In this document: one piece after another, positions 1 through 56,796 of the stretch | Position numbering within the stretch: the stretch's first letter is position 1 | Layout: each line of letters starts with the position of its first letter | Assembly (NCBI GenBank): GCA_002435305.1 | Contig: DJMH01000036.1 | Span: forward strand, 86,750 to 143,545 | Direction of reading: 5' to 3' | Length of the DNA: 56,796 nucleotides | From: Dehalococcoidia bacterium UBA6495 | GTDB taxonomy: Bacteria; Chloroflexota; Dehalococcoidia; Lucifugimonadales; UBA826 | Notes under the pieces: generated by a model | The model's database searches: none | What the model was told of the DNA's origin: nothing | The model's input: only the letters and a program-made list of their open reading frames with translations | Position numbers and translations under genes: made by a program

Positions 1-268
1 TAACATCCCTAAATATATCTACACATAAGTTGACCCTGATGTACGAGGCTTGCTTTAGGAGAATCACTTAAAACTAAAATATCTTTAGTCTTTGACTCAT
101 ATTCAGGGTAAAAATCCTGCCTTCATAAATCTGAATATTTTGAGTTTAATTCGAACCGAGCGTCCCGTACCGATGATTTATTTACAAATAAATGTTAGTG
201 GACTAAGACAAGGCTAGGTTTAACGAAAGGTTAACGAGGAATTAAAATACGGTTATTAAAAAGAGGTC

Positions 269-1696
269 TTAATTGGTACCGAAATTCCTAACCACGTGAA
301 GTCGGTTCAATAATGGCAAGGTAAAGTGAAAATTACTCCCCTCCCCTTCAATACTGTCAACATAGACCACCCCGCCGTGGGCCTGGACTATATGCTTAAC
401 AATGGCCAGGCCTAGCCCACTACCACCATCCCTGCGAGACCGATCAACTTTATAGAAACGTTCAAATAAATGAGGTAAGTGTTCAGTCCCAATACCGGAG
501 CCAGTATCTTGCACTGAAATTTCTAAAAATTCCTCATCAGACTTAGCACTTACTGTTACCTTGCCTTCATGTGAAGTGAATTTTGCAGAGTTCTGGAGCA
601 AATTAATCAGTATTTGAGTAATCTTCTGTTTATCTCCAAGTACCTCCACTGTATCTGCTATATTAGAAGATATGGTGGGGCAATTTTCAATCTGATCTAA
701 AATTATGGAAATAGTCTCAGCTACTAAAGATCTTACTTCGACAGGCTCGAGTTCAATATTTTCCTGACCACTTTCTAGTCTAGAAAGCTCCAGTAAATCT
801 GCTACCAAAGAGGTCATCCTATCGACGTCCTTATCGATTCTTTTAAGGAAATCACCGGCAATTCTTCGATCTTCGTATGCTCCATTCTCAAGCGTTTCAA
901 CCATAGCTTTTACCGAAGCTAGCGGACTCCTGAGTTCATGAGACACATTGCTTACGAATTCTTTGCGAGTATTTTCTAACTGCCGAATATTTGTTAAATC
1001 ATGGACAGTTATTAATACCCCTGCCTCTGAACCTGAACCCACCGGTGTTGTAGTCACGCTTAGATAACGTCTAATTTCTGGTATCTCAATCTCATCTTGT
1101 ATTGACTCTTTCGATTCAAAACAATCAGAGGCCATTCGGATTATTTCGAAATCCCTGATCACGTCAGCTAATCTCAAACCCAAATATGCTGAATTTTCTA
1201 AGTTAAAAATAGCTTGGGCAGTCTTATTTAATAAAGTGATCGTTCCATTTTCATCAGTAACGATCACCCCATCCCCCATAGTGTCCAGAAGGGCAGACAA
1301 AGTGTTTCTTTCTGAGGAAAGAGCAATAACCGTCCCAGATATAGTTTCCGCCATATGGTTGAAAGCATCTGATAAATCTGAGGTTTCATCCTTTGAAATT
1401 GAAGTGACCCTATGGTCTAGATCCCCTTCAGAAATCAAGGAAACCCCCGTGATTAATTTATTTATCGCTCGGTTGATCCTTCTGCTGGTATAAAGAATTA
1501 CCAGCAACGCGGCAAAGGTCGTCATTAGGCCAACCAATATCACAACGACTACTAATTCGCTAGCCTGATCCGAGTAAACCTCGTTCAGCCGATTAAATAT
1601 ATAGACACTCGAGAAAATGATGACGAAAGTCACCAAAACTAAAAAAACTGAAATTATTTTCCATAGAGGTGAGCTAAAAAAACTTAACACAGTCAT
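269..1696 (-). CDS. sensor histidine kinase (PhoR/WalK-like architecture)
   Basis: 475 aa. N-terminal hydrophobic segments and a HAMP/PAS-like region. H-box VSHELRSPL, N-box LINLLQNSAKF, G-boxes DTGSGIG and GGSGLGLAIV. Starts 15 nt after the response-regulator stop. Confidence 0.9.
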   Translation of the reverse strand: MTVLSFFSSPLWKIISVFLVLVTFVIIFSSVYIFNRLNEVYSDQASELVVVVILVGLMTTFAALLVILYTSRRINRAINKLITGVSLISEGDLDHRVTSISKDETSDLSDAFNHMAETISGTVIALSSERNTLSALLDTMGDGVIVTDENGTITLLNKTAQAIFNLENSAYLGLRLADVIRDFEIIRMASDCFESKESIQDEIEIPEIRRYLSVTTTPVGSGSEAGVLITVHDLTNIRQLENTRKEFVSNVSHELRSPLASVKAMVETLENGAYEDRRIAGDFLKRIDKDVDRMTSLVADLLELSRLESGQENIELEPVEVRSLVAETISIILDQIENCPTISSNIADTVEVLGDKQKITQILINLLQNSAKFTSHEGKVTVSAKSDEEFLEISVQDTGSGIGTEHLPHLFERFYKVDRSRRDGGSGLGLAIVKHIVQAHGGVVYVDSIEGEGSNFHFTLPLLNRLHVVRNFGTN

Positions 1697-1711
1697 CCCC
1701 TGACAAATATA

Positions 1712-2401
1712 CTACCCGTCGAACCGGTACCCTAGCCCTCTTATTGTTACCAACTTTTTAGGCTGACTGGGGTTCGCCTCAATCTTCTCTCGAATCCATC
1801 TTACGTGAACATCTACAGTTCTAATGTCCCCAATAAATTCATTACCCCACAATTTTTCCAGAATCTGATCTCTTGTAAAGGCTCTGCCTTTATGTGAAGC
1901 CAAAAAATAAAGCAAATCAAATTCTTTGGGCTTCATAGAGATTTCCTCACCTCTGACTATGACTCTGTGACTGGTTAAGTGAATTTCCAATTCACCATAT
2001 TTTATATCTTCAAGATCATTTTCTACCGGATTTAAAGCCGCCCTTCTGAGAACGTTTCTAACTCTGGCAACAAGTTCCCTCATGCTAAAAGGTTTAGTTA
2101 GATAATCGTCGGCTCCAATTTCAAGACCCACAACCCGATCGATCTCCTCAGTCTTGGCTGAGATCATAAAAACTGGCATATCCAAATTCTTACGAAGAAT
2201 TCTGCAAACCTCAAATCCATCCATTTTGGGCAGCATAATATCCAACAACACTAAATCGGGCCTGATCTCTTGAGCCTTTTCTAAGCCTTCTTCCCCATCC
2301 ATTGAGGTAAATACATCGTACCCTTCTTGGGTTAAGCTATATTTCACCGCCTCCAAAATATTTTCTTCATCTTCAATAATGAGAATTTTTTCGCTGCTCA
2401 C
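1712..2401 (-). CDS. OmpR/PhoB-family response regulator
   Basis: 229 aa. Receiver motifs IIEDE, DLVLLDIMLPKMDG and LTKPF. C-terminal winged helix (RTVDVHVRWIREKI, GLGYRF). GTG start. Confidence 0.93.
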   Translation of the reverse strand: MSSEKILIIEDEENILEAVKYSLTQEGYDVFTSMDGEEGLEKAQEIRPDLVLLDIMLPKMDGFEVCRILRKNLDMPVFMISAKTEEIDRVVGLEIGADDYLTKPFSMRELVARVRNVLRRAALNPVENDLEDIKYGELEIHLTSHRVIVRGEEISMKPKEFDLLYFLASHKGRAFTRDQILEKLWGNEFIGDIRTVDVHVRWIREKIEANPSQPKKLVTIRGLGYRFDG

Positions 2402-2594
2402 TCCAAATCTCCCTGCTATTTGTGTGATCCTCTTAATTAATTACTAACATCAATTCATCAAATATGTAAGTCTCTAAATAAGATTACAAAGTAAGATGTA
2501 CATTGGATTTTTAAAAAATCCGGAATCAAACCTACATTGGATATTTGAATTGCTCATTGCATATTGGTGCGAAATCACAAAAAGACTGTACCAT

Positions 2595-3728
2595 TTACAA
2601 TATTTTAACCATTGGAACAGATAGTTCACTGGTTATGTCTGTAAACCACTCCACAACTTCAGAGTGCAGAGGAATACCATTTACTTTTCTATCTTCTTCT
2701 TCCTCGTATTCAGAAAGCCCAGGATACATAACCCTATCCTGCCCGGGAGCAGGCGGCGTATCCTTCAAGACCTGAAGCATGTTATCCATGTTATCTTTGA
2801 ACAATTCAACATCGGTAAATGCCTCTATATTGTAAGCGCAAAAATAGTGGGAGCTTGTTCCTCCGGTCCTGCTGGTTTTACCCGAACCGATGACCATAGC
2901 ACTTATAGCCCCACTTAATCCCGTAGCTAATATTTCCGACATCAAACCAAAACCATAACCTTTGTGCGAACCTTGTTCTCTCGTTCCTCCTAAAGGTAGT
3001 TGATAAAAATCCCCACGGTCCGGCATTGGAACTTCGTCCCCTATAGGAGACCCATCCATCTGTGAAATCCAATTAGGAAGTAGATTGGCCCCGACACGAG
3101 CCGCAAGCCCTAGTTTATTACCTGCGATAGCAGAGGTAGCAGCATCAAAAAGGAATGGAGGATTTTTCCTTGCAGGCGCTGCTATCGCTATCGGATTGGT
3201 GCCCAATCTAGGCTCTGCACCAAACGTCGGAAGTACACTCATCCCCCCCGCTGTGGCAGTCATTCCTATCATATCTTCTTTAGCAGCTAGCATTGCATGA
3301 TGACCAATTGCACCGGAATGTCCGGCGTTGTGCATCGTCACAACACCTATCCCAACAGTTGTGGCTTTCTCAATGGCAATCCTCATTGCCTTAGGGCCCA
3401 ATATAACCGCCAAGCCACTATCCGCATCGATGGTTGCAGTACCTTGGGTCTCTCGTTCAATCTTCCAATCTGGACGAGGATTCAGATCTCCTGCATTGTA
3501 TCTCCCTACATAACTCCGAAGCATGTTAGATACTCCGTGGGTTTCCACTCCTCGAAGATCTGTTGCCACAAGCACACTAGCCCCCTCCTTCGCATCTTCC
3601 GGTACTACTCCCATCTTTTCAAAAATTTGGGTTACAGTTTCCTGCAGGGATTCATGGTCTACCTTGATGATATCTTCTTTTGGAACTTTAAATCGATCTA
3701 ACATGTTTTCCCAATCTACCTCCATCAA
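2595..3728 (-). CDS. Ldh_2-family (malate/L-lactate dehydrogenase type 2) oxidoreductase, substrate unknown
   Basis: 377 aa. Family-typical segments ETHGVSNMLRSYVGRY, HNAGHSGAIGHHAMLAA and GSHKGYGFGL. Lies 12 nt downstream of the SelA-like gene. Confidence 0.8.
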   Translation of the reverse strand: MMEVDWENMLDRFKVPKEDIIKVDHESLQETVTQIFEKMGVVPEDAKEGASVLVATDLRGVETHGVSNMLRSYVGRYNAGDLNPRPDWKIERETQGTATIDADSGLAVILGPKAMRIAIEKATTVGIGVVTMHNAGHSGAIGHHAMLAAKEDMIGMTATAGGMSVLPTFGAEPRLGTNPIAIAAPARKNPPFLFDAATSAIAGNKLGLAARVGANLLPNWISQMDGSPIGDEVPMPDRGDFYQLPLGGTREQGSHKGYGFGLMSEILATGLSGAISAMVIGSGKTSRTGGTSSHYFCAYNIEAFTDVELFKDNMDNMLQVLKDTPPAPGQDRVMYPGLSEYEEEEDRKVNGIPLHSEVVEWFTDITSELSVPMVKIL

Positions 3729-3740
3729 CCCAAGATAAAA

Positions 3741-4871
3741 CTAATTTTGAACCAGTAATTCCCGTAGTCTACCAATAACCATTTCCAATTCTGAGTCGGC
3801 AATGTTGAAAGGATCAACAGCTAACTCATCTGGTGTGCCCAAATTGCTGAGATATATCGGTGGGTCTCCTGCTACCATCTGTTTCCAAACCTCATCTCGT
3901 GACAACCCATTTCTGTCGGGGTCAAATGTAATTAAAGCCGTAGGTATAAGATAATCATATGGATCGAATTTGGTCTGCAACCCGACACCTGGAATTTCTA
4001 TCAAGGCATCCACAATTTGGTCACACATTTGCTGGTATCTTTTGTTTTCTTCTTTCTCATCTTCGGACAGAAATATTTCTAATGCTTTTGATAAACCGAT
4101 AATTTCCTCTTTTGCGACCTTCAAACCTCTACCTATAAATTGGTGGGGACTCGCGTTGGCATATGCAGCCTCAATGAGATCTGACCTGCCACACAGCACA
4201 CCAGTGCCTTGCGGGCCTCTTATTCCCTTGCCACCGCTGTAGATAACCATATCAGCCCCTTCTTTTATAAAGCGGGTAATGTTAGCTCTAGGAGGCAAGT
4301 ACGAAGCGGCGTCTACAATAACAGGTATTCCCTTAGAATGAGCTACTTCACATACATATTCAAAAGGCAAGGCTTTTCTGGTTATAAACGGTGAAAACAA
4401 ATATGCGACAGCAGCTGTGTTTTCGGTAAAAGCACCTTCCAACTCCCATGGTTGGCACCTGCGACCGTCCCCAATTTCTACAAATTTGGCCCCCACGGAC
4501 AGGTAACATTGATCATAAGGAAATCTATGGCTTCTATGTATGACAATTTCATTTTTCATCCCATTTGTATCTGGTAGTTTTTTCATTCTAATAGGATCAT
4601 TACCAGCAACTACCGCTGCTGCCTGCAGGATAAGACCTCCAGCTGCGCCACTGGTGACCATTCCGGCCTCTGCACCGGTGACAGCTGCTATTTGCTTACC
4701 AACAGCTATATTGAGTTCATCCATATTCACCATAGTGTTGGAGACTCGATTCATAGCATCCATTACTTCCGGTCTAAGTCTACTACCACCATAAGCAGTC
4801 ACTGTGCCAGTAGCAGATATAAGGGGACTGAGACCTAGAGATTCTAATATGTCTTTACCCGGGGAATACAT
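3741..4871 (-). CDS. SelA/DgaE-like PLP-dependent enzyme (COG1921-type), function unknown
   Basis: N-terminus LGLSPLISATGTVTAYGGSRL and lysine motif YSGGKGIRGPQGTG resemble the SelA-like fold-type I family. ATG at 4871 (GAGG 8 nt upstream) is preferred over the track GTG at 4922. Confidence 0.7.
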   Translation of the reverse strand: MYSPGKDILESLGLSPLISATGTVTAYGGSRLRPEVMDAMNRVSNTMVNMDELNIAVGKQIAAVTGAEAGMVTSGAAGGLILQAAAVVAGNDPIRMKKLPDTNGMKNEIVIHRSHRFPYDQCYLSVGAKFVEIGDGRRCQPWELEGAFTENTAAVAYLFSPFITRKALPFEYVCEVAHSKGIPVIVDAASYLPPRANITRFIKEGADMVIYSGGKGIRGPQGTGVLCGRSDLIEAAYANASPHQFIGRGLKVAKEEIIGLSKALEIFLSEDEKEENKRYQQMCDQIVDALIEIPGVGLQTKFDPYDYLIPTALITFDPDRNGLSRDEVWKQMVAGDPPIYLSNLGTPDELAVDPFNIADSELEMVIGRLRELLVQN

Positions 4872-4936
4872 TAGGGAAACCTCACACAATTCAATAACGG
4901 CATAGTAACGCGGATTATACACTGCCCGTTAGGAGT

Positions 4937-5965
4937 TTAAACTATGAACATCGCATCACCAAAGCTATAAAACCTATATCGGTTCTGGATCGCTTCTTTA
5001 TAGGCCTTTAAAACATTATCCCTGCCGGCAAGGGCACTGGTTAACATTAGCAAAGTAGATTTAGGCAAGTGGAAATTTGTGATTAAACTATCAACAACTC
5101 GAAATTGATATCCTGGTTTAATAAAAATATCAGCCCATCCGGAACCTGGATTTAAAGTAGGAGACAAATTAATTCTTGCGGCATTTTCCAGAAGCCTTAC
5201 CGCCGTGGTCCCTACAGATATAACCCTCCTTCCTTCAGTTTTCGCCAGATTTATTCTGTTACACACGTCTCGGGCAAGTTCCCAATATTCTGAATGCATT
5301 TTATGCTCTGAAGGATCATTGGTCTTCAGAGGCCGGAAGGAATCCCAACCTACATGAAGGGTTACAAATTCTAGCGACACTCCTTTCGCAGATATCCGGT
5401 TGAGTAAATTTTTTGTGAAATGAAGACCAGCAGTTGGGGCCGCGATACTTCCTTCTTTTTGAGCGTATACAGTCTGGTATCGGTCAGTAGGTACCATTGT
5501 TTCATGTATGTATGGGGGAAGAGGCAGTGACCCAAAATACTTGAAATTTAACTCAGATTCGAACTCAACTTCTCGACTACCATCAAGATATTGCTCCCGA
5601 ATTCTCCCAATTAATTGTTTGCCATCAGTTCCATTTATTAGAAATTTTGCCCCCTTTCTCATTCTTCGTCCCGGTTTAACTAAGGTCTTCCAAACATTAG
5701 GACTGTTCTGAGAAAGCAACAGTAGTTCGACTTTGCTCCCTCTATCCACTGTTGATCCATACATCCTAGCTGGTATGACCCTACTATCATTAAATACCAA
5801 CACATCCCCATGATTTAAATATTCAGAAATGTCATAGAATTTACGGTGCTTAATTCGGCCACTTTTTCGATCCAGTATCATGAGGCGTGAGTGATCTCTT
5901 GGTTCTGATGGAGATTGGGCAATTAATTCTTGTGGAAGTTTGTAGTCAAAATCAGCAGTCTTCAA
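4937..5965 (-). CDS. queA: S-adenosylmethionine:tRNA ribosyltransferase-isomerase
   Basis: 342 aa. N-terminus KTADFDYKLPQELIAQSP..RDHSRLM and C-terminus RFYSFGDAMFI are typical QueA. TTG start. Confidence 0.93.
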   Translation of the reverse strand: MKTADFDYKLPQELIAQSPSEPRDHSRLMILDRKSGRIKHRKFYDISEYLNHGDVLVFNDSRVIPARMYGSTVDRGSKVELLLLSQNSPNVWKTLVKPGRRMRKGAKFLINGTDGKQLIGRIREQYLDGSREVEFESELNFKYFGSLPLPPYIHETMVPTDRYQTVYAQKEGSIAAPTAGLHFTKNLLNRISAKGVSLEFVTLHVGWDSFRPLKTNDPSEHKMHSEYWELARDVCNRINLAKTEGRRVISVGTTAVRLLENAARINLSPTLNPGSGWADIFIKPGYQFRVVDSLITNFHLPKSTLLMLTSALAGRDNVLKAYKEAIQNRYRFYSFGDAMFIV

Positions 5966-6116
5966 ATTTAGTGCCTATAGAAATCCGATGTTTATTCAAT
6001 TCTTTAATTCTACAAGAACAGTACATACAAAAAGTAAGATAAAGCCCCCGTAATTGGTAGAATAGGTTGATCGGTTTCAACGAACGTTGGACAAGTTTAA
6101 ATAAGAGGTGTTATAC

Positions 6117-6989
6117 ATGAGCCAATTTTATCCTGAAGACAAATGGGTCGTTGCAAATGATCTTAATATTCATTACCTTGACTGGGGTGGCGACAAAACA
6201 AAGAAACCTCTCATATTGATGCATGGTATTGGTGGTCATGCTCATCTTTTTGATGAAATATCCCCTGAATTTTCAGACAAGTGGCACGTTGTAGCCATAG
6301 ATGCTCGAGGTTGCGGCGATAGCGATTGGAGCAGAGGGGGTTACTCGGTTCAGAACTTTGCTTCCGACTTAGCCGCTTTTGCCAATGTCACCGGTCTATA
6401 CCCATTTGATTATTATGGCCATTCCCAAGGGTCCAGAATAGGCATAGCTTTGGGGGCATATTACGGGGATTTTATTTCCCACTTGGCATTGGGAGATTAT
6501 GGGCCAATGCCGGACCCTTCCCCTGCCGGTAAAGCCACAGCTAACCAAAGAATGACAAAGGGCGCAAAAGAAAAACCTAGAGGGTTTTTCACACCTGAAC
6601 AAGCATTTGATTGGCATAAAGAGTCCGAGCCCACTTTAAACAACGACCAATTATGGCAAGTTGTTAAATACACCTATCGCACAAATTGGGATGGAATACT
6701 CATACCGAAAACCGATCCAGAGATAAAGTGGCTTTTAGGTAGAACCGCCCTTAAAGAAGGAGAATTCCTGTGGGACTGTGTATCGAGAATATCCTGCAAT
6801 ACAATGATTGTCAGGGGCGAAACCTCTACTGTGCTAGATCTTAATCAAGCCAATGAAATGGCCACTAAGATACCTTCTAATAAAGGTATTGTTAAAGAAA
6901 TAGATGGTGCCGGACACGGTCTTCATAGTGAAAATCGTGAAGGAACGGTTAAGGCATTGAGAGAATTTTTCTCCGGCCAAAACAGTTAA
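6117..6989 (+). CDS. alpha/beta-fold hydrolase
   Basis: HGIGGH oxyanion region, nucleophile elbow GHSQGS, C-terminal GAGHGLH. ATG 6117 is preceded by AAGAGGTG; the track start is GTG 6108. Confidence 0.8.
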   Translation: MSQFYPEDKWVVANDLNIHYLDWGGDKTKKPLILMHGIGGHAHLFDEISPEFSDKWHVVAIDARGCGDSDWSRGGYSVQNFASDLAAFANVTGLYPFDYYGHSQGSRIGIALGAYYGDFISHLALGDYGPMPDPSPAGKATANQRMTKGAKEKPRGFFTPEQAFDWHKESEPTLNNDQLWQVVKYTYRTNWDGILIPKTDPEIKWLLGRTALKEGEFLWDCVSRISCNTMIVRGETSTVLDLNQANEMATKIPSNKGIVKEIDGAGHGLHSENREGTVKALREFFSGQNS

Positions 6990-7000
6990 GAATTATATCG

Positions 7001-7912
7001 ATGTCCCTGAATAGCATCATAAATTTCCTTTATGAAGCCGTTACCGATTTTTTATCTAAAAATTGTGTTTCTATGGCCGCAGCTATTTCCTTTTACGCAT
7101 TGTTTTCATTGTTTCCACTGGGTTTGGCTGTGGTATCGGTAATGGCATTCATCATTGGCCCAGACAGTGACAGAACCGAGTTAGCTATCCAAATGGCGGA
7201 AGTTCTGCCTGTTTCAAGTGATTTAATTGGTTCAACCATGGAAGGTATAGTGAAAGCTCGTACAATCACCGGGATTGCCAGTTTTCTTGGATTGATATGG
7301 GCCTCGTCGGCTGCTTTTGGGGCTATTAGAAGAGGAATCAATACAGCCTGGGGAGTAACACGTCCCAGACCTTTCCTCAGGGAAAGGTTGATAGATATCG
7401 GTTTAGTTTTTGGTGCAGGCATATTGGTGTTGATAATCCTTTTGACTGCGCCTATCATCTCCTTCGTAACAGATCTTTTCGAATATTTTGATCCAGGCGG
7501 AGATTTCCAAATAGATTTTGTTCTTGGCTTAGTAGTCCGATTAATTTCACCAATATTGGCGTTCATATCTATACTGATACTTTATGCATGGATGCCAAAT
7601 ATAAAAGTAAGAATGCAATATGTGATACCCGGAGCCCTTATTGCCACTTTAGGGTTTATTACCGGGCAGTGGTGTTTCATATGGGTGGTGAGTACGTTCT
7701 CCCTTTACAACGCAGTTTATGGATCTGTGGGAGCACTTTTAGCTTTGCTGGCATGGCTTTATATCTCCGCCATTATATTACTTTTTGGAGCGCAACTTAC
7801 ATCGATGTTCCATAAATATGGCGTTGAAGAAGATGAAAAAAGCAGATTAGATAGAATGTTCCTTGCTTTAAAAAGAAGGGGTAATTTGATTGTTCGTTCG
7901 ATTAAACCTTAA
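7001..7912 (+). CDS. YihY/BrkB-family integral membrane protein
   Basis: 303 aa with multiple hydrophobic helices. N-terminal segment AAAISFYALFSLFPL is typical of the YihY family. Confidence 0.75.
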   Translation: MSLNSIINFLYEAVTDFLSKNCVSMAAAISFYALFSLFPLGLAVVSVMAFIIGPDSDRTELAIQMAEVLPVSSDLIGSTMEGIVKARTITGIASFLGLIWASSAAFGAIRRGINTAWGVTRPRPFLRERLIDIGLVFGAGILVLIILLTAPIISFVTDLFEYFDPGGDFQIDFVLGLVVRLISPILAFISILILYAWMPNIKVRMQYVIPGALIATLGFITGQWCFIWVVSTFSLYNAVYGSVGALLALLAWLYISAIILLFGAQLTSMFHKYGVEEDEKSRLDRMFLALKRRGNLIVRSIKP

Positions 7913-8984
7913 AAATATTCGCTCTTTCCTCTTGGTAGTCGCCATTTTGGCAAGTTATGCTTGTTCTACTAATGAGACTCGATCTCCTGTCGTCGATTCA
8001 AATGACTTTACTGAGGAAATCACACTTGAAAATACTCATTTAATTAAAAGCCCACTCGTTACACAAAATTTGTTCCCCCTAGCCGATTTAGTTGAAAATG
8101 TCCAAAAATCTGTTGTATCCATATCCGTAGACATAGTTTCAAGGGGCCGCTTCTTTTTTGCTGATGAAGGATCTGGAACCGGCATAATCATCAGTAATGA
8201 TGGGTATATTGTTACCAATTATCATGTGATACAAAATACATCTGATATAGAAGTATCTCTATCGGATGGCGGAAACTATTCAGCTGAAATAGTTGGTCTT
8301 GATGTTTTAACTGATCTCGCGGTGATAAAAATAGAGGCGGACAATCTTTCTACAATTAAATTTGGGGAATCCAGTGCACTTAGACCTGGAGATTGGGTAT
8401 TTACGATTGGGAACGCATTGGGTTTGAGGGGTGGCCCAAGCGTGACATTCGGTGTCATAAGCGGTGTCGGAAGAACAGTTCAGACTGAAAGAGGAGATTT
8501 ATACGACATGATCCAACATGACGCTGCTATTAATCAAGGTAATAGCGGGGGCCCATTAGTTAGTGCCAAGGGAGAAGTAATAGGTATAAATACAGCCGTC
8601 TACAGTGGTGCACAAGGAATAGGGTTTTCCGTCTCTTCTTCAGTTGCGCAGCCGATAATTCATAGTTTGATAAAAGATGGAAAGGTAACCAGACCATTAA
8701 TAGGTCTTCGTGGTATAAATGCAACCAATACAATTTCAAGCAGATACGATTTAGGTGTCTCGGAAGGTATTTTCATAACCCAGATATCCCCAGATGGTCC
8801 GGCTGATAAAGGAAAACTAAAAGTGGGCGATGTGATAACGACAGTTGATGGAGTCTCTACTCCAACTATGTCAGAGTTCTTGCCGCTCCTATGGAGTTAC
8901 GGTGTCGGCGATACAGTGACATTGACCTATATTTCGGAAAAATCTCCCCTAGTAACAGAAATCACCCTGGATGAAAGACCTTGA
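7890..8984 (+). CDS. htrA: HtrA/DegP-like trypsin-fold serine protease with one PDZ domain
   Basis: Catalytic contexts TNYHV, DLAVIKI and GNSGGPL. PDZ segment GDVITTVDG. Hydrophobic N-terminal signal or anchor. TTG start overlaps the upstream gene by 23 nt. Confidence 0.88.
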   Translation: MFVRLNLKNIRSFLLVVAILASYACSTNETRSPVVDSNDFTEEITLENTHLIKSPLVTQNLFPLADLVENVQKSVVSISVDIVSRGRFFFADEGSGTGIIISNDGYIVTNYHVIQNTSDIEVSLSDGGNYSAEIVGLDVLTDLAVIKIEADNLSTIKFGESSALRPGDWVFTIGNALGLRGGPSVTFGVISGVGRTVQTERGDLYDMIQHDAAINQGNSGGPLVSAKGEVIGINTAVYSGAQGIGFSVSSSVAQPIIHSLIKDGKVTRPLIGLRGINATNTISSRYDLGVSEGIFITQISPDGPADKGKLKVGDVITTVDGVSTPTMSEFLPLLWSYGVGDTVTLTYISEKSPLVTEITLDERP

Positions 8985-8985
8985 A

Positions 8986-9702
8986 TTAAGGGCGTTCTCC
9001 TGAAATTATCGCGATTGACCCCATGCCTTTCGTCTCAACATTTATATTCCGTAACCCTGCCTCTTTCAACAATTTGGTGAGTTGTTTGGCTGACATAAAA
9101 TGCTGGACAGATTCTGGAAGGTATTTGTAGGCTTCGTAATCACCTGCGAAAATCTTTCCCAATTTAGGGGTAACCCACCTGAAATAACGCAAAAATAAAA
9201 CAGATGACAATCTATCTTGAGGCCTAACAATTTCCAACACAGTAACTTTGCCACCCCGCCTAGTTACTCTTACGATATCTGCCAGTGCCTTCGGCAGATC
9301 AGAAAAATTTCGTACCCCAAAGCCAACCGTGGCACTAGCAAACCTTTCATCCGGAAACGGCAAAATATGTGCATCGCCTATCACAGGAATAAATCTACCA
9401 CCCAATCCTAATTTAACACTTTTTCTTATAGCGACATCTAACATTTCGGAAGAAAAATCCAGTCCAACAACAATGTTTACATTGGAGTGTTTAAGTAGGT
9501 CGAAGGCAAAATCACCAGTGCCAGAAGCTACATCTAAAATATCTCCCGAGACATGAGTAGCAGCTAATTGCGCCGCTTTTCTTCTCCACATGTAATGCAT
9601 CCCAACAGTCATGAGGGTATTTAACAGATCATATCGGCGTGAAATTCTTCCAAACATTGATGCCACAAAAGCCGATCTATCATTACCTTTAAGCTGAGCC
9701 AA
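8986..9702 (-). CDS. ubiE: demethylmenaquinone/ubiquinone C-methyltransferase (UbiE/MenG family)
   Basis: 238 aa. RYDLLNTLMTVGMHYMWRR N-terminal motif and SAM motif ILDVASGTGD. Confidence 0.88.
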   Translation of the reverse strand: MAQLKGNDRSAFVASMFGRISRRYDLLNTLMTVGMHYMWRRKAAQLAATHVSGDILDVASGTGDFAFDLLKHSNVNIVVGLDFSSEMLDVAIRKSVKLGLGGRFIPVIGDAHILPFPDERFASATVGFGVRNFSDLPKALADIVRVTRRGGKVTVLEIVRPQDRLSSVLFLRYFRWVTPKLGKIFAGDYEAYKYLPESVQHFMSAKQLTKLLKEAGLRNINVETKGMGSIAIISGERP

Positions 9703-9709
9703 AGTATTT

Positions 9710-11266
9710 CTAATTCCTCAAATATTTGATCGTAAATGGCACATTATTGGCCAATTCAGTTGCAAGTAACCCTGAAGGTCCAATCTGAAGAGAAACTGAT
9801 TCAGCGGTTTTACCATGAATGTAAACTCCCAAGGAAGAAGCTTCTAAAGGTCTACTTCCCTGTCCAATAAACCCTGTAATCAAACCTGCTAATACGTCAC
9901 CAGTACCAGCAGAAGATAAAATGGGATTCGCAAAAGGGCTTATTATCGAAGAACCATTTGGATCACATATCACAGTATTGGCACCCTTTAAAACCACAAT
10001 AACTCCCCATTGCTCTGAAAATCTTTTTGCCACATTTAAACGATCCGACTGTATTTCTGACACTGATAGCCTAGTTAAACGTGACATTTCCTTAGGATGT
10101 GGGGTTAATATAGTGTTGAAAGGTATCTTATCCCACCAGTTCGAAATTTTTGAAAGCATATTCAAACCGTCGGCATCTAAAACAAGCTGAGGAAGTTTAA
10201 TATTAGACAGAACTAGATTTTGAAAAATCCTATATGTTATTCGCGAAATTCCAAATCCACATCCAATTAATAAAACTTTATAGTCTTCGACTGCTTCAAA
10301 AATTTGCCTCGCCATATGTTGGCCGGACCTTATCTCCATTCTGTCCTCTTTGAGACGCAAAAAGGTAGCTTCAGGAAACATATTAGCCATAGGATTTACT
10401 AAATGCTCAAAGGTTGCGATAGTCACGAGCCCGAGTCCTGTTTTCATCGCTGAGGAGGCTGCAAGAACCGGAGCGCCAATGTAGTTATCTGACCCACCTA
10501 CTACCATCGCTTTTCCATAACTACCTTTGTGGGACGAAACCGATCGGCCCGGCAAAATTGGTCTTACATATTCATCCGACAACAATGCGGTATCTATCTC
10601 AACGCTTAAATGGTTTGGCAAACCAATATCACAAATAATTATTTTCCCACAAAAATCTGCAGCGGGCTGATTAACATGACAAGGTTTTAAATGACCGAGC
10701 GCAAGCGTCACATCCGGTTTAAAAGCCGATGAATCCACTTCAGAGGTGTCAGAATCTACCCCAGATGGAACGTCTATAGAAAAAACCTTCGCTTTTTTTG
10801 CATTTAAGGCCTTAATATCAGAAAGAACCGTTTTAAAAGGATCACGAATGGGTAAACTGGTACCAATACCTAAAATGCCATCGACTATTATGTGGGCATT
10901 TCTTAAAAGTGAATGTATAGAAGAAAAAGAACAATTTTCTTTTCCTTCGCTTATGTCTATTAACGAGGTTCCCATCTCCAAAGTTTCCTGACGCCTTAAG
11001 TCAGGTTCCGAACGTGGTTTGAGAATTACTGCAGTAACTGTGGCTCCCCACATAGCTAAGTGGCCACTAGCTATTAAACAATCAGATCCGTTGTTTCCTG
11101 TCCCCACGAGGGAAACCACTTTCAACCCTTTCAGCGGCCCCATATTTTTCGCTATGTGGCTGGCTATTGAGAACCCAGCGTTATTCATCAATTCATTGGT
11201 GGATAAGCCGAGTGTTTCACTCCTAGCTTCAAGATCCCGCATTTGGTGAGATGAGACGATTTTCAC
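9710..11266 (-). CDS. nnr: bifunctional NAD(P)H-hydrate epimerase / ADP-dependent dehydratase
   Basis: 518 aa. YjeF_N domain (GTGNNGSD) fused to a carbohydrate-kinase-like dehydratase domain (SAGTGDVLAG). Confidence 0.9.
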   Translation of the reverse strand: MKIVSSHQMRDLEARSETLGLSTNELMNNAGFSIASHIAKNMGPLKGLKVVSLVGTGNNGSDCLIASGHLAMWGATVTAVILKPRSEPDLRRQETLEMGTSLIDISEGKENCSFSSIHSLLRNAHIIVDGILGIGTSLPIRDPFKTVLSDIKALNAKKAKVFSIDVPSGVDSDTSEVDSSAFKPDVTLALGHLKPCHVNQPAADFCGKIIICDIGLPNHLSVEIDTALLSDEYVRPILPGRSVSSHKGSYGKAMVVGGSDNYIGAPVLAASSAMKTGLGLVTIATFEHLVNPMANMFPEATFLRLKEDRMEIRSGQHMARQIFEAVEDYKVLLIGCGFGISRITYRIFQNLVLSNIKLPQLVLDADGLNMLSKISNWWDKIPFNTILTPHPKEMSRLTRLSVSEIQSDRLNVAKRFSEQWGVIVVLKGANTVICDPNGSSIISPFANPILSSAGTGDVLAGLITGFIGQGSRPLEASSLGVYIHGKTAESVSLQIGPSGLLATELANNVPFTIKYLRN

Positions 11267-11279
11267 GACTTTTTACTTC

Positions 11280-11945
11280 TCAGGGTCTAACCCATATAAG
11301 TTTGGCCACTATAGTACTGAAAACAAGTTCATCTTGATTGCATTCTAGGGTTACAATCCCCCTTGGCAAAGATGAGTCGATTATCTTAATGGAAGTCTCG
11401 GGGACAAATCCCTTTTCAACAAAATAGGCTAACAAGTCCTGATTATCCTCAGGAACCCTATCCAAAATATATTTGTTGCTAGGCCTACATTTATCTAACG
11501 TTATGGCGTTAGCTGGAATGGTATAGCCACTCCCTGGTATCGGATGTCCAAAGGGACAAGTCTGAGGGTTATCTAGTAAGTCTACGACCTTCTGTTCTAG
11601 GTATGGAGACATCGTGTGTTCCAGTCTATGCGCCTCAATGTGAGCAAACTCAAGGTCGATATTCAAGACATCTACCAAAAGTCTTTCAGCCAGCCGATGT
11701 CTTCGTAAAATAACTTCCGCATATTGACGACCATTCTTGGTCAAAACAATCTCTTTGTCTGTGGAGATACCAACCAGTTTTTCTCTCGACATCCGTCTGA
11801 TCATTGCACTGACCGAAGGAAGTGATGTGCCTAATCCTTCACCTAGGGGCAAAATTTTAAAATGCTCAGACAATTGGGCAACAGAAACTTTGATCTGTTG
11901 TTCCTCAAGACGAAGAATAGACAAAAGATAGTTTTCCATTGCCAT
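11280..11945 (-). CDS. DtxR/MntR-family metal-dependent transcriptional repressor
   Basis: wHTH N-terminus (ENYLLSILRLEE), dimerisation/metal region (RRHRLAERLL, HRLEH), C-terminal SH3/FeoA-like domain. Start set to ATG 11945; the 21 upstream track codons look non-homologous. Confidence 0.85.
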   Translation of the reverse strand: MAMENYLLSILRLEEQQIKVSVAQLSEHFKILPLGEGLGTSLPSVSAMIRRMSREKLVGISTDKEIVLTKNGRQYAEVILRRHRLAERLLVDVLNIDLEFAHIEAHRLEHTMSPYLEQKVVDLLDNPQTCPFGHPIPGSGYTIPANAITLDKCRPSNKYILDRVPEDNQDLLAYFVEKGFVPETSIKIIDSSLPRGIVTLECNQDELVFSTIVAKLIWVRP

Positions 11946-12048
11946 GGATAATCTGGAGGTATTAAAAACAGCTGACGTTATGGCTCTCGAATTTGCCAAT
12001 CTCCGCACCTATCTTGAAAGCACCAAGAAACTCAAGTTACAGCTTAAG

Positions 12049-12447
12049 TTACCGTTTGGTGTATTGTTTGGCCTTTCGTGCTCCCTTAAGGCCGGGTTTT
12101 TTACGTTCTTTCACACGTGAATCTCTGGTGAGTAACCCTGCCTTTTTCAGTTCATCTCTGTATCTGCCATTGTCAATTTCAGCAAGAGCCCTTGAGATGC
12201 CGTGCCTTATGGCTCCGGCCCGTCCGCTAACTCCACCACCTTTTACCTTGGCGACGACCCTAAATTTTCCTTGGGTGTTTGTTACGGTGAAAGGCTCATT
12301 TATTACTTGCTGCCATGTACTAAAAGGAAAAGCGTCTTCTATTAATTTATCTTCAACAACAACAGGGCCCGCATCCTGATATAACCTAACCTGCGCCACT
12401 GAAGTTTTTCTTCTACCAACTGCATATGTGTACTGTTGTTCAACCAA
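12049..12447 (-). CDS. rpsI: 30S ribosomal protein uS9
   Basis: GRRKTSVA, GGGVSGRAGAIRHGISRAL, C-terminal KQYTKR. TTG start with AAGGAG 6 nt upstream. Confidence 0.97.
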   Translation of the reverse strand: MVEQQYTYAVGRRKTSVAQVRLYQDAGPVVVEDKLIEDAFPFSTWQQVINEPFTVTNTQGKFRVVAKVKGGGVSGRAGAIRHGISRALAEIDNGRYRDELKKAGLLTRDSRVKERKKPGLKGARKAKQYTKR

Positions 12448-12484
12448 TGTTTTCTCCTTTCAGAATGAGGAAATTAACCCTTCG

Positions 12485-12919
12485 TTACTCATCAGAATTT
12501 ACTTGTGCCTGATGAGGGTGTTCACTTCCTGAATAAACTTTCAATCTGCCCAACATTCTCCTTCCCGGTACGTTTTTGGGCAGCATCCCTTTCACAGACT
12601 GTCTAATAACACGGTCAGGGTGTGTATCCAGCATTTGCTGTAAAGTTCTTTCCGTTAAACCACCATGGTATCCACTATGTCGATAGTATTTCTTTTGCTC
12701 TATTTTCTTTCCTGTAACATGAATTTTTTCTGCATTTACTACAACAACATAGTCCCCTGTATTTAAATAAGGGACATAGCCAGGTTTATGTTTACCCTGC
12801 AGAAGGATCGCAATTTCTGAGCTTATCCTACCTAGTGTTTTACCTTCCGCATCAACCACATGCCAATCCGGTTTCAATTCACTTATATTCGGCTGTTCCA
12901 TTTTTTGTTTTATCGCCAT
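12485..12919 (-). CDS. rplM: 50S ribosomal protein uL13
   Basis: [13 protein letters not shown] and GKHKPGYVP motifs. Directly upstream of rpsI. Confidence 0.97.
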
Positions 12920-12930
12920 AGTTATATCCC

Positions 12931-13689
12931 TCAGTTCACAGGAGTTAAATCACAATAGTTTTCATAAATTATTTTTTCAAGACACAAGCCTCTTGCAGGC
13001 ATTGAATTGCTCCTAGCAGAACCTTCACCGCTAATTAGATCTTGGACATCCTGCAATTTTAGGTTTCCCCTACCCAAATCCAGCAAACTTCCCACCATAC
13101 GCCTTACCTGGTGAGAAAGAAAGGCATTTCCTTCAACTTCATAAGTAAGCGTTTCACGCTCATAAGTCCACTCGGATCGATAAATCATTCTGACAGTAGT
13201 TTTGTTATCTTCCACCTTACCGGCAAATTTACTAAAATCATGTTCCCCGAGGAACAATTTAGCACCCTCACACATGAGGTCTCTATCAAGATAGCCAGTG
13301 ACACAATGTGTATATAATCTTTTCAAAGGGGAATGAAAATTCGAATTAAAAATCGAATATCTATAAACCCTTGATTTCGCGTCCCTCCTAGGATCGAAAT
13401 TCTTTCCTACTTGAACAACCTTTTTGATAGCAATGTCTTCTGGAAGATAATGATTCATTCCATCGGCTATCCGGTTTGTTTTCAAATCGGAGTTTGTGTC
13501 GAATGCTGCAACCTGGTTTCTAGCATGAACTCCCGCATCTGTTCTCCCAGCCGCGGTAATTCTTGTTTTTCTACCGGTGAGCCTTTCTATTGAGTTTTCT
13601 AATTCCTCCTGTACACTGCTTGCGTTAGTTTGATATTGAAATCCATGGTATCTGGTTCCCTCATACTCAATTATAACCGCCAACCTCAT
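12931..13689 (-). CDS. truA: tRNA pseudouridine(38-40) synthase
   Basis: [11 protein letters not shown] and catalytic [10 protein letters not shown]. Homologs begin near [11 protein letters not shown], so ATG 13689 is preferred to the track TTG 13719. Confidence 0.92.
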
Positions 13690-13711
13690 GTTTACTTGGA
13701 AATTCTTGTAC

Positions 13712-14065
13712 CTATTCAACCAGCTCTAAAATAGCCATTTCAGAAGCGTCCCCTTTCCTCGGGCCCAGCTTAGTTATTCTGGTATAACCACCATTCCGAT
13801 CTTGATAGCGATCCCCAAGCTCATCAAATACTTTTTTCACGACAGCTTCGTCTGTGAGCAAGCCTGCCGCTTGTCTCCTATGGTGTAGGCTACCTTTCTT
13901 ACCCAAGGTTATAATTTTCTCAGCCATCTTTCTGACTTCTTTAGCCTTGGAATCTGTAGTTTTCATCCTCTCATTTCGCAACAGGTCAGTCGCCATGCTC
14001 CTAAGCATGAGAAGTCTATGTCCAGTGGGTCTACCTAATTTCCTTCCTGAAAGTTGATGTCTCAC
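13712..14065 (-). CDS. rplQ: 50S ribosomal protein bL17
   Basis: N-terminus [17 protein letters not shown]. Sits in the slot after rpoA. Confidence 0.97.
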
Positions 14066-14083
14066 AATGAATATCTCCTATTT

Positions 14084-15133
14084 CTATCCTTCATCAACTT
14101 CGATTTCAGGATTGTTTTCTGCGATTTGTTCTTCCTGGCTGGCATTCAATTCTGGATCTAGATGATCTGGTAGTATTTCCAGCTCTCTAAACCTGTCATA
14201 AAGTTCCCTGTAGGACTTTTCTCCGAAATTCCTTATCTCCAACAATTCACTTTTTGACTTCTCCATAACTTCGCCAACCTTATTAAGGGCGGCACGCTTA
14301 AGACAGTTCAAAGTCCTAGATGAAAGTTCTAACTCCTCCACTGTCATATTGTAATGCTCTGCCGGTATATCCATTGATACTCCATCAGAGCCTTCTTGGG
14401 CATCCTCCGCCTTGGTGAAAAGGAAAAACTGATTCACCAGTATATTTGCAGCCTCTATAACTGCCTCCACCGGATATTTTGAGCCATCTGTCCATACCTC
14501 AAAGTGAAGTTCTTCGAAGTCAGTCCTCTGGCCTACTCTAGTCTGGTTTATGGTGTAATTAACCTTTCTAACCGGCGTAAAGACAGCATCTATAGGAATT
14601 ACCCCTATGGGATGTCCTTCGCTGCTATCAGCTACCTTATAGCCTTTTCCATGATCAACATTCAAAACCATATTAAGTTCCGCATCGGGAGAATCTAAGG
14701 TGGCAATATGCTGATCAGTATTTACTACAATAATTTCTGAAGAGGGTGTAATATCCCCGGCAGTGATTTTCCCTTCTCCTTTGGTCACTAATCTAAGTTG
14801 TCCCACAGATTCTGATCCGGTCCGTATCCTCAAGTTCTTTACATTGAGCAATATCTCTGAAACTTCTTCCTTGACGTTGTCAATGTTTGAATACTCATGC
14901 AGAGTACCCTCGATTCTTACCCATGTAATAGCAGAGCCAGATAAAGAATTATATAAAACTCTCCTCAATGGATTCCCTAAAGTTACACCGTAGCCTGGGT
15001 CTAAAGGACCAATTACAAATTTCCCATACGTTTCGGATGCTTCCGCTACCGATATACGTGGATTGGCAACAATCTCCTCCTCTTCCTCTTCAGGAGCATC
15101 CAAGATAGACATCGCAGTATAATCCGTTACCAT
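14084..15133 (-). CDS. rpoA: DNA-directed RNA polymerase subunit alpha
   Basis: 349 aa. NTD (GYGVTLGNPLRRVL) and helix-hairpin-helix CTD (ELSSRTLNCLKRA...IRNFGEKSYREL). Acidic N- and C-terminal tails. Confidence 0.97.
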   Translation of the reverse strand: MVTDYTAMSILDAPEEEEEEIVANPRISVAEASETYGKFVIGPLDPGYGVTLGNPLRRVLYNSLSGSAITWVRIEGTLHEYSNIDNVKEEVSEILLNVKNLRIRTGSESVGQLRLVTKGEGKITAGDITPSSEIIVVNTDQHIATLDSPDAELNMVLNVDHGKGYKVADSSEGHPIGVIPIDAVFTPVRKVNYTINQTRVGQRTDFEELHFEVWTDGSKYPVEAVIEAANILVNQFFLFTKAEDAQEGSDGVSMDIPAEHYNMTVEELELSSRTLNCLKRAALNKVGEVMEKSKSELLEIRNFGEKSYRELYDRFRELEILPDHLDPELNASQEEQIAENNPEIEVDEG

Positions 15134-15151
15134 TTAAATAGTCTCCTGTAT

Positions 15152-15751
15152 TTACTTTGAGTAATATTCCACAATCTGAACTGTATCGATGATTATTTCA
15201 CCATCTTCCGCCCCAGGTTCAGTGACTATTGAGGCAGTCATTTTATCTTGATCCAGATTGATCCAATGAGGACTCTGGATAGATTTACAATTACTTTTTG
15301 CTATCTCGAACAATTCCGTTTTCTGGCCCTTTGGTCCCCACGAAATTTGGTCTCCTTGCGCTACCTGATAGGAAGGAATATCTACTTTAGCTGCGTTTAC
15401 CATGAAATGACCATGGTTGACGGCTTGCCTTGACTGCTTTCTCGAAAAGAACATGCCGGTCCTATACAAAACATTGTCTAGACGTTTCTCAAGTAACACC
15501 ATGAGATTATCGCCAGTTATTCCATCCATATCTAAGGCCTTTTCATAGTAATTCTTGAACTGTTTTTCCATGATTCCATATAAAAATCTAGCCTTTTGTT
15601 TTTCTTTCAACTGCAATCCGTATGCAGAAACACGTCTTCGGCGTGTATAGCCTTGGTTAGATTTATTTTCCTTTCTAACTTTATAGGCCCCATAATTATC
15701 TAGTCCCAAGGATCTGAGTTTTTTCTGAATCGGTCCTGTGTATCTTGCCAT
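15152..15751 (-). CDS. rpsD: 30S ribosomal protein uS4
   Basis: MARYTGP N-terminus and S4 RNA-binding domain (RLDNVLYRTG). Confidence 0.97.
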   Translation of the reverse strand: MARYTGPIQKKLRSLGLDNYGAYKVRKENKSNQGYTRRRRVSAYGLQLKEKQKARFLYGIMEKQFKNYYEKALDMDGITGDNLMVLLEKRLDNVLYRTGMFFSRKQSRQAVNHGHFMVNAAKVDIPSYQVAQGDQISWGPKGQKTELFEIAKSNCKSIQSPHWINLDQDKMTASIVTEPGAEDGEIIIDTVQIVEYYSK

Positions 15752-15808
15752 TTGTTTACACTCTATTTTTTTCTGCTAATTTCATGTTTGGAAGGTAGAA
15801 AATATTTC

Positions 15809-16195
15809 CTAAACCCTTCTTCTCTTCGGAGGACGACATCCATTATGGGGAATGGGAGTAACATCTTTTATGCTACTAACGATTATCCCGGCCCCCTGTA
15901 TGGCTCTAATCGCAGCCTCTCTTCCAGCTCCTGGGCCTCTGACAAAAACATCTACTTGCCTTACCCCTTCGCCCATAGCCTTCTTTGCTGCGTCTTCTCC
16001 AGCTCTTTGAGCAGCAAAAGCTGTCGATTTACGAGAGCCTCGAAATCCAGCTGTTCCTGCACTGCCCCAGGCAACCGTATTACCAGTAGGGTCAGTCAGA
16101 GTTACTATCGTATTGTTGAAGGTAGATTGAATGTACGCTCTACCCAAAGGTACAGGTCCTCTATCCCTTTTTCTTGTCCTCGGCCGTCTAGCCAT
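15809..16195 (-). CDS. rpsK: 30S ribosomal protein uS11
   Basis: [16 protein letters not shown] and [12 protein letters not shown]. Confidence 0.97.
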
Positions 16196-16237
16196 TATTT
16201 AACTCCTTAGGTTACCGATGCCATTAAGAAATTTCGT

Positions 16238-16615
16238 TTACCTAGTTGTAGAATGTTTCCTCGAAACTGCCATTTTTCGGCCTCTTTTAGCCCTGGCATT
16301 AGTTTTAGTCCTTTGACCCCTTGTAGGTAGCCCTCGCCTATGGCGTGTTCCTCGATAGCACCCGATGTCAATCAATCTTCGTATGTTTTGATTGACCTCC
16401 CTCCTCAGATCCCCTTCCACCATACGCCCTTTATCTATGATTTCCCTCATTCGATTCAAATCTTCATCCGACAAATCTCTTACTCGGGGATTATCAATAA
16501 TCCCTGCCTGGTTAATTACATCCAATGCCATCGTTCGACCAATCCCATAGATACTGGTCAATGCAGTCTCGACCCGTTTCGCGTCTGGTATGTTCACCCC
16601 TGCTATTATAGCCAT
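16238..16615 (-). CDS. rpsM: 30S ribosomal protein uS13
   Basis: MAIIAGVNIP and YRGTRHRRGLPTRGQRTKTNAR. Confidence 0.97.
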   Translation of the reverse strand: MAIIAGVNIPDAKRVETALTSIYGIGRTMALDVINQAGIIDNPRVRDLSDEDLNRMREIIDKGRMVEGDLRREVNQNIRRLIDIGCYRGTRHRRGLPTRGQRTKTNARAKRGRKMAVSRKHSTTR

Positions 16616-16624
16616 CAGTCACCT

Positions 16625-16738
16625 TTATCCTTGTCTTTGCTTATGCTTGGGATTTTCGCAGATAATCCTTACCCGACCTTTACGACGAATAACCCGGCAT
16701 TTAGCGCACCTAACTTTCACGGAAGCGCTAACCTTCAT
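16625..16738 (-). CDS. rpmJ: 50S ribosomal protein bL36 (zinc-ribbon form)
   Basis: Too short for the ORF track. Minus-strand ATG 16738 to TAA 16625 hand-translates to [37 protein letters not shown]. Sits in the canonical slot between infA and rpsM. Confidence 0.93.
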
Positions 16739-16788
16739 AACCTACTCCATTTCGTACTGCTGTCGTTTCTTTCAAATCCATTAATAAA

Positions 16789-17013
16789 CTATCTAAACCT
16801 ATATGTGATCCTGCCCCTTGTTAGATCATATGGAGATAGGTCCACCAGCACTCTATCACCAGGCAAAACCCGAATATAATTAACCCTCAACTTCCCTGAT
16901 ATATAGGCGAGTACTTCATGACCATTGGCGAGTTCAACTTTAAAAGAAGCATTCGGCAGTGCTTCTAGCACGGTACCTTCTACTTCTATTGACTCTTTTT
17001 CCCTTTTAGTCAT
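16789..17013 (-). CDS. infA: translation initiation factor IF-1
   Basis: 74 aa S1-like fold: [32 protein letters not shown]. Confidence 0.97.
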
Positions 17014-17044
17014 AAAACTCCTATCGTTAGTCTTCCTGCCCTTT

Positions 17045-17830
17045 TTATGTCAAAACCTCAGGACCTTCAGAAGTTATTACCACAGTATGTTCTGAATGGG
17101 CAGATAATTCCCCATCCTCAGTTACCACAGTCCAGCCATCCGGCATAATTTTGGTTTTCCATGTGCCTATATTAAGCATCGGTTCAATCGCTAATACCAT
17201 ACCTTCTTGCAATAAAGGGCCCCTACCGGGACTTCCATAGTTCGGAATTTGTGGTTCTTCATGAAGGGCTCTACCTATCCCATGTCCAACGTATTCCCTG
17301 ACAACTGAAAACCCTTCAGCTTCTGCAAAAACCTGTATCGCATTAGATATGTCAGTCAGCCGGCTCCCAGGCGTAGCCTTTGCTATACCTGCAAACAAAG
17401 ATTCCGCGGTCACATCAATCAGTTTCTGAGCTGTGTCTGTCACTAGCCCTACCCCTGCAGTGAATGCACTATCCCCGTGATATCCTTCTACAATCGCTCC
17501 AAAATCTACACTGACTATATCACCGTCTTGCATCTTACGGTCACTCGGAATGCCATGCACAATTTCTTCGTTAAAGGAGAAACAAATCGTGGCTGGAAAA
17601 GGCGGCATATGAGGGGCTGGCTGATATCCCTTAAATGAAGGAATAGCTCCCCTTTTTTTTATTATCTCCTCCGCTAAAGCGTCCATCTCTGCGCTAGTTA
17701 CCCCTGGGGCCAAAGCATTTTTCACCGCTGATTTGGCTTCGGCTATAATGCGCCCTGCCTCTCTCATCAAACTAATCTCTCGAGGAGCCTTGACAGTTAT
17801 CCCTTTGGTGTTAGCATTTCCGGCCGTCAT
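17045..17830 (-). CDS. map: type I methionine aminopeptidase
   Basis: 261 aa. Metal-ligand contexts [21 protein letters not shown] and EHTV. Confidence 0.95.
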
Positions 17831-17898
17831 AAACTAAATTATCCCAACCGTCAGCAAAAAAGCTGAAACACCATTATACAATGAACGCACTAGGGTAA

Positions 17899-18537
17899 TC
17901 ATCCCAAAGCCTTCCTTAGAGATTTTTCAACCACACGTATTGGGAGAGACCCATCTATTTCGAGTATATTGCCAGTTCCTTTATATCTTTCAACAACTGG
18001 GTCAGTTTCTTGTCTATATACCTTCAACCGCTCCCTCATAACAACCTCTGAATCATCATCTCGTTGGAACAAATCACCGCCACATTTATCGCACGCACCA
18101 TCATTTATGGGAGGGTAGAATTCTTTGTGATATGGAGTTTGGCATTTTCTACACAGCATCCTTCCAGACAACCTTTTTATCAACTCCAATTCCGGCACCT
18201 TGAATAATATTACTTTATCAATCCCACCTACTTCACTCAGGCGATCATCTAATGCCTGTGCTTGCGACAGTGTCCGAGGAAATCCATCTAAAATGAATCC
18301 TCTTTTATTTCCAGGATCTTCTATCCAAGACATCACCATATTTATGGTCACATCATCGGGTACATATTTGCCTTGATCCATATAGGTTTTGGCCAATTTC
18401 CCTAACTCGGTGTCATTGGCTAGATTCTCCCTAAACAAGTCTCCAGACGACACACTATTAACCTGCACAAGGGAAGCTACGAAGGAAGCCTGGGTACCTT
18501 TACCCGAACCTGGGGGACCCATAAGGACTATTTTCAT
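17899..18537 (-). CDS. adk: adenylate kinase (zinc-lid type)
   Basis: P-loop GPPGSGKGT and lid CRKC...CDKCGG. ATG 18537 (MKIVLMGPPG, AAGGTGA upstream) is preferred to the track GTG 18543. Confidence 0.96.
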   Translation of the reverse strand: MKIVLMGPPGSGKGTQASFVASLVQVNSVSSGDLFRENLANDTELGKLAKTYMDQGKYVPDDVTINMVMSWIEDPGNKRGFILDGFPRTLSQAQALDDRLSEVGGIDKVILFKVPELELIKRLSGRMLCRKCQTPYHKEFYPPINDGACDKCGGDLFQRDDDSEVVMRERLKVYRQETDPVVERYKGTGNILEIDGSLPIRVVEKSLRKALG

Positions 18538-18570
18538 ACCCACTCACCTTCGCGCTGATACATGTGAAAC

Positions 18571-19908
18571 CTATAAAAATCCTTCATAGTTACGCATCAA
18601 TAGCTGAGACTCCAACTGCCGCATAGTATCCAAGGCCACTCCAACCATGATTAGCAAACTAGTACTACTTAAGGTTAAGGCTTGAATTCCAGTTAGCTCA
18701 GAGACAAAATATGGAACTATTGCGATACCACCCAGGAAAAGGGCTCCTCCCCAAGTGATTCTTATTATCACCCTATTTAGATACTCCTGAGTTGGTAATC
18801 CTGGGCGTATCCCAGGTATAAATCCACCGTTTCTTTGTAAAGTTTCAGCAAGATTTTGCTGTTGGAAAATTACCAGGGTATAGAAAAAAGTAAACATTAC
18901 TACCAATATAAAAACAGCTATCCAATAGGGAAGGTTTGATGGATCAAGAGTACTTGCAAAAAAAGAGGCGATCGAATTTAAAAACCCATCGTCCAATGGA
19001 TCGTTAAAGTAGCTAGCAATCGTCCCTGGCAAGATTATTATTGAAAAAGCAAAAATCAACGGGATCATCCCTGCTGTATTCACTCTGATGGGTAAAAAAG
19101 AAGACCCACTCTGACGCTGCATCCGTCCTCCACGGAAGACACTCCTGCCATATTGCACTGGCACCCTACGCTGTGCCTCATTAAAAAAAACGATTATATA
19201 TATCAATGCAAACCCAATTACCCCAAGCATAATTAGTGTAGATACATAGTCATTTTCTAGAAATCCTCTTCCCAGCATTTGGGGCAGACCTGCAACGATA
19301 CCACCAAATATGATTAGAGAAACCCCGTTACCAAGACCTCTCTCAGTTATTAACTCGCCAAGCCAGACCAAAAACATGGTACCTGCAACAAGTGACAACA
19401 TCATGGCAAAGGTATGCAAATTTAGGCCAAAATCGACCCCAGGAAGCACTCCAGACGATCTGAGAAGGGTTAACTGGCCCCAACCTTGCATGAAAGCAAT
19501 CGGAACTGTCAAAAAATGGGTATATTGGTTGATTTTTTGGCGTCCAAACTCCCCTTCCTGAGATAACTCTTTGAGACCAGGCATAACTGGGGTGAGTATC
19601 TGCATAACGATCGAAGCCGTGATATATGGGTAAACACCTAGAGCAGCCACGCTTAAATTGGCTAAAGCACCGCCACTGAATAGATCCAAGAACCCTAGAA
19701 GTGCTTGATCACGAAATGCTTGGGATAAGGCTTGAGTGTCAACGCCAGGTACTGGAACGTGAGCAACAAACCTAAAAATAAGGAGCATTGCAAAGGTGAA
19801 AAGGATTTTGTACCGTAAATCTGGAACCTTCATTGCATCCAGCATGGACTGGATTAATTGAGGTCGCGATAATTGATCAGATCGAGACGATTGGGCTTGT
19901 CGAACCAT
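18571..19908 (-). CDS. secY: preprotein translocase subunit SecY
   Basis: 445 aa polytopic membrane protein in the conserved rplO-secY-adk slot. An alternative start at Met22 (19845) cannot be excluded. Confidence 0.95.
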   Translation of the reverse strand: MVRQAQSSRSDQLSRPQLIQSMLDAMKVPDLRYKILFTFAMLLIFRFVAHVPVPGVDTQALSQAFRDQALLGFLDLFSGGALANLSVAALGVYPYITASIVMQILTPVMPGLKELSQEGEFGRQKINQYTHFLTVPIAFMQGWGQLTLLRSSGVLPGVDFGLNLHTFAMMLSLVAGTMFLVWLGELITERGLGNGVSLIIFGGIVAGLPQMLGRGFLENDYVSTLIMLGVIGFALIYIIVFFNEAQRRVPVQYGRSVFRGGRMQRQSGSSFLPIRVNTAGMIPLIFAFSIIILPGTIASYFNDPLDDGFLNSIASFFASTLDPSNLPYWIAVFILVVMFTFFYTLVIFQQQNLAETLQRNGGFIPGIRPGLPTQEYLNRVIIRITWGGALFLGGIAIVPYFVSELTGIQALTLSSTSLLIMVGVALDTMRQLESQLLMRNYEGFL

Positions 19909-20364
19909 CTATTCTATTACCTGTATTGTTCCACCTGCCGTCTCAATTTTATTCTTAGCAGATTTCGTGAATTTATGAGCAGAGATCTTCAAATTTACCG
20001 TTATTTCACCCCTACCCAAAATTTTTATGGGTAATTTCTCATCTTTGATAACTCCGCTTTGAACCAATCCTTGTGGGGATACTTCGCCTCCGTCCGGGTA
20101 CACACGACAAATACTATCTATGTTTACTAGATGATATTTCGTTTTGAAAATGTTTGTGAAGCCTCTCAAGGACGGCATTCTTTTGATCAAAGACAGTTGA
20201 CCACCCTCGAACCCTGGTCTAACACCCCCGCCACTTCTGGATTTCTGACCTTTCATCCCTCGACCAGAAAAACTCCCATTTCCGCTACCATCTCCGCGGC
20301 CAATACGTTTTCGCTTCCCAGATTTAGATCCTGAAGATTTTATTGTGTGATTTTGCATAGTCAT
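19909..20364 (-). CDS. rplO: 50S ribosomal protein uL15
   Basis: Gly/Arg-rich N-terminus KRKRIGRGDGSGNG. Confidence 0.96.
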   Translation of the reverse strand: MTMQNHTIKSSGSKSGKRKRIGRGDGSGNGSFSGRGMKGQKSRSGGGVRPGFEGGQLSLIKRMPSLRGFTNIFKTKYHLVNIDSICRVYPDGGEVSPQGLVQSGVIKDEKLPIKILGRGEITVNLKISAHKFTKSAKNKIETAGGTIQVIE

Positions 20365-20392
20365 ATCTAAATACCTAAATAATCAGTCCTCA

Positions 20393-20575
20393 TTATTCCC
20401 GCTCTCTAACCTCAACCAAATGTCCCACTTTCTTTAGCATCCCCATAATAGAAGGGGATGATTCATGTACCACTGTATGGTTTAATTTTCTAAGTCCCAA
20501 ACTCTCTATTATTCTTCTTTGCCTTTGAGAATAACCGATGGTACTTTTTTTCCATGTAACCGAAATTTTTGCCAT
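20393..20575 (-). CDS. rpmD: 50S ribosomal protein uL30
   Basis: 60 aa in the slot between rpsE and rplO. LGLRKLNHTVV segment. Confidence 0.93.
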   Translation of the reverse strand: MAKISVTWKKSTIGYSQRQRRIIESLGLRKLNHTVVHESSPSIMGMLKKVGHLVEVRERE

Positions 20576-20586
20576 TTTGCGATACC

Positions 20587-21147
20587 TTAATCTAATGGGT
20601 CCTGTGAAAGTGCGTCGCTCTTTGCAAGTGCGGTCCGCTGTGCGTATTCCCGCCTTCGAGAAATCTCAACTTCTGGGTCCCTAAGCATTTGGAGTCCTTT
20701 GAGGGTTGCTTTAACAACATTGGTAGGATTGGTGCTTCGCCTCACTTTAGTAACAATATCCTTCACACCCACCAATTCAACAACGGCCCTGACTGATTCT
20801 CCTGCGATCACCCCTGTTCCAGGAGGGGCTGGCTTCAGCATTACCATACTACCGCCAAATTTAGCTGAAACGTCATGAGCAATGGTATCTCCCTTCAATG
20901 GAATATCCACCATATTTTTTTGTGCATATGCAGAACCTTTGGTGATGGCATCTGGCACAGCAGAAGCTTTTCCCATACCTATTCCAACTCGTCCTTCTCC
21001 ATCACCAACCACTACGAGGGCACTGAAACTAAGATGTCGTCCACCTTTCACCACCTTCGAGACTCTATTAATGCGAACGGTGCGTTCTGTTATCGGAGAC
21101 TCTTCTTCCCGATCTTTGTTTCTTCTTCTGTCCTGTTTTTCCTGCAT
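20587..21147 (-). CDS. rpsE: 30S ribosomal protein uS5
   Basis: RINRVSKVVKGGRHLSFSALVVVGDG. Charged N-terminal extension. Confidence 0.97.
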   Translation of the reverse strand: MQEKQDRRRNKDREEESPITERTVRINRVSKVVKGGRHLSFSALVVVGDGEGRVGIGMGKASAVPDAITKGSAYAQKNMVDIPLKGDTIAHDVSAKFGGSMVMLKPAPPGTGVIAGESVRAVVELVGVKDIVTKVRRSTNPTNVVKATLKGLQMLRDPEVEISRRREYAQRTALAKSDALSQDPLD

Positions 21148-21189
21148 CTATTTAACACCTAAATCTGGGCATATTATTAATATACCCTG

Positions 21190-21555
21190 CTAAAATTTTA
21201 ACCCCGCTTCCCTAGCCCCTTCGGCAACTGCCTTGATCCTTCCGTGGTATTTATATCCGCCTCGGTCAAATACTATTTCACTTATTCCTTTTTCAGCCGC
21301 TCTCATACCAATTGACTCTCCAACCACTTTTGATATTAATATCTTTCCCGAGTCTGTATCTTTATCTTTCAATTCATTCTCTAGAGAGGAGGCAGCTGCA
21401 ATAGTGCTTCCTTCCACATCATTAATCAATTGGGCATATATATGTGAGATACTTCTATAGACTGCTAACCGCGGTCTCTCGGCGGTGCCTGAAATCTTAG
21501 ACCTGAGCCTATTATGACGAATCATCCTTCTCATTTTTCCATTTAAAGCTGACAT
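21190..21555 (-). CDS. rplR: 50S ribosomal protein uL18
   Basis: [14 protein letters not shown] and [11 protein letters not shown]. Confidence 0.97.
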
Positions 21556-21558
21556 AAT

Positions 21559-22101
21559 TTAGGCTCTCCTTGCACTCTTCCCAGGTTTCAGCTTCACCAG
21601 CTCGCCAGCGTACCTGATGCCCTTGCCCGTATATACGTTTGGTGGCCTTACTTTACGAATCTGGGACGCCAATTGACCAACAACCTGTTTATCAATACCT
21701 GACACTTTTATGTGCGTATTTCCGTCCACTTCTAATTCAGCACCCGAATCAGGTTGTATTTCCACCGAATGGCTAAACATAACATTCAAAGATATTCCTT
21801 TTCCTTTTTGTTGCACCCTGTAACCGACACCTACTAATTCCAATTCCTTAGTAAAACCCTCACTAACTCCCTTTACCATATTAGATAACAGGCTTCTGGT
21901 CAGTCCATGAAAAGCTTTATGTTTGCTTTCATCACTAGGCCTAGTGACTTTGACTATGTCTCCATCTTGGCTAATCATCATATCCTGGTGAAAATTTTGA
22001 CTTAAGCTACCCTTAGGGCCTTTTACTGTGACTTCCGTCCCATCGATAGTTACATCAACGCCCGATGGTATTTGTATTAATTGGTTTCCAATTCTCGACA
22101 T
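21559..22101 (-). CDS. rplF: 50S ribosomal protein uL6
   Basis: MSRIGNQLIQIPSGV N-terminus. ATG 22101 preferred, because the track start 22119 would overlap rpsH. Confidence 0.96.
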   Translation of the reverse strand: MSRIGNQLIQIPSGVDVTIDGTEVTVKGPKGSLSQNFHQDMMISQDGDIVKVTRPSDESKHKAFHGLTRSLLSNMVKGVSEGFTKELELVGVGYRVQQKGKGISLNVMFSHSVEIQPDSGAELEVDGNTHIKVSGIDKQVVGQLASQIRKVRPPNVYTGKGIRYAGELVKLKPGKSARRA

Positions 22102-22112
22102 AAAAATACTCC

Positions 22113-22514
22113 CTACCAAACGTAGAATAAAACCTCACCACCTACCCCGCTCCGTTTTGCCTCTATCCCTGTCATAACACCTTTATTTGTTGAGACCACA
22201 GCAATTCCTCTATTACCATATACAATCGGTAATTCATTATTTTTGGAGTATATGCGAAGACCTGGCTTGCTAATTCTCTTTAATCCAGTTATTGCAGGTT
22301 CTCCTTTTTGCCAATAATGGAGGTTCAATTGTATATTCGCATCGATTTGACCCTCGTTTTGTATCTCATACCCTTCCAAAAACCCTTCCTTTTCCAATAT
22401 CTGAGCTATCTCTACCTTTAAGTTAGAGACTGGTACATCGACTGATTGATGGCCAATCATCACTGCGTTTCGAATTCTTGTGAGCATATCGGCGATCGGA
22501 TCTGTTAATGACAT
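22113..22514 (-). CDS. rpsH: 30S ribosomal protein uS8
   Basis: DPIADMLTRIRNA and C-terminal GGEVLFYVW. Confidence 0.97.
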   Translation of the reverse strand: MSLTDPIADMLTRIRNAVMIGHQSVDVPVSNLKVEIAQILEKEGFLEGYEIQNEGQIDANIQLNLHYWQKGEPAITGLKRISKPGLRIYSKNNELPIVYGNRGIAVVSTNKGVMTGIEAKRSGVGGEVLFYVW

Positions 22515-22524
22515 ATTCTTTTAC

Positions 22525-22830
22525 CTACCAACTTGCTTTTTTTACACCAGGTAGTTCACCTGCATGTGCCATCTCACGAAAAGCTATACGAGACAACCCA
22601 AAATATCTGATATAACCATGAGGCCTGCCAGTTATCTGGCACCGATTTCTTATTCTTACGGGGTTAGCATTCCTTGGCAATTTTGACATCTCTGTCCTAG
22701 CCTCCGCACGCGCCTGCAAAGATGAATTGGCATCCTTTATAACGTCCTGAAGTCGTTGCCTTCTCTCAGCATACTTTTCCACCAGTCTTCGTCTCTTCTC
22801 ATTTCTTGCAACAGATGATTTTTTTGCCAC
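22525..22830 (-). CDS. rpsN: 30S ribosomal protein uS14 (long, zinc-independent form)
   Basis: 101 aa ending [11 protein letters not shown]. No paired CxxC motifs. Confidence 0.96.
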
Positions 22831-22875
22831 TTTTATATCCTTAGAAAATTATTAATCCTAATTTTATTCAATTGA

Positions 22876-23463
22876 TTAGTTTCTTATAAAAGGCATACCG
22901 GCCAATTCTAGGAACCTCATACCCTCTTGATCATTTACGGCAGATGTAACTATCACGATTTGCATACCACGTATCCTATCAATCGAGTTGTAATCAATTT
23001 CCGGAAATATGGTGTGTTCCCTTATTCCAATTGAGTAGTTTCCCCTACCGTCGAAAGAGTTCCTTGAAAGACCTTGGAAGTCCCTAATTCTTGGCAATGA
23101 TGCATTCAAAAGCCTGTCAGTAAATTCATACATTCTTCGGCCTCTTATAGTCACCATGGCACCTATGGGCATTCCTTCTCTTATCTTGAATCCTGCTATC
23201 GATTTCTTAGCCTTCGTGGTCACAGGCCTTTGGCCTGTGATACGGCTCAGATCAGCCGTCACACTTTCAATGGCTTTAGCATTTTGCAAAGCTTCTCCTA
23301 ACCCAATATTGATAACCACCTTGTTCAAACGAGGTATCTGCATCACGCTGCTATAGCCAAATTCCTTCATCATCTCTGGACCTATCTCATCTCTTACCTT
23401 TTGCAGAAGACGAGGTGCGCTACCACTCGAGGTGGCAGATTGATTGGTATTATCATCTGGCAT
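22876..23463 (-). CDS. rplE: 50S ribosomal protein uL5
   Basis: 195 aa in the slot after rplX. The start ATG overlaps the rplX TAA by 1 nt. Short polar N-terminal extension. Confidence 0.96.
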
Positions 23464-23771
23464 TATTCAATAACCTCTTCGCAATTTTTGCAGATTCTTC
23501 CCTTCGAACCGTCTCCCATTATTCTGTTTGATACTTTTGCCGGCTTTTGGCAGTGGGTACAAACAAGCATCACGTTAGCAACCGCTACCGGGAGTTCTTT
23601 CTCCACAATTTCAGCACCACTCATGCCTTGAGCTTTCCTGTGTCGTTTAACCAAGTTGATGCCCTCAACTAAAACTTTTCCTCTACCTGGAAATACACTC
23701 TGGACCGGTCCTTGCCTGCCCTTATCTTTTCCCTTAATCACCAACACATTATCGTTTTTCCTTATCTTCAT
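23463..23771 (-). CDS. rplX: 50S ribosomal protein uL24
   Basis: KOW motif [14 protein letters not shown]-terminal CTHC...CKNC pairs. Confidence 0.96.
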
Positions 23772-23774
23772 TTC

Positions 23775-24143
23775 TTATATGACCTCCGGGGCAAGAGACA
23801 CAATTCTCATGAAATCTTTATCCCTTAATTCTCGAGCTACAGGCCCAAAAATACGAGTTCCTCGAGGCATTTTGTCTTCATTGATGATCACGGCTGCGTT
23901 CTCATCAAATTTAATATGTGATCCGTCTTTTCTTCGATGAGATTTTGCGGTTCTCACAATCACGGCCTTAACTACCTCACCCTTTTTCACTCCAGCTGCA
24001 GGAGCAGCATCTTTTACTGAGGCAACTATTACATCACCCAGCCAAGCATATTTTTTTCCAGACCCACCTGGCACTCCTATACAACTTATGAGCCTTGCAC
24101 CAGAATTGTCTGCGACCTTTAATCTCGTATATATTTGTATCAT
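23775..24143 (-). CDS. rplN: 50S ribosomal protein uL14
   Basis: [17 protein letters not shown]-terminus. Confidence 0.97.
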
Positions 24144-24160
24144 CGTTGTCGCCTCAACAT

Positions 24161-24484
24161 TTACTCGCTATCTTTACCATCGTCTTTTTTCATTGCAGGC
24201 ACAGTTATCTCTCCCGGTTGAACCTCTGCCACATCACCCTTTTGTATTATTTCGGTAACTTTCCACCTTTTGGTTTTAGACAAAGGCCTAGTTTCTACAA
24301 TCCGAACCGTATCTCCAAGATTGCAAGAGTTTCCCTCGTCGTGAACCATAAATTTATTCCAGCGTTTGACATTTTTCTTATATATTCTGTGGGGCTGACT
24401 CCATTCAACCGAAACGACGACCGTTTTATCCATCTTCTGACTGACTACTCGTCCCACCCTTATTTTTCTACGATCGTGACTCAT
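24161..24484 (-). CDS. rpsQ: 30S ribosomal protein uS17
   Basis: [17 protein letters not shown]. About 20 aa of charged C-terminal tail. Confidence 0.96.
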
Positions 24485-24687
24485 GAGGAACTCTCTGATA
24501 TCTCTCTTTCTCTTATAACTGTCATTATTCTTGCTATCTTCCTTTGAGTTTTTTTTACTGCGTTGGTGTCGGTAAGTTGCATTGTTGCAGTTCTAAATCT
24601 CAAATTCATAACATCTTTCTGGATAGAGTCAAGATTCTCTATTAAATCTTGATCATTCATATTTCTAATGTCGTCAATCTCCGCCAT
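24481..24687 (-). CDS. rpmC: 50S ribosomal protein uL29
   Basis: 68 aa helical protein in the rplP-rpmC-rpsQ slot. 4-nt overlap with rpsQ. Confidence 0.94.
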
Positions 24688-24738
24688 AATTAGCTCGCTG
24701 TTGTATTTTGAGGTTTTATCCTTGGTTTGTTAATTATT

Positions 24739-25164
24739 CTATTCTTTAGACCTTACATTAGTCCTAGAAACAATTCGGGTTCCCATAGGCATTTTTGATG
24801 CTGCCAAAGTAAGTGCATGTTTAGCAGTTTCCTCAGGTATACCGGCCATCTCAAACATTATTTTCCCTGGTTTAACAACTGCTACCCAATGATCTGGGGC
24901 TCCCTTACCTTTCCCCATTCTAGTTTCTGCTGCCCTAGCCGTCACACTTTTATCAGGAAACACTCTTACCCACATTCTTCCGCCTCTCCTGGCATACCTA
25001 GTCATAGCCCTTCTGGCAGCCTCAATTTGTCTGGAAGTTACCCAAGCGTTTTCCGTGGCCTTAAGTCCAAAATCACCAAAATTTAGAGAACTACCAGCAA
25101 CAGATAGTCCTTTCCTCCTACCCCTATGGTGGTTTCTATATTTCACTCTTTTAGGTTGAAGCAT
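24739..25164 (-). CDS. rplP: 50S ribosomal protein uL16
   Basis: [17 protein letters not shown]-terminus from ATG 25164 (track start is 25182). Overlaps the rpsC 3' end by 14 nt. Confidence 0.96.
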
Positions 25165-25987
25165 CTGTATTTGCTCCTTCATCTTCTTTGTTATCTTCGT
25201 TCACCGATTCTGTTTGATCCAACGAAGATCCTGTAGAAACAGGGTTATCCTCCTGAGCCGTAACCATCACCTGGATTGGTGCCACATCTGTTTCTTCTAT
25301 TTCGTTTGAAGCAGCAATTTGGTCTGAGCTAGATGAATTTTCCCCAATTATCGTGGGGTTTAATATTTCTCCTCTGCAAATCCATACTTTTACTCCGATG
25401 ACACCGAACTCTGTTTGAGCCTCTGCTAATCCATAATCTATGTCTGCCCTCAGGGTGTGCAATGGAACCCTTCCTTCCATCGCTTTCTCTGCTCTAGCTA
25501 TATCTGCACCAGCTAGTCTTCCCGAACATGTGATTTTTATTCCCTCAGCCCCAGCCTGCATTGTTCGCATTATCGCTTGTCGAATAGCTCTTCTAAAGGC
25601 TATTCTCCTTTCAAGTTGGTCGGCGACGTTGCGGGCGACGAGATAGGCATCTAATTCAGCTTGCCTAACCTCTACTACATTAAGTTTGGCTCTTCGGCTT
25701 CCTGTGAGGGTCTCCAAATGTTTCCTAAGCTCGTCTACCCTCTGCCCTCCCCTACCAATCACAATACCGGGTCTTGCGGTATGGATAGTAACTGCCACCT
25801 CATTGGAATCTCTTTCGATATCAACCTTTGATATTCCAGCATCTTCATACATCACATCTATTGCTCGGCGGATATCAATATCCTCTTTCACAAGGCTAGC
25901 GTAATCTTTTTGCCCAGCAAACCAAGTAGCATGCCAATCTCTAGTGATACCTACTCTAAAACCATTAGGGTGAATTTTTTGTCCCAA
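25151..25987 (-). CDS. rpsC: 30S ribosomal protein uS3 with acidic C-terminal tail
   Basis: The canonical N-terminus (M)[12 protein letters not shown] is obtained from TTG 25987, 1 nt after the rplV stop. The track start 26008 would overlap rplV. KH domain [11 protein letters not shown]. Confidence 0.95.
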
Positions 25988-25988
25988 A

Positions 25989-26327
25989 CTACAGTTCCTC
26001 CTCTTCAACTACAACTGTTATATGGCTACTTCTTCTGTTAATGCGCCCGACTCTTCCGCGTGCTCGAGCTCTAAATCTTTTTAGTCGGGGACCCTCATTA
26101 GCAAATATTTCGATTATTTTTAAGTCCTCACTCCTAGCCATCATTTCATTTTCTGCATTTGAAGCCGCTGATTTTACAGTTTTTGCAACTCTAGCTGCCG
26201 CTGGCGATTGCAAAAATTGCAAGGCTGTCAAGGCCTCATCGACCTTCATACCCCTAACTAGATTAGCTATAGGCTTCAGCTTTTTTACCGATATACCTGT
26301 ATTACTCGATTTTGCTCTTATACTCAC
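25989..26327 (-). CDS. rplV: 50S ribosomal protein uL22
   Basis: 112 aa in the slot between rpsS and rps[19 protein letters not shown]. Confidence 0.96.
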
Positions 26328-26355
26328 TACTATTCCTCAGTAAAGGTCGATCTTT

Positions 26356-26640
26356 CTATCCGATCCTAGACGCTCTTTCCGATTTAGTTGAATGGCCTCT
26401 AAAAGTTCGAGTTGGTGAAAACTCTCCTAATTTATGACCAACCATATTTTCAGTGACAAATACCGGCACATGCCTTCTGCCATCGTGTACTGCAATGGTC
26501 AACCCCAACATATCAGGCATGATCATAGATGCCCTGGACCAAGTTTTTATCACTTCTCTACTATTTGATTTAACTGCTTGGTCAATTTTTTTGGCCAATT
26601 TTGGGTGCACGTACGGCCCTTTCTTTATTGAACGCGACAT
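26356..26640 (-). CDS. rpsS: 30S ribosomal protein uS19
   Basis: [11 protein letters not shown] and [16 protein letters not shown]. Confidence 0.97.
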
Positions 26641-26661
26641 TTAGTTACACCTTTTAATGAT

Positions 26662-27495
26662 TTACTTGTCATATCTTCTTCTTACTATGAATTTACTAGA
26701 GGGTTTGTTCTTTTTCCTGGTCCGGTATCCAAGAGCAGGTTTACCCCATGGTGTTTTTGGCCCAGGCATACCTATCGGAGACCTACCTTCACCTCCCCCG
26801 TGTGGATGAGCGTTTGGGGCCATTGCAGACCCGCGCACCTCTGGCCTTCTACCCAAGTTTCTTTTCCTGCCAGCTTTACCAAGTTTCACATTTTTCTTAT
26901 CTAGGGCGCTCAACTGACCAACCGTCGCCATACACGTACTTAAAACATTTCTCATTTCTCCGGAGGGTAAGCGCAATAAAGTGTACTTTCCCTCGCTAGC
27001 CAATACCTGTGCATAGCTACCTGCACTTCTCACAATCTGTCCACCTTTCCCTTTGGTCAATTCGACATTATGTACCAAAGTTCCCGATGGTATTTTTTCT
27101 AATGGCAATGCATGGCCTGGACGAATATCAGAGTCCTCACCAGATCTAACTCGGTCTCCTACATGTATTTCATTTGGAGCCAGGATATATCGCCAATCAC
27201 CGTTCTCAAACTTAATAAGGGCTATTCGGCAAGAACGATTAGGATCATATTCAATGGTCTCGACCATCCCTAGCACACCATAGTTATCTCTTTTAAAATC
27301 TATCACCCTATATCGTCTCTTATGACCTCCGCCACGATGCCTCACCGTTACACGTCCAGTAGAATTTCTTCCACCTGTTTTCTTTAAAGGCCTGACTAAG
27401 TTTTTTCGCGGCTTTCTTTCAGTTATATCGTCCGTACTCTGAAGTACTAATCCTCTTTGGCCTGGGGTTATTGGTTTTCTAGTTTTTAACGGCAT
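26662..27495 (-). CDS. rplB: 50S ribosomal protein uL2
   Basis: [18 protein letters not shown] and [14 protein letters not shown] 27495 overlaps the rplW stop (TGATG). Confidence 0.97.
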
Positions 27496-27788
27496 CAAAC
27501 TCCCTCAAACAAAGTTATCGAATCCCCAGGAGCCACTGAAACAATGGCCTTCTTCCAGGAGGGTTTCGGCGAGAATCTGGGACCAAAGCGCTTCATTTTC
27601 CCTTTCACGTTCATGGTGTTGACTTTAATCACCGTGACCCCGAAAACTTCCTGGACTGCCTCTTTAACTTCCAGTTTGGTAGCAGTTTTAGCGACTTCAA
27701 ACACATAGCGACCATCTTCTTGCATCAGTGTAGATTTTTCCGTAATCAAGGGTCGTTTTAGAATTGCGTATTTATGATGTTTACTCAT
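27495..27788 (-). CDS. rplW: 50S ribosomal protein uL23
   Basis: 97 aa in the slot between rplD and rplB. Confidence 0.95.
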
Positions 27789-27801
27789 CTCTGCTTACCT
27801 T

Positions 27802-28749
27802 TTATTCCCAGTCTGAGGGGAGTAACTTTATATTTTGCAGCTGTTCCCGAACGTCCAGATAAGACTTCTCTCCAAAACTTTGGATAGCCATAAGTTCTAC
27901 TTTGGATAGACTGATCAGATCATTGATTTCAGTGACGCCAGCTCGCAACAATATGTTTCTAGTTCTGGTCGAAAGGTTGAGCTCTTCTACAGCAGTCATG
28001 TTGATTTTTTCCACAACGACCTCGTCCACTGAATCTTCCACAATTTGAGGTTCAACATGAGCTTCTTCTTTCTCCACATCAATTTCTTCGCCTGAAGGAT
28101 CGCTTGAAGAAGTTCCCCCTCTATAGACTCCTCCCCATAACTCTTCGATTCTTTTTACTGCGTCAACCGTGATTATTAATTGCTTTTTATTAAGTAAGTC
28201 TAATGTGTTGAGTACTTGCACTGGTAAAGTTCTTACTCCCCCAACATTTCCAGCTGATTGAACCAACTTTTTATTGGGTCCGTCAGTTACTATCAAAGCT
28301 GAATTCGAGATGTTCAAAGCAGAAAGTATCGACACAATCTCTTTTGTCTTTCCTTCCTTCAATTCTAGCGAATCAAGAAGAAGCAAATCTGAATGGCGGG
28401 CCTTATCAGACAGAACTGACAACAATGCCAACCGCCTCATCTTCTTGGGAGTCCGCTTCCTGTAGCTTCGCGGGGAAGGCCCAAAGGCTCTTCCACCACC
28501 AACCCACACAGGGGACCTGATAGTACCCTGCCTGGAACTTCCTGTATGCTTTTGTGGTCGAGGTTTAGCCCCGCCGCCTGACACTTCTGATCTGGTTTTG
28601 GTTTTGGCCGTGCCTTGCCTCTTGTTAGCCAGCTGGCCAACCATTACCTGATGAACCAAGGCTGATTTAACAGGCACTCCAAAAACATCGTCGCGAACTT
28701 CCAAATCGCCAGTGTTCTCTCCCTGAATATTTTTTATTTGAAGTTTCAC
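27802..28749 (-). CDS. rplD: 50S ribosomal protein uL4 fused to a C-terminal RNA-polymerase-alpha-CTD-like domain
   Basis: 315 aa. Residues 1 to about 205 are a normal uL4 (GGGAKPRPQKHTGSSRQG, VWVGGGRAFGP). Residues about 207-315 are an acidic linker plus a helix-hairpin-helix module paralogous to the rpoA CTD. Confidence 0.93.
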   Translation of the reverse strand: MKLQIKNIQGENTGDLEVRDDVFGVPVKSALVHQVMVGQLANKRQGTAKTKTRSEVSGGGAKPRPQKHTGSSRQGTIRSPVWVGGGRAFGPSPRSYRKRTPKKMRRLALLSVLSDKARHSDLLLLDSLELKEGKTKEIVSILSALNISNSALIVTDGPNKKLVQSAGNVGGVRTLPVQVLNTLDLLNKKQLIITVDAVKRIEELWGGVYRGGTSSSDPSGEEIDVEKEEAHVEPQIVEDSVDEVVVEKINMTAVEELNLSTRTRNILLRAGVTEINDLISLSKVELMAIQSFGEKSYLDVREQLQNIKLLPSDWE

Positions 28750-28754
28750 TACTT

Positions 28755-29387
28755 TTAACTCTTTGTATTGGATTTAGATATAAGTAGTAAAGAATTACGA
28801 TGCCCAGGCACAGCACCTTTCACCAACAGAAGATTCCTCTCAGCATCCACCATTACGACATCCAAATTCTTCACAGTCACCTTGTCTCCACCCATACGAC
28901 CTGCCATTCTCATTCCTTTGATAACACGTCCCGGGGTTGTTCCAGCTCCAATTGATCCTGGAGCACGATGCCTATCAGATTGACCGTGGGTTTTGGGTCC
29001 TCCCCGAAAGTTATATCTTTTAACCCCTCCCTGGAACCCTTTTCCTTTCGAAACCCCTGTGACATTAACTTTTTCCCCGGCCTCAAACATTCCCACGTCA
29101 ATTTGGGACCCCACTTCTAAACCTTCATAATCTTCAGACTTTGTCTCTCTGAGGTGTCGGAACAGATCACTACCAGCCACCGCCAAGTGACCACTTTTTG
29201 GTTTATTTGACCTCTTAACCCTTTCAAATCCCAATTGAACGCTTTGATATCCATCTTTTTTCAAAGATTTGATCTGTGTGATAGTGCAAGGACCAGCTTC
29301 AATAGCAGTAACAGCGTGAGCAGTACCGTCCTCATAAAAGTACTGGGTCCCCCCAATGACTTTTCCTATTATCCCTACAATTGACAT
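28755..29387 (-). CDS. rplC: 50S ribosomal protein uL3
   Basis: GIIGKVIGGTQ and FRGGPKTHGQSDRHRAPGSIG. ATG 29387 preferred, because the track start 29423 would overlap rpsJ. Confidence 0.96.
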   Translation of the reverse strand: MSIVGIIGKVIGGTQYFYEDGTAHAVTAIEAGPCTITQIKSLKKDGYQSVQLGFERVKRSNKPKSGHLAVAGSDLFRHLRETKSEDYEGLEVGSQIDVGMFEAGEKVNVTGVSKGKGFQGGVKRYNFRGGPKTHGQSDRHRAPGSIGAGTTPGRVIKGMRMAGRMGGDKVTVKNLDVVMVDAERNLLLVKGAVPGHRNSLLLISKSNTKS

Positions 29388-29397
29388 CTTTCTGTAC

Positions 29398-29712
29398 CTA
29401 CAACTTGATTGATATGTCCACACCCGCAGGCATGTCCAGATTGGTCAATGCATCTATCGTTTTAGATGTGGGGTTATGTATATCGATAAGTCGATTATGA
29501 GTTCGCATCTCGAAATGCTCCCGTGAATCCTTATCAATGTGGGGCGCCCTTAACACACAAAACCGTTTGATAGCAGTGGGTAGTGGCACCGGGCCGGCAA
29601 CCCTAGCTCCAGTCCTTTCAGCAGTTTCAACTATTTGGCCTGCGGACTGATCCAAAATTCTGTGATCAAATGCTTTTAATATAACTCTGATTTTTTGGGA
29701 GTTCTGTACCAT
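29398..29712 (-). CDS. rpsJ: 30S ribosomal protein uS10
   Basis: [15 protein letters not shown]. Begins 12 nt after the fusA stop. Confidence 0.97.
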
Positions 29713-29724
29713 TTCTTAAATGTC

Positions 29725-31785
29725 CTAAGTGGCCTGAGCTTCCACGACTGACTCAGGAGCCTCCAAATATTTTTCAAATTCCATAGAATATCCAGCCCTT
29801 CCTTGAGTGATAGAGCGTAAATCATTTGCGTATCCAAAACTCTCGGCCAATGGAAGAGATGCTTTAACTATTTGAGTGTCCCCTTGGGCATCAATACTCT
29901 CCACTCCAGCCCTTCTCCTACCCAGATCTCCGATTACTTCTCCCAAGTAATCTTCAGGGGTAACAACTTCCAGTTTCATCACAGGCTCCAGAACGACAGG
30001 GCTGCATCTGTCAATAGCTGTCCTTGTGGCCATTGAGCCAGCAATTTCAAATGAAACTTTGGAGGAATCAACGTCGTGGTAAGTACCATCAATAAGCCTA
30101 ACCAGAAGATCAATTACCGGAAATCCTGACTTAGGCCCATTTTTCAATGCACCTCGGACACCATCCTCCACTGAAGATATAAATTCGATCGGAATAGACC
30201 CCCCTCTGATACGGTTTTCAAACTGTACCCCCTCACCTCTTTTCAGTGGTTCCATCTCTATTATGACGTGGCCGTATTGGCCATGACCTCCAGATTGCCT
30301 TATAAATTTGCCTTCGGCGGTTGTTGTTTTTCTAATAGTCTCTCTGAATGCAACTCTTGGTTTTCCAACGTTGGCTTCAATTTTAAATTCTCTCTTCATA
30401 CGTTCGGTCAGAATTTCCAGGTGCAATTCACCCATACCGGACATAACAGTCTGACCGGTTTCATCATTATAATTAATTGTGAAAGTAGGATCTTCATCAG
30501 ACAATTTGACCAATGCATCAGACAACTTATCTTGATCTACTCTAGCTTTGGGTTCAATTGCAACGGATACAACTGGATCTGGAAATTCAATCTTTTCCAG
30601 TAAAATTGGGTCTTGTATCGAACTGATGGTCTCGCCGGTGGTGGTATCCTTTAGACCAATTGCCGCAGCAATTTCCCCTGCAAAAACCTCCTCGACGTCT
30701 TCCCTTTGGTCTGCGTGCATTTTAACTATTCTGCCGAGTCTTTCCCTGTCTCCTGTCACAGTATTCAAAACACTGGTCCCTGACTTAGCTGAACCAGAGT
30801 AAACACGGAAATAAACAAGCCTACCGATAAAGGGGTCCGTCACAGTTTTAAAGGCAAGTGCCGCGAACGGTTCCTCGTTGCTGGCGTCTCTGGCGATCAC
30901 GTCATCAGTACCTGGCTTAACACCTTCAACTGGAGGAACATCCAAAGGTGAAGGTAAATATTCTCCTATTGCATCTAGCAAAGGCTGAACGCATTTGTTT
31001 TTTAAAGCAGTCCCACAAAGAACAGGAACAACCTTATTCGAAATGGTTACGGTCCGTATAGCTGCCTTAAGTTCTTCCTGCGAGATATCCTCTTCAAGAA
31101 GAAATTTTTCCAGGAGATTATCGTCTTGCTCCGCTATCTTCTCAATCATTTCTGATCGCCTAATCTCAAATTCTTCCATGAACTCATCGGGGACTCCACC
31201 TTCAGTCATGTTCCCCTCTTCATCGAATGTAAAAGATCTACCTTCTACCAGATCAATCACCCCATAGAATTGATCCTCACTCCCCATAGGTATCTGTATT
31301 GGAACAGGGTTTGCCTTTAGCCTCTGCACTATGGTGTCTATCGCGTGGTAGTAATCACCGCCCACCTTATCCATTTTGTTTATAAAACAAATGCGAGGCA
31401 CCTGATATTTATCAGCTTGTCTCCACACAGTCTCGGACTGAGGTTGAACTCCGGCTACAGAATCAAACACAACAATACCACCGTCCAAAATTCTAAGGCT
31501 CCTCTCCACTTCAGCGGTAAAATCCACGTGCCCGGGGGTGTCAATAATATTCAACTCCCAATCTTTCCACTGGGTCGCTGTAGCGGCAGAAACTATGGTT
31601 ATTCCCCTCTCTCTTTCTTGGTCCATCCAGTCGGTAGCTGTGTTTCCATCATCAACGGTACCCAATTTATGGATGCGCCCGGTAAAATATAAAACTCTCT
31701 CTGACACAGTCGTTTTACCTGCGTCAATGTGGGCGATAAAACCAATATTTCTAGTTTGTTTTAGGGAATTCCGTGCCACTGTCAA
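29725..31785 (-). CDS. fusA: elongation factor G
   Basis: 686 aa. G1 AHIDAGKTT, G3 DTPGHVDF, G4 NKMD. Confidence 0.97.
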   Translation of the reverse strand: MTVARNSLKQTRNIGFIAHIDAGKTTVSERVLYFTGRIHKLGTVDDGNTATDWMDQERERGITIVSAATATQWKDWELNIIDTPGHVDFTAEVERSLRILDGGIVVFDSVAGVQPQSETVWRQADKYQVPRICFINKMDKVGGDYYHAIDTIVQRLKANPVPIQIPMGSEDQFYGVIDLVEGRSFTFDEEGNMTEGGVPDEFMEEFEIRRSEMIEKIAEQDDNLLEKFLLEEDISQEELKAAIRTVTISNKVVPVLCGTALKNKCVQPLLDAIGEYLPSPLDVPPVEGVKPGTDDVIARDASNEEPFAALAFKTVTDPFIGRLVYFRVYSGSAKSGTSVLNTVTGDRERLGRIVKMHADQREDVEEVFAGEIAAAIGLKDTTTGETISSIQDPILLEKIEFPDPVVSVAIEPKARVDQDKLSDALVKLSDEDPTFTINYNDETGQTVMSGMGELHLEILTERMKREFKIEANVGKPRVAFRETIRKTTTAEGKFIRQSGGHGQYGHVIIEMEPLKRGEGVQFENRIRGGSIPIEFISSVEDGVRGALKNGPKSGFPVIDLLVRLIDGTYHDVDSSKVSFEIAGSMATRTAIDRCSPVVLEPVMKLEVVTPEDYLGEVIGDLGRRRAGVESIDAQGDTQIVKASLPLAESFGYANDLRSITQGRAGYSMEFEKYLEAPESVVEAQAT

Positions 31786-31812
31786 TATCCTTCAATAGGG
31801 ATTACTAAATCA

Positions 31813-32283
31813 TCACCAGCGATAATGAGCAAAGGCCCTGTTGGCCTCTGCCATCCTGAAAACCTCTTCTTTACGCCTCACAGCTGCTCCCTGTCCCCTA
31901 GAAGCATCCAACAATTCGGCTGACAACTTCTCTGACATTCCCCTGCCTGACCTTTGCCTTGCACCCGTAACAAGCCACCTCATGGCTAAAGCCATACGCC
32001 GTGCCGGCCTAACTTCGGCGGGCACTTGGTAATTGGCTCCTCCAACTCTTCTAGAACGTACCTCAATCATAGGAGTGGCATTTCGAATTGCTTGCTCGAA
32101 AACCTCGAATCCGGATCTGCCTGCTTCTTGCTCTACGCTATCTATGGCAGAGTAAACAATTTTTTGGGCAACTGTTTTTTTACCATTGGACATAACATTA
32201 TTTATAAATTTGGCCAGATCGACACTATTATATTTAGGGTCCGGCAAAATCTTTCTTATTTCTGCTCTTCTTCTTCTCGCCAT
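31813..32283 (-). CDS. rpsG: 30S ribosomal protein uS7
   Basis: [18 protein letters not shown] and C-terminal FAHYRW. Confidence 0.97.
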
Positions 32284-32335
32284 ATAACTTCTCTGAATTG
32301 ATACCTTAATTTACAACAAGCCATTATCTATTAAT

Positions 32336-32752
32336 TTAACTTTCTTCTATTCGAGTTCCGTATTTGCTACGACTTCTCTTTCGATCCTGAACCCCAGCTG
32401 TATCTAAAACCCCTCGCACAACGTGATACCGTACTCCTGGCAAATCTCGAACCTTACCGCCTCTTATTAAAACAACTGAGTGTTCCTGCAAATTATGTCC
32501 CTCACCCGGAATATAGGCGGTTACCTCCATTCCATTGGTCAGCCTGACACGAGCTACCTTCCTCAAGGCCGAATTAGGTTTCTTAGGTGTCTGAGTTCTG
32601 ACTTGGACACATACCCCACGTTTGTGTGGAGAGCGTGCCCCTCGGTTACCCTTATTCTTTAGAGTGTTCCAAGTAAGATCTAACGCAGGTGCCGTATTTT
32701 TCCGTACCTTCTTGCGCCTCTTCTTCCTTATGAGTTGGTTAACCGTAGGCAT
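32336..32752 (-). CDS. rpsL: 30S ribosomal protein uS12
   Basis: [10 protein letters not shown] and [16 protein letters not shown]. Confidence 0.97.
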
Positions 32753-32822
32753 AAAAAATCCTGTTTTTTTGTCTCTTTTTTTGACCGAAATAAACCATCG
32801 CTTTTAGGGGCGACAAGGAATA

Positions 32823-32851
32823 ATTATAGCTATGGATAAAATGTGTGTCAA
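32823..32851 (-). promoter_or_regulatory. consensus sigma70-type promoter of the rpsL cluster
   Basis: The minus strand reads TTGACA (32851-32846), 17 nt (CACATTTTATCCATAGC), then TATAAT (32828-32823). It lies about 70 nt upstream of the rpsL ATG. Confidence 0.75.
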
Positions 32852-32941
32852 CGATTACAAAGTCTAAATCCACGAACAAATTAGAGGTTGATGTGCGTTA
32901 GCAAGCCAATACCAAATGACTTGAATCGGGTTTGTGCAAAA

Positions 32942-33451
32942 TCAGTTCCTAGTATTTAAACCTTTAGGAAGAGTAATCCTCATAGTTTTACTTCCCACAC
33001 ACACCTCACCCACCACTGAACTGATCGCTGGTATCAAAATATCTTTATCTATTGAGTTACTCACAACGTATACGTCATTAGCTCCTGTTTCTATAATCTC
33101 CTTCACGGTCCCCAATTCCGTGTTGTTTTCATCCAAAACTGCCATACCAATGATTTCATGATGGAAATAGCTGTTTTCTGAATTCAAGTTCCCAGATTCT
33201 TGAGAGTCAATCTTCAATTCACATCCCCGATATTTCTCAGCTGCCTCACGGCTATCAATACCATCTAGCTCTACAATCAGCCCCTTTTTGTCATTAAAAA
33301 CATTAACTATCTCCCTGGGCATATCATTGAGTTGCAGGGACTGGCCTTTTGAAAATCTCTCTGGGAAATCAGATAACGATTCAACTCGTAATTGACCTCG
33401 GAGACCTCGGACACCCCGTATTATTCCAACCGTAACTAAATCGTCATCCAT
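32942..33451 (-). CDS. rimM: 16S rRNA processing protein RimM
   Basis: 169 aa. VGIIRGVRGLRGQLRVE N-terminal barrel and PRC-barrel C-terminus. rpsP-KH-rimM context. Confidence 0.9.
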   Translation of the reverse strand: MDDDLVTVGIIRGVRGLRGQLRVESLSDFPERFSKGQSLQLNDMPREIVNVFNDKKGLIVELDGIDSREAAEKYRGCELKIDSQESGNLNSENSYFHHEIIGMAVLDENNTELGTVKEIIETGANDVYVVSNSIDKDILIPAISSVVGEVCVGSKTMRITLPKGLNTRN

Positions 33452-33534
33452 ATAAAACCAACCATGAATAATATGTTCCGAAGGTGTTATGACCTGATTC
33501 TACTGATCGCCAGGAAACATGGGATGTGAGGTGT

Positions 33535-33765
33535 TTACTCAATCTCCAGGCTGACATGAAATCCATTCTTAACAGCAGCTACCCGTAACAAACTTCTTAT
33601 CGATTGAGCAACTCTACCTTGTCGCCCAATCACTCGACCTTTGTCGTCGGGATGAACTTGCAATATATAGGTGATGTCTCCGTCATCTTTCTCGCTTGAG
33701 GAAACTACAACGTCATCTGGATAAGACACGATAGCTTTAGCTATGTACTCTATAAGTTCTTTCAT
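33535..33765 (-). CDS. KH-domain RNA-binding protein (YlqC/UPF0109 type)
   Basis: 76 aa. GRVIGRQGRVAQSIRSLL. Conserved position between rpsP and rimM. Confidence 0.88.
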   Translation of the reverse strand: MKELIEYIAKAIVSYPDDVVVSSSEKDDGDITYILQVHPDDKGRVIGRQGRVAQSIRSLLRVAAVKNGFHVSLEIE

Positions 33766-33809
33766 ATTAGCTGAGATTGGAAATACAATTAAATTTCATT
33801 TGAGGAAAT

Positions 33810-34079
33810 TTACACTTCTTCCCCGTCTTCAGAGTCTCCACCGTCAATTGAAACTTTTTCTATTATTCTCTTTACGGCATCAGAGGGCTGGGCTCCCTGA
33901 CTAATCCATTTTTGTGCCTTTTCAATATCCATGACCATTTCCGGAGGGTCAAAGCGGGGATTATAGTGCCCTAGGTATTCAACAAAGCGCCCATCTCTCG
34001 GCTTGCGAGAATCTGCCACAACTATTCGATAGCTTGGTTGGTTCTTAGAGCCTGTCCTTCTAAGCCTAATTCTAAGCAT
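33810..34079 (-). CDS. rpsP: 30S ribosomal protein bS16
   Basis: MLRIRLRRTGSKNQPSYRIVVADSR. Confidence 0.96.
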   Translation of the reverse strand: MLRIRLRRTGSKNQPSYRIVVADSRKPRDGRFVEYLGHYNPRFDPPEMVMDIEKAQKWISQGAQPSDAVKRIIEKVSIDGGDSEDGEEV

Positions 34080-34084
34080 GACAG

Positions 34085-34348
34085 TTACTCCTGAATATTC
34101 TTAGCGTCGTTGAGATGCTTGATAAGTCTTGATTTCTTTCTGGACACTGTATTTCTGTGCATCGCACCCTTTCCAGCAGCTTTATCCAAGGCCACTACTG
34201 CCCCTTTTGCCGCTACTTCAGCACCCTCTATGTCCCCGTCAACAATCAACTTCCGCGTCCTTGTAACCAAATTTCTGGCCCGTGATTTTAAGGGTTGGTT
34301 GATACTTTTCCTTCTTTCACTAACCCTAAAAGCTTTTGCGCTTGGCAC
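34085..34348 (-). CDS. rpsT: 30S ribosomal protein bS20
   Basis: 87 aa basic helical protein. KGAMHRNTVSRKKSRL. Confidence 0.92.
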   Translation of the reverse strand: MPSAKAFRVSERRKSINQPLKSRARNLVTRTRKLIVDGDIEGAEVAAKGAVVALDKAAGKGAMHRNTVSRKKSRLIKHLNDAKNIQE

Positions 34349-34381
34349 TTTACTCGAATCTCCTAATGCATTTTCTAAAAA

Positions 34382-36604
34382 CTAATTTTCAATATCATTT
34401 TGGGAATCAATATTCCTCAACCGGGTAACCCCATCAACTCCAATCACAGCCTCTAATTTCGTGTACAAATGTCCCAGTTGATCGATACCATTTGTATATA
34501 CCGTCAGCGAAATGACGCACCTATCATCGTACTCTTCAGAATTAATATTGGCAATATTAATTCGTTCGTTAGAGACCACTGATGTAACGTCTCCTAACAA
34601 TCCAACGCGGTCCCAACAATCCAATTGAATTCTTACCGGATATAACGTCCTAGATTCTCCCCAATCTACTGCTACTATCCGTTCCAACTCATCTTCAGAG
34701 GTTATGTTTGGACACGATTTCCTGTGTACGGTGACACCTCGTCCCCTCGTAATAAACCCTGTGATTTCATCCCCCATTATTGGATTACAACATCTAGCAA
34801 TGTTGGTTAGAAGATCTCCGACCCCAAGAACCTGAACTCCTGAAGCTGGTCCTGTTTTAGGTGGTGTCGAGCGAATCAGTTCATCAGGAAGCTCAGACTC
34901 CAACGATATCCTAGATATCAATTTGGCTGTTGATAATGAACCGCCGCCCAAATCGGCGAACATATCATCAACAGTTTTGTACCTAAACATTCCCACAACT
35001 ATTTCCGGGGTGACATTCAAACCTAATCTTGCCAATTGTTTCTGGAATACTTCCTTCCCACGTTCTATATTTGTTTGACGCTCCTGTCGGTTAAACCATT
35101 GGCGCATCTTGGCTCGTGCTGAAGAAGTTTTGGCATATCCCAGACTAGGGTTAATCCAATCTAGACTTGGTCCTCTAGTAACCTTACTGGTCATTATCTG
35201 GATAGTGTCACCGTTTTGTACATGATAATTCAAAGCCACCAATTTGCCATTCACCTTCGCTCCAACACAACCATGCCCAATATCCGTATGAATTCTGTAA
35301 GCAAAATCAAGTGGGGTAGAACCGGTGGGAAGTTCTATGACCTCTCCGTTAGGTGTATAAACAAAAACCTGATTCTGAAAAATATCCGTTTTGAAAGATT
35401 CTACAAATTCTACTGCTCCACTCACATCACGTTGCCATTCTAAAAGTTGTCGCAACCAAGTCATTTTCTCTTCAAACTGAACATCAAGTTCCCCGGTTTC
35501 TTTGTAGAGCCAGTGGGCTGCCACCCCATATTCGGCTACCTGATGCATATCATGAGTTCGAATTTGAATTTCCACTGGGGATGATTCTTCACACAAAACG
35601 GCAGTGTGGAGCGACTGGTAAAGATTGTCTTTAGGATTGGCTATATAGTCATCGAACTGTCCCGGCAAGGGCCTCCATTTAGTATGCATTACTCCAAGAG
35701 TGCCGTAACAATCTTTCACTTCATTTACCAGGATACGTACAGCAAAAAGATCATATATTTCACTGACCTCTCTGTTGGATTCATGATACCTTTCTGACTT
35801 CTTGTGAATGCTATATATGTGTTTAGGCCTTCCATATATATCTGCCGCTATGCCAGCTTTGTCGAGTTCAGATTTTACTATTTCTACAACTTTGGAAATA
35901 TACTCCTCCCGCTTACCACGCTTGGAATTCAACCGAAGGGAGATTTGCTTATATGCATCAGGATCTATTTGCTGGAAAGATAAATCCTCAAGCATCCATT
36001 TTATTTCCCAAATGCCCAACCTGTGAGCCAGGGGGGCATATATTTCCAAAGTCTCCTTGGCCATTGCCTCTCGTCGAATTTGAGGTAGTGACCCAACAGT
36101 TCGCATGTTATGTAGCCTGTCGGCTAGCTTGATTAAAACCACCCTCACATCCTCCGCCATTGCCATAAGCATTTTTCTCAGCGTTTCTGCTTGAGCAATG
36201 TCCTCTAATGAAGTCTCCTCAAAAGCACCCTGGGATCCAGGCAAAAACTGGGAATCTCCCATTACCTCCGTCTTGGTAAGCTTTGTAACTCCATCCACTA
36301 ATCCTGCGACGTCGCTCCCAAATTCCATGGAAAGTTCAGCAAACGTTACATCACAGTCTTCCAAAACATCGTGAAGAAGAGCGGCGGAGAGAGCGTTTGC
36401 ATCCAAGCGAAGATCAGCCAAAAAAAGGGCCGTCTGTTTTGGATGTTCGAAAAATTCCTCTCCAGAAAGTCGGCTCTGACCAGCGTGCGCTTTTTCAGCA
36501 AAAGCATAGGCTTTAGCAACTAACTCTACCTTGTCAGAAGCAAGGTAATGCCCCATTTTTTCATATAAGGCATCATCGACAATTACATTCCCAACATTAA
36601 CCAT
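34382..36604 (-). CDS. relA: bifunctional (p)ppGpp synthetase/hydrolase (RelA/SpoT homolog)
   Basis: 740 aa. HD hydrolase (HDVLED, HRLHNMRT), synthetase domain, TGS and C-terminal ACT, in the canonical order. Confidence 0.95.
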   Translation of the reverse strand: MVNVGNVIVDDALYEKMGHYLASDKVELVAKAYAFAEKAHAGQSRLSGEEFFEHPKQTALFLADLRLDANALSAALLHDVLEDCDVTFAELSMEFGSDVAGLVDGVTKLTKTEVMGDSQFLPGSQGAFEETSLEDIAQAETLRKMLMAMAEDVRVVLIKLADRLHNMRTVGSLPQIRREAMAKETLEIYAPLAHRLGIWEIKWMLEDLSFQQIDPDAYKQISLRLNSKRGKREEYISKVVEIVKSELDKAGIAADIYGRPKHIYSIHKKSERYHESNREVSEIYDLFAVRILVNEVKDCYGTLGVMHTKWRPLPGQFDDYIANPKDNLYQSLHTAVLCEESSPVEIQIRTHDMHQVAEYGVAAHWLYKETGELDVQFEEKMTWLRQLLEWQRDVSGAVEFVESFKTDIFQNQVFVYTPNGEVIELPTGSTPLDFAYRIHTDIGHGCVGAKVNGKLVALNYHVQNGDTIQIMTSKVTRGPSLDWINPSLGYAKTSSARAKMRQWFNRQERQTNIERGKEVFQKQLARLGLNVTPEIVVGMFRYKTVDDMFADLGGGSLSTAKLISRISLESELPDELIRSTPPKTGPASGVQVLGVGDLLTNIARCCNPIMGDEITGFITRGRGVTVHRKSCPNITSEDELERIVAVDWGESRTLYPVRIQLDCWDRVGLLGDVTSVVSNERINIANINSEEYDDRCVISLTVYTNGIDQLGHLYTKLEAVIGVDGVTRLRNIDSQNDIEN

Positions 36605-36713
36605 GGAGCGAAACTCTCCAAACTATTGGTCACCAAACAAACCAAGACATCACTTGGCTTGCACCTCTCATTCCTCATTTGTTTCTACTAGGACATATTT
36701 TGAAAGTTGGCAA

Positions 36714-36742
36714 ATTATATCGCAACTTGAGCAGTATGACGA
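36714..36742 (-). promoter_or_regulatory. candidate promoter for relA
   Basis: Minus strand reads TCGTCA, 17 nt, TATAAT (-10 at 36719-36714), about 110 nt upstream of the relA ATG. The -35 matches 4 of 6 positions. Confidence 0.35.
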
Positions 36743-36803
36743 AGCCACTCTGATCTTAATTTTTAATATAAAATGGTTGGGTTCCAAAATAGAGGGAGAT
36801 GAA

Positions 36804-38078
36804 ATGGAATTCCAAGCCCCACGAGGTACCACTGATGTATTACCAGATGATCAAAGATATTGGCGCTACGTAGAAAACACCGCTTCACAGGTTGCTGAAA
36901 GCTTCGGATATAGAAGAATTGATACACCTGTTTTTGAAGATACCAATCTGTATATTAGAAGCATTGGTGATTCAACAGACATAGTGGAAAAGGAAACCTA
37001 CACCTTTAGTGATAGAGGAGGGGATTCACTAACCCTTAGACCGGAGGGTACAGCTTCTGTTTGTCGAGCCTACATTCAACACGGTATGCATAACATGCCC
37101 CAACCAGTGAGACTTTTCTATCTTTGTCCAAATTTCAGATACGAAAGGCCTCAGGCCGGCAGGTTCAGAGCCTTTCACCAATTTGGCATAGAGGCCTTTG
37201 GCGAATCAGATCCCTATATTGATGCCGAAGTTATAGAAGTTTCTTGGAGATTTCTAACAAGTGTAGGCATCGATGATATTTCTCTAAGGATCAACAGCAT
37301 TGGCGACTCGAACTGCAGACCAAAATACGTTGATGCTTTGCAAACCTACTATCAAAATTATTCCCAATCTCTCTGTCCCGATTGTGTAAGGCGATTGGAG
37401 ACCAATCCTCTTCGTCTTTTGGATTGCAAAATTGAATCTTGCCAACCAGTGATTCAATCTGCTCCGAAAAGTACCGAATATCTTTGCCTTCCGTGCAATG
37501 CTCACTGGGTCCAGCTCCAAGAATATTTAGAAACCACTGGAATTGGATACGAAATTGACAACACCCTTGTCCGAGGCCTGGATTATTATTCAAGAACTGT
37601 TTACGAAATAACCCCTCCAACAGAAAGAAGGACCAATGTTATAGCCGGAGGAGGTCGCTATGATGGTCTGCTAGAACAATTGGGAGGTCCAGCAACGCCT
37701 GGCATAGGTTTTGGAATGGGAATAGAGCGAGTGATCGAAAACATTAAAAGGCTTGAAATAGATATCGCATCTAATCCCAAACTAAGCATTATGTTTGCAC
37801 ACATCGGAGAAGGAGCTAAAAAAGAAGCCATTAGCCTATCATCTCAAATAAGACGATTAGGAAAAGAATCTTTTGTCGGCCCTTCAAGGGGATTAAGAAG
37901 TCAAATGCGATATGCATCTCACATGAATTCATCCCACGTAATAATCATTGGTGATGATGAACTATCTACGGGTTTATACACTCTGAGAGATTTGAGCAAA
38001 GGTGATCAAACCGAAATTACTGCGGATGGAATTTTAAATTTTGTTAAAACCCATGACATTGGCCAGAAGGTAGATTAA
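36804..38078 (+). CDS. hisS: histidine--tRNA ligase
   Basis: MEFQAPRGTTDVLP N-terminus, motif 2 FRYERPQAGRFRAFHQ, motif 3 GGGRYDGL. ATG 36804 is preceded by GGGAG. The 67-codon track extension from 36603 lacks homology. Confidence 0.95.
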   Translation: MEFQAPRGTTDVLPDDQRYWRYVENTASQVAESFGYRRIDTPVFEDTNLYIRSIGDSTDIVEKETYTFSDRGGDSLTLRPEGTASVCRAYIQHGMHNMPQPVRLFYLCPNFRYERPQAGRFRAFHQFGIEAFGESDPYIDAEVIEVSWRFLTSVGIDDISLRINSIGDSNCRPKYVDALQTYYQNYSQSLCPDCVRRLETNPLRLLDCKIESCQPVIQSAPKSTEYLCLPCNAHWVQLQEYLETTGIGYEIDNTLVRGLDYYSRTVYEITPPTERRTNVIAGGGRYDGLLEQLGGPATPGIGFGMGIERVIENIKRLEIDIASNPKLSIMFAHIGEGAKKEAISLSSQIRRLGKESFVGPSRGLRSQMRYASHMNSSHVIIIGDDELSTGLYTLRDLSKGDQTEITADGILNFVKTHDIGQKVD

Positions 38079-39275
38079 ATGCTTCAAAACGAAAACTCAA
38101 TCTTCGAAATGATTTCACAAGCTCAGGAATACATGCAAGAAAACGAAATTGATGGCTGGCTCCTCTATGACTACAGGGGAATGAATCCCATTTTGTGGGA
38201 CGCCATTGGTTACATATCAAATGTAACTAGACCATGCTGGCTATGGATACCTGCAAATTCTGATCCTAAATTCATTGTAAGTTTTGTAGATCAAAATAGG
38301 TTTGAACATTTAGGAATAAAAACGGAATTCTGGGTAAGCCGGGAACAAATGATTGACTCCTTGAAATCTCACCTACCTCAACACGGAAAAGTTGCTATGG
38401 AATACTCACCAATGGGAGTTTTACCTAGAGTCACAAAAATTGATGGCGGCACCTTAGAGCTAGTTCGAAGTCTGGGGGTTGAAGTTGTTACATCGGCTAA
38501 TTTAATTCAATACGCTACACAGAGATGGTCTGACAAAGAGCTGGATTCGCATTTAAAGGCCTCTGAAATTTTGACCACTACAGTTAAAGAAGCATTCAAC
38601 TTCATTAGTGAAAACTTAGATACTAACCTAACGGAATTTGAGGTTGCTGAATTTATACGAAATCGGTTCACAGAAAGTAATCTTATAACTCCCGATGGCC
38701 CAGTCGTAGCTATAAACAACCATGCAACGGACCCTCACTTTGAGCCCACAGAAACTAATTCTTCAACAATGAGTAAGGGAGATTGGGTCTTAATTGACTT
38801 ATGGGGAAGAATAGGAGATGAACCCTCTGTTTGTGCCGATATAACCTGGACAGCATTCATAGGTGACGAGGTACCGAAAAAGCATCTAGAAGTATTTAAC
38901 ACCGTCATAGGCGGTCGCGATGCTGCAGTTACTCTGCTAGAAAAAGCCTATCATGAGGGAAGAGAGTTACAGGGTTGGGAAGTTGATGCTGAAGCTAGAA
39001 GGTACATAGATAACATGGGATACGGCAAATATTTCAGTCATAGATTAGGACATAGTCTGGGCAGAGAGGCACATGGGAATGCCGTCAACCTAGATGGATG
39101 GGAAACCATCGACACCCGCACTATAAGCCCAAAAATCGGATTTACGATAGAACCTGGCATATACATACCTGGGGAATTTGGAGTCAGGTCTGAAATCGAT
39201 TTGTTCTATTATGAAACTGGGCCCACAGTCACTACTGAAAGACAAACGTCACCATATATAATTCAGGTATCATGA
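38079..39275 (+). CDS. M24-family Xaa-Pro aminopeptidase/dipeptidase-like protein
   Basis: 398 aa. Pita-bread-fold ligand contexts IDLWG, HRLGHSLG, EPGIY and SEID. ATG follows immediately after the hisS stop. Confidence 0.82.
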   Translation: MLQNENSIFEMISQAQEYMQENEIDGWLLYDYRGMNPILWDAIGYISNVTRPCWLWIPANSDPKFIVSFVDQNRFEHLGIKTEFWVSREQMIDSLKSHLPQHGKVAMEYSPMGVLPRVTKIDGGTLELVRSLGVEVVTSANLIQYATQRWSDKELDSHLKASEILTTTVKEAFNFISENLDTNLTEFEVAEFIRNRFTESNLITPDGPVVAINNHATDPHFEPTETNSSTMSKGDWVLIDLWGRIGDEPSVCADITWTAFIGDEVPKKHLEVFNTVIGGRDAAVTLLEKAYHEGRELQGWEVDAEARRYIDNMGYGKYFSHRLGHSLGREAHGNAVNLDGWETIDTRTISPKIGFTIEPGIYIPGEFGVRSEIDLFYYETGPTVTTERQTSPYIIQVS

Positions 39276-39292
39276 AATCATATTACTTGATT

Positions 39293-40558
39293 TCAATGAA
39301 CTTGTTGTTGGTTAATTGTCTTAGGCAATTTCAATCCAGCTAAAATTGCTGTGGATATCAAGGCGACAACTCCGCTGAAAATGAAACAACTTTTTATGCC
39401 TAAATCAGTGTCAGATAAAAGCCCGGCTATCACTGGTCCTACAGTCCCCAAAAAACTTGCCCCATAAATTAACGAGACTACGGTGGATTGTGCCCTTCCT
39501 TTTGCAACGTCCATGGCTGCTGCAATAAATATCGTGTGGAGTGAATATACAAAGGCACCCATTGCCAACACATTGAGAACGAGTTGGACACCATCATCAG
39601 CAACACTAAGAGTCAAATAGAGAACTCCTAGGAGAGACATTGCAGGCACTAGCACAATTTTCCTTCCGTATTTATCCGACAACCAACCCATAATAGGTTG
39701 CGCAACAATTCCAGTTGCCTGTGCGCCTGCAATGAAAAGTGCTGTTGTGATTGCATCTTTCCCAAGTGTATCAATCAAATACACCGGCAAAAATGCAACG
39801 ATCGTCGCTTGAGCCATGGACCGAAAAGCAGTAACAAAGATAAGGCCTAGCATGACTTTATCTTTGAGCAATAAGCCAACATCCCCAAAATAATCTCTTA
39901 GTGACGCAGTATCACTATCAACAGTTGGAATATTTCTCATCATCAAATAAACAAGTACAGCGAATAATAAGGCTGGGAAAACACTGATTTTAAGAACTTC
40001 ATTCCACTGGAAAGCTACTAAGTAAGTAAGCGATATAATTGAGGCCGTTTTTACAGACTCAGTCGTTAGCAACCCAACCACAATAGGTCCAAGCATTTCC
40101 CCAACAGAACCACCTGTACCATGTAGGGATATAGCAAATCCTCTTCGGTCTGGAAATTTCCTCGACAATGAGGCTATTGCTGGTGGGTGATATAGAGATG
40201 GCCCAATGCCAACCAATAGCATCACAGCCAATACCCACCAAAAGCTGGGTGCAAACCCGAGAAGGAAATACGATATACCCATCATGCTCAGAGAGATAAA
40301 AAGCATTAGTCCGGCTCTGTTGGCAAACCTCTCCCCTAAGTACCCTGCCACCATAGTTGTCGCGCCACTCGTCCCTCTGCCAACACTAGAAATAACGCCG
40401 TATTGTGTGTTTGATAAACCTAAGTCACCTTTCATTAATGTTAAAAGAATAGGCAAAGCTGAATTGAATACATGCTTGACGGCGTGTCCCAATGTGACAG
40501 TGACGGCTAATTGGTTTCTTCCCTTTCTGAGTTCCGGGCTTACTTCAACAGACTCCAT
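39293..40558 (-). CDS. MFS transporter, substrate unknown
   Basis: 421 aa with about 12 hydrophobic helices. Confidence 0.8.
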   Translation of the reverse strand: MESVEVSPELRKGRNQLAVTVTLGHAVKHVFNSALPILLTLMKGDLGLSNTQYGVISSVGRGTSGATTMVAGYLGERFANRAGLMLFISLSMMGISYFLLGFAPSFWWVLAVMLLVGIGPSLYHPPAIASLSRKFPDRRGFAISLHGTGGSVGEMLGPIVVGLLTTESVKTASIISLTYLVAFQWNEVLKISVFPALLFAVLVYLMMRNIPTVDSDTASLRDYFGDVGLLLKDKVMLGLIFVTAFRSMAQATIVAFLPVYLIDTLGKDAITTALFIAGAQATGIVAQPIMGWLSDKYGRKIVLVPAMSLLGVLYLTLSVADDGVQLVLNVLAMGAFVYSLHTIFIAAAMDVAKGRAQSTVVSLIYGASFLGTVGPVIAGLLSDTDLGIKSCFIFSGVVALISTAILAGLKLPKTINQQQVH

Positions 40559-40618
40559 TTATCTCTCCAAGAACTCAGTGGTCAAAACCGGTGAATCATA
40601 ACATCTCGTGATGGACAT

Positions 40619-41449
40619 TCATTGAATTCCCGATTCTTCAGATTTCCAATGTTCATAGAAATGATTAAGAGGTCCGTGGCCATTCCCGATCTGTAAATCA
40701 TGCCTAATTGAGCCGGTTACAAAAGCTTTTGCTTGACTGACAGAATTTCTTGTCGATAACCCTTTAGCAATACCAGCGGCGATTGCGGATGCGAAAGTAC
40801 AACCAGTACCATGCGTGTTGAGTGTGTTGACTCTTTTAGTCGTGAACAGATGAAAGGATGTCCCATCATAAAATATGTCGGTAGCTGGTCCTTCATTTAT
40901 ATGACCACCTTTGACCACGGCTGTTTTACAACCCATTTCTACCAGTTTGACAGCAGCAGCTTTCGCACTATTCACATCTACAACATTTATACCTGTAATG
41001 GCAGTAGCTTCCGGTCCATTTGGAGTAACGACTAACGCAATTGGAATGAGTTCTGTTTTTAAAGCTTCTATAGCTTCATCCTGTAATAACGTATCACCAC
41101 CTTTTGCGACCATAACAGGATCAACAACTACATTCTCGATTTGATATTGGGATAACTTCCCTACCACAGCTCTGATTATTTCAGAGCTAGACAACATACC
41201 AGTTTTAACAGCATCAGTTCCGATATCTGTCAATACAGAATCGATTTGATTTTCAATTAAAGTGACTGGCAATTCCAATATAGCTTGTACCCCAGTAGTA
41301 TTTTGAGCGGTTATGGCGGTTAATGCTGAAGTTCCATATACTCCATTTGCGGCAAAAGTTTTAAGGTCTGCTTGAATACCGGCGCCTGCACCAGAATCTG
41401 ATCCAGCTATCGTCAAACACTTTGGTGTGGTCTTCATACGTGCCGTCAT
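40619..41449 (-). CDS. thiD: hydroxymethylpyrimidine / phosphomethylpyrimidine kinase
   Basis: AGSDSGAGAGIQADLKT and GTGCTFASAIA. Last gene of the riboswitch-controlled operon. Confidence 0.93.
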   Translation of the reverse strand: MTARMKTTPKCLTIAGSDSGAGAGIQADLKTFAANGVYGTSALTAITAQNTTGVQAILELPVTLIENQIDSVLTDIGTDAVKTGMLSSSEIIRAVVGKLSQYQIENVVVDPVMVAKGGDTLLQDEAIEALKTELIPIALVVTPNGPEATAITGINVVDVNSAKAAAVKLVEMGCKTAVVKGGHINEGPATDIFYDGTSFHLFTTKRVNTLNTHGTGCTFASAIAAGIAKGLSTRNSVSQAKAFVTGSIRHDLQIGNGHGPLNHFYEHWKSEESGIQ

Positions 41450-41475
41450 TGTTGATCCCCTAAATTCATCTTCGT

Positions 41476-42135
41476 TTAAACATCAAACCAGAGCTCATCA
41501 TTGTATGCAGATTCCCAAAACAAAAATTCATATCTAAGAGCTGTGTGAAATAGGTAATCGGCTCTTTCGGCTGTTATTTTTGAATCGCTATTTATATAAT
41601 TTTCTAACCAAGACACCAAGTCCCCAAGTACTTCAGGTCCATGAAGGTCAATCCATTCTCTGTAAACAGAATTGGCCGGTTTGGCTTTTTCTTCCATCAA
41701 CCGGGCTCCCCAATCTAAATAAGTACCTTCGGTGACATATAACACCAAAACAATTTCATCAAAAGTACCTTCAAAAGACGTCCTGACTAAAAAGTCCCCA
41801 AAGGCTTGAGTAGTAGGGGAAGCCTTAACAGAGGAATAATCTTTTTCAGATGCTCCTAACTGATTAAAAAATCGCATAAATAGGTCGTTTTCTGGATCCA
41901 ACACACCAGTCAGAAAATCATTGAAAATCGAGGCAGCGTTCAAATCTGGAGCTTTTGCAACTGCTTGAGCTGCCAAAACGACTAAATTATTTACAAAAAC
42001 ATAATCCTGAAGGAAATATGTTTTGAATATCTTGGGCGGCAAGGAATCATCGCCCAATTGTGAAACAAAGCGATGATGAGTCATCAATTCCCACAGGCCA
42101 CAATATTTTGCTTTCAAATCAGAAGTTAACGTCAC
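41476..42135 (-). CDS. tenA: TenA-family thiaminase II / aminopyrimidine aminohydrolase-like protein
   Basis: 219 aa. HRFVSQL, FLQDYVF and YEFLFWE motifs. Thiamin-operon context. Confidence 0.85.
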   Translation of the reverse strand: MTLTSDLKAKYCGLWELMTHHRFVSQLGDDSLPPKIFKTYFLQDYVFVNNLVVLAAQAVAKAPDLNAASIFNDFLTGVLDPENDLFMRFFNQLGASEKDYSSVKASPTTQAFGDFLVRTSFEGTFDEIVLVLYVTEGTYLDWGARLMEEKAKPANSVYREWIDLHGPEVLGDLVSWLENYINSDSKITAERADYLFHTALRYEFLFWESAYNDELWFDV

Positions 42136-42150
42136 TTTCCAGAACCTTTT

Positions 42151-43149
42151 TTACTTTATCCAACGCCCAGATTCGGAAGAAAATTTGTCTGTGAAAGCAG
42201 CTTTTGGATCTAGATTTGCATCGATAATGTTCCTCGCTTTCATCCAGTTAGAAAAAGATACCCATCTGCGCTCTTCCTGAGTCCCAAATCTGCCGTTCTT
42301 TCCCTTCCACAAATCCTGGAGCAAATCTGCCCCTGGCCTATCAATATCTTCATCTATTTCAGGAGCGTATTTCTTCAAAATATCAACACCCGTTTGCGGA
42401 TCGGAAATGGCATCAGTGTACCCCTTGCGGACAGCTCGGGTGAATCTTCCCACAACATTGGCATTTTCTGATAAATAGTCTTCGCTCGTCACCATCACCA
42501 ATTCGTAATAGTCGGGAACGCCCCATTCTTCCATTCGCATCACATTAACAGGATGTCCTTCATTCTTGAGAAGTATGCTCTCATGAGTAAAATAAGCTCC
42601 GATAATCGCGTCTACCGTTTCAGATATCATAGACAACCCCAATTCCCAGCCTACATTCACCAGTTCTATATCTTCCAGTCCATTTAGACCATCAGACTCG
42701 AGCATAGTATTTAAGGCATCTTCATTCCAAGGGATACCTGGATATCCTACCTTTTTCCCTTTCAGATCTTTCGGTGTTTTGTTTCCAGAAGACTGCAATG
42801 CCATTATAGAATTCAACGGGTGTTGCACCATACCCAAAACTGAAATGACCGGAACTCCTTCTGAGCGGGCTATTAGAACGTCGGGTTGGTAATTCATACC
42901 AAAATCATCTGCACCTGAAGCTACCGTTTGTAAAACAGTAGAAGGATCTGACGGGGTATATATTTCAACTTTTAAATTTTCTTCTTCGAAATAGCCCTTT
43001 TCCTGAGCGATGTATAACCCAATGTGATTAGCATTTGGGTACCAATCCAACGCAAGCTTCACTTGAACAATGTCTGTTGAGGTGTCGCAAGATATATTTA
43101 AGCAAGTTAATACTGTTAGCAAGATGAATCCCATTAATCTATTTTTCAT
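42151..43149 (-). CDS. thiY: NMT1/THI5-like ABC substrate-binding protein (ThiY-type, pyrimidine precursor)
   Basis: 332 aa. N-terminal signal peptide ending LNISC (possible lipobox). NMT1-like fold. Sits between the permease and tenA under a TPP riboswitch. Confidence 0.8.
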   Translation of the reverse strand: MKNRLMGFILLTVLTCLNISCDTSTDIVQVKLALDWYPNANHIGLYIAQEKGYFEEENLKVEIYTPSDPSTVLQTVASGADDFGMNYQPDVLIARSEGVPVISVLGMVQHPLNSIMALQSSGNKTPKDLKGKKVGYPGIPWNEDALNTMLESDGLNGLEDIELVNVGWELGLSMISETVDAIIGAYFTHESILLKNEGHPVNVMRMEEWGVPDYYELVMVTSEDYLSENANVVGRFTRAVRKGYTDAISDPQTGVDILKKYAPEIDEDIDRPGADLLQDLWKGKNGRFGTQEERRWVSFSNWMKARNIIDANLDPKAAFTDKFSSESGRWIK

Positions 43150-43182
43150 TCATCATCCTTTATAAATTTGTATTCCATAAAC

Positions 43183-43947
43183 TTAATTTCTCTGTTCATT
43201 GGACCACGGTACAAACACCTTCTCAAGATAGGTTATTAAAGCAAATAACCCTATCCCTATAAAAGATAGAATTATGATCGCGGCAAATACTCGCTCAGTT
43301 TGAAATTGCGGCTTCGATCGAATCATCAGATACCCGAGTCCTTCACTAGAACCAACCCACTCACCGATTACCGCACCTATCACACTGATCGCTATGGCAA
43401 CCCTAAGACCCGAGAACAAATAAGGGAGGGAGGATGGGATCATAATTTTCGAAAAAACCTGAGCTTTTTTTCCCCCTAATGTATGCATTAACTTTTGAAT
43501 ATCGGGATCGATAGATTTCATGCCATCCACAGTATTAACCACAATGGGGAAAAAACTTATCAAGGCTACCACTATTATTTTGGGTGCCAATCCATACCCA
43601 ATCCAAACCAATAACATGGGAGCTATAACAATAATCGGTACTGTTTGGGAAGCGATGATAAACGGATATAAAGCCTTTTCAATTGTCTGCGAAAGACAAA
43701 TAGCGGAGGCTAAAATGACACCCACAGCTAAGGCTAAAAAAAATCCTAGAATAATTTCTTCTAGAGTTACTAAGGTATGCCTCATGAGCATACTGTGATC
43801 ACTATAGATAGTGGTTGCCACAGAAGATGGTGAGGGTAACAGCCAACTAGGTATTTCTTGTATTTTCACAAGTAATTGCCATGCCCCAACAATCAAACAT
43901 ACTATTCCGAAAGCCGGGCTCCATTTAACCAACCAATTTATCATCAT
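43183..43947 (-). CDS. thiX: ABC transporter permease (ThiX-type)
   Basis: 254 aa, 6-TM binding-protein-dependent permease. Abuts the thiZ stop. Confidence 0.82.
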   Translation of the reverse strand: MMINWLVKWSPAFGIVCLIVGAWQLLVKIQEIPSWLLPSPSSVATTIYSDHSMLMRHTLVTLEEIILGFFLALAVGVILASAICLSQTIEKALYPFIIASQTVPIIVIAPMLLVWIGYGLAPKIIVVALISFFPIVVNTVDGMKSIDPDIQKLMHTLGGKKAQVFSKIMIPSSLPYLFSGLRVAIAISVIGAVIGEWVGSSEGLGYLMIRSKPQFQTERVFAAIIILSFIGIGLFALITYLEKVFVPWSNEQRN

Positions 43948-44721
43948 CTAATCCTGATCCCAAAGAAAGGAAAGTATTTTAGATTTCAATTCGACAAATG
44001 AGCTATCGTTGACGATCTCGCGGTCTCTAGGTCTTGGATATGGAACTTTCTCTACCGAATTAATCCGTCCAGGCCGTGATGTCATCACATAAATTCTGTC
44101 CGAAAGCATGATGGCTTCATCCACATCATGGGTGACCAATAAAACTGTTCGCTGTATCTTCTCCAGCAAATCCAGCAACCACATCTGTAGGCGAGACCTA
44201 TTTAATGCATCGAGAGCGCTAAATGGTTCATCAAGGAGAAGAATATCTGGTTCGGTTATTACAGTCCTGAGAAATGAGGCTCTTTGTTTCATACCCCCTG
44301 ACAAAGTATGTGGGTAGTTCGATTCAAAGCCAGATAGCCCAAAAGATTGGAAATGTGGCTCTACCATTTGATAAGACTTCCTCTTTGATACACCTCTGAT
44401 TTCCAAACCAAGGATGACATTATCTTTTACTGACCGCCATGGCAGTAAAAGATCCTTTTGCTGCATATATCCCACTGACCCCAATCTGGAATCAGAATCC
44501 AACCCATTTATATTTATGTCACCCCCATCAGGCTCATCAAGACCGGCAATAATGTTAAGAAGAGTACTTTTACCACAACCACTCGGACCTAACACAGAAA
44601 TAATTTCAGATTTCTGAATTGCTAAATCTACCCCGTCCAAAATTTTCAACGGGTTTCCGTCCTGATAAATGGTTTTCTCAAGACCAACAATGCTTATGTG
44701 GTTGTCTACTATTTTTTCCAT
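43948..44721 (-). CDS. thiZ: ABC transporter ATP-binding protein (ThiZ-type)
   Basis: Walker A GPSGCGKST, signature LSGGMKQR, Walker B LLLDEPFSALD. First gene after the TPP riboswitch. Confidence 0.85.
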   Translation of the reverse strand: MEKIVDNHISIVGLEKTIYQDGNPLKILDGVDLAIQKSEIISVLGPSGCGKSTLLNIIAGLDEPDGGDININGLDSDSRLGSVGYMQQKDLLLPWRSVKDNVILGLEIRGVSKRKSYQMVEPHFQSFGLSGFESNYPHTLSGGMKQRASFLRTVITEPDILLLDEPFSALDALNRSRLQMWLLDLLEKIQRTVLLVTHDVDEAIMLSDRIYVMTSRPGRINSVEKVPYPRPRDREIVNDSSFVELKSKILSFLWDQD

Positions 44722-44746
44722 TCAAATCTGAGCCCTCATGAAAACG

Positions 44747-44776
44747 CAAAAAAAAACCGCCCTCTATGTGGCGGCC
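44747..44776 (-). terminator. intrinsic terminator forming the TPP riboswitch expression platform
   Basis: Minus strand reads GCCGCC-ACATAGAG-GGCGG followed by nine T. Located between the aptamer and the thiZ ATG. Confidence 0.65.
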
Positions 44777-44798
44777 AGGATATTGTGTGCTTTTTTAT

Positions 44799-44891
44799 GG
44801 GGATCCCTCCGCTGGCATTACCCAGATCAGGTATTTAATGGGTCGACAACATCAGCGTTGCCCTCTCAGCCTGGCCGTTCCAAGCTCCCCC
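44799..44891 (-). promoter_or_regulatory. TPP (THI-box) riboswitch aptamer
   Basis: Minus strand reads GGGGGAGCTTGGAACGGCCAGGCTGAGAGGGCAACGCTGATGTTGTCGACCCATTAAATACCTGATCTGGGTAATGCCAGCGGAGGGATCCCC. It has the hallmark CUGAGA, ACCUGAUCUGGGUAAUGCCAGCG and a closing P1 helix GGGGA/TCCCC. Confidence 0.92.
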
Positions 44892-44918
44892 AAATTAGTT
44901 TAAATTTTTAATGGTCGG

Positions 44919-44927
44919 ATTTTAGCA
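44919..44927 (-). promoter_or_regulatory. candidate extended -10 promoter element for the thi operon
   Basis: Minus strand reads TGCTAAAAT about 28 nt upstream of the aptamer. No good -35. Confidence 0.3.
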
Positions 44928-44953
44928 TAAAATCACAACAAAATATGTGATTA

Positions 44954-46285
44954 CTAGGAAGTTTCCAATATATCGTGATGTCGAGGCGAAGGAGGTAGTG
45001 CCATGAGAACCAACAACATGGACACAACTAAGGCTGCCGCAAATCCCAAAAAGGCCCATTCATAACTACCCGTTTTATCGTATACAAACCCAGATACTAC
45101 TGGACCAACAATTATCCCTAACATTTGAATACTGCTTCTAAATCCAGAAATTGTTGCAAATGCTTTCCTTCCAAAATAGTCGGCAATAATGGACTGCGGT
45201 ATAACAGAGATTCCACCTTGAGAGATCGAATAGGCAACCAATCCTGGAACAGAGGAAGATAGGGAATCGGCTTTAGCTAATAACACAATAGATAAGGTCA
45301 TGAATAGTAGCGAAATCGCCATCATATAACGCCTATTAAAATAGTCTCCTAAGTAACTGAGGCCGAAGCGTCCTGGAATGCTGATGACACCAACTGAACC
45401 TGCATACGCTGCAGCCTCTATAGGGCTAGCCCCCAATCCAACAAAGTACGGAACCAAATGAAGTCCGACCCCTCCAGTAACTAGAGACCTCGCCATAATC
45501 GATAAAGATAGAAACCAAAAACTCGAAGTCTGAAGGGCCTCCCGAGCCGTGAAGTCAACTTCAATCTCTTCACTTTTAACGAGTTTCTCATTGGAGGGTT
45601 TCTGAGGAATTATTTGCCCATCGGGTAGGAATCCGTATTGCTCCGGCCTATGCCTCATCAAAGCAGCGACAGGAACACCAAAAAATATAACGAAGATACC
45701 TACGTAAATCGAAGCATCCCTCCACCCATAGGCATCAATAGCCCATCCCAAGGCTGGTACCAATAACCCTCCTAACCCCACTCCGGACCACATGATCCCA
45801 AATGCTAATCCTCTTTTTCTATTGAACCAATTTGCAACGGCAGCTGAGGCCGGCACGTGCATTCCAAGACTGTTCCCCAATGTTATGCCGAGAATATAAA
45901 CCAGCATAAATGTAAAGAGGCCACTAACCTGACTCAATAAAATGAAGCCCAATCCCATCAAGGGTATCCCGACTAACATTAATTTTCTTGGGCCCAATCT
46001 ATCAACCGCCCACCCTTCTGCAGGCCCAATAAATCCGGCTTCAAGTCTAGCCAGAGAGAACACGGCTGACACGGTAGTTCTACTCCAACCAAATTCCTTA
46101 CTTAAAGGAATAATAAAGTTGCCAAATCCGTGAAAATTAATTCCAGATGACATGGCCATTACAAAAGCACCGCCGATACAAATCCACCAACCATAGAAAA
46201 GCTTAAATCTGTTCTGTCCAGGATTCATCGGAGTATCTGGAATGTGATCTGAGTCAGTCGGGCTATCTTTTTTTCTAGAGGTCAA
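44954..46285 (-). CDS. MFS transporter (oxalate/formate-antiporter-like), substrate unknown
   Basis: 443 aa with about 12 TM helices. About 25 aa polar N-terminus. Confidence 0.8.
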   Translation of the reverse strand: MTSRKKDSPTDSDHIPDTPMNPGQNRFKLFYGWWICIGGAFVMAMSSGINFHGFGNFIIPLSKEFGWSRTTVSAVFSLARLEAGFIGPAEGWAVDRLGPRKLMLVGIPLMGLGFILLSQVSGLFTFMLVYILGITLGNSLGMHVPASAAVANWFNRKRGLAFGIMWSGVGLGGLLVPALGWAIDAYGWRDASIYVGIFVIFFGVPVAALMRHRPEQYGFLPDGQIIPQKPSNEKLVKSEEIEVDFTAREALQTSSFWFLSLSIMARSLVTGGVGLHLVPYFVGLGASPIEAAAYAGSVGVISIPGRFGLSYLGDYFNRRYMMAISLLFMTLSIVLLAKADSLSSSVPGLVAYSISQGGISVIPQSIIADYFGRKAFATISGFRSSIQMLGIIVGPVVSGFVYDKTGSYEWAFLGFAAALVVSMLLVLMALPPSPRHHDILETS

Positions 46286-46438
46286 TTGCCATCATTTCAA
46301 TAATAAATATCTGTGTATTTGGTATGAAAGTCTAACATTGTCGGAATCTAAAAATTTAGACCAATGTTGCAATTGGCAAAGTTTCGATGTTTCCAAGACT
46401 GATAAATCTGGTATTCTGTGTCTGGGTAAGCTTCTGTA

Positions 46439-46864
46439 ATGACAAACTCTAATTCAAACACGACTAGGCCCAATCTATTGGCGCTACTGGAGGATCATGG
46501 GCTTAGAATTACGGCCCCAAGACAAAAAATAGTAGATTATATTCATGGCGCTGCCGAAGGGTTTACCGCTGAGAAAATGGCAGATGATCTATCGAATGTA
46601 TCCAGAGCTACTGTATTTCGAACTCTGAAAATTCTGCTGGAAGCAAACGTTATATGCCGTCTTTCTATGCCAGGTGGAAATCCTAGATATTCACTCTCTC
46701 GGGTAGATCACCACCACCATACTGTCTGCATATCATGTGGCAGGGTCGGAGAGTTTAGAGCCTCGACTATTGAAAGATTATTAAAAGGTATCGAGTCAGA
46801 TATACCTGGTGCAATTGTCGGTCATAACATAGAGTTCTACATCAAATGCGACGTCTGTGTCTGA
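46439..46864 (+). CDS. Fur-family metalloregulator (Zur-like)
   Basis: 141 aa. wHTH, HHHHTVCISCG and C-terminal CDVC (two CxxC pairs). Its 3' end overlaps the convergent permease gene by 28 nt. Confidence 0.88.
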   Translation: MTNSNSNTTRPNLLALLEDHGLRITAPRQKIVDYIHGAAEGFTAEKMADDLSNVSRATVFRTLKILLEANVICRLSMPGGNPRYSLSRVDHHHHTVCISCGRVGEFRASTIERLLKGIESDIPGAIVGHNIEFYIKCDVCV

Positions 46865-47676
46865 GAAAAAAATCTTTCATAAATGGCACAGCACAGAAAG
46901 ATCGCAAATGAGATCAACGTCATTACAGGTCCCGAAGGAAGATCGAAATAATAGGATACATATAAGCCAGTCACTGTAGAAAACAACCCGAAGATTATTC
47001 CTAAAAGCATGGCCCTTGTGAACCTCCGCATCACCATTTGAGACGCAGCAGCAGGAGTTATCAACAAACCTACAACCAAAACCACCCCGACTACATGCAA
47101 AGTAACAACAATGGATATGCCTAACAGAATTAGGAACATGTAATTCAAGGCCCCAGCGTTTAAACCTGCTACGACTGACCCCACAGGATCAAATCCAGAA
47201 AAAATAAGTTGCTTGTGGAAGGTAACAAGAGCAACTAACACGAGAACAGTTAAAACAAATGAAATCAGCATATCAACCTTAGACACGCCCAAAATCTGTC
47301 CGAGTAATATGTCCTCGACGCTTACAGTGAGATCCCCAACCAAAGACATCAAAACTAGCCCAAAAGAGAACAATCCTGCAAACATGACCCCAACGGCCGT
47401 GTCCACACTAACATTCTTCTTGTGAATTAAATAACCAACTGACACGGCAACAACAATCGCCATCGGTACTGAACCCAAAAAGGGGGAGAGACCAAGAATT
47501 AAGGCAATCACTATGCCTGGCATTACCGCGTGAGCCATAGCATCACCCATAAAACCCATACCTCTGATAACTACATAGGCTCCTAAAATAGGACATATAA
47601 TCCCAACCATACTCGATACAAATAGGGCTCGAAGCATAAAGTCATATTGGAACGGTTCAAGGATGATGTTAATCAT
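46837..47676 (-). CDS. ABC-3 family metal (Zn/Mn/Fe) transporter permease
   Basis: 279 aa, 8-9 TM, ZnuB/MntB/TroD-like. 8-nt overlap with the ATPase gene. Confidence 0.85.
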   Translation of the reverse strand: MINIILEPFQYDFMLRALFVSSMVGIICPILGAYVVIRGMGFMGDAMAHAVMPGIVIALILGLSPFLGSVPMAIVVAVSVGYLIHKKNVSVDTAVGVMFAGLFSFGLVLMSLVGDLTVSVEDILLGQILGVSKVDMLISFVLTVLVLVALVTFHKQLIFSGFDPVGSVVAGLNAGALNYMFLILLGISIVVTLHVVGVVLVVGLLITPAAASQMVMRRFTRAMLLGIIFGLFSTVTGLYVSYYFDLPSGPVMTLISFAIFLCCAIYERFFSQTQTSHLM

Positions 47677-48487
47677 GATGATGGCCTAAGGAATGATCCA
47701 AAAACATTCCGGGGTGGGACCCATATAATTCTTCCAAAACCGCGGGAGTAAATGCTGTGTCTGGAGATCCTTGTGCACATACGTGCCGATTAAGACATAT
47801 AACTTCATCGAATCGATCGGCTAGTGTATTGAGATCGTGAGTCGCAATTAATATAGTTTTCCCTTGATCTTTCAGTTCTCTAAGCATATCGATCAACCCG
47901 AATTGAGATGCCACATCCACTCCACTAAAGGCCTCGTCTAAAAGCAAAATATTCGCTTCCTGACATAAAGCTCTGGCAATAAAAACTCTTTGCCGTTGTC
48001 CTCCTGACATTTCGCTAATTAACTGGTCCTTGTAATCCCACATATCTACCCGTTCCAAAGCAGATCGGACCTTCTCCAGGCTTGCTTTTCTTGAAAACCC
48101 TAATAGAGAATTGTTTTTTACTAGACCTAAGTCAACCACTTCTTGACCCGTCAATGAAAATCTCCAATTAACGTTTTCTCTTTGAGGTATATAGCTGATA
48201 GAACCTTTTGAGTCTTTGGGGGACCGGCCATTAACAAATATCGAACCATGGACTATATCTTGGATTCCAGCAATGGCGTTAAATAAGGTACTTTTCCCAC
48301 CGGCATTGGGACCTACCAACGCAGATAAAACCCCCTTACCTACTGAAAATGTAACGTCATCCAAAACTAAATTACCGTTAAATTCCACACATGCTCCAAC
48401 AGCTCTTATTACGCATATGCAATTGAGCCCGCACTTTAAACAACGATCTTCAACATCCAATTCGGGAGCCTTTCCTTGATTTTTCAT
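47669..48487 (-). CDS. metal ABC transporter ATP-binding protein
   Basis: Walker A GPNAGGKST, signature MSGGQRQR, Walker B LLLDEAFSGVD. Cys-rich N-terminus and a His-rich C-terminus LGHHHD. Confidence 0.88.
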   Translation of the reverse strand: MKNQGKAPELDVEDRCLKCGLNCICVIRAVGACVEFNGNLVLDDVTFSVGKGVLSALVGPNAGGKSTLFNAIAGIQDIVHGSIFVNGRSPKDSKGSISYIPQRENVNWRFSLTGQEVVDLGLVKNNSLLGFSRKASLEKVRSALERVDMWDYKDQLISEMSGGQRQRVFIARALCQEANILLLDEAFSGVDVASQFGLIDMLRELKDQGKTILIATHDLNTLADRFDEVICLNRHVCAQGSPDTAFTPAVLEELYGSHPGMFLDHSLGHHHD

Positions 48488-48511
48488 GTTGTCATAACTA
48501 CAACTAATATA

Positions 48512-48528
48512 TTGAGACTAAGTATCAA
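48512..48528. promoter_or_regulatory. candidate metalloregulator operator (imperfect 8-1-8 palindrome)
   Basis: TTGAGACTAAGTATCAA. Seven of eight arm positions are self-complementary. Lies between the predicted -10 and the ATPase ATG. Confidence 0.35.
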
Positions 48529-48540
48529 TTAAGTGTATAA

Positions 48541-48570
48541 ATTATATGTCCCAGTCACAAATAGTGTCAA
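48541..48570 (-). promoter_or_regulatory. near-consensus sigma70 promoter of the metal ABC operon
   Basis: Minus strand reads TTGACA (48570-48565), 18 nt, TATAAT (48546-48541), about 55 nt upstream of the ATG at 48487. Confidence 0.6.
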
Positions 48571-48584
48571 TTAAAACAAACCAA

Positions 48585-49346
48585 TCATCGGCTATATTTC
48601 TCTATCCAATTCCACAAAATATTCGCCCTGACTTTCCCGTTTGCAGCAGCAGGATCTATTGCACACCTGCAACTCCTTGTGTAGGACCCAATCGTTTGTA
48701 ATTCAGTTCTTTTCTCTTTCCATTCCCACGGAGACCCGTTAGCTGTAAGAAAAACCTGTTCACAAAGATTTCTGGTTACGGGGACCGCTTTATAAAATCG
48801 CCTCGACCACGATGAACCACCAAATACCCAAAATCCATCCCAGAGTTCCCGGTTGGCAATTCCTCGCCTTAGGTGTGCATTGACATTAAAGCGCTCCATC
48901 TGCAGTTCAGATGGACTTACCCAAACTGATCGTAGAATCTGATCAACGTGTATAAAGCCAACGAAATAGAATCCGAATTCATCTGTTGGTTCACCGGCTT
49001 CCCAATATTGCAATCTTGATAAAAACAAAAGGAAGTCTCCTCTTGCCACATTTCTCATTCCCATTGCCCGGGGATTAACTTCACAATTATCCCCATATGT
49101 GTAAGTGTCGAACTCAGGATCGTTGTGCGCCGTAACACCAAACATATTTTTGGGAATATAGGGCGATAAATTCTGTTCAGGATCGTAATACGATTTTAGG
49201 TTTCGATACTCCAATCCATGGCTGGAAGGCAACTGCCTATCTTCTGGTATCGGTATAAATTCAAAAGTCTGATCACTAAAGATTGGGCTACAAAAACTGT
49301 GACTAGCATTAGATCCGACATTAATTACGTAAATCTTACCCGACAT
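48585..49346 (-). CDS. uncharacterised soluble protein translationally overlapped with queG
   Basis: 253 aa counted from ATG 49346 (MSGKIYVINVGSNASH...). No TM segment or signal peptide. This ATG overlaps the queG 3' end by 11 nt; the track start 49406 would overlap it by 71 nt. Confidence 0.7.
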   Translation of the reverse strand: MSGKIYVINVGSNASHSFCSPIFSDQTFEFIPIPEDRQLPSSHGLEYRNLKSYYDPEQNLSPYIPKNMFGVTAHNDPEFDTYTYGDNCEVNPRAMGMRNVARGDFLLFLSRLQYWEAGEPTDEFGFYFVGFIHVDQILRSVWVSPSELQMERFNVNAHLRRGIANRELWDGFWVFGGSSWSRRFYKAVPVTRNLCEQVFLTANGSPWEWKEKRTELQTIGSYTRSCRCAIDPAAANGKVRANILWNWIEKYSR

Positions 49347-50508
49347 TTTTTGATTCCTTGCCAGATATCCGGATGCCAATTTCTCCAATAGACATCTGAA
49401 TTTCATCTATCGTGTCCTGGTCTTCCTCGGACAGGAGTGCCTCCTCTAGTACTTCTAGGGAATTTTTTCCCCCTATCATCCCTAGAGCCCAAGCGGCATG
49501 TATGCGAACTACATTTTCAGTCGTTTTTAAAGCGGTGGATAGCGCTGTTATTGCATTGGGATCGCCATTATTCCCTAAAGCAACACATGCATTTCTTTTT
49601 AACCCGACCAATTTGGCTCTTTTTATGGGACTATCTTTATATTTCGTACTAAATTCAGCCTGATCCATATTCAATATTTCGACCAGATCTGGTGTAGAAA
49701 AGCCCGGCCTTTGATGAAACGCATCAAGATTGCCTTGTGAAGCTTTTTTGTTAACAGGACACACGTCCTGACAGATATCACACCCAAAAATCCAATCCCC
49801 CATTAGGGTTCTCAATTTCCTAGGAATTACACCTCGGAGCTCGATTGTTAGATAAGAGATACATTTTTCATTATCTATCACATAAGGAGCTACGATTGCT
49901 CCAGTCGGACAATCATCTATACATTTCACACAGTTGCCACAAGTTTTTTTTAGTGGGCTATCCGGTTTTAAATACAAATCGGTAATCACTTGGGATAGGA
50001 AAACCCATGAACCATGGGTAGGAGTCAATATGTTAGTGTTTTTACCAAACCACCCTACCCCGGACCTTCGTGCAGCAGCCCTATCATTCATTGGTCCATC
50101 ATCTACAAAGACCCGTGTATTTATATCTCGGCCAGAAATTTCTTTTAGTTTTACGCAAAAGTCCTTCAGTTTAGATTTAAGGACTTTATGATAATCATCT
50201 CCCCATGCATATCTAGCTACTCGTCCATTTTTAAATGTGCCTGTATCGGGCTCCGTTGTTAGGTAACTTGTCGCTAGGGATATTACTGATCTAGCATTAT
50301 CTAAAAGAAGTTGGGGACGATTCATCTTTCGTACCCGTTCCTTTGTATACCATGGATACCCTTCCATGTGACCGTCATTTATGCGTTTGATGGCGGCCTT
50401 TTCATCACCTTCGAAAGGTCCAGAATCGGTTATGCCAACAAGGTCAAACCCAAGGGAAAAGGCACATTCTCTAACTTGATCCTCAAGACTGACCTTACTG
50501 AGAGACAA
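49336..50508 (-). CDS. queG: epoxyqueuosine reductase
   Basis: 390 aa. Two ferredoxin-type motifs CGNCVKCIDDCP and CDICQDVCP. C-terminal HEAT-like repeats (ALGNNGDP, AAWALGMIGG). Confidence 0.9.
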   Translation of the reverse strand: MSLSKVSLEDQVRECAFSLGFDLVGITDSGPFEGDEKAAIKRINDGHMEGYPWYTKERVRKMNRPQLLLDNARSVISLATSYLTTEPDTGTFKNGRVARYAWGDDYHKVLKSKLKDFCVKLKEISGRDINTRVFVDDGPMNDRAAARRSGVGWFGKNTNILTPTHGSWVFLSQVITDLYLKPDSPLKKTCGNCVKCIDDCPTGAIVAPYVIDNEKCISYLTIELRGVIPRKLRTLMGDWIFGCDICQDVCPVNKKASQGNLDAFHQRPGFSTPDLVEILNMDQAEFSTKYKDSPIKRAKLVGLKRNACVALGNNGDPNAITALSTALKTTENVVRIHAAWALGMIGGKNSLEVLEEALLSEEDQDTIDEIQMSIGEIGIRISGKESKNVG

Positions 50509-50549
50509 TTTAAATCCCCTCTTGAATTATTGATATCCGTTTCATTGTA

Positions 50550-50579
50550 TTGACACTTTTCACAATTCAGCCATATCAT
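50550..50579 (+). promoter_or_regulatory. candidate promoter upstream of the IMPDH-family gene
   Basis: TTGACA (50550-50555), 18 nt, TATCAT (50574-50579). Implies a leader of about 200 nt. Confidence 0.35.
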
Positions 50580-50787
50580 CATCGCATCCCACTATGCGTA
50601 TCTTGTTATTATGGAACATCTATTGATAAACCCATCGGACTGGGTTTTCAGCTCTACGGACCATTCTAATCACATTCGCCTAGTGGATAAACCATTAAGA
50701 CTATTCAGATAAATTTTTGAACATCCCATCCGGAATAAAAATTTAGGGTGTCTCTAATTTAAATGAATTCAATTTGAGGAGTTGGAA

Positions 50788-51921
50788 ATGTCAAATCTTC
50801 GCCAATTAAGAAGGACCTATGGATTTGACGAAGTAGCAATTGCTCCAGGAACGGTAACAGTTAACCCTGAAATGACAGATACATCATTTAAATTAGGCGA
50901 TGTAAGTATCAAAATACCGATACTAGGGTCAGCGATGGATGCGGTAGCCAACCCATATTTTATAGGCAAAATGCACGAACAAGGTGCACTAAGTGTAATG
51001 AACTTGGAAGGGGTACAAACTCGGTATGACGATCCTGAAGGGGTACTTGCAGAAATCGCTGACACTCCAAATGACATGGTCACCGCCGTAATGCAAAAAG
51101 TCTACTCTTCACCGATCAAAGAGGCGCTAATCGGAAGAAGAGTTGAAGAAATCAAGGCAACAGGTTCAAAATGTTCCGTTTCTGTAACCCCAGCATTTAC
51201 AAAATCGTATGCTCCACTAGCAGTTGAGGCGGGAGCAGATATGATTGTGGTTCAATCTACAGTGACTACCGCTCGGCATTCTTCCAACAGCATAAAAGGT
51301 CTTCAATTCCCCGAGTTGCTTGAAATGGTGAAAGTGCCGATTTTGGTAGGCAACTGCGTAGGGTACGATGTCGCCACGGAAATAATGGAGACTGGTATAC
51401 ACGGAATCCTCATTGGAGTTGGGCCAGGTGCTGCCTGTACCACCAGAGAGGTCACGGGAGTTGGAATACCCCAAGTGACAGCCACTATGGATTGCGCCCT
51501 GGCGAGAGACGATTTTTTCCAGAGAACCGGTAAATACATACCGATCATAACCGACGGCGGGATCAGAACCGGAGGTGAGCTTTGTAAAGCAATTGCAAGT
51601 GGAGCCGATGCCGTGATGATAGGAACTCCTCTCGCTCAATCGAAGGAAGCGCCAGGACAGGGATTTAATTGGGGAATGGCCAGCCCGCACCCGGCATTAC
51701 CTAGGGGTACGAGGGTTAATGTTGGAGTCAAAGGAACTCTCAAAGAACTGTTTTATGGTCCTTCGTCGGTATCAAATGGTACCCAAAATTTAGTCGGAGC
51801 ACTCAAAGCCTGCATGGGTATGGTCGGAGCACTTAATATTGAAGACATGCATTCAGCGGAAGTAGTTGTAGCTCCCTCCATAAAAACCGAGGGTAAACAT
51901 TACCAACTCGGTTTGGAGTAA
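50788..51921 (+). CDS. IMP dehydrogenase/GMP reductase-family protein without CBS insert (GuaB3-like)
   Basis: TIM-barrel family with catalytic-loop-like GVGPGAACTTR. ATG 50788 has GAGGAG 6 nt upstream; the track start is TTG 50782. Confidence 0.82.
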   Translation: MSNLRQLRRTYGFDEVAIAPGTVTVNPEMTDTSFKLGDVSIKIPILGSAMDAVANPYFIGKMHEQGALSVMNLEGVQTRYDDPEGVLAEIADTPNDMVTAVMQKVYSSPIKEALIGRRVEEIKATGSKCSVSVTPAFTKSYAPLAVEAGADMIVVQSTVTTARHSSNSIKGLQFPELLEMVKVPILVGNCVGYDVATEIMETGIHGILIGVGPGAACTTREVTGVGIPQVTATMDCALARDDFFQRTGKYIPIITDGGIRTGGELCKAIASGADAVMIGTPLAQSKEAPGQGFNWGMASPHPALPRGTRVNVGVKGTLKELFYGPSSVSNGTQNLVGALKACMGMVGALNIEDMHSAEVVVAPSIKTEGKHYQLGLE

Positions 51922-51980
51922 GGACCAATAGGGTTAATTACATACACTACCAAACCCGTCCAACATATGGGGATAGACAG

Positions 51981-52829
51981 CTATCTAATTTCTAGAAGTA
52001 CGGCCCGTTCGTTATTGCTAAGATCTTTCAGAACTGTAGTTATGGCGGAGGGAAAAAACTGTTGGCATAATTTGACAGCTTCAGACGCTTGATCAGGATC
52101 GATTTCAAACAATATGACTCCTGGATTGGACATTTTATCTACAGCTTGAAATAGTAATCTTTTTATCAATTCTAGCCCGTCATACCCTCCGTCCAAAGCC
52201 ACTACAGGTTCCCTTAACACCTCTTCCTGCAGGGAGGTCAATTTGTCACTCCTGATGTAAGGTAGATTACTAACCAATATGTCGATTTTATCTATAATTG
52301 GTTCAAGTAAGTTACCACGTCTCAGTTTGATTCTTGAATACAAACCATGAGTCCTTCTATTATCATCGGCGATTGCTAAAGCAGCTTCACTGATATCTAC
52401 AGCTATTATGCTAGAAGTAGGAATGTTCAAAGCCAACGAAACTGCTATGGCTCCACTCCCTGTTCCCACATCCACTATCGAAATTTGGTTTTTACCCAAC
52501 GACTTGGCTTGAACGATAGCTGCATCAACTAAAAGCTCCGTTTCCTGCCTTGGAATCAACACATCTTCTGACACAACAAATGGCAACCCATAGAATTCTT
52601 TGACCCCGGTAATGTAAGCAAGAGGCTCCCTTTTGATCCTTCTTTTTACCAAAGAAGCAATATTGCTTGAATCCTCCATGGAGATGTCTTCATCTAAATC
52701 TCTGAACATAGCAGCTCTGTCGATCTTTAAGACGTGCCTAAGTAAGACTTCTGCTTCCAGTTTAGCGTCAAGTGAGCCTGTTTTCATGAGCTCTTCACTT
52801 GCGACATTAAGGGCCTCTTTGAGGTTCAT
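51981..52829 (-). CDS. prmC: release-factor glutamine N5-methyltransferase
   Basis: 282 aa. SAM motif [11 protein letters not shown] and motif IV VSNLPY. 4-nt overlap with prfA. Confidence 0.88.
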
Positions 52830-53899
52830 AAACTGGCATTCTCCAATTTGCGAGCCTGCTCCTCCTGAACCAAAGCTTCGATAAACTCCATCAAATCCCC
52901 ATCTAGTACCTGCTCAAGGTTATAGCTGGTCAAACCGATCCTATGATCTGTAATCCTACCCTGCGGGAAATTGTATGTCCGAACTCTTTCTGAACGATCT
53001 CCGGAGCCTACTTGAGACCTTCGACTATCGGTAATCTCTTGCTGCTGTTTTTCTATCTCAGCTGCAAGTAATCTTGACCTAAGCACTGCAAGAGCTTTTT
53101 CCTTATTTTTATGTTGAGACCTCTCGTCCTGACATGTTGTGACAACTCCGCTAGGAATATGTGTTATCCGAACGGCAGTAGCAACTTTTTGTACATTTTG
53201 TCCACCATGACCACTCGCGTGGTATATATCTATCTGAAGATCTTCTTGATTAATCTCAACATCTACCTCCTCGGCTTCAGGGAGAACCGCTACTGTAGCA
53301 GCGGATGTGTGTATCCTTCCACTAGATTCAGTGGTCGGAACTCTCTGAACTCTATGAACACCACTTTCATGCTTTAATTTGCTGTAGGCTTGGTCACCTC
53401 TAACTTGAAAAGTGATTTCCTTTAACCCTCCAATCCCTGTGGAATTTGAATCTATTATCTCCAAATTCCAATTCAATCGCTGAGCCAACCGGGAATACAT
53501 CCTGTATAGATTTGAGGCAAATAACCCTGCCTCTTCCCCCCCAGTCCCAGCTCTAATTTCAATAATTACATTTTTATCGTCATTAGGATCTTTTGGAACT
53601 AAGGCCATACGTAGTCTTTCTTCGGCCTCTTCTTTCTTTCCTTCGAGAGTCACATGTTCATCTTTAGCCAACGATAATATATCAGGGTCCGATTCAGATC
53701 TAAGCATATCTCTCAAATCAGATATTTCCTTGATAACTTCTCTGTACTCTCGAGCAAGTTCCACAACTTCTCTCATTACCGACTGTTCTTTGGCATACTG
53801 CTGAACTTTAGTGTGATCAGTCACCACCTCAGGGTCTGCCAATAATTTATTCAATTCCTCATACTTTTCTTCAACTGAGGAAAGCCTTTCTAACATCAT
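52826..53899 (-). CDS. prfA: peptide chain release factor 1
   Basis: 357 aa. [14 protein letters not shown] (PxT tripeptide) and [11 protein letters not shown] (GGQ). Confidence 0.96.
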
Positions 53900-54104
53900 T
53901 TCATCCTGAAAGTTGAATTTGTGATAACTATGAAATCAAAGAGTAATCATAACTTGAACCCATCTCGATTTCCATAATTTTGGAATTAGATATGTGTAGT
54001 TTTTGTTCATGAACAGAAATTCCACAATTTTAGGTTCATTGACGTATCGCGCTCAATTTTAAATAATTCATCGTGAATGCAATCATCCATGGCATCTTGC
54101 CAAC

Positions 54105-54686
54105 ATGTCCTTTCAAAATAGTGAGGTTTGTATGACTGAGCCCAACGTTGAATTAAGAAAAGTCGCTAAGGAAGATGTATCACGGATAAATCAGTGGCTG
54201 GCAGATGACGAAGTTGCCGAAAATTGGTTTGGAAGATACTCATATGGTAATCCGGCCCATCTGGGATACCACCCGGAACAGGCTGACACTTTTTCCGACC
54301 AGCAATGGACAGAAACATTTTCAAATCCAGAGCATGCCATATTCTCCGTTTACACCCCCGACGGTTCTCATATAGGGGAATCTCACATCGCGATTGAAGA
54401 ATCACTCGGTGATGGGCAAATATCGATCCTAATTGGAGCCAGGGAAAGGTGGCACCACGGTTTTGGGACCGCAGCCCTACGTGCAACTTTAAACCAAGCG
54501 TTTACCCACTATGGATTATTCAGGGTATGGGCAGATATACCTGAATATAACGAAGTCGCTCTTAAAATGTTTGAACATTTAGGATTTAAACACGAAGGAA
54601 CTTTGAGAAAAAGTCGGCCTCACGAAGGGGCAAGATACGACTCCATAGTTATGGGAATGTTGTCAAACGAATATGACTCTGGCTAA
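54105..54686 (+). CDS. GNAT-family N-acetyltransferase (RimJ/RimL-like)
   Basis: 193 aa. GNAT core (WHHGFGTAALRA, FEHLGFKHEGTLR). Start could be Met1 or Met10. Confidence 0.8.
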   Translation: MSFQNSEVCMTEPNVELRKVAKEDVSRINQWLADDEVAENWFGRYSYGNPAHLGYHPEQADTFSDQQWTETFSNPEHAIFSVYTPDGSHIGESHIAIEESLGDGQISILIGARERWHHGFGTAALRATLNQAFTHYGLFRVWADIPEYNEVALKMFEHLGFKHEGTLRKSRPHEGARYDSIVMGMLSNEYDSG

Positions 54687-54719
54687 ATAGATTCCAACTT
54701 AAATTTACAGGAATTAACT

Positions 54720-56045
54720 ATGCTTTACGATGCTGAATCTGGAAACCTATCTATAACTGCAGGTGGGGACGCAATGATAACCAGAAAACTTTCAGTCCAC
54801 AAAGAAGAAAAATTCTTAGGCCTAATTGAATTATTCCGTTCGTCAGATGTTGGGTATGTGAATCTTGAAATGCTTATGCATAATTTTGAACACTCCCCCG
54901 GGTCTGCTGGCGGAACATTCACAGGGTCTGACCCTTCTAATTTAGCTGAATTAGCCTGGTCAGGCATCAATTTAGTATCAACCGCTAACAACCATAGTCA
55001 TGACTACGGAGAAAGTGGGGTCCTCACGAATCTCAAACATCTTAAGACTTCGGCTCTAACCCATGCTGGTACCGGTCAGCATTTAAGTCAGGCTAGAAGT
55101 GCTGGATATCTTGATACTCACAACGGAAGAGTCGCACTGATAGCTGCCGCTTCTACCTTTGCTGAATCGGGTAGAGCTTTGAACCAAAGACCAGATCTAA
55201 AAGGTAGGCCAGGATTAAATCCCCAACGATTCAAAACAACATACATAGTGGATAAAGAGTCCTTCGACCAACTCAGAAGGGCCAACCGCTTATTGGGACT
55301 CGAACAAAAACGAGACTTCCAAAGGGGGTTCAGGTCAGCAGGGCTAATACCAAAGGACACTGAAACAGAGTTTTCTTTCCTTGAAAATCAATTCAAGGTT
55401 GGAGATTCGTTCTCAGAAAATACTGAATTAAATAGAGAAGATCTTAACGAAAACTTGAAATGGATCTCAGATGCAAAAAGAATGTCTGACTGGGTCATAG
55501 TTTCATTTCACTGTCACGAAAGTGGAAAAACTATAGCAGAGCCACCCAAATTTCTTATTGATTTCGCCCATGAATGTATTGATGCAGGAGCTTCTGTCTT
55601 TATAGGGCATGGTCCACACGTCACAAGGGGAATCGAAATATACAAAGGTGCCCCAATTTTATATAGCTTGGGAAATTTCATTTTCCAAAATGACACCGTC
55701 AAATGGCAGCCATCCTATAACTATGACCAAATTGGCCTAGATCATTACTTCACACCAGCGGATTTCTACGATAAGCGTAGCGATGAAGGTAAAAGAGGGT
55801 TCCCGGCTGACCCAATTTATTGGCAAAGCGTAGTCGCTCAAATCAAATTCGAAAACGGAAACCTCTCCTCTCTGGATGTTGTACCCATTGATATGGGATA
55901 TGGGAAGCCCCGTTCAATGACAGGAAGGCCTTTAATTGCCTCCGGCAAAACTGCAAATCAAGCATTATCCAGAATAAAAGAATTGTCTGAAGATATGGGA
56001 ACCGACGTATCAATTGATGGAACCCGAGGGATAGTCACAATTTAG
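54720..56045 (+). CDS. CapA/PGA_cap-family metallophosphatase-fold protein
   Basis: 441 aa. GGDAM, STANNHSHDYG and GHGPH motifs typical of the CapA family. No N-terminal hydrophobic segment. Confidence 0.75.
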   Translation: MLYDAESGNLSITAGGDAMITRKLSVHKEEKFLGLIELFRSSDVGYVNLEMLMHNFEHSPGSAGGTFTGSDPSNLAELAWSGINLVSTANNHSHDYGESGVLTNLKHLKTSALTHAGTGQHLSQARSAGYLDTHNGRVALIAAASTFAESGRALNQRPDLKGRPGLNPQRFKTTYIVDKESFDQLRRANRLLGLEQKRDFQRGFRSAGLIPKDTETEFSFLENQFKVGDSFSENTELNREDLNENLKWISDAKRMSDWVIVSFHCHESGKTIAEPPKFLIDFAHECIDAGASVFIGHGPHVTRGIEIYKGAPILYSLGNFIFQNDTVKWQPSYNYDQIGLDHYFTPADFYDKRSDEGKRGFPADPIYWQSVVAQIKFENGNLSSLDVVPIDMGYGKPRSMTGRPLIASGKTANQALSRIKELSEDMGTDVSIDGTRGIVTI

Positions 56046-56063
56046 ACGAATGTCACCCACCAA

Positions 56064-56732
56064 TTAATCGAAAAATAAATCCATATCCTGATGTGGAATC
56101 CCAACGTCATCGTAGACTGACCCTCTAGCACTATATCCCAGTTGGGTATAGAAAGGAGCCGCTTGCATTTGAGCTGAAAGAGTGATTCCTCTAAAGCCCA
56201 TTGCTCTGGCTAAGTGATGCAACCTCAACATGAGTATCTCACCAATTCCTTTTCGTCTCGTAGTTTTCTTAACAGCGACTCGTTCGATATGAGGTAATTC
56301 TGAAAAATTTTTAGATCCAGGTTTACTTCCCTCCAGTATTAATCTAGCTGTCCCTACTGCTAGCTGGCCTTCAGATACCATCACATGAATGACTCGACCA
56401 GATTTAATCGCCTTCAAAGTATCTAATTCATCAATCTCTTCGATGGCGGAAACAGACTGTTCCAACACAAAAACTTCCACTCGAAGTTCAAGAATATTTT
56501 GGAGTTCTTCAGAAGTAGAGACGATTTTGGTCTTGTAATCTGGTGGCATAACACAAATTAGATAGTAAAAAAATCTTTCAGTCAATTCATTAAAGAGGAT
56601 GGGCCAAATAGGGAATAATATGTAATAAATAGTTTTCAATCTCACATATTCAGATTGAAATAAGCCAAGGTTCGGAGGGAGGAAAATTTTGACTCCATCT
56701 TCAAGGGAATAAGAGACAATAGCTCCAACCAT
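56064..56732 (-). CDS. GNAT-family N-acetyltransferase
   Basis: C-terminal 160 aa form a GNAT core (RRKGIGEILM, GYSARG). The true start may be Met62 (56549); the hydrophobic N-terminal 60 aa in the track are uncertain. Confidence 0.72.
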   Translation of the reverse strand: MVGAIVSYSLEDGVKIFLPPNLGLFQSEYVRLKTIYYILFPIWPILFNELTERFFYYLICVMPPDYKTKIVSTSEELQNILELRVEVFVLEQSVSAIEEIDELDTLKAIKSGRVIHVMVSEGQLAVGTARLILEGSKPGSKNFSELPHIERVAVKKTTRRKGIGEILMLRLHHLARAMGFRGITLSAQMQAAPFYTQLGYSARGSVYDDVGIPHQDMDLFFD

Positions 56733-56796
56733 TATGGCATCTAGAATCCAATATTTATTAAAGGTTTCGTGTAACGCATCTTTTATGGAAAACCCC

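Follow-up and report, generated by a model that had tools for sequence, protein, structure and literature searches.

The rplD gene of Dehalococcoidia bacterium UBA6495 lies on the reverse strand at 27802..28749 of the 56,796-nucleotide stretch of DNA analysed here (the window). It encodes 315 residues: a uL4 core, an acidic linker, and a carboxyl-terminal alpha-CTD (the coordinates include the TAA stop codon). The gene sits within the S10 cluster, in the order rpsJ (29398-29712), rplC, rplD (27802-28749), rplW (27495-27788), and rplB; related contigs have the same order, with rplD between rplC and rplW. Both the list of open reading frames and a reading of the DNA give an unbroken frame over all 315 residues, with the TAA stop 10 nt upstream of rplW. 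The initial annotation had described this continuity from the uL4 core into the tail, and the sequences that it quoted are exact. Almost certainly, this is the genome's ordinary rplD, to whose carboxyl terminus two parts have been added: about 40 residues of disordered acidic linker, and then a folded domain paralogous to the CTD of the lineage's own RpoA. The uL4 carboxyl terminus that carries these additions is solvent-exposed.

The fusion could in principle be an artefact, in which a frameshift, a chimeric assembly, or a missed stop codon joined rplD to a stray piece of rpoA. The probability of this is negligible. Eight assemblies, made independently from different samples (L085-L092), share one 948-nt reading frame, uninterrupted and identical, and a protein identical to the window's rplD product (P0001) is present on 24 contigs; together these supply the exclusion of frameshift and assembly error that had been called for. 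A total of 153 fusion proteins, 54-100% identical to the window protein, were found, and every one of the 120 homologues listed, the most distant at 75% identity, has both domains. The pattern of purifying selection, detailed below, follows the reading frame. The artefact reading was rejected because independent assemblies share one frame: the uL4/alpha-CTD fusion is real, and under selection. Its hosts belong to the abundant marine SAR202 group (Chloroflexota), represented by many independent marine assemblies.

An internal start, from which the tail alone would be expressed, was also considered and rejected: the Met codon at residue 244 is not kept in the 76% clade, and no Shine-Dalgarno-like sequence was seen upstream of it when the DNA was read by eye.

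Literature searches found no publication that describes this architecture, in agreement with the earlier statement that no functional characterisation was known. A 2024 review of the extraribosomal roles of uL4 does not mention the fusion (PMC10931766).

The uL4 tail is an alpha-CTD

The uL4 core, supported by Pfam, Foldseek, and dN/dS, comprises residues 1-207 (28129..28749, reverse strand) and ends in ...VDAVKRIEELWGG. Pfam places Ribosomal_L4 (PF00573) at residues 17-203, with an E-value of 2.5e-67; the score is 226.7 bits (cut-off 25.8), and the match spans positions 2-189 of the 190 in the profile. In the full-length AlphaFold model, built on a shallow alignment, the core has pLDDT below 55; Foldseek still ranks bacterial uL4 chains first (E 1e-11). 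The core being poorly modelled, that model was used only for the tail and for linker disorder.

Residues 208-246 (28012..28128, reverse strand) form a disordered acidic linker, as judged from composition, pLDDT, and dN/dS. It contains 12 D or E residues versus 2 K or R, confirming the acidic segment of about 40 residues first read after the core, and pLDDT is below 50 across residues 200-248. The linker is only 39% identical to the 76% clade. Its charge differs among fusions, most being acidic and those of P0409 and the Parcubacteria-like forms basic and AKP-rich. Junction and linker peptides of the fusion protein include GGTSSSDPSGEEIDVEK, EEAHVEPQIVEDSVDEVVVEK, and INMTAVEELNLSTR.

The alpha-CTD paralogue occupies residues 247-305 (27835..28011, reverse strand), as identified by PF03118, the structural model, and Foldseek. 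Both a profile search and a structure prediction had been proposed as checks of the initial annotation, and both agree with it. RNA_pol_A_CTD (PF03118) matches residues 247-305 at E 4.1e-14, scoring 52.5 bits (curated cut-off 23.8) and spanning positions 8-66 of the 67-position profile; scores in other fusion lineages range from 41.8 to 74.2 bits. The AlphaFold model of the tail is a four-helix domain with pLDDT 92-95, its helices where expected. The best 50 Foldseek matches in the PDB are all RpoA alpha-CTDs, with TM scores up to 0.92 and rmsd of about 1-2 Å (for example 1z3e_B, TM 0.86; 9dvt_A, rmsd 1.0 Å; and 7vpd_S, TM 0.92), and a sequence search of the tail against the PDB retrieves RpoA chains only. 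The tail is a true alpha-CTD fold, a compact double helix-hairpin-helix module. It is a paralogous domain and not an RpoA: in the rplD product, Pfam finds neither RNA_pol_L nor RNA_pol_A_bac, and the alpha-CTD follows the uL4 core.

Which parts of the alpha-CTD surface have been retained? Window numbering equals E. coli alpha numbering minus 3 (verified against the PDB), such that R262, N265, G293, K295, and S296 correspond to R265, N268, G296, K298, and S299. Among 64 distinct tail CTDs, R265, G296, and S299 are present in all 64, and N268 and K298 in 63 each. The DNA-contact set of E. coli, the "265 determinant", consists of R265, N268, C269, G296, K298, and S299; five of these six are thus essentially invariant among the 64 distinct tails. 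The exception is C269, which is I or L in the window's tail type. C269, K271, and N294 vary among the 64 tails. Positions 267, 269, 271, 272, 293, and 294 do not change in SAR202 RpoA, whereas the tails tolerate substitution there. In E. coli, UP-element binding involves both C269 and N294.

The final segment, residues 306-315 (27805..27834, reverse strand), ends in a conserved LPSDWE and aligns with the ILPDHLDP motif that follows the RpoA CTD. It shows zero non-synonymous changes in the dN/dS comparisons, and L310, P311, D313, and W314 are invariant in type-A tails.

Origin, selection, and distribution

The parent gene, rpoA (14084..15133, reverse strand), encodes 349 residues with RNA_pol_L, RNA_pol_A_bac, and RNA_pol_A_CTD domains, the last scoring 70.2 bits and lying at residues 259-314. 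The segment that encodes the 58-residue CTD (14168..14341, reverse strand) aligns without gaps to the uL4 tail. The earlier hand count of 25 identities in 58 positions is reproduced on recounting (43%), and BLASTP gives 42% identity over 69 residues (E 8e-16). Type-B tails are closer to the window's RpoA CTD, at 53-66% identity compared with 43% for the window's own tail, and identity of the tail falls to 33% against Bacillus subtilis and 29% against E. coli. These sequence relationships mark the tail as a paralogue that descends from the CTD of the RpoA of its own lineage. By tblastn, the window holds exactly two alpha-CTD copies, at 27805-27990 and 14168-14341. A candidate third copy, a weak tblastn match at 1982-2077, lies inside an OmpR-type response regulator and was dismissed as chance.

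The rpoA gene belongs to the same gene cluster as rplD, about 13 kb downstream of it.

The tail CTD is under purifying selection. Its dN/dS is 0.15-0.33, compared with 0.35-0.76 for the linker and 0.05-0.11 for the core, and its population-level pN/pS is 0.10. It also evolves more than ten times faster than the RpoA CTD: in the same genome pairs, tail CTDs are 55-64% identical and RpoA CTDs 95-98%. Tails are only about 41% identical overall, and the alpha-CTD has persisted in lineages that share only 64% of residues in the uL4 core. A CTD tree built on 58 positions has too little support to choose between one origin and repeated capture: tail types A and B form a group in 8% of bootstraps, and the SAR202 sequences as a whole do so in 43%. 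The type-B lineage (P0121) is represented by short metagenome contigs (L095-L097), obtained by anchoring on uL6.

Within SAR202, the fusion is patchy inside one clade that has 100% support, and close relatives in that same clade (L002, L119, L098, and L102) are cleanly without the domain. No bootstrap replicate (0%) unites all fusion-bearing genomes, and 99% place P0409 with L098 and L102, which have no fusion. No decayed alpha-CTD remnant was found by tblastn in the non-fusion contigs L002-L015, and neither Pfam nor BLASTP found anything significant in the L102 and L119 tails. Because the distribution is patchy within one well-supported subclade, the alpha-CTD was lost or gained repeatedly; and because close relatives in that clade are without it, its role is dispensable.

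The same two domains also occur in uL4 proteins of Parcubacteria-like bacteria (P0170, P0272, and P0226), in the case of P0272 within a normal tuf-S10-L3-L4-L23 cluster. This joining is independent of that in SAR202. As to where the fusion occurs, a question raised in the initial annotation, the genomes compared here show a patchy distribution in one SAR202 subclade and a separate Parcubacteria-like fusion. A generic uL4 peptide pattern run against GTDB representative genomes gave at least one fusion-bearing genome (L001) among the matches listed, too narrow a basis for a species count.

These data bear on a rival explanation, that of a weakly functional or nearly neutral passenger: a duplicated 3' piece of rpoA would have been captured at an exposed uL4 terminus that tolerates additions, and would persist, in slow decay or on the way to loss, with next to no role of its own. 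The rate of change of the tail relative to its parent, the scattered distribution with its bootstrap values, the clean absence from L002 with no remnant, and the many unrelated tails borne by related uL4 proteins all fit such a history. The CTD is nonetheless clearly more constrained than the linker that adjoins it, and R265, N268, and K298, which have no structural role in the fold, are essentially invariant in tails that otherwise diverge so far. Persistence of the domain alongside diverging uL4 cores, and its independent recruitment to uL4 in Parcubacteria-like bacteria, likewise argue against mere tolerance. Overall, a passenger is unlikely.

The operon promoter and leader

The initial annotation invoked feedback control of the operon, and noted a gap of only 12 nt between fusA and rpsJ. 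The gap is indeed 12 nt (29713..29724), and the open reading frame coordinates show neither a tuf gene nor an S10 leader there. No Rfam match to a cis-regulatory RNA was found anywhere in the window. The conclusion that this genome has no S10 leader therefore holds for the region before rpsJ, but the argument was incomplete, since a probable promoter and a leader hairpin lie upstream of rpsL. A consensus scan places the probable operon promoter, TTGACA-17-TATAAT (12 of 12 consensus positions), at 32851..32823 on the reverse strand; a hairpin followed by a U-run lies at 32816..32795 on the same strand, and the two together span 32795..32851. To judge from this promoter sequence, the ribosomal-protein cluster probably starts upstream of rpsL. 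Comparison among fusion-bearing contigs only shows that the positions of promoter and hairpin are kept in L081, L083, and L094, the stem sequence of L094 being different. With a promoter and a conserved leader hairpin before rpsL, feedback control could therefore act at a leader there.

In E. coli, uL4 attenuates transcription of the S10 operon together with NusA (PMC10931766), and NusA binds the alpha-CTD (bioRxiv 10.1101/2020.03.01.972380). Free uL4 might accordingly use its own alpha-CTD to contact NusA or RNA polymerase, and so attenuate or repress its own operon, as first proposed. The perfect consensus promoter and the U-run hairpin, kept in position in L094 with a different stem, would provide a site for such control. 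The two systems share a functional interaction among uL4, NusA, and RNA polymerase. However, the E. coli type of control, with uL4 and NusA acting at the S10 leader, is limited to a few gamma-proteobacteria, namely enterobacteria, Haemophilus, and Vibrio (PMC10931766), requires a structured S10 leader that is absent here, and operates with an E. coli uL4 that has no alpha-CTD. E. coli attenuation is thus a weak precedent, and S10 attenuation in the manner of E. coli is not supported here. Any connection between uL4 and the rpsL leader is purely hypothetical, and the hairpin comparison covers fusion-bearing contigs alone (the window, L081, L083, and L094). We consider autogenous regulation of this kind very unlikely.

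Possible roles for a tethered alpha-CTD

Through the uL4/alpha-CTD fusion, ribosomes may be connected with transcription. In this abundant ocean lineage, the module through which RNA polymerase meets DNA, activators, and NusA is borne by a core ribosomal protein. The fusion bears on two general questions: how ribosomal proteins find nascent rRNA and, outside E. coli, how tightly the ribosome and RNA polymerase are tied to each other. Docking of the tail onto NusA, DNA, or transcription factors, as the initial annotation supposed, is plausible, and this idea gains some support because the DNA-contact residues are essentially invariant in tails.

The reading we favour, with somewhat less than even confidence, makes the tail an adaptor on a tether, through which uL4 or the 50S subunit would dock onto DNA, NusA, or RNA polymerase. 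The tail would keep the alpha-CTD surface, with R265 inserted into the DNA minor groove and N268, G296, K298, and S299 contacting the backbone, and would be freed from constraints that many other partners impose on the RpoA CTD. The flexible tether could then dock uL4 on the transcription apparatus, either on AT-rich DNA near RNA polymerase or on NusA. Either free uL4, which is an early 50S assembly protein, or uL4 that is part of a 50S subunit might dock in this way. In either case the local concentration of uL4 or of ribosomes would be raised where RNA is made, which could favour transcription-translation coupling, the loading of uL4 onto 23S rRNA as it is transcribed, or the two together. 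The role would be accessory and not essential, because sister lineages manage without the domain. Weighing against an adaptor are the more than tenfold faster evolution of the tail CTD relative to the RpoA CTD, variation at the RpoA-fixed residues C269, K271, and N294, the inconsistent charge of the linker, and the clean absence of the domain in the close relatives L002, L119, L098, and L102.

A broader form of the adaptor reading is that a domain derived from RNA polymerase, placed on the 50S subunit, links uL4 or the subunit to NusA, RNA polymerase, or promoter-proximal DNA, for NusG-independent coupling or co-transcriptional assembly, and that such a device has two or more separate origins, SAR202 and Parcubacteria-like bacteria being the known cases. 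This is possible, if doubtful.

The tail might instead act within the ribosome. Helix-hairpin-helix domains bind nucleic-acid backbones without sequence specificity, and eukaryotic uL4 has a long carboxyl-terminal extension over the ribosome surface, linked to ribosome assembly and to delivery of uL4. The SAR202 domain could similarly bind a 23S or 16S rRNA helix or a neighbouring ribosomal protein, to stabilise or remodel the ribosome with no involvement of transcription; conservation of the nucleic-acid-contact residues would suit this role as well. In both cases there is a lineage-specific addition at the exposed uL4 terminus, but the eukaryotic extension is an extended surface peptide, unlike a folded domain of RNA polymerase origin, and has no homology to the SAR202 tail. 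The disordered 40-residue linker is relaxed in sequence, and its length and charge vary, which would suit a tail that reaches outwards better than one docked at a fixed site. Moreover, ribosomal protein segments that contact rRNA are usually very conserved, whereas this domain evolves fast, and sister lineages with near-identical ribosomal proteins lack it. A structural extension internal to the ribosome is therefore decidedly unlikely.

For the adaptor reading, the closest comparison is with RpoA itself. The uL4 tail shares its fold and Pfam family (PF03118) with the RpoA alpha-CTD, together with R265, N268, G296, K298, and S299, and derives from the lineage's own rpoA; each is a small domain that ends a long flexible linker. 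The uL4 tail, however, is carried by a ribosomal protein and not by an alpha amino-terminal domain, so it is not part of RNA polymerase, and beyond its faster evolution it differs in having a strongly acidic linker of about 40 residues.

Bridging by NusG and NusA in E. coli shares with the adaptor the concept of a flexibly linked small domain that joins two machines. In E. coli coupled complexes, NusA AR2 and the NusA amino-terminal domain each bind one alpha-CTD, and NusA touches the 30S subunit (bioRxiv 10.1101/2020.03.01.972380). There the alpha-CTDs are RNA polymerase modules, held by NusA while NusA touches 30S; here the alpha-CTD would be supplied by the large ribosomal subunit, and bridging is hypothetical. 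The window does not include nusA. Any likeness to NusG/RfaH-type factors would be functional only: those factors bind RNA polymerase with an NGN domain and uS10 with a KOW domain, and Pfam finds just Ribosomal_L4 and RNA_pol_A_CTD in the rplD product.

The fusion offers a testable handle: a single domain of 70 residues whose binding surface is known, an obvious control in R262A, and sister lineages that naturally do without the domain. Should the tail bind NusA or DNA, it would be a ribosome-encoded coupling or assembly device. Should it bind nothing, it would be a clean case of a domain captured at the permissive end of a ribosomal protein, with relaxed evolution and loss thereafter.

The uL4 proteins of other Dehalococcoidia and related bacteria also carry tails, in the same position after a ...WGG motif; in non-fusion relatives these can be short and acidic (...ADEGEEE). 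Such low-complexity tails differ from the fusion in having no folded domain, as in L102 and L119. Several unrelated kinds occur among related uL4 proteins, including long acidic, AKP-rich basic, and short EGEEE forms.

A ribosomal protein joined to an RNA polymerase domain

The rplD gene (27802..28749, minus strand), flanked by rplC and rplW, is a single 315-aa frame encoding two Pfam domains: Ribosomal_L4 (residues 17-203; E 2.5e-67); and RNA_pol_A_CTD (residues 247-305; E 4.1e-14; 52.5 bits, with the curated cut-off at 23.8). This match bears out the initial annotation, which had recognized a C-terminal alpha-CTD copy in frame with uL4. The tail is 42% identical over 69 residues (BLASTP, E 8e-16) to the product of rpoA in the same window (14084..15133, minus strand), and the 25 identities previously counted by hand recur over the 58 positions of the domain. 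By tblastn, the window holds exactly two alpha-CTD copies. (A weak third match falls in an OmpR-type response regulator and was dismissed as chance.)

The predicted structure likewise upholds the view that the tail is a true alpha-CTD. Modeled alone, it forms a four-helix domain (pLDDT 92-95 throughout). Foldseek's 50 best hits to this model among PDB structures are, without exception, RpoA alpha-CTDs, including 1z3e_B, 9dvt_A, and 7vpd_S (TM up to 0.92, rmsd about 1 Å). The full-length AlphaFold model renders the uL4 core poorly (the alignment is shallow), with residues 200-248 disordered and 250-310 confident: a disordered linker leads to a folded alpha-CTD. A PDB sequence search matched the tail to RpoA chains only, and found no uL4 with such a tail in solved ribosomes.

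The fusion is real and lies in an expressed frame. An artefact is rejected by the recurrence of the same uninterrupted 948-nt ORF in 8 independent assemblies (sample names TARA, LUOE, JGI, and others), and of the identical protein, P0001, on 24 contigs. In each of those 8 assemblies rpoA lies 13 kb downstream of rplD and keeps its own CTD. Both Pfam domains are present in all 120 homologues among the matches listed, down to 75% identity, from sources named 'SAR202 cluster bacterium', 'Chloroflexota', or 'Dehalococcoidia'. Separately, the exact 60-aa sequence of the window's uL30 (rpmD, 20393-20575) occurs in 204 blocks of a public assembly collection, on contigs reaching 0.2-1 Mb; the marine-survey names (e.g. 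TARA) of the samples listed indicate a widespread, marine population.

Taken singly, uL4 and the alpha-CTD are textbook domains, and their combination is already visible in precomputed Pfam annotations; source records label the protein '50S ribosomal protein L4' only. A full-text literature search found no description or characterisation of the fusion, which goes unmentioned in a recent review of uL4 extraribosomal roles (PMC10931766). It is a lineage-specific ribosomal-protein extension built from an RNA polymerase domain.

Origin and constraint of the tail

The tails are closer to the SAR202 RpoA CTD than to any other alpha-CTD. Identity to the window RpoA CTD is 43% for the window tail and 53-66% for type B tails (the clade of P0121); against the Bacillus subtilis and Escherichia coli domains it drops to 33% and 29%. 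Tails and lineage RpoA have in common the motifs ..NMT.EEL.LS.R and SK.ELL.I..FGEKSY, and the terminal LPSDWE of the fusion aligns with ILPDHLDP, which follows the CTD in SAR202 RpoA. These identities, motifs, and alignment show the tail to be paralogous to the 3' end of rpoA from its own lineage; both genes lie in one ribosomal gene cluster. All tails contain D280 (E, Q, or H in SAR202 RpoAs) and L307 (F in RpoAs of the SAR202 clade that includes the fusions), which hints at a single old origin followed by losses, although the CTD tree, of 58 positions, does not settle single versus repeated origin.

The window RpoA is extended at its N-terminus by an acidic stretch (…DAPEEEEEEIV…) and has, beyond its CTD, a fast-evolving 30-aa acidic tail (pN/pS 0.55) opened by the motif LP-D/E-x-L-D-P. 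Most of the SAR202 RpoAs compared conserve the motif; L168 and L174, the most distant pair, lack it.

Substitution rates were compared region by region, as Nei-Gojobori dN/dS among the window and contigs at 95% and 90% protein identity (including those two mutually), and as population-level pN/pS among nine near-identical contigs. These values were, respectively, 0.07-0.11 and 0.05 for the uL4 core; 0.35-0.76 and 0.74 for the linker; and 0.15-0.33 and 0.10 for the tail CTD. The last ten residues show no non-synonymous change in the former and no change in the latter. Therefore, the CTD and terminal LPSDWE are constrained. What the linker mainly preserves is its acidic composition (12 D/E versus 2 K/R).

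Residues were tallied in 64 distinct tail sequences from 153 fusion proteins, using E. coli alpha numbering confirmed against the PDB. The positions that contact DNA in the E. coli alpha-CTD are essentially invariant: R265, G296, and S299 in 64/64 tails; N268 and K298 in 63/64. Purifying selection is focused on the tail's fold and these residues, and a nearly neutral passenger domain is an unlikely reading of the tail. On the other side stands the tail's rate. A metagenome scan anchored on uL6 yielded contigs with both rplD and rpoA, and comparing the window with two further fusion-bearing lineages, L110 and L117, gave 95-98% identity for the RpoA CTD versus 55-64% for the uL4-tail CTD. By this comparison, the tail evolves more than 10 times faster than its parent. 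Positions 267, 269, 271, 272, 293, and 294, invariant in all SAR202 RpoA CTDs, vary in the tails.

A patchy distribution

The fusion occurs patchily in one SAR202 clade, and also in Parcubacteria-like bacteria. A neighbour-joining tree, built on about 2,300 columns from a concatenation of 16 ribosomal proteins, gathers all SAR202 fusion lineages into a single clade at 100% bootstrap. They are type A, itself monophyletic (100%), to which the window belongs; type B (L094); and P0409, a fusion with a basic, AKP-rich linker. The same clade holds three lineages without the domain: L002 (uL4 of 226 aa, no alpha-CTD remnant); L119 (244 aa); and L098/L102, whose uL4 of 275 aa ends in an acidic tail of unrelated sequence. 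No bootstrap (0%) unites all carriers, and P0409 groups with L098 and L102 at 99%, so the clade has seen several losses or several captures.

The L098/L102 extension (70 aa, conserved end LSD(E/K)ELF(K/N)ALVEEID(V/I)E) matches no Pfam family above threshold and does not resemble the alpha-CTD; it is a different, uncharacterised tail. Outside the clade, other Dehalococcoidia and 'SAR202' genomes have short acidic uL4 tails only. Long tails of low complexity are found on many related uL4 proteins; those of P0126, P0136, P0160, P0161, and P0139, and at loci L003 and L156, lack a folded domain. Some are hyper-acidic (protein total up to 381 aa), others basic with AKP- or KAE-rich repeats that recall the tails of histone H1. 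Evidently the C-terminus of uL4 tolerates additions, and among these relatives it appears to be a hot spot for them.

In a few uL4 proteins of Parcubacteria-like bacteria (P0170, P0272, and P0226) a basic linker leads to an alpha-CTD, with Pfam scores of 61.8 and 41.8 bits. The closest relatives of these proteins (67% identity) have no tail, and one of them (P0272) lies within a normal tuf-S10-L3-L4-L23 cluster. This is an independent fusion. The alpha-CTD on uL4 is dispensable in sister lineages, and the same domain pair recurs elsewhere. That the tail evolves fast and is repeatedly absent shows its role to be accessory.

Possible roles and gene-cluster layout

In E. coli coupled complexes, NusA grips two alpha-CTDs (through AR2 and its N-terminal domain) while also touching the 30S subunit (bioRxiv 10.1101/2020.03.01.972380), and uL4, which acts early in 50S assembly, is known to bind proteins and to have extraribosomal activities (PMC10931766). 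On these grounds the uL4 tail might, by analogy, provide a link to transcription: a tethered adaptor that, through the nucleic-acid or partner surface of its alpha-CTD, would draw uL4 or the 50S subunit to the transcription machinery. We favor this reading tentatively. A structural contact within the ribosome is quite improbable. uL4 with an alpha-CTD is an unusual pairing, one that recurs and can be tested directly.

The functional interpretation in the initial annotation is plausible, if partly mis-argued. NusA-mediated autoregulation through the tail seems very doubtful: E. coli-type S10-leader control is limited to a few gamma-proteobacteria (PMC10931766), which weakens the precedent invoked, and no leader precedes rpsJ. 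Here the 12-nt fusA-rpsJ gap stands as reported, and Rfam at gathering thresholds found no RNA family in the 56.8-kb window (no tRNA, ribosomal-protein leader, or riboswitch). What the argument missed is a candidate leader elsewhere. About 70 nt upstream of rpsL lies a candidate promoter matching the sigma-70 consensus at 12/12 positions (TTGACA-17-TATAAT), followed directly by a small hairpin and U-run (32795-32851, minus strand). Promoter and hairpin keep their position in the contigs compared with the window (L081, L083, and L094), with a different stem in L094 (CCCCC-TTCG-GGGGG). Given these elements, leader-based feedback may act on the fused str-S10-spc-alpha cluster, with the hairpin as leader or attenuator for all of it.

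The window contains more than 30 ribosomal-protein genes. The fused clusters form one run of about 20 kb (12931-32752, minus strand), from rpsL through rplQ to truA, with no tuf between fusA and rpsJ. The related contigs L081, L083, L094, and L176 are organized in this way too, with relA/spoT, rpsT, rpsP, khpA, and rimM ahead of the run. Called mechanically, rplC (28755-29423; 222 aa) begins at a GTG that lies within rpsJ. In related contigs uL3 is called at 210 aa, which makes an internal Met (MSIVGIIGK…), some 10 nt past the rpsJ stop, the probable true start.
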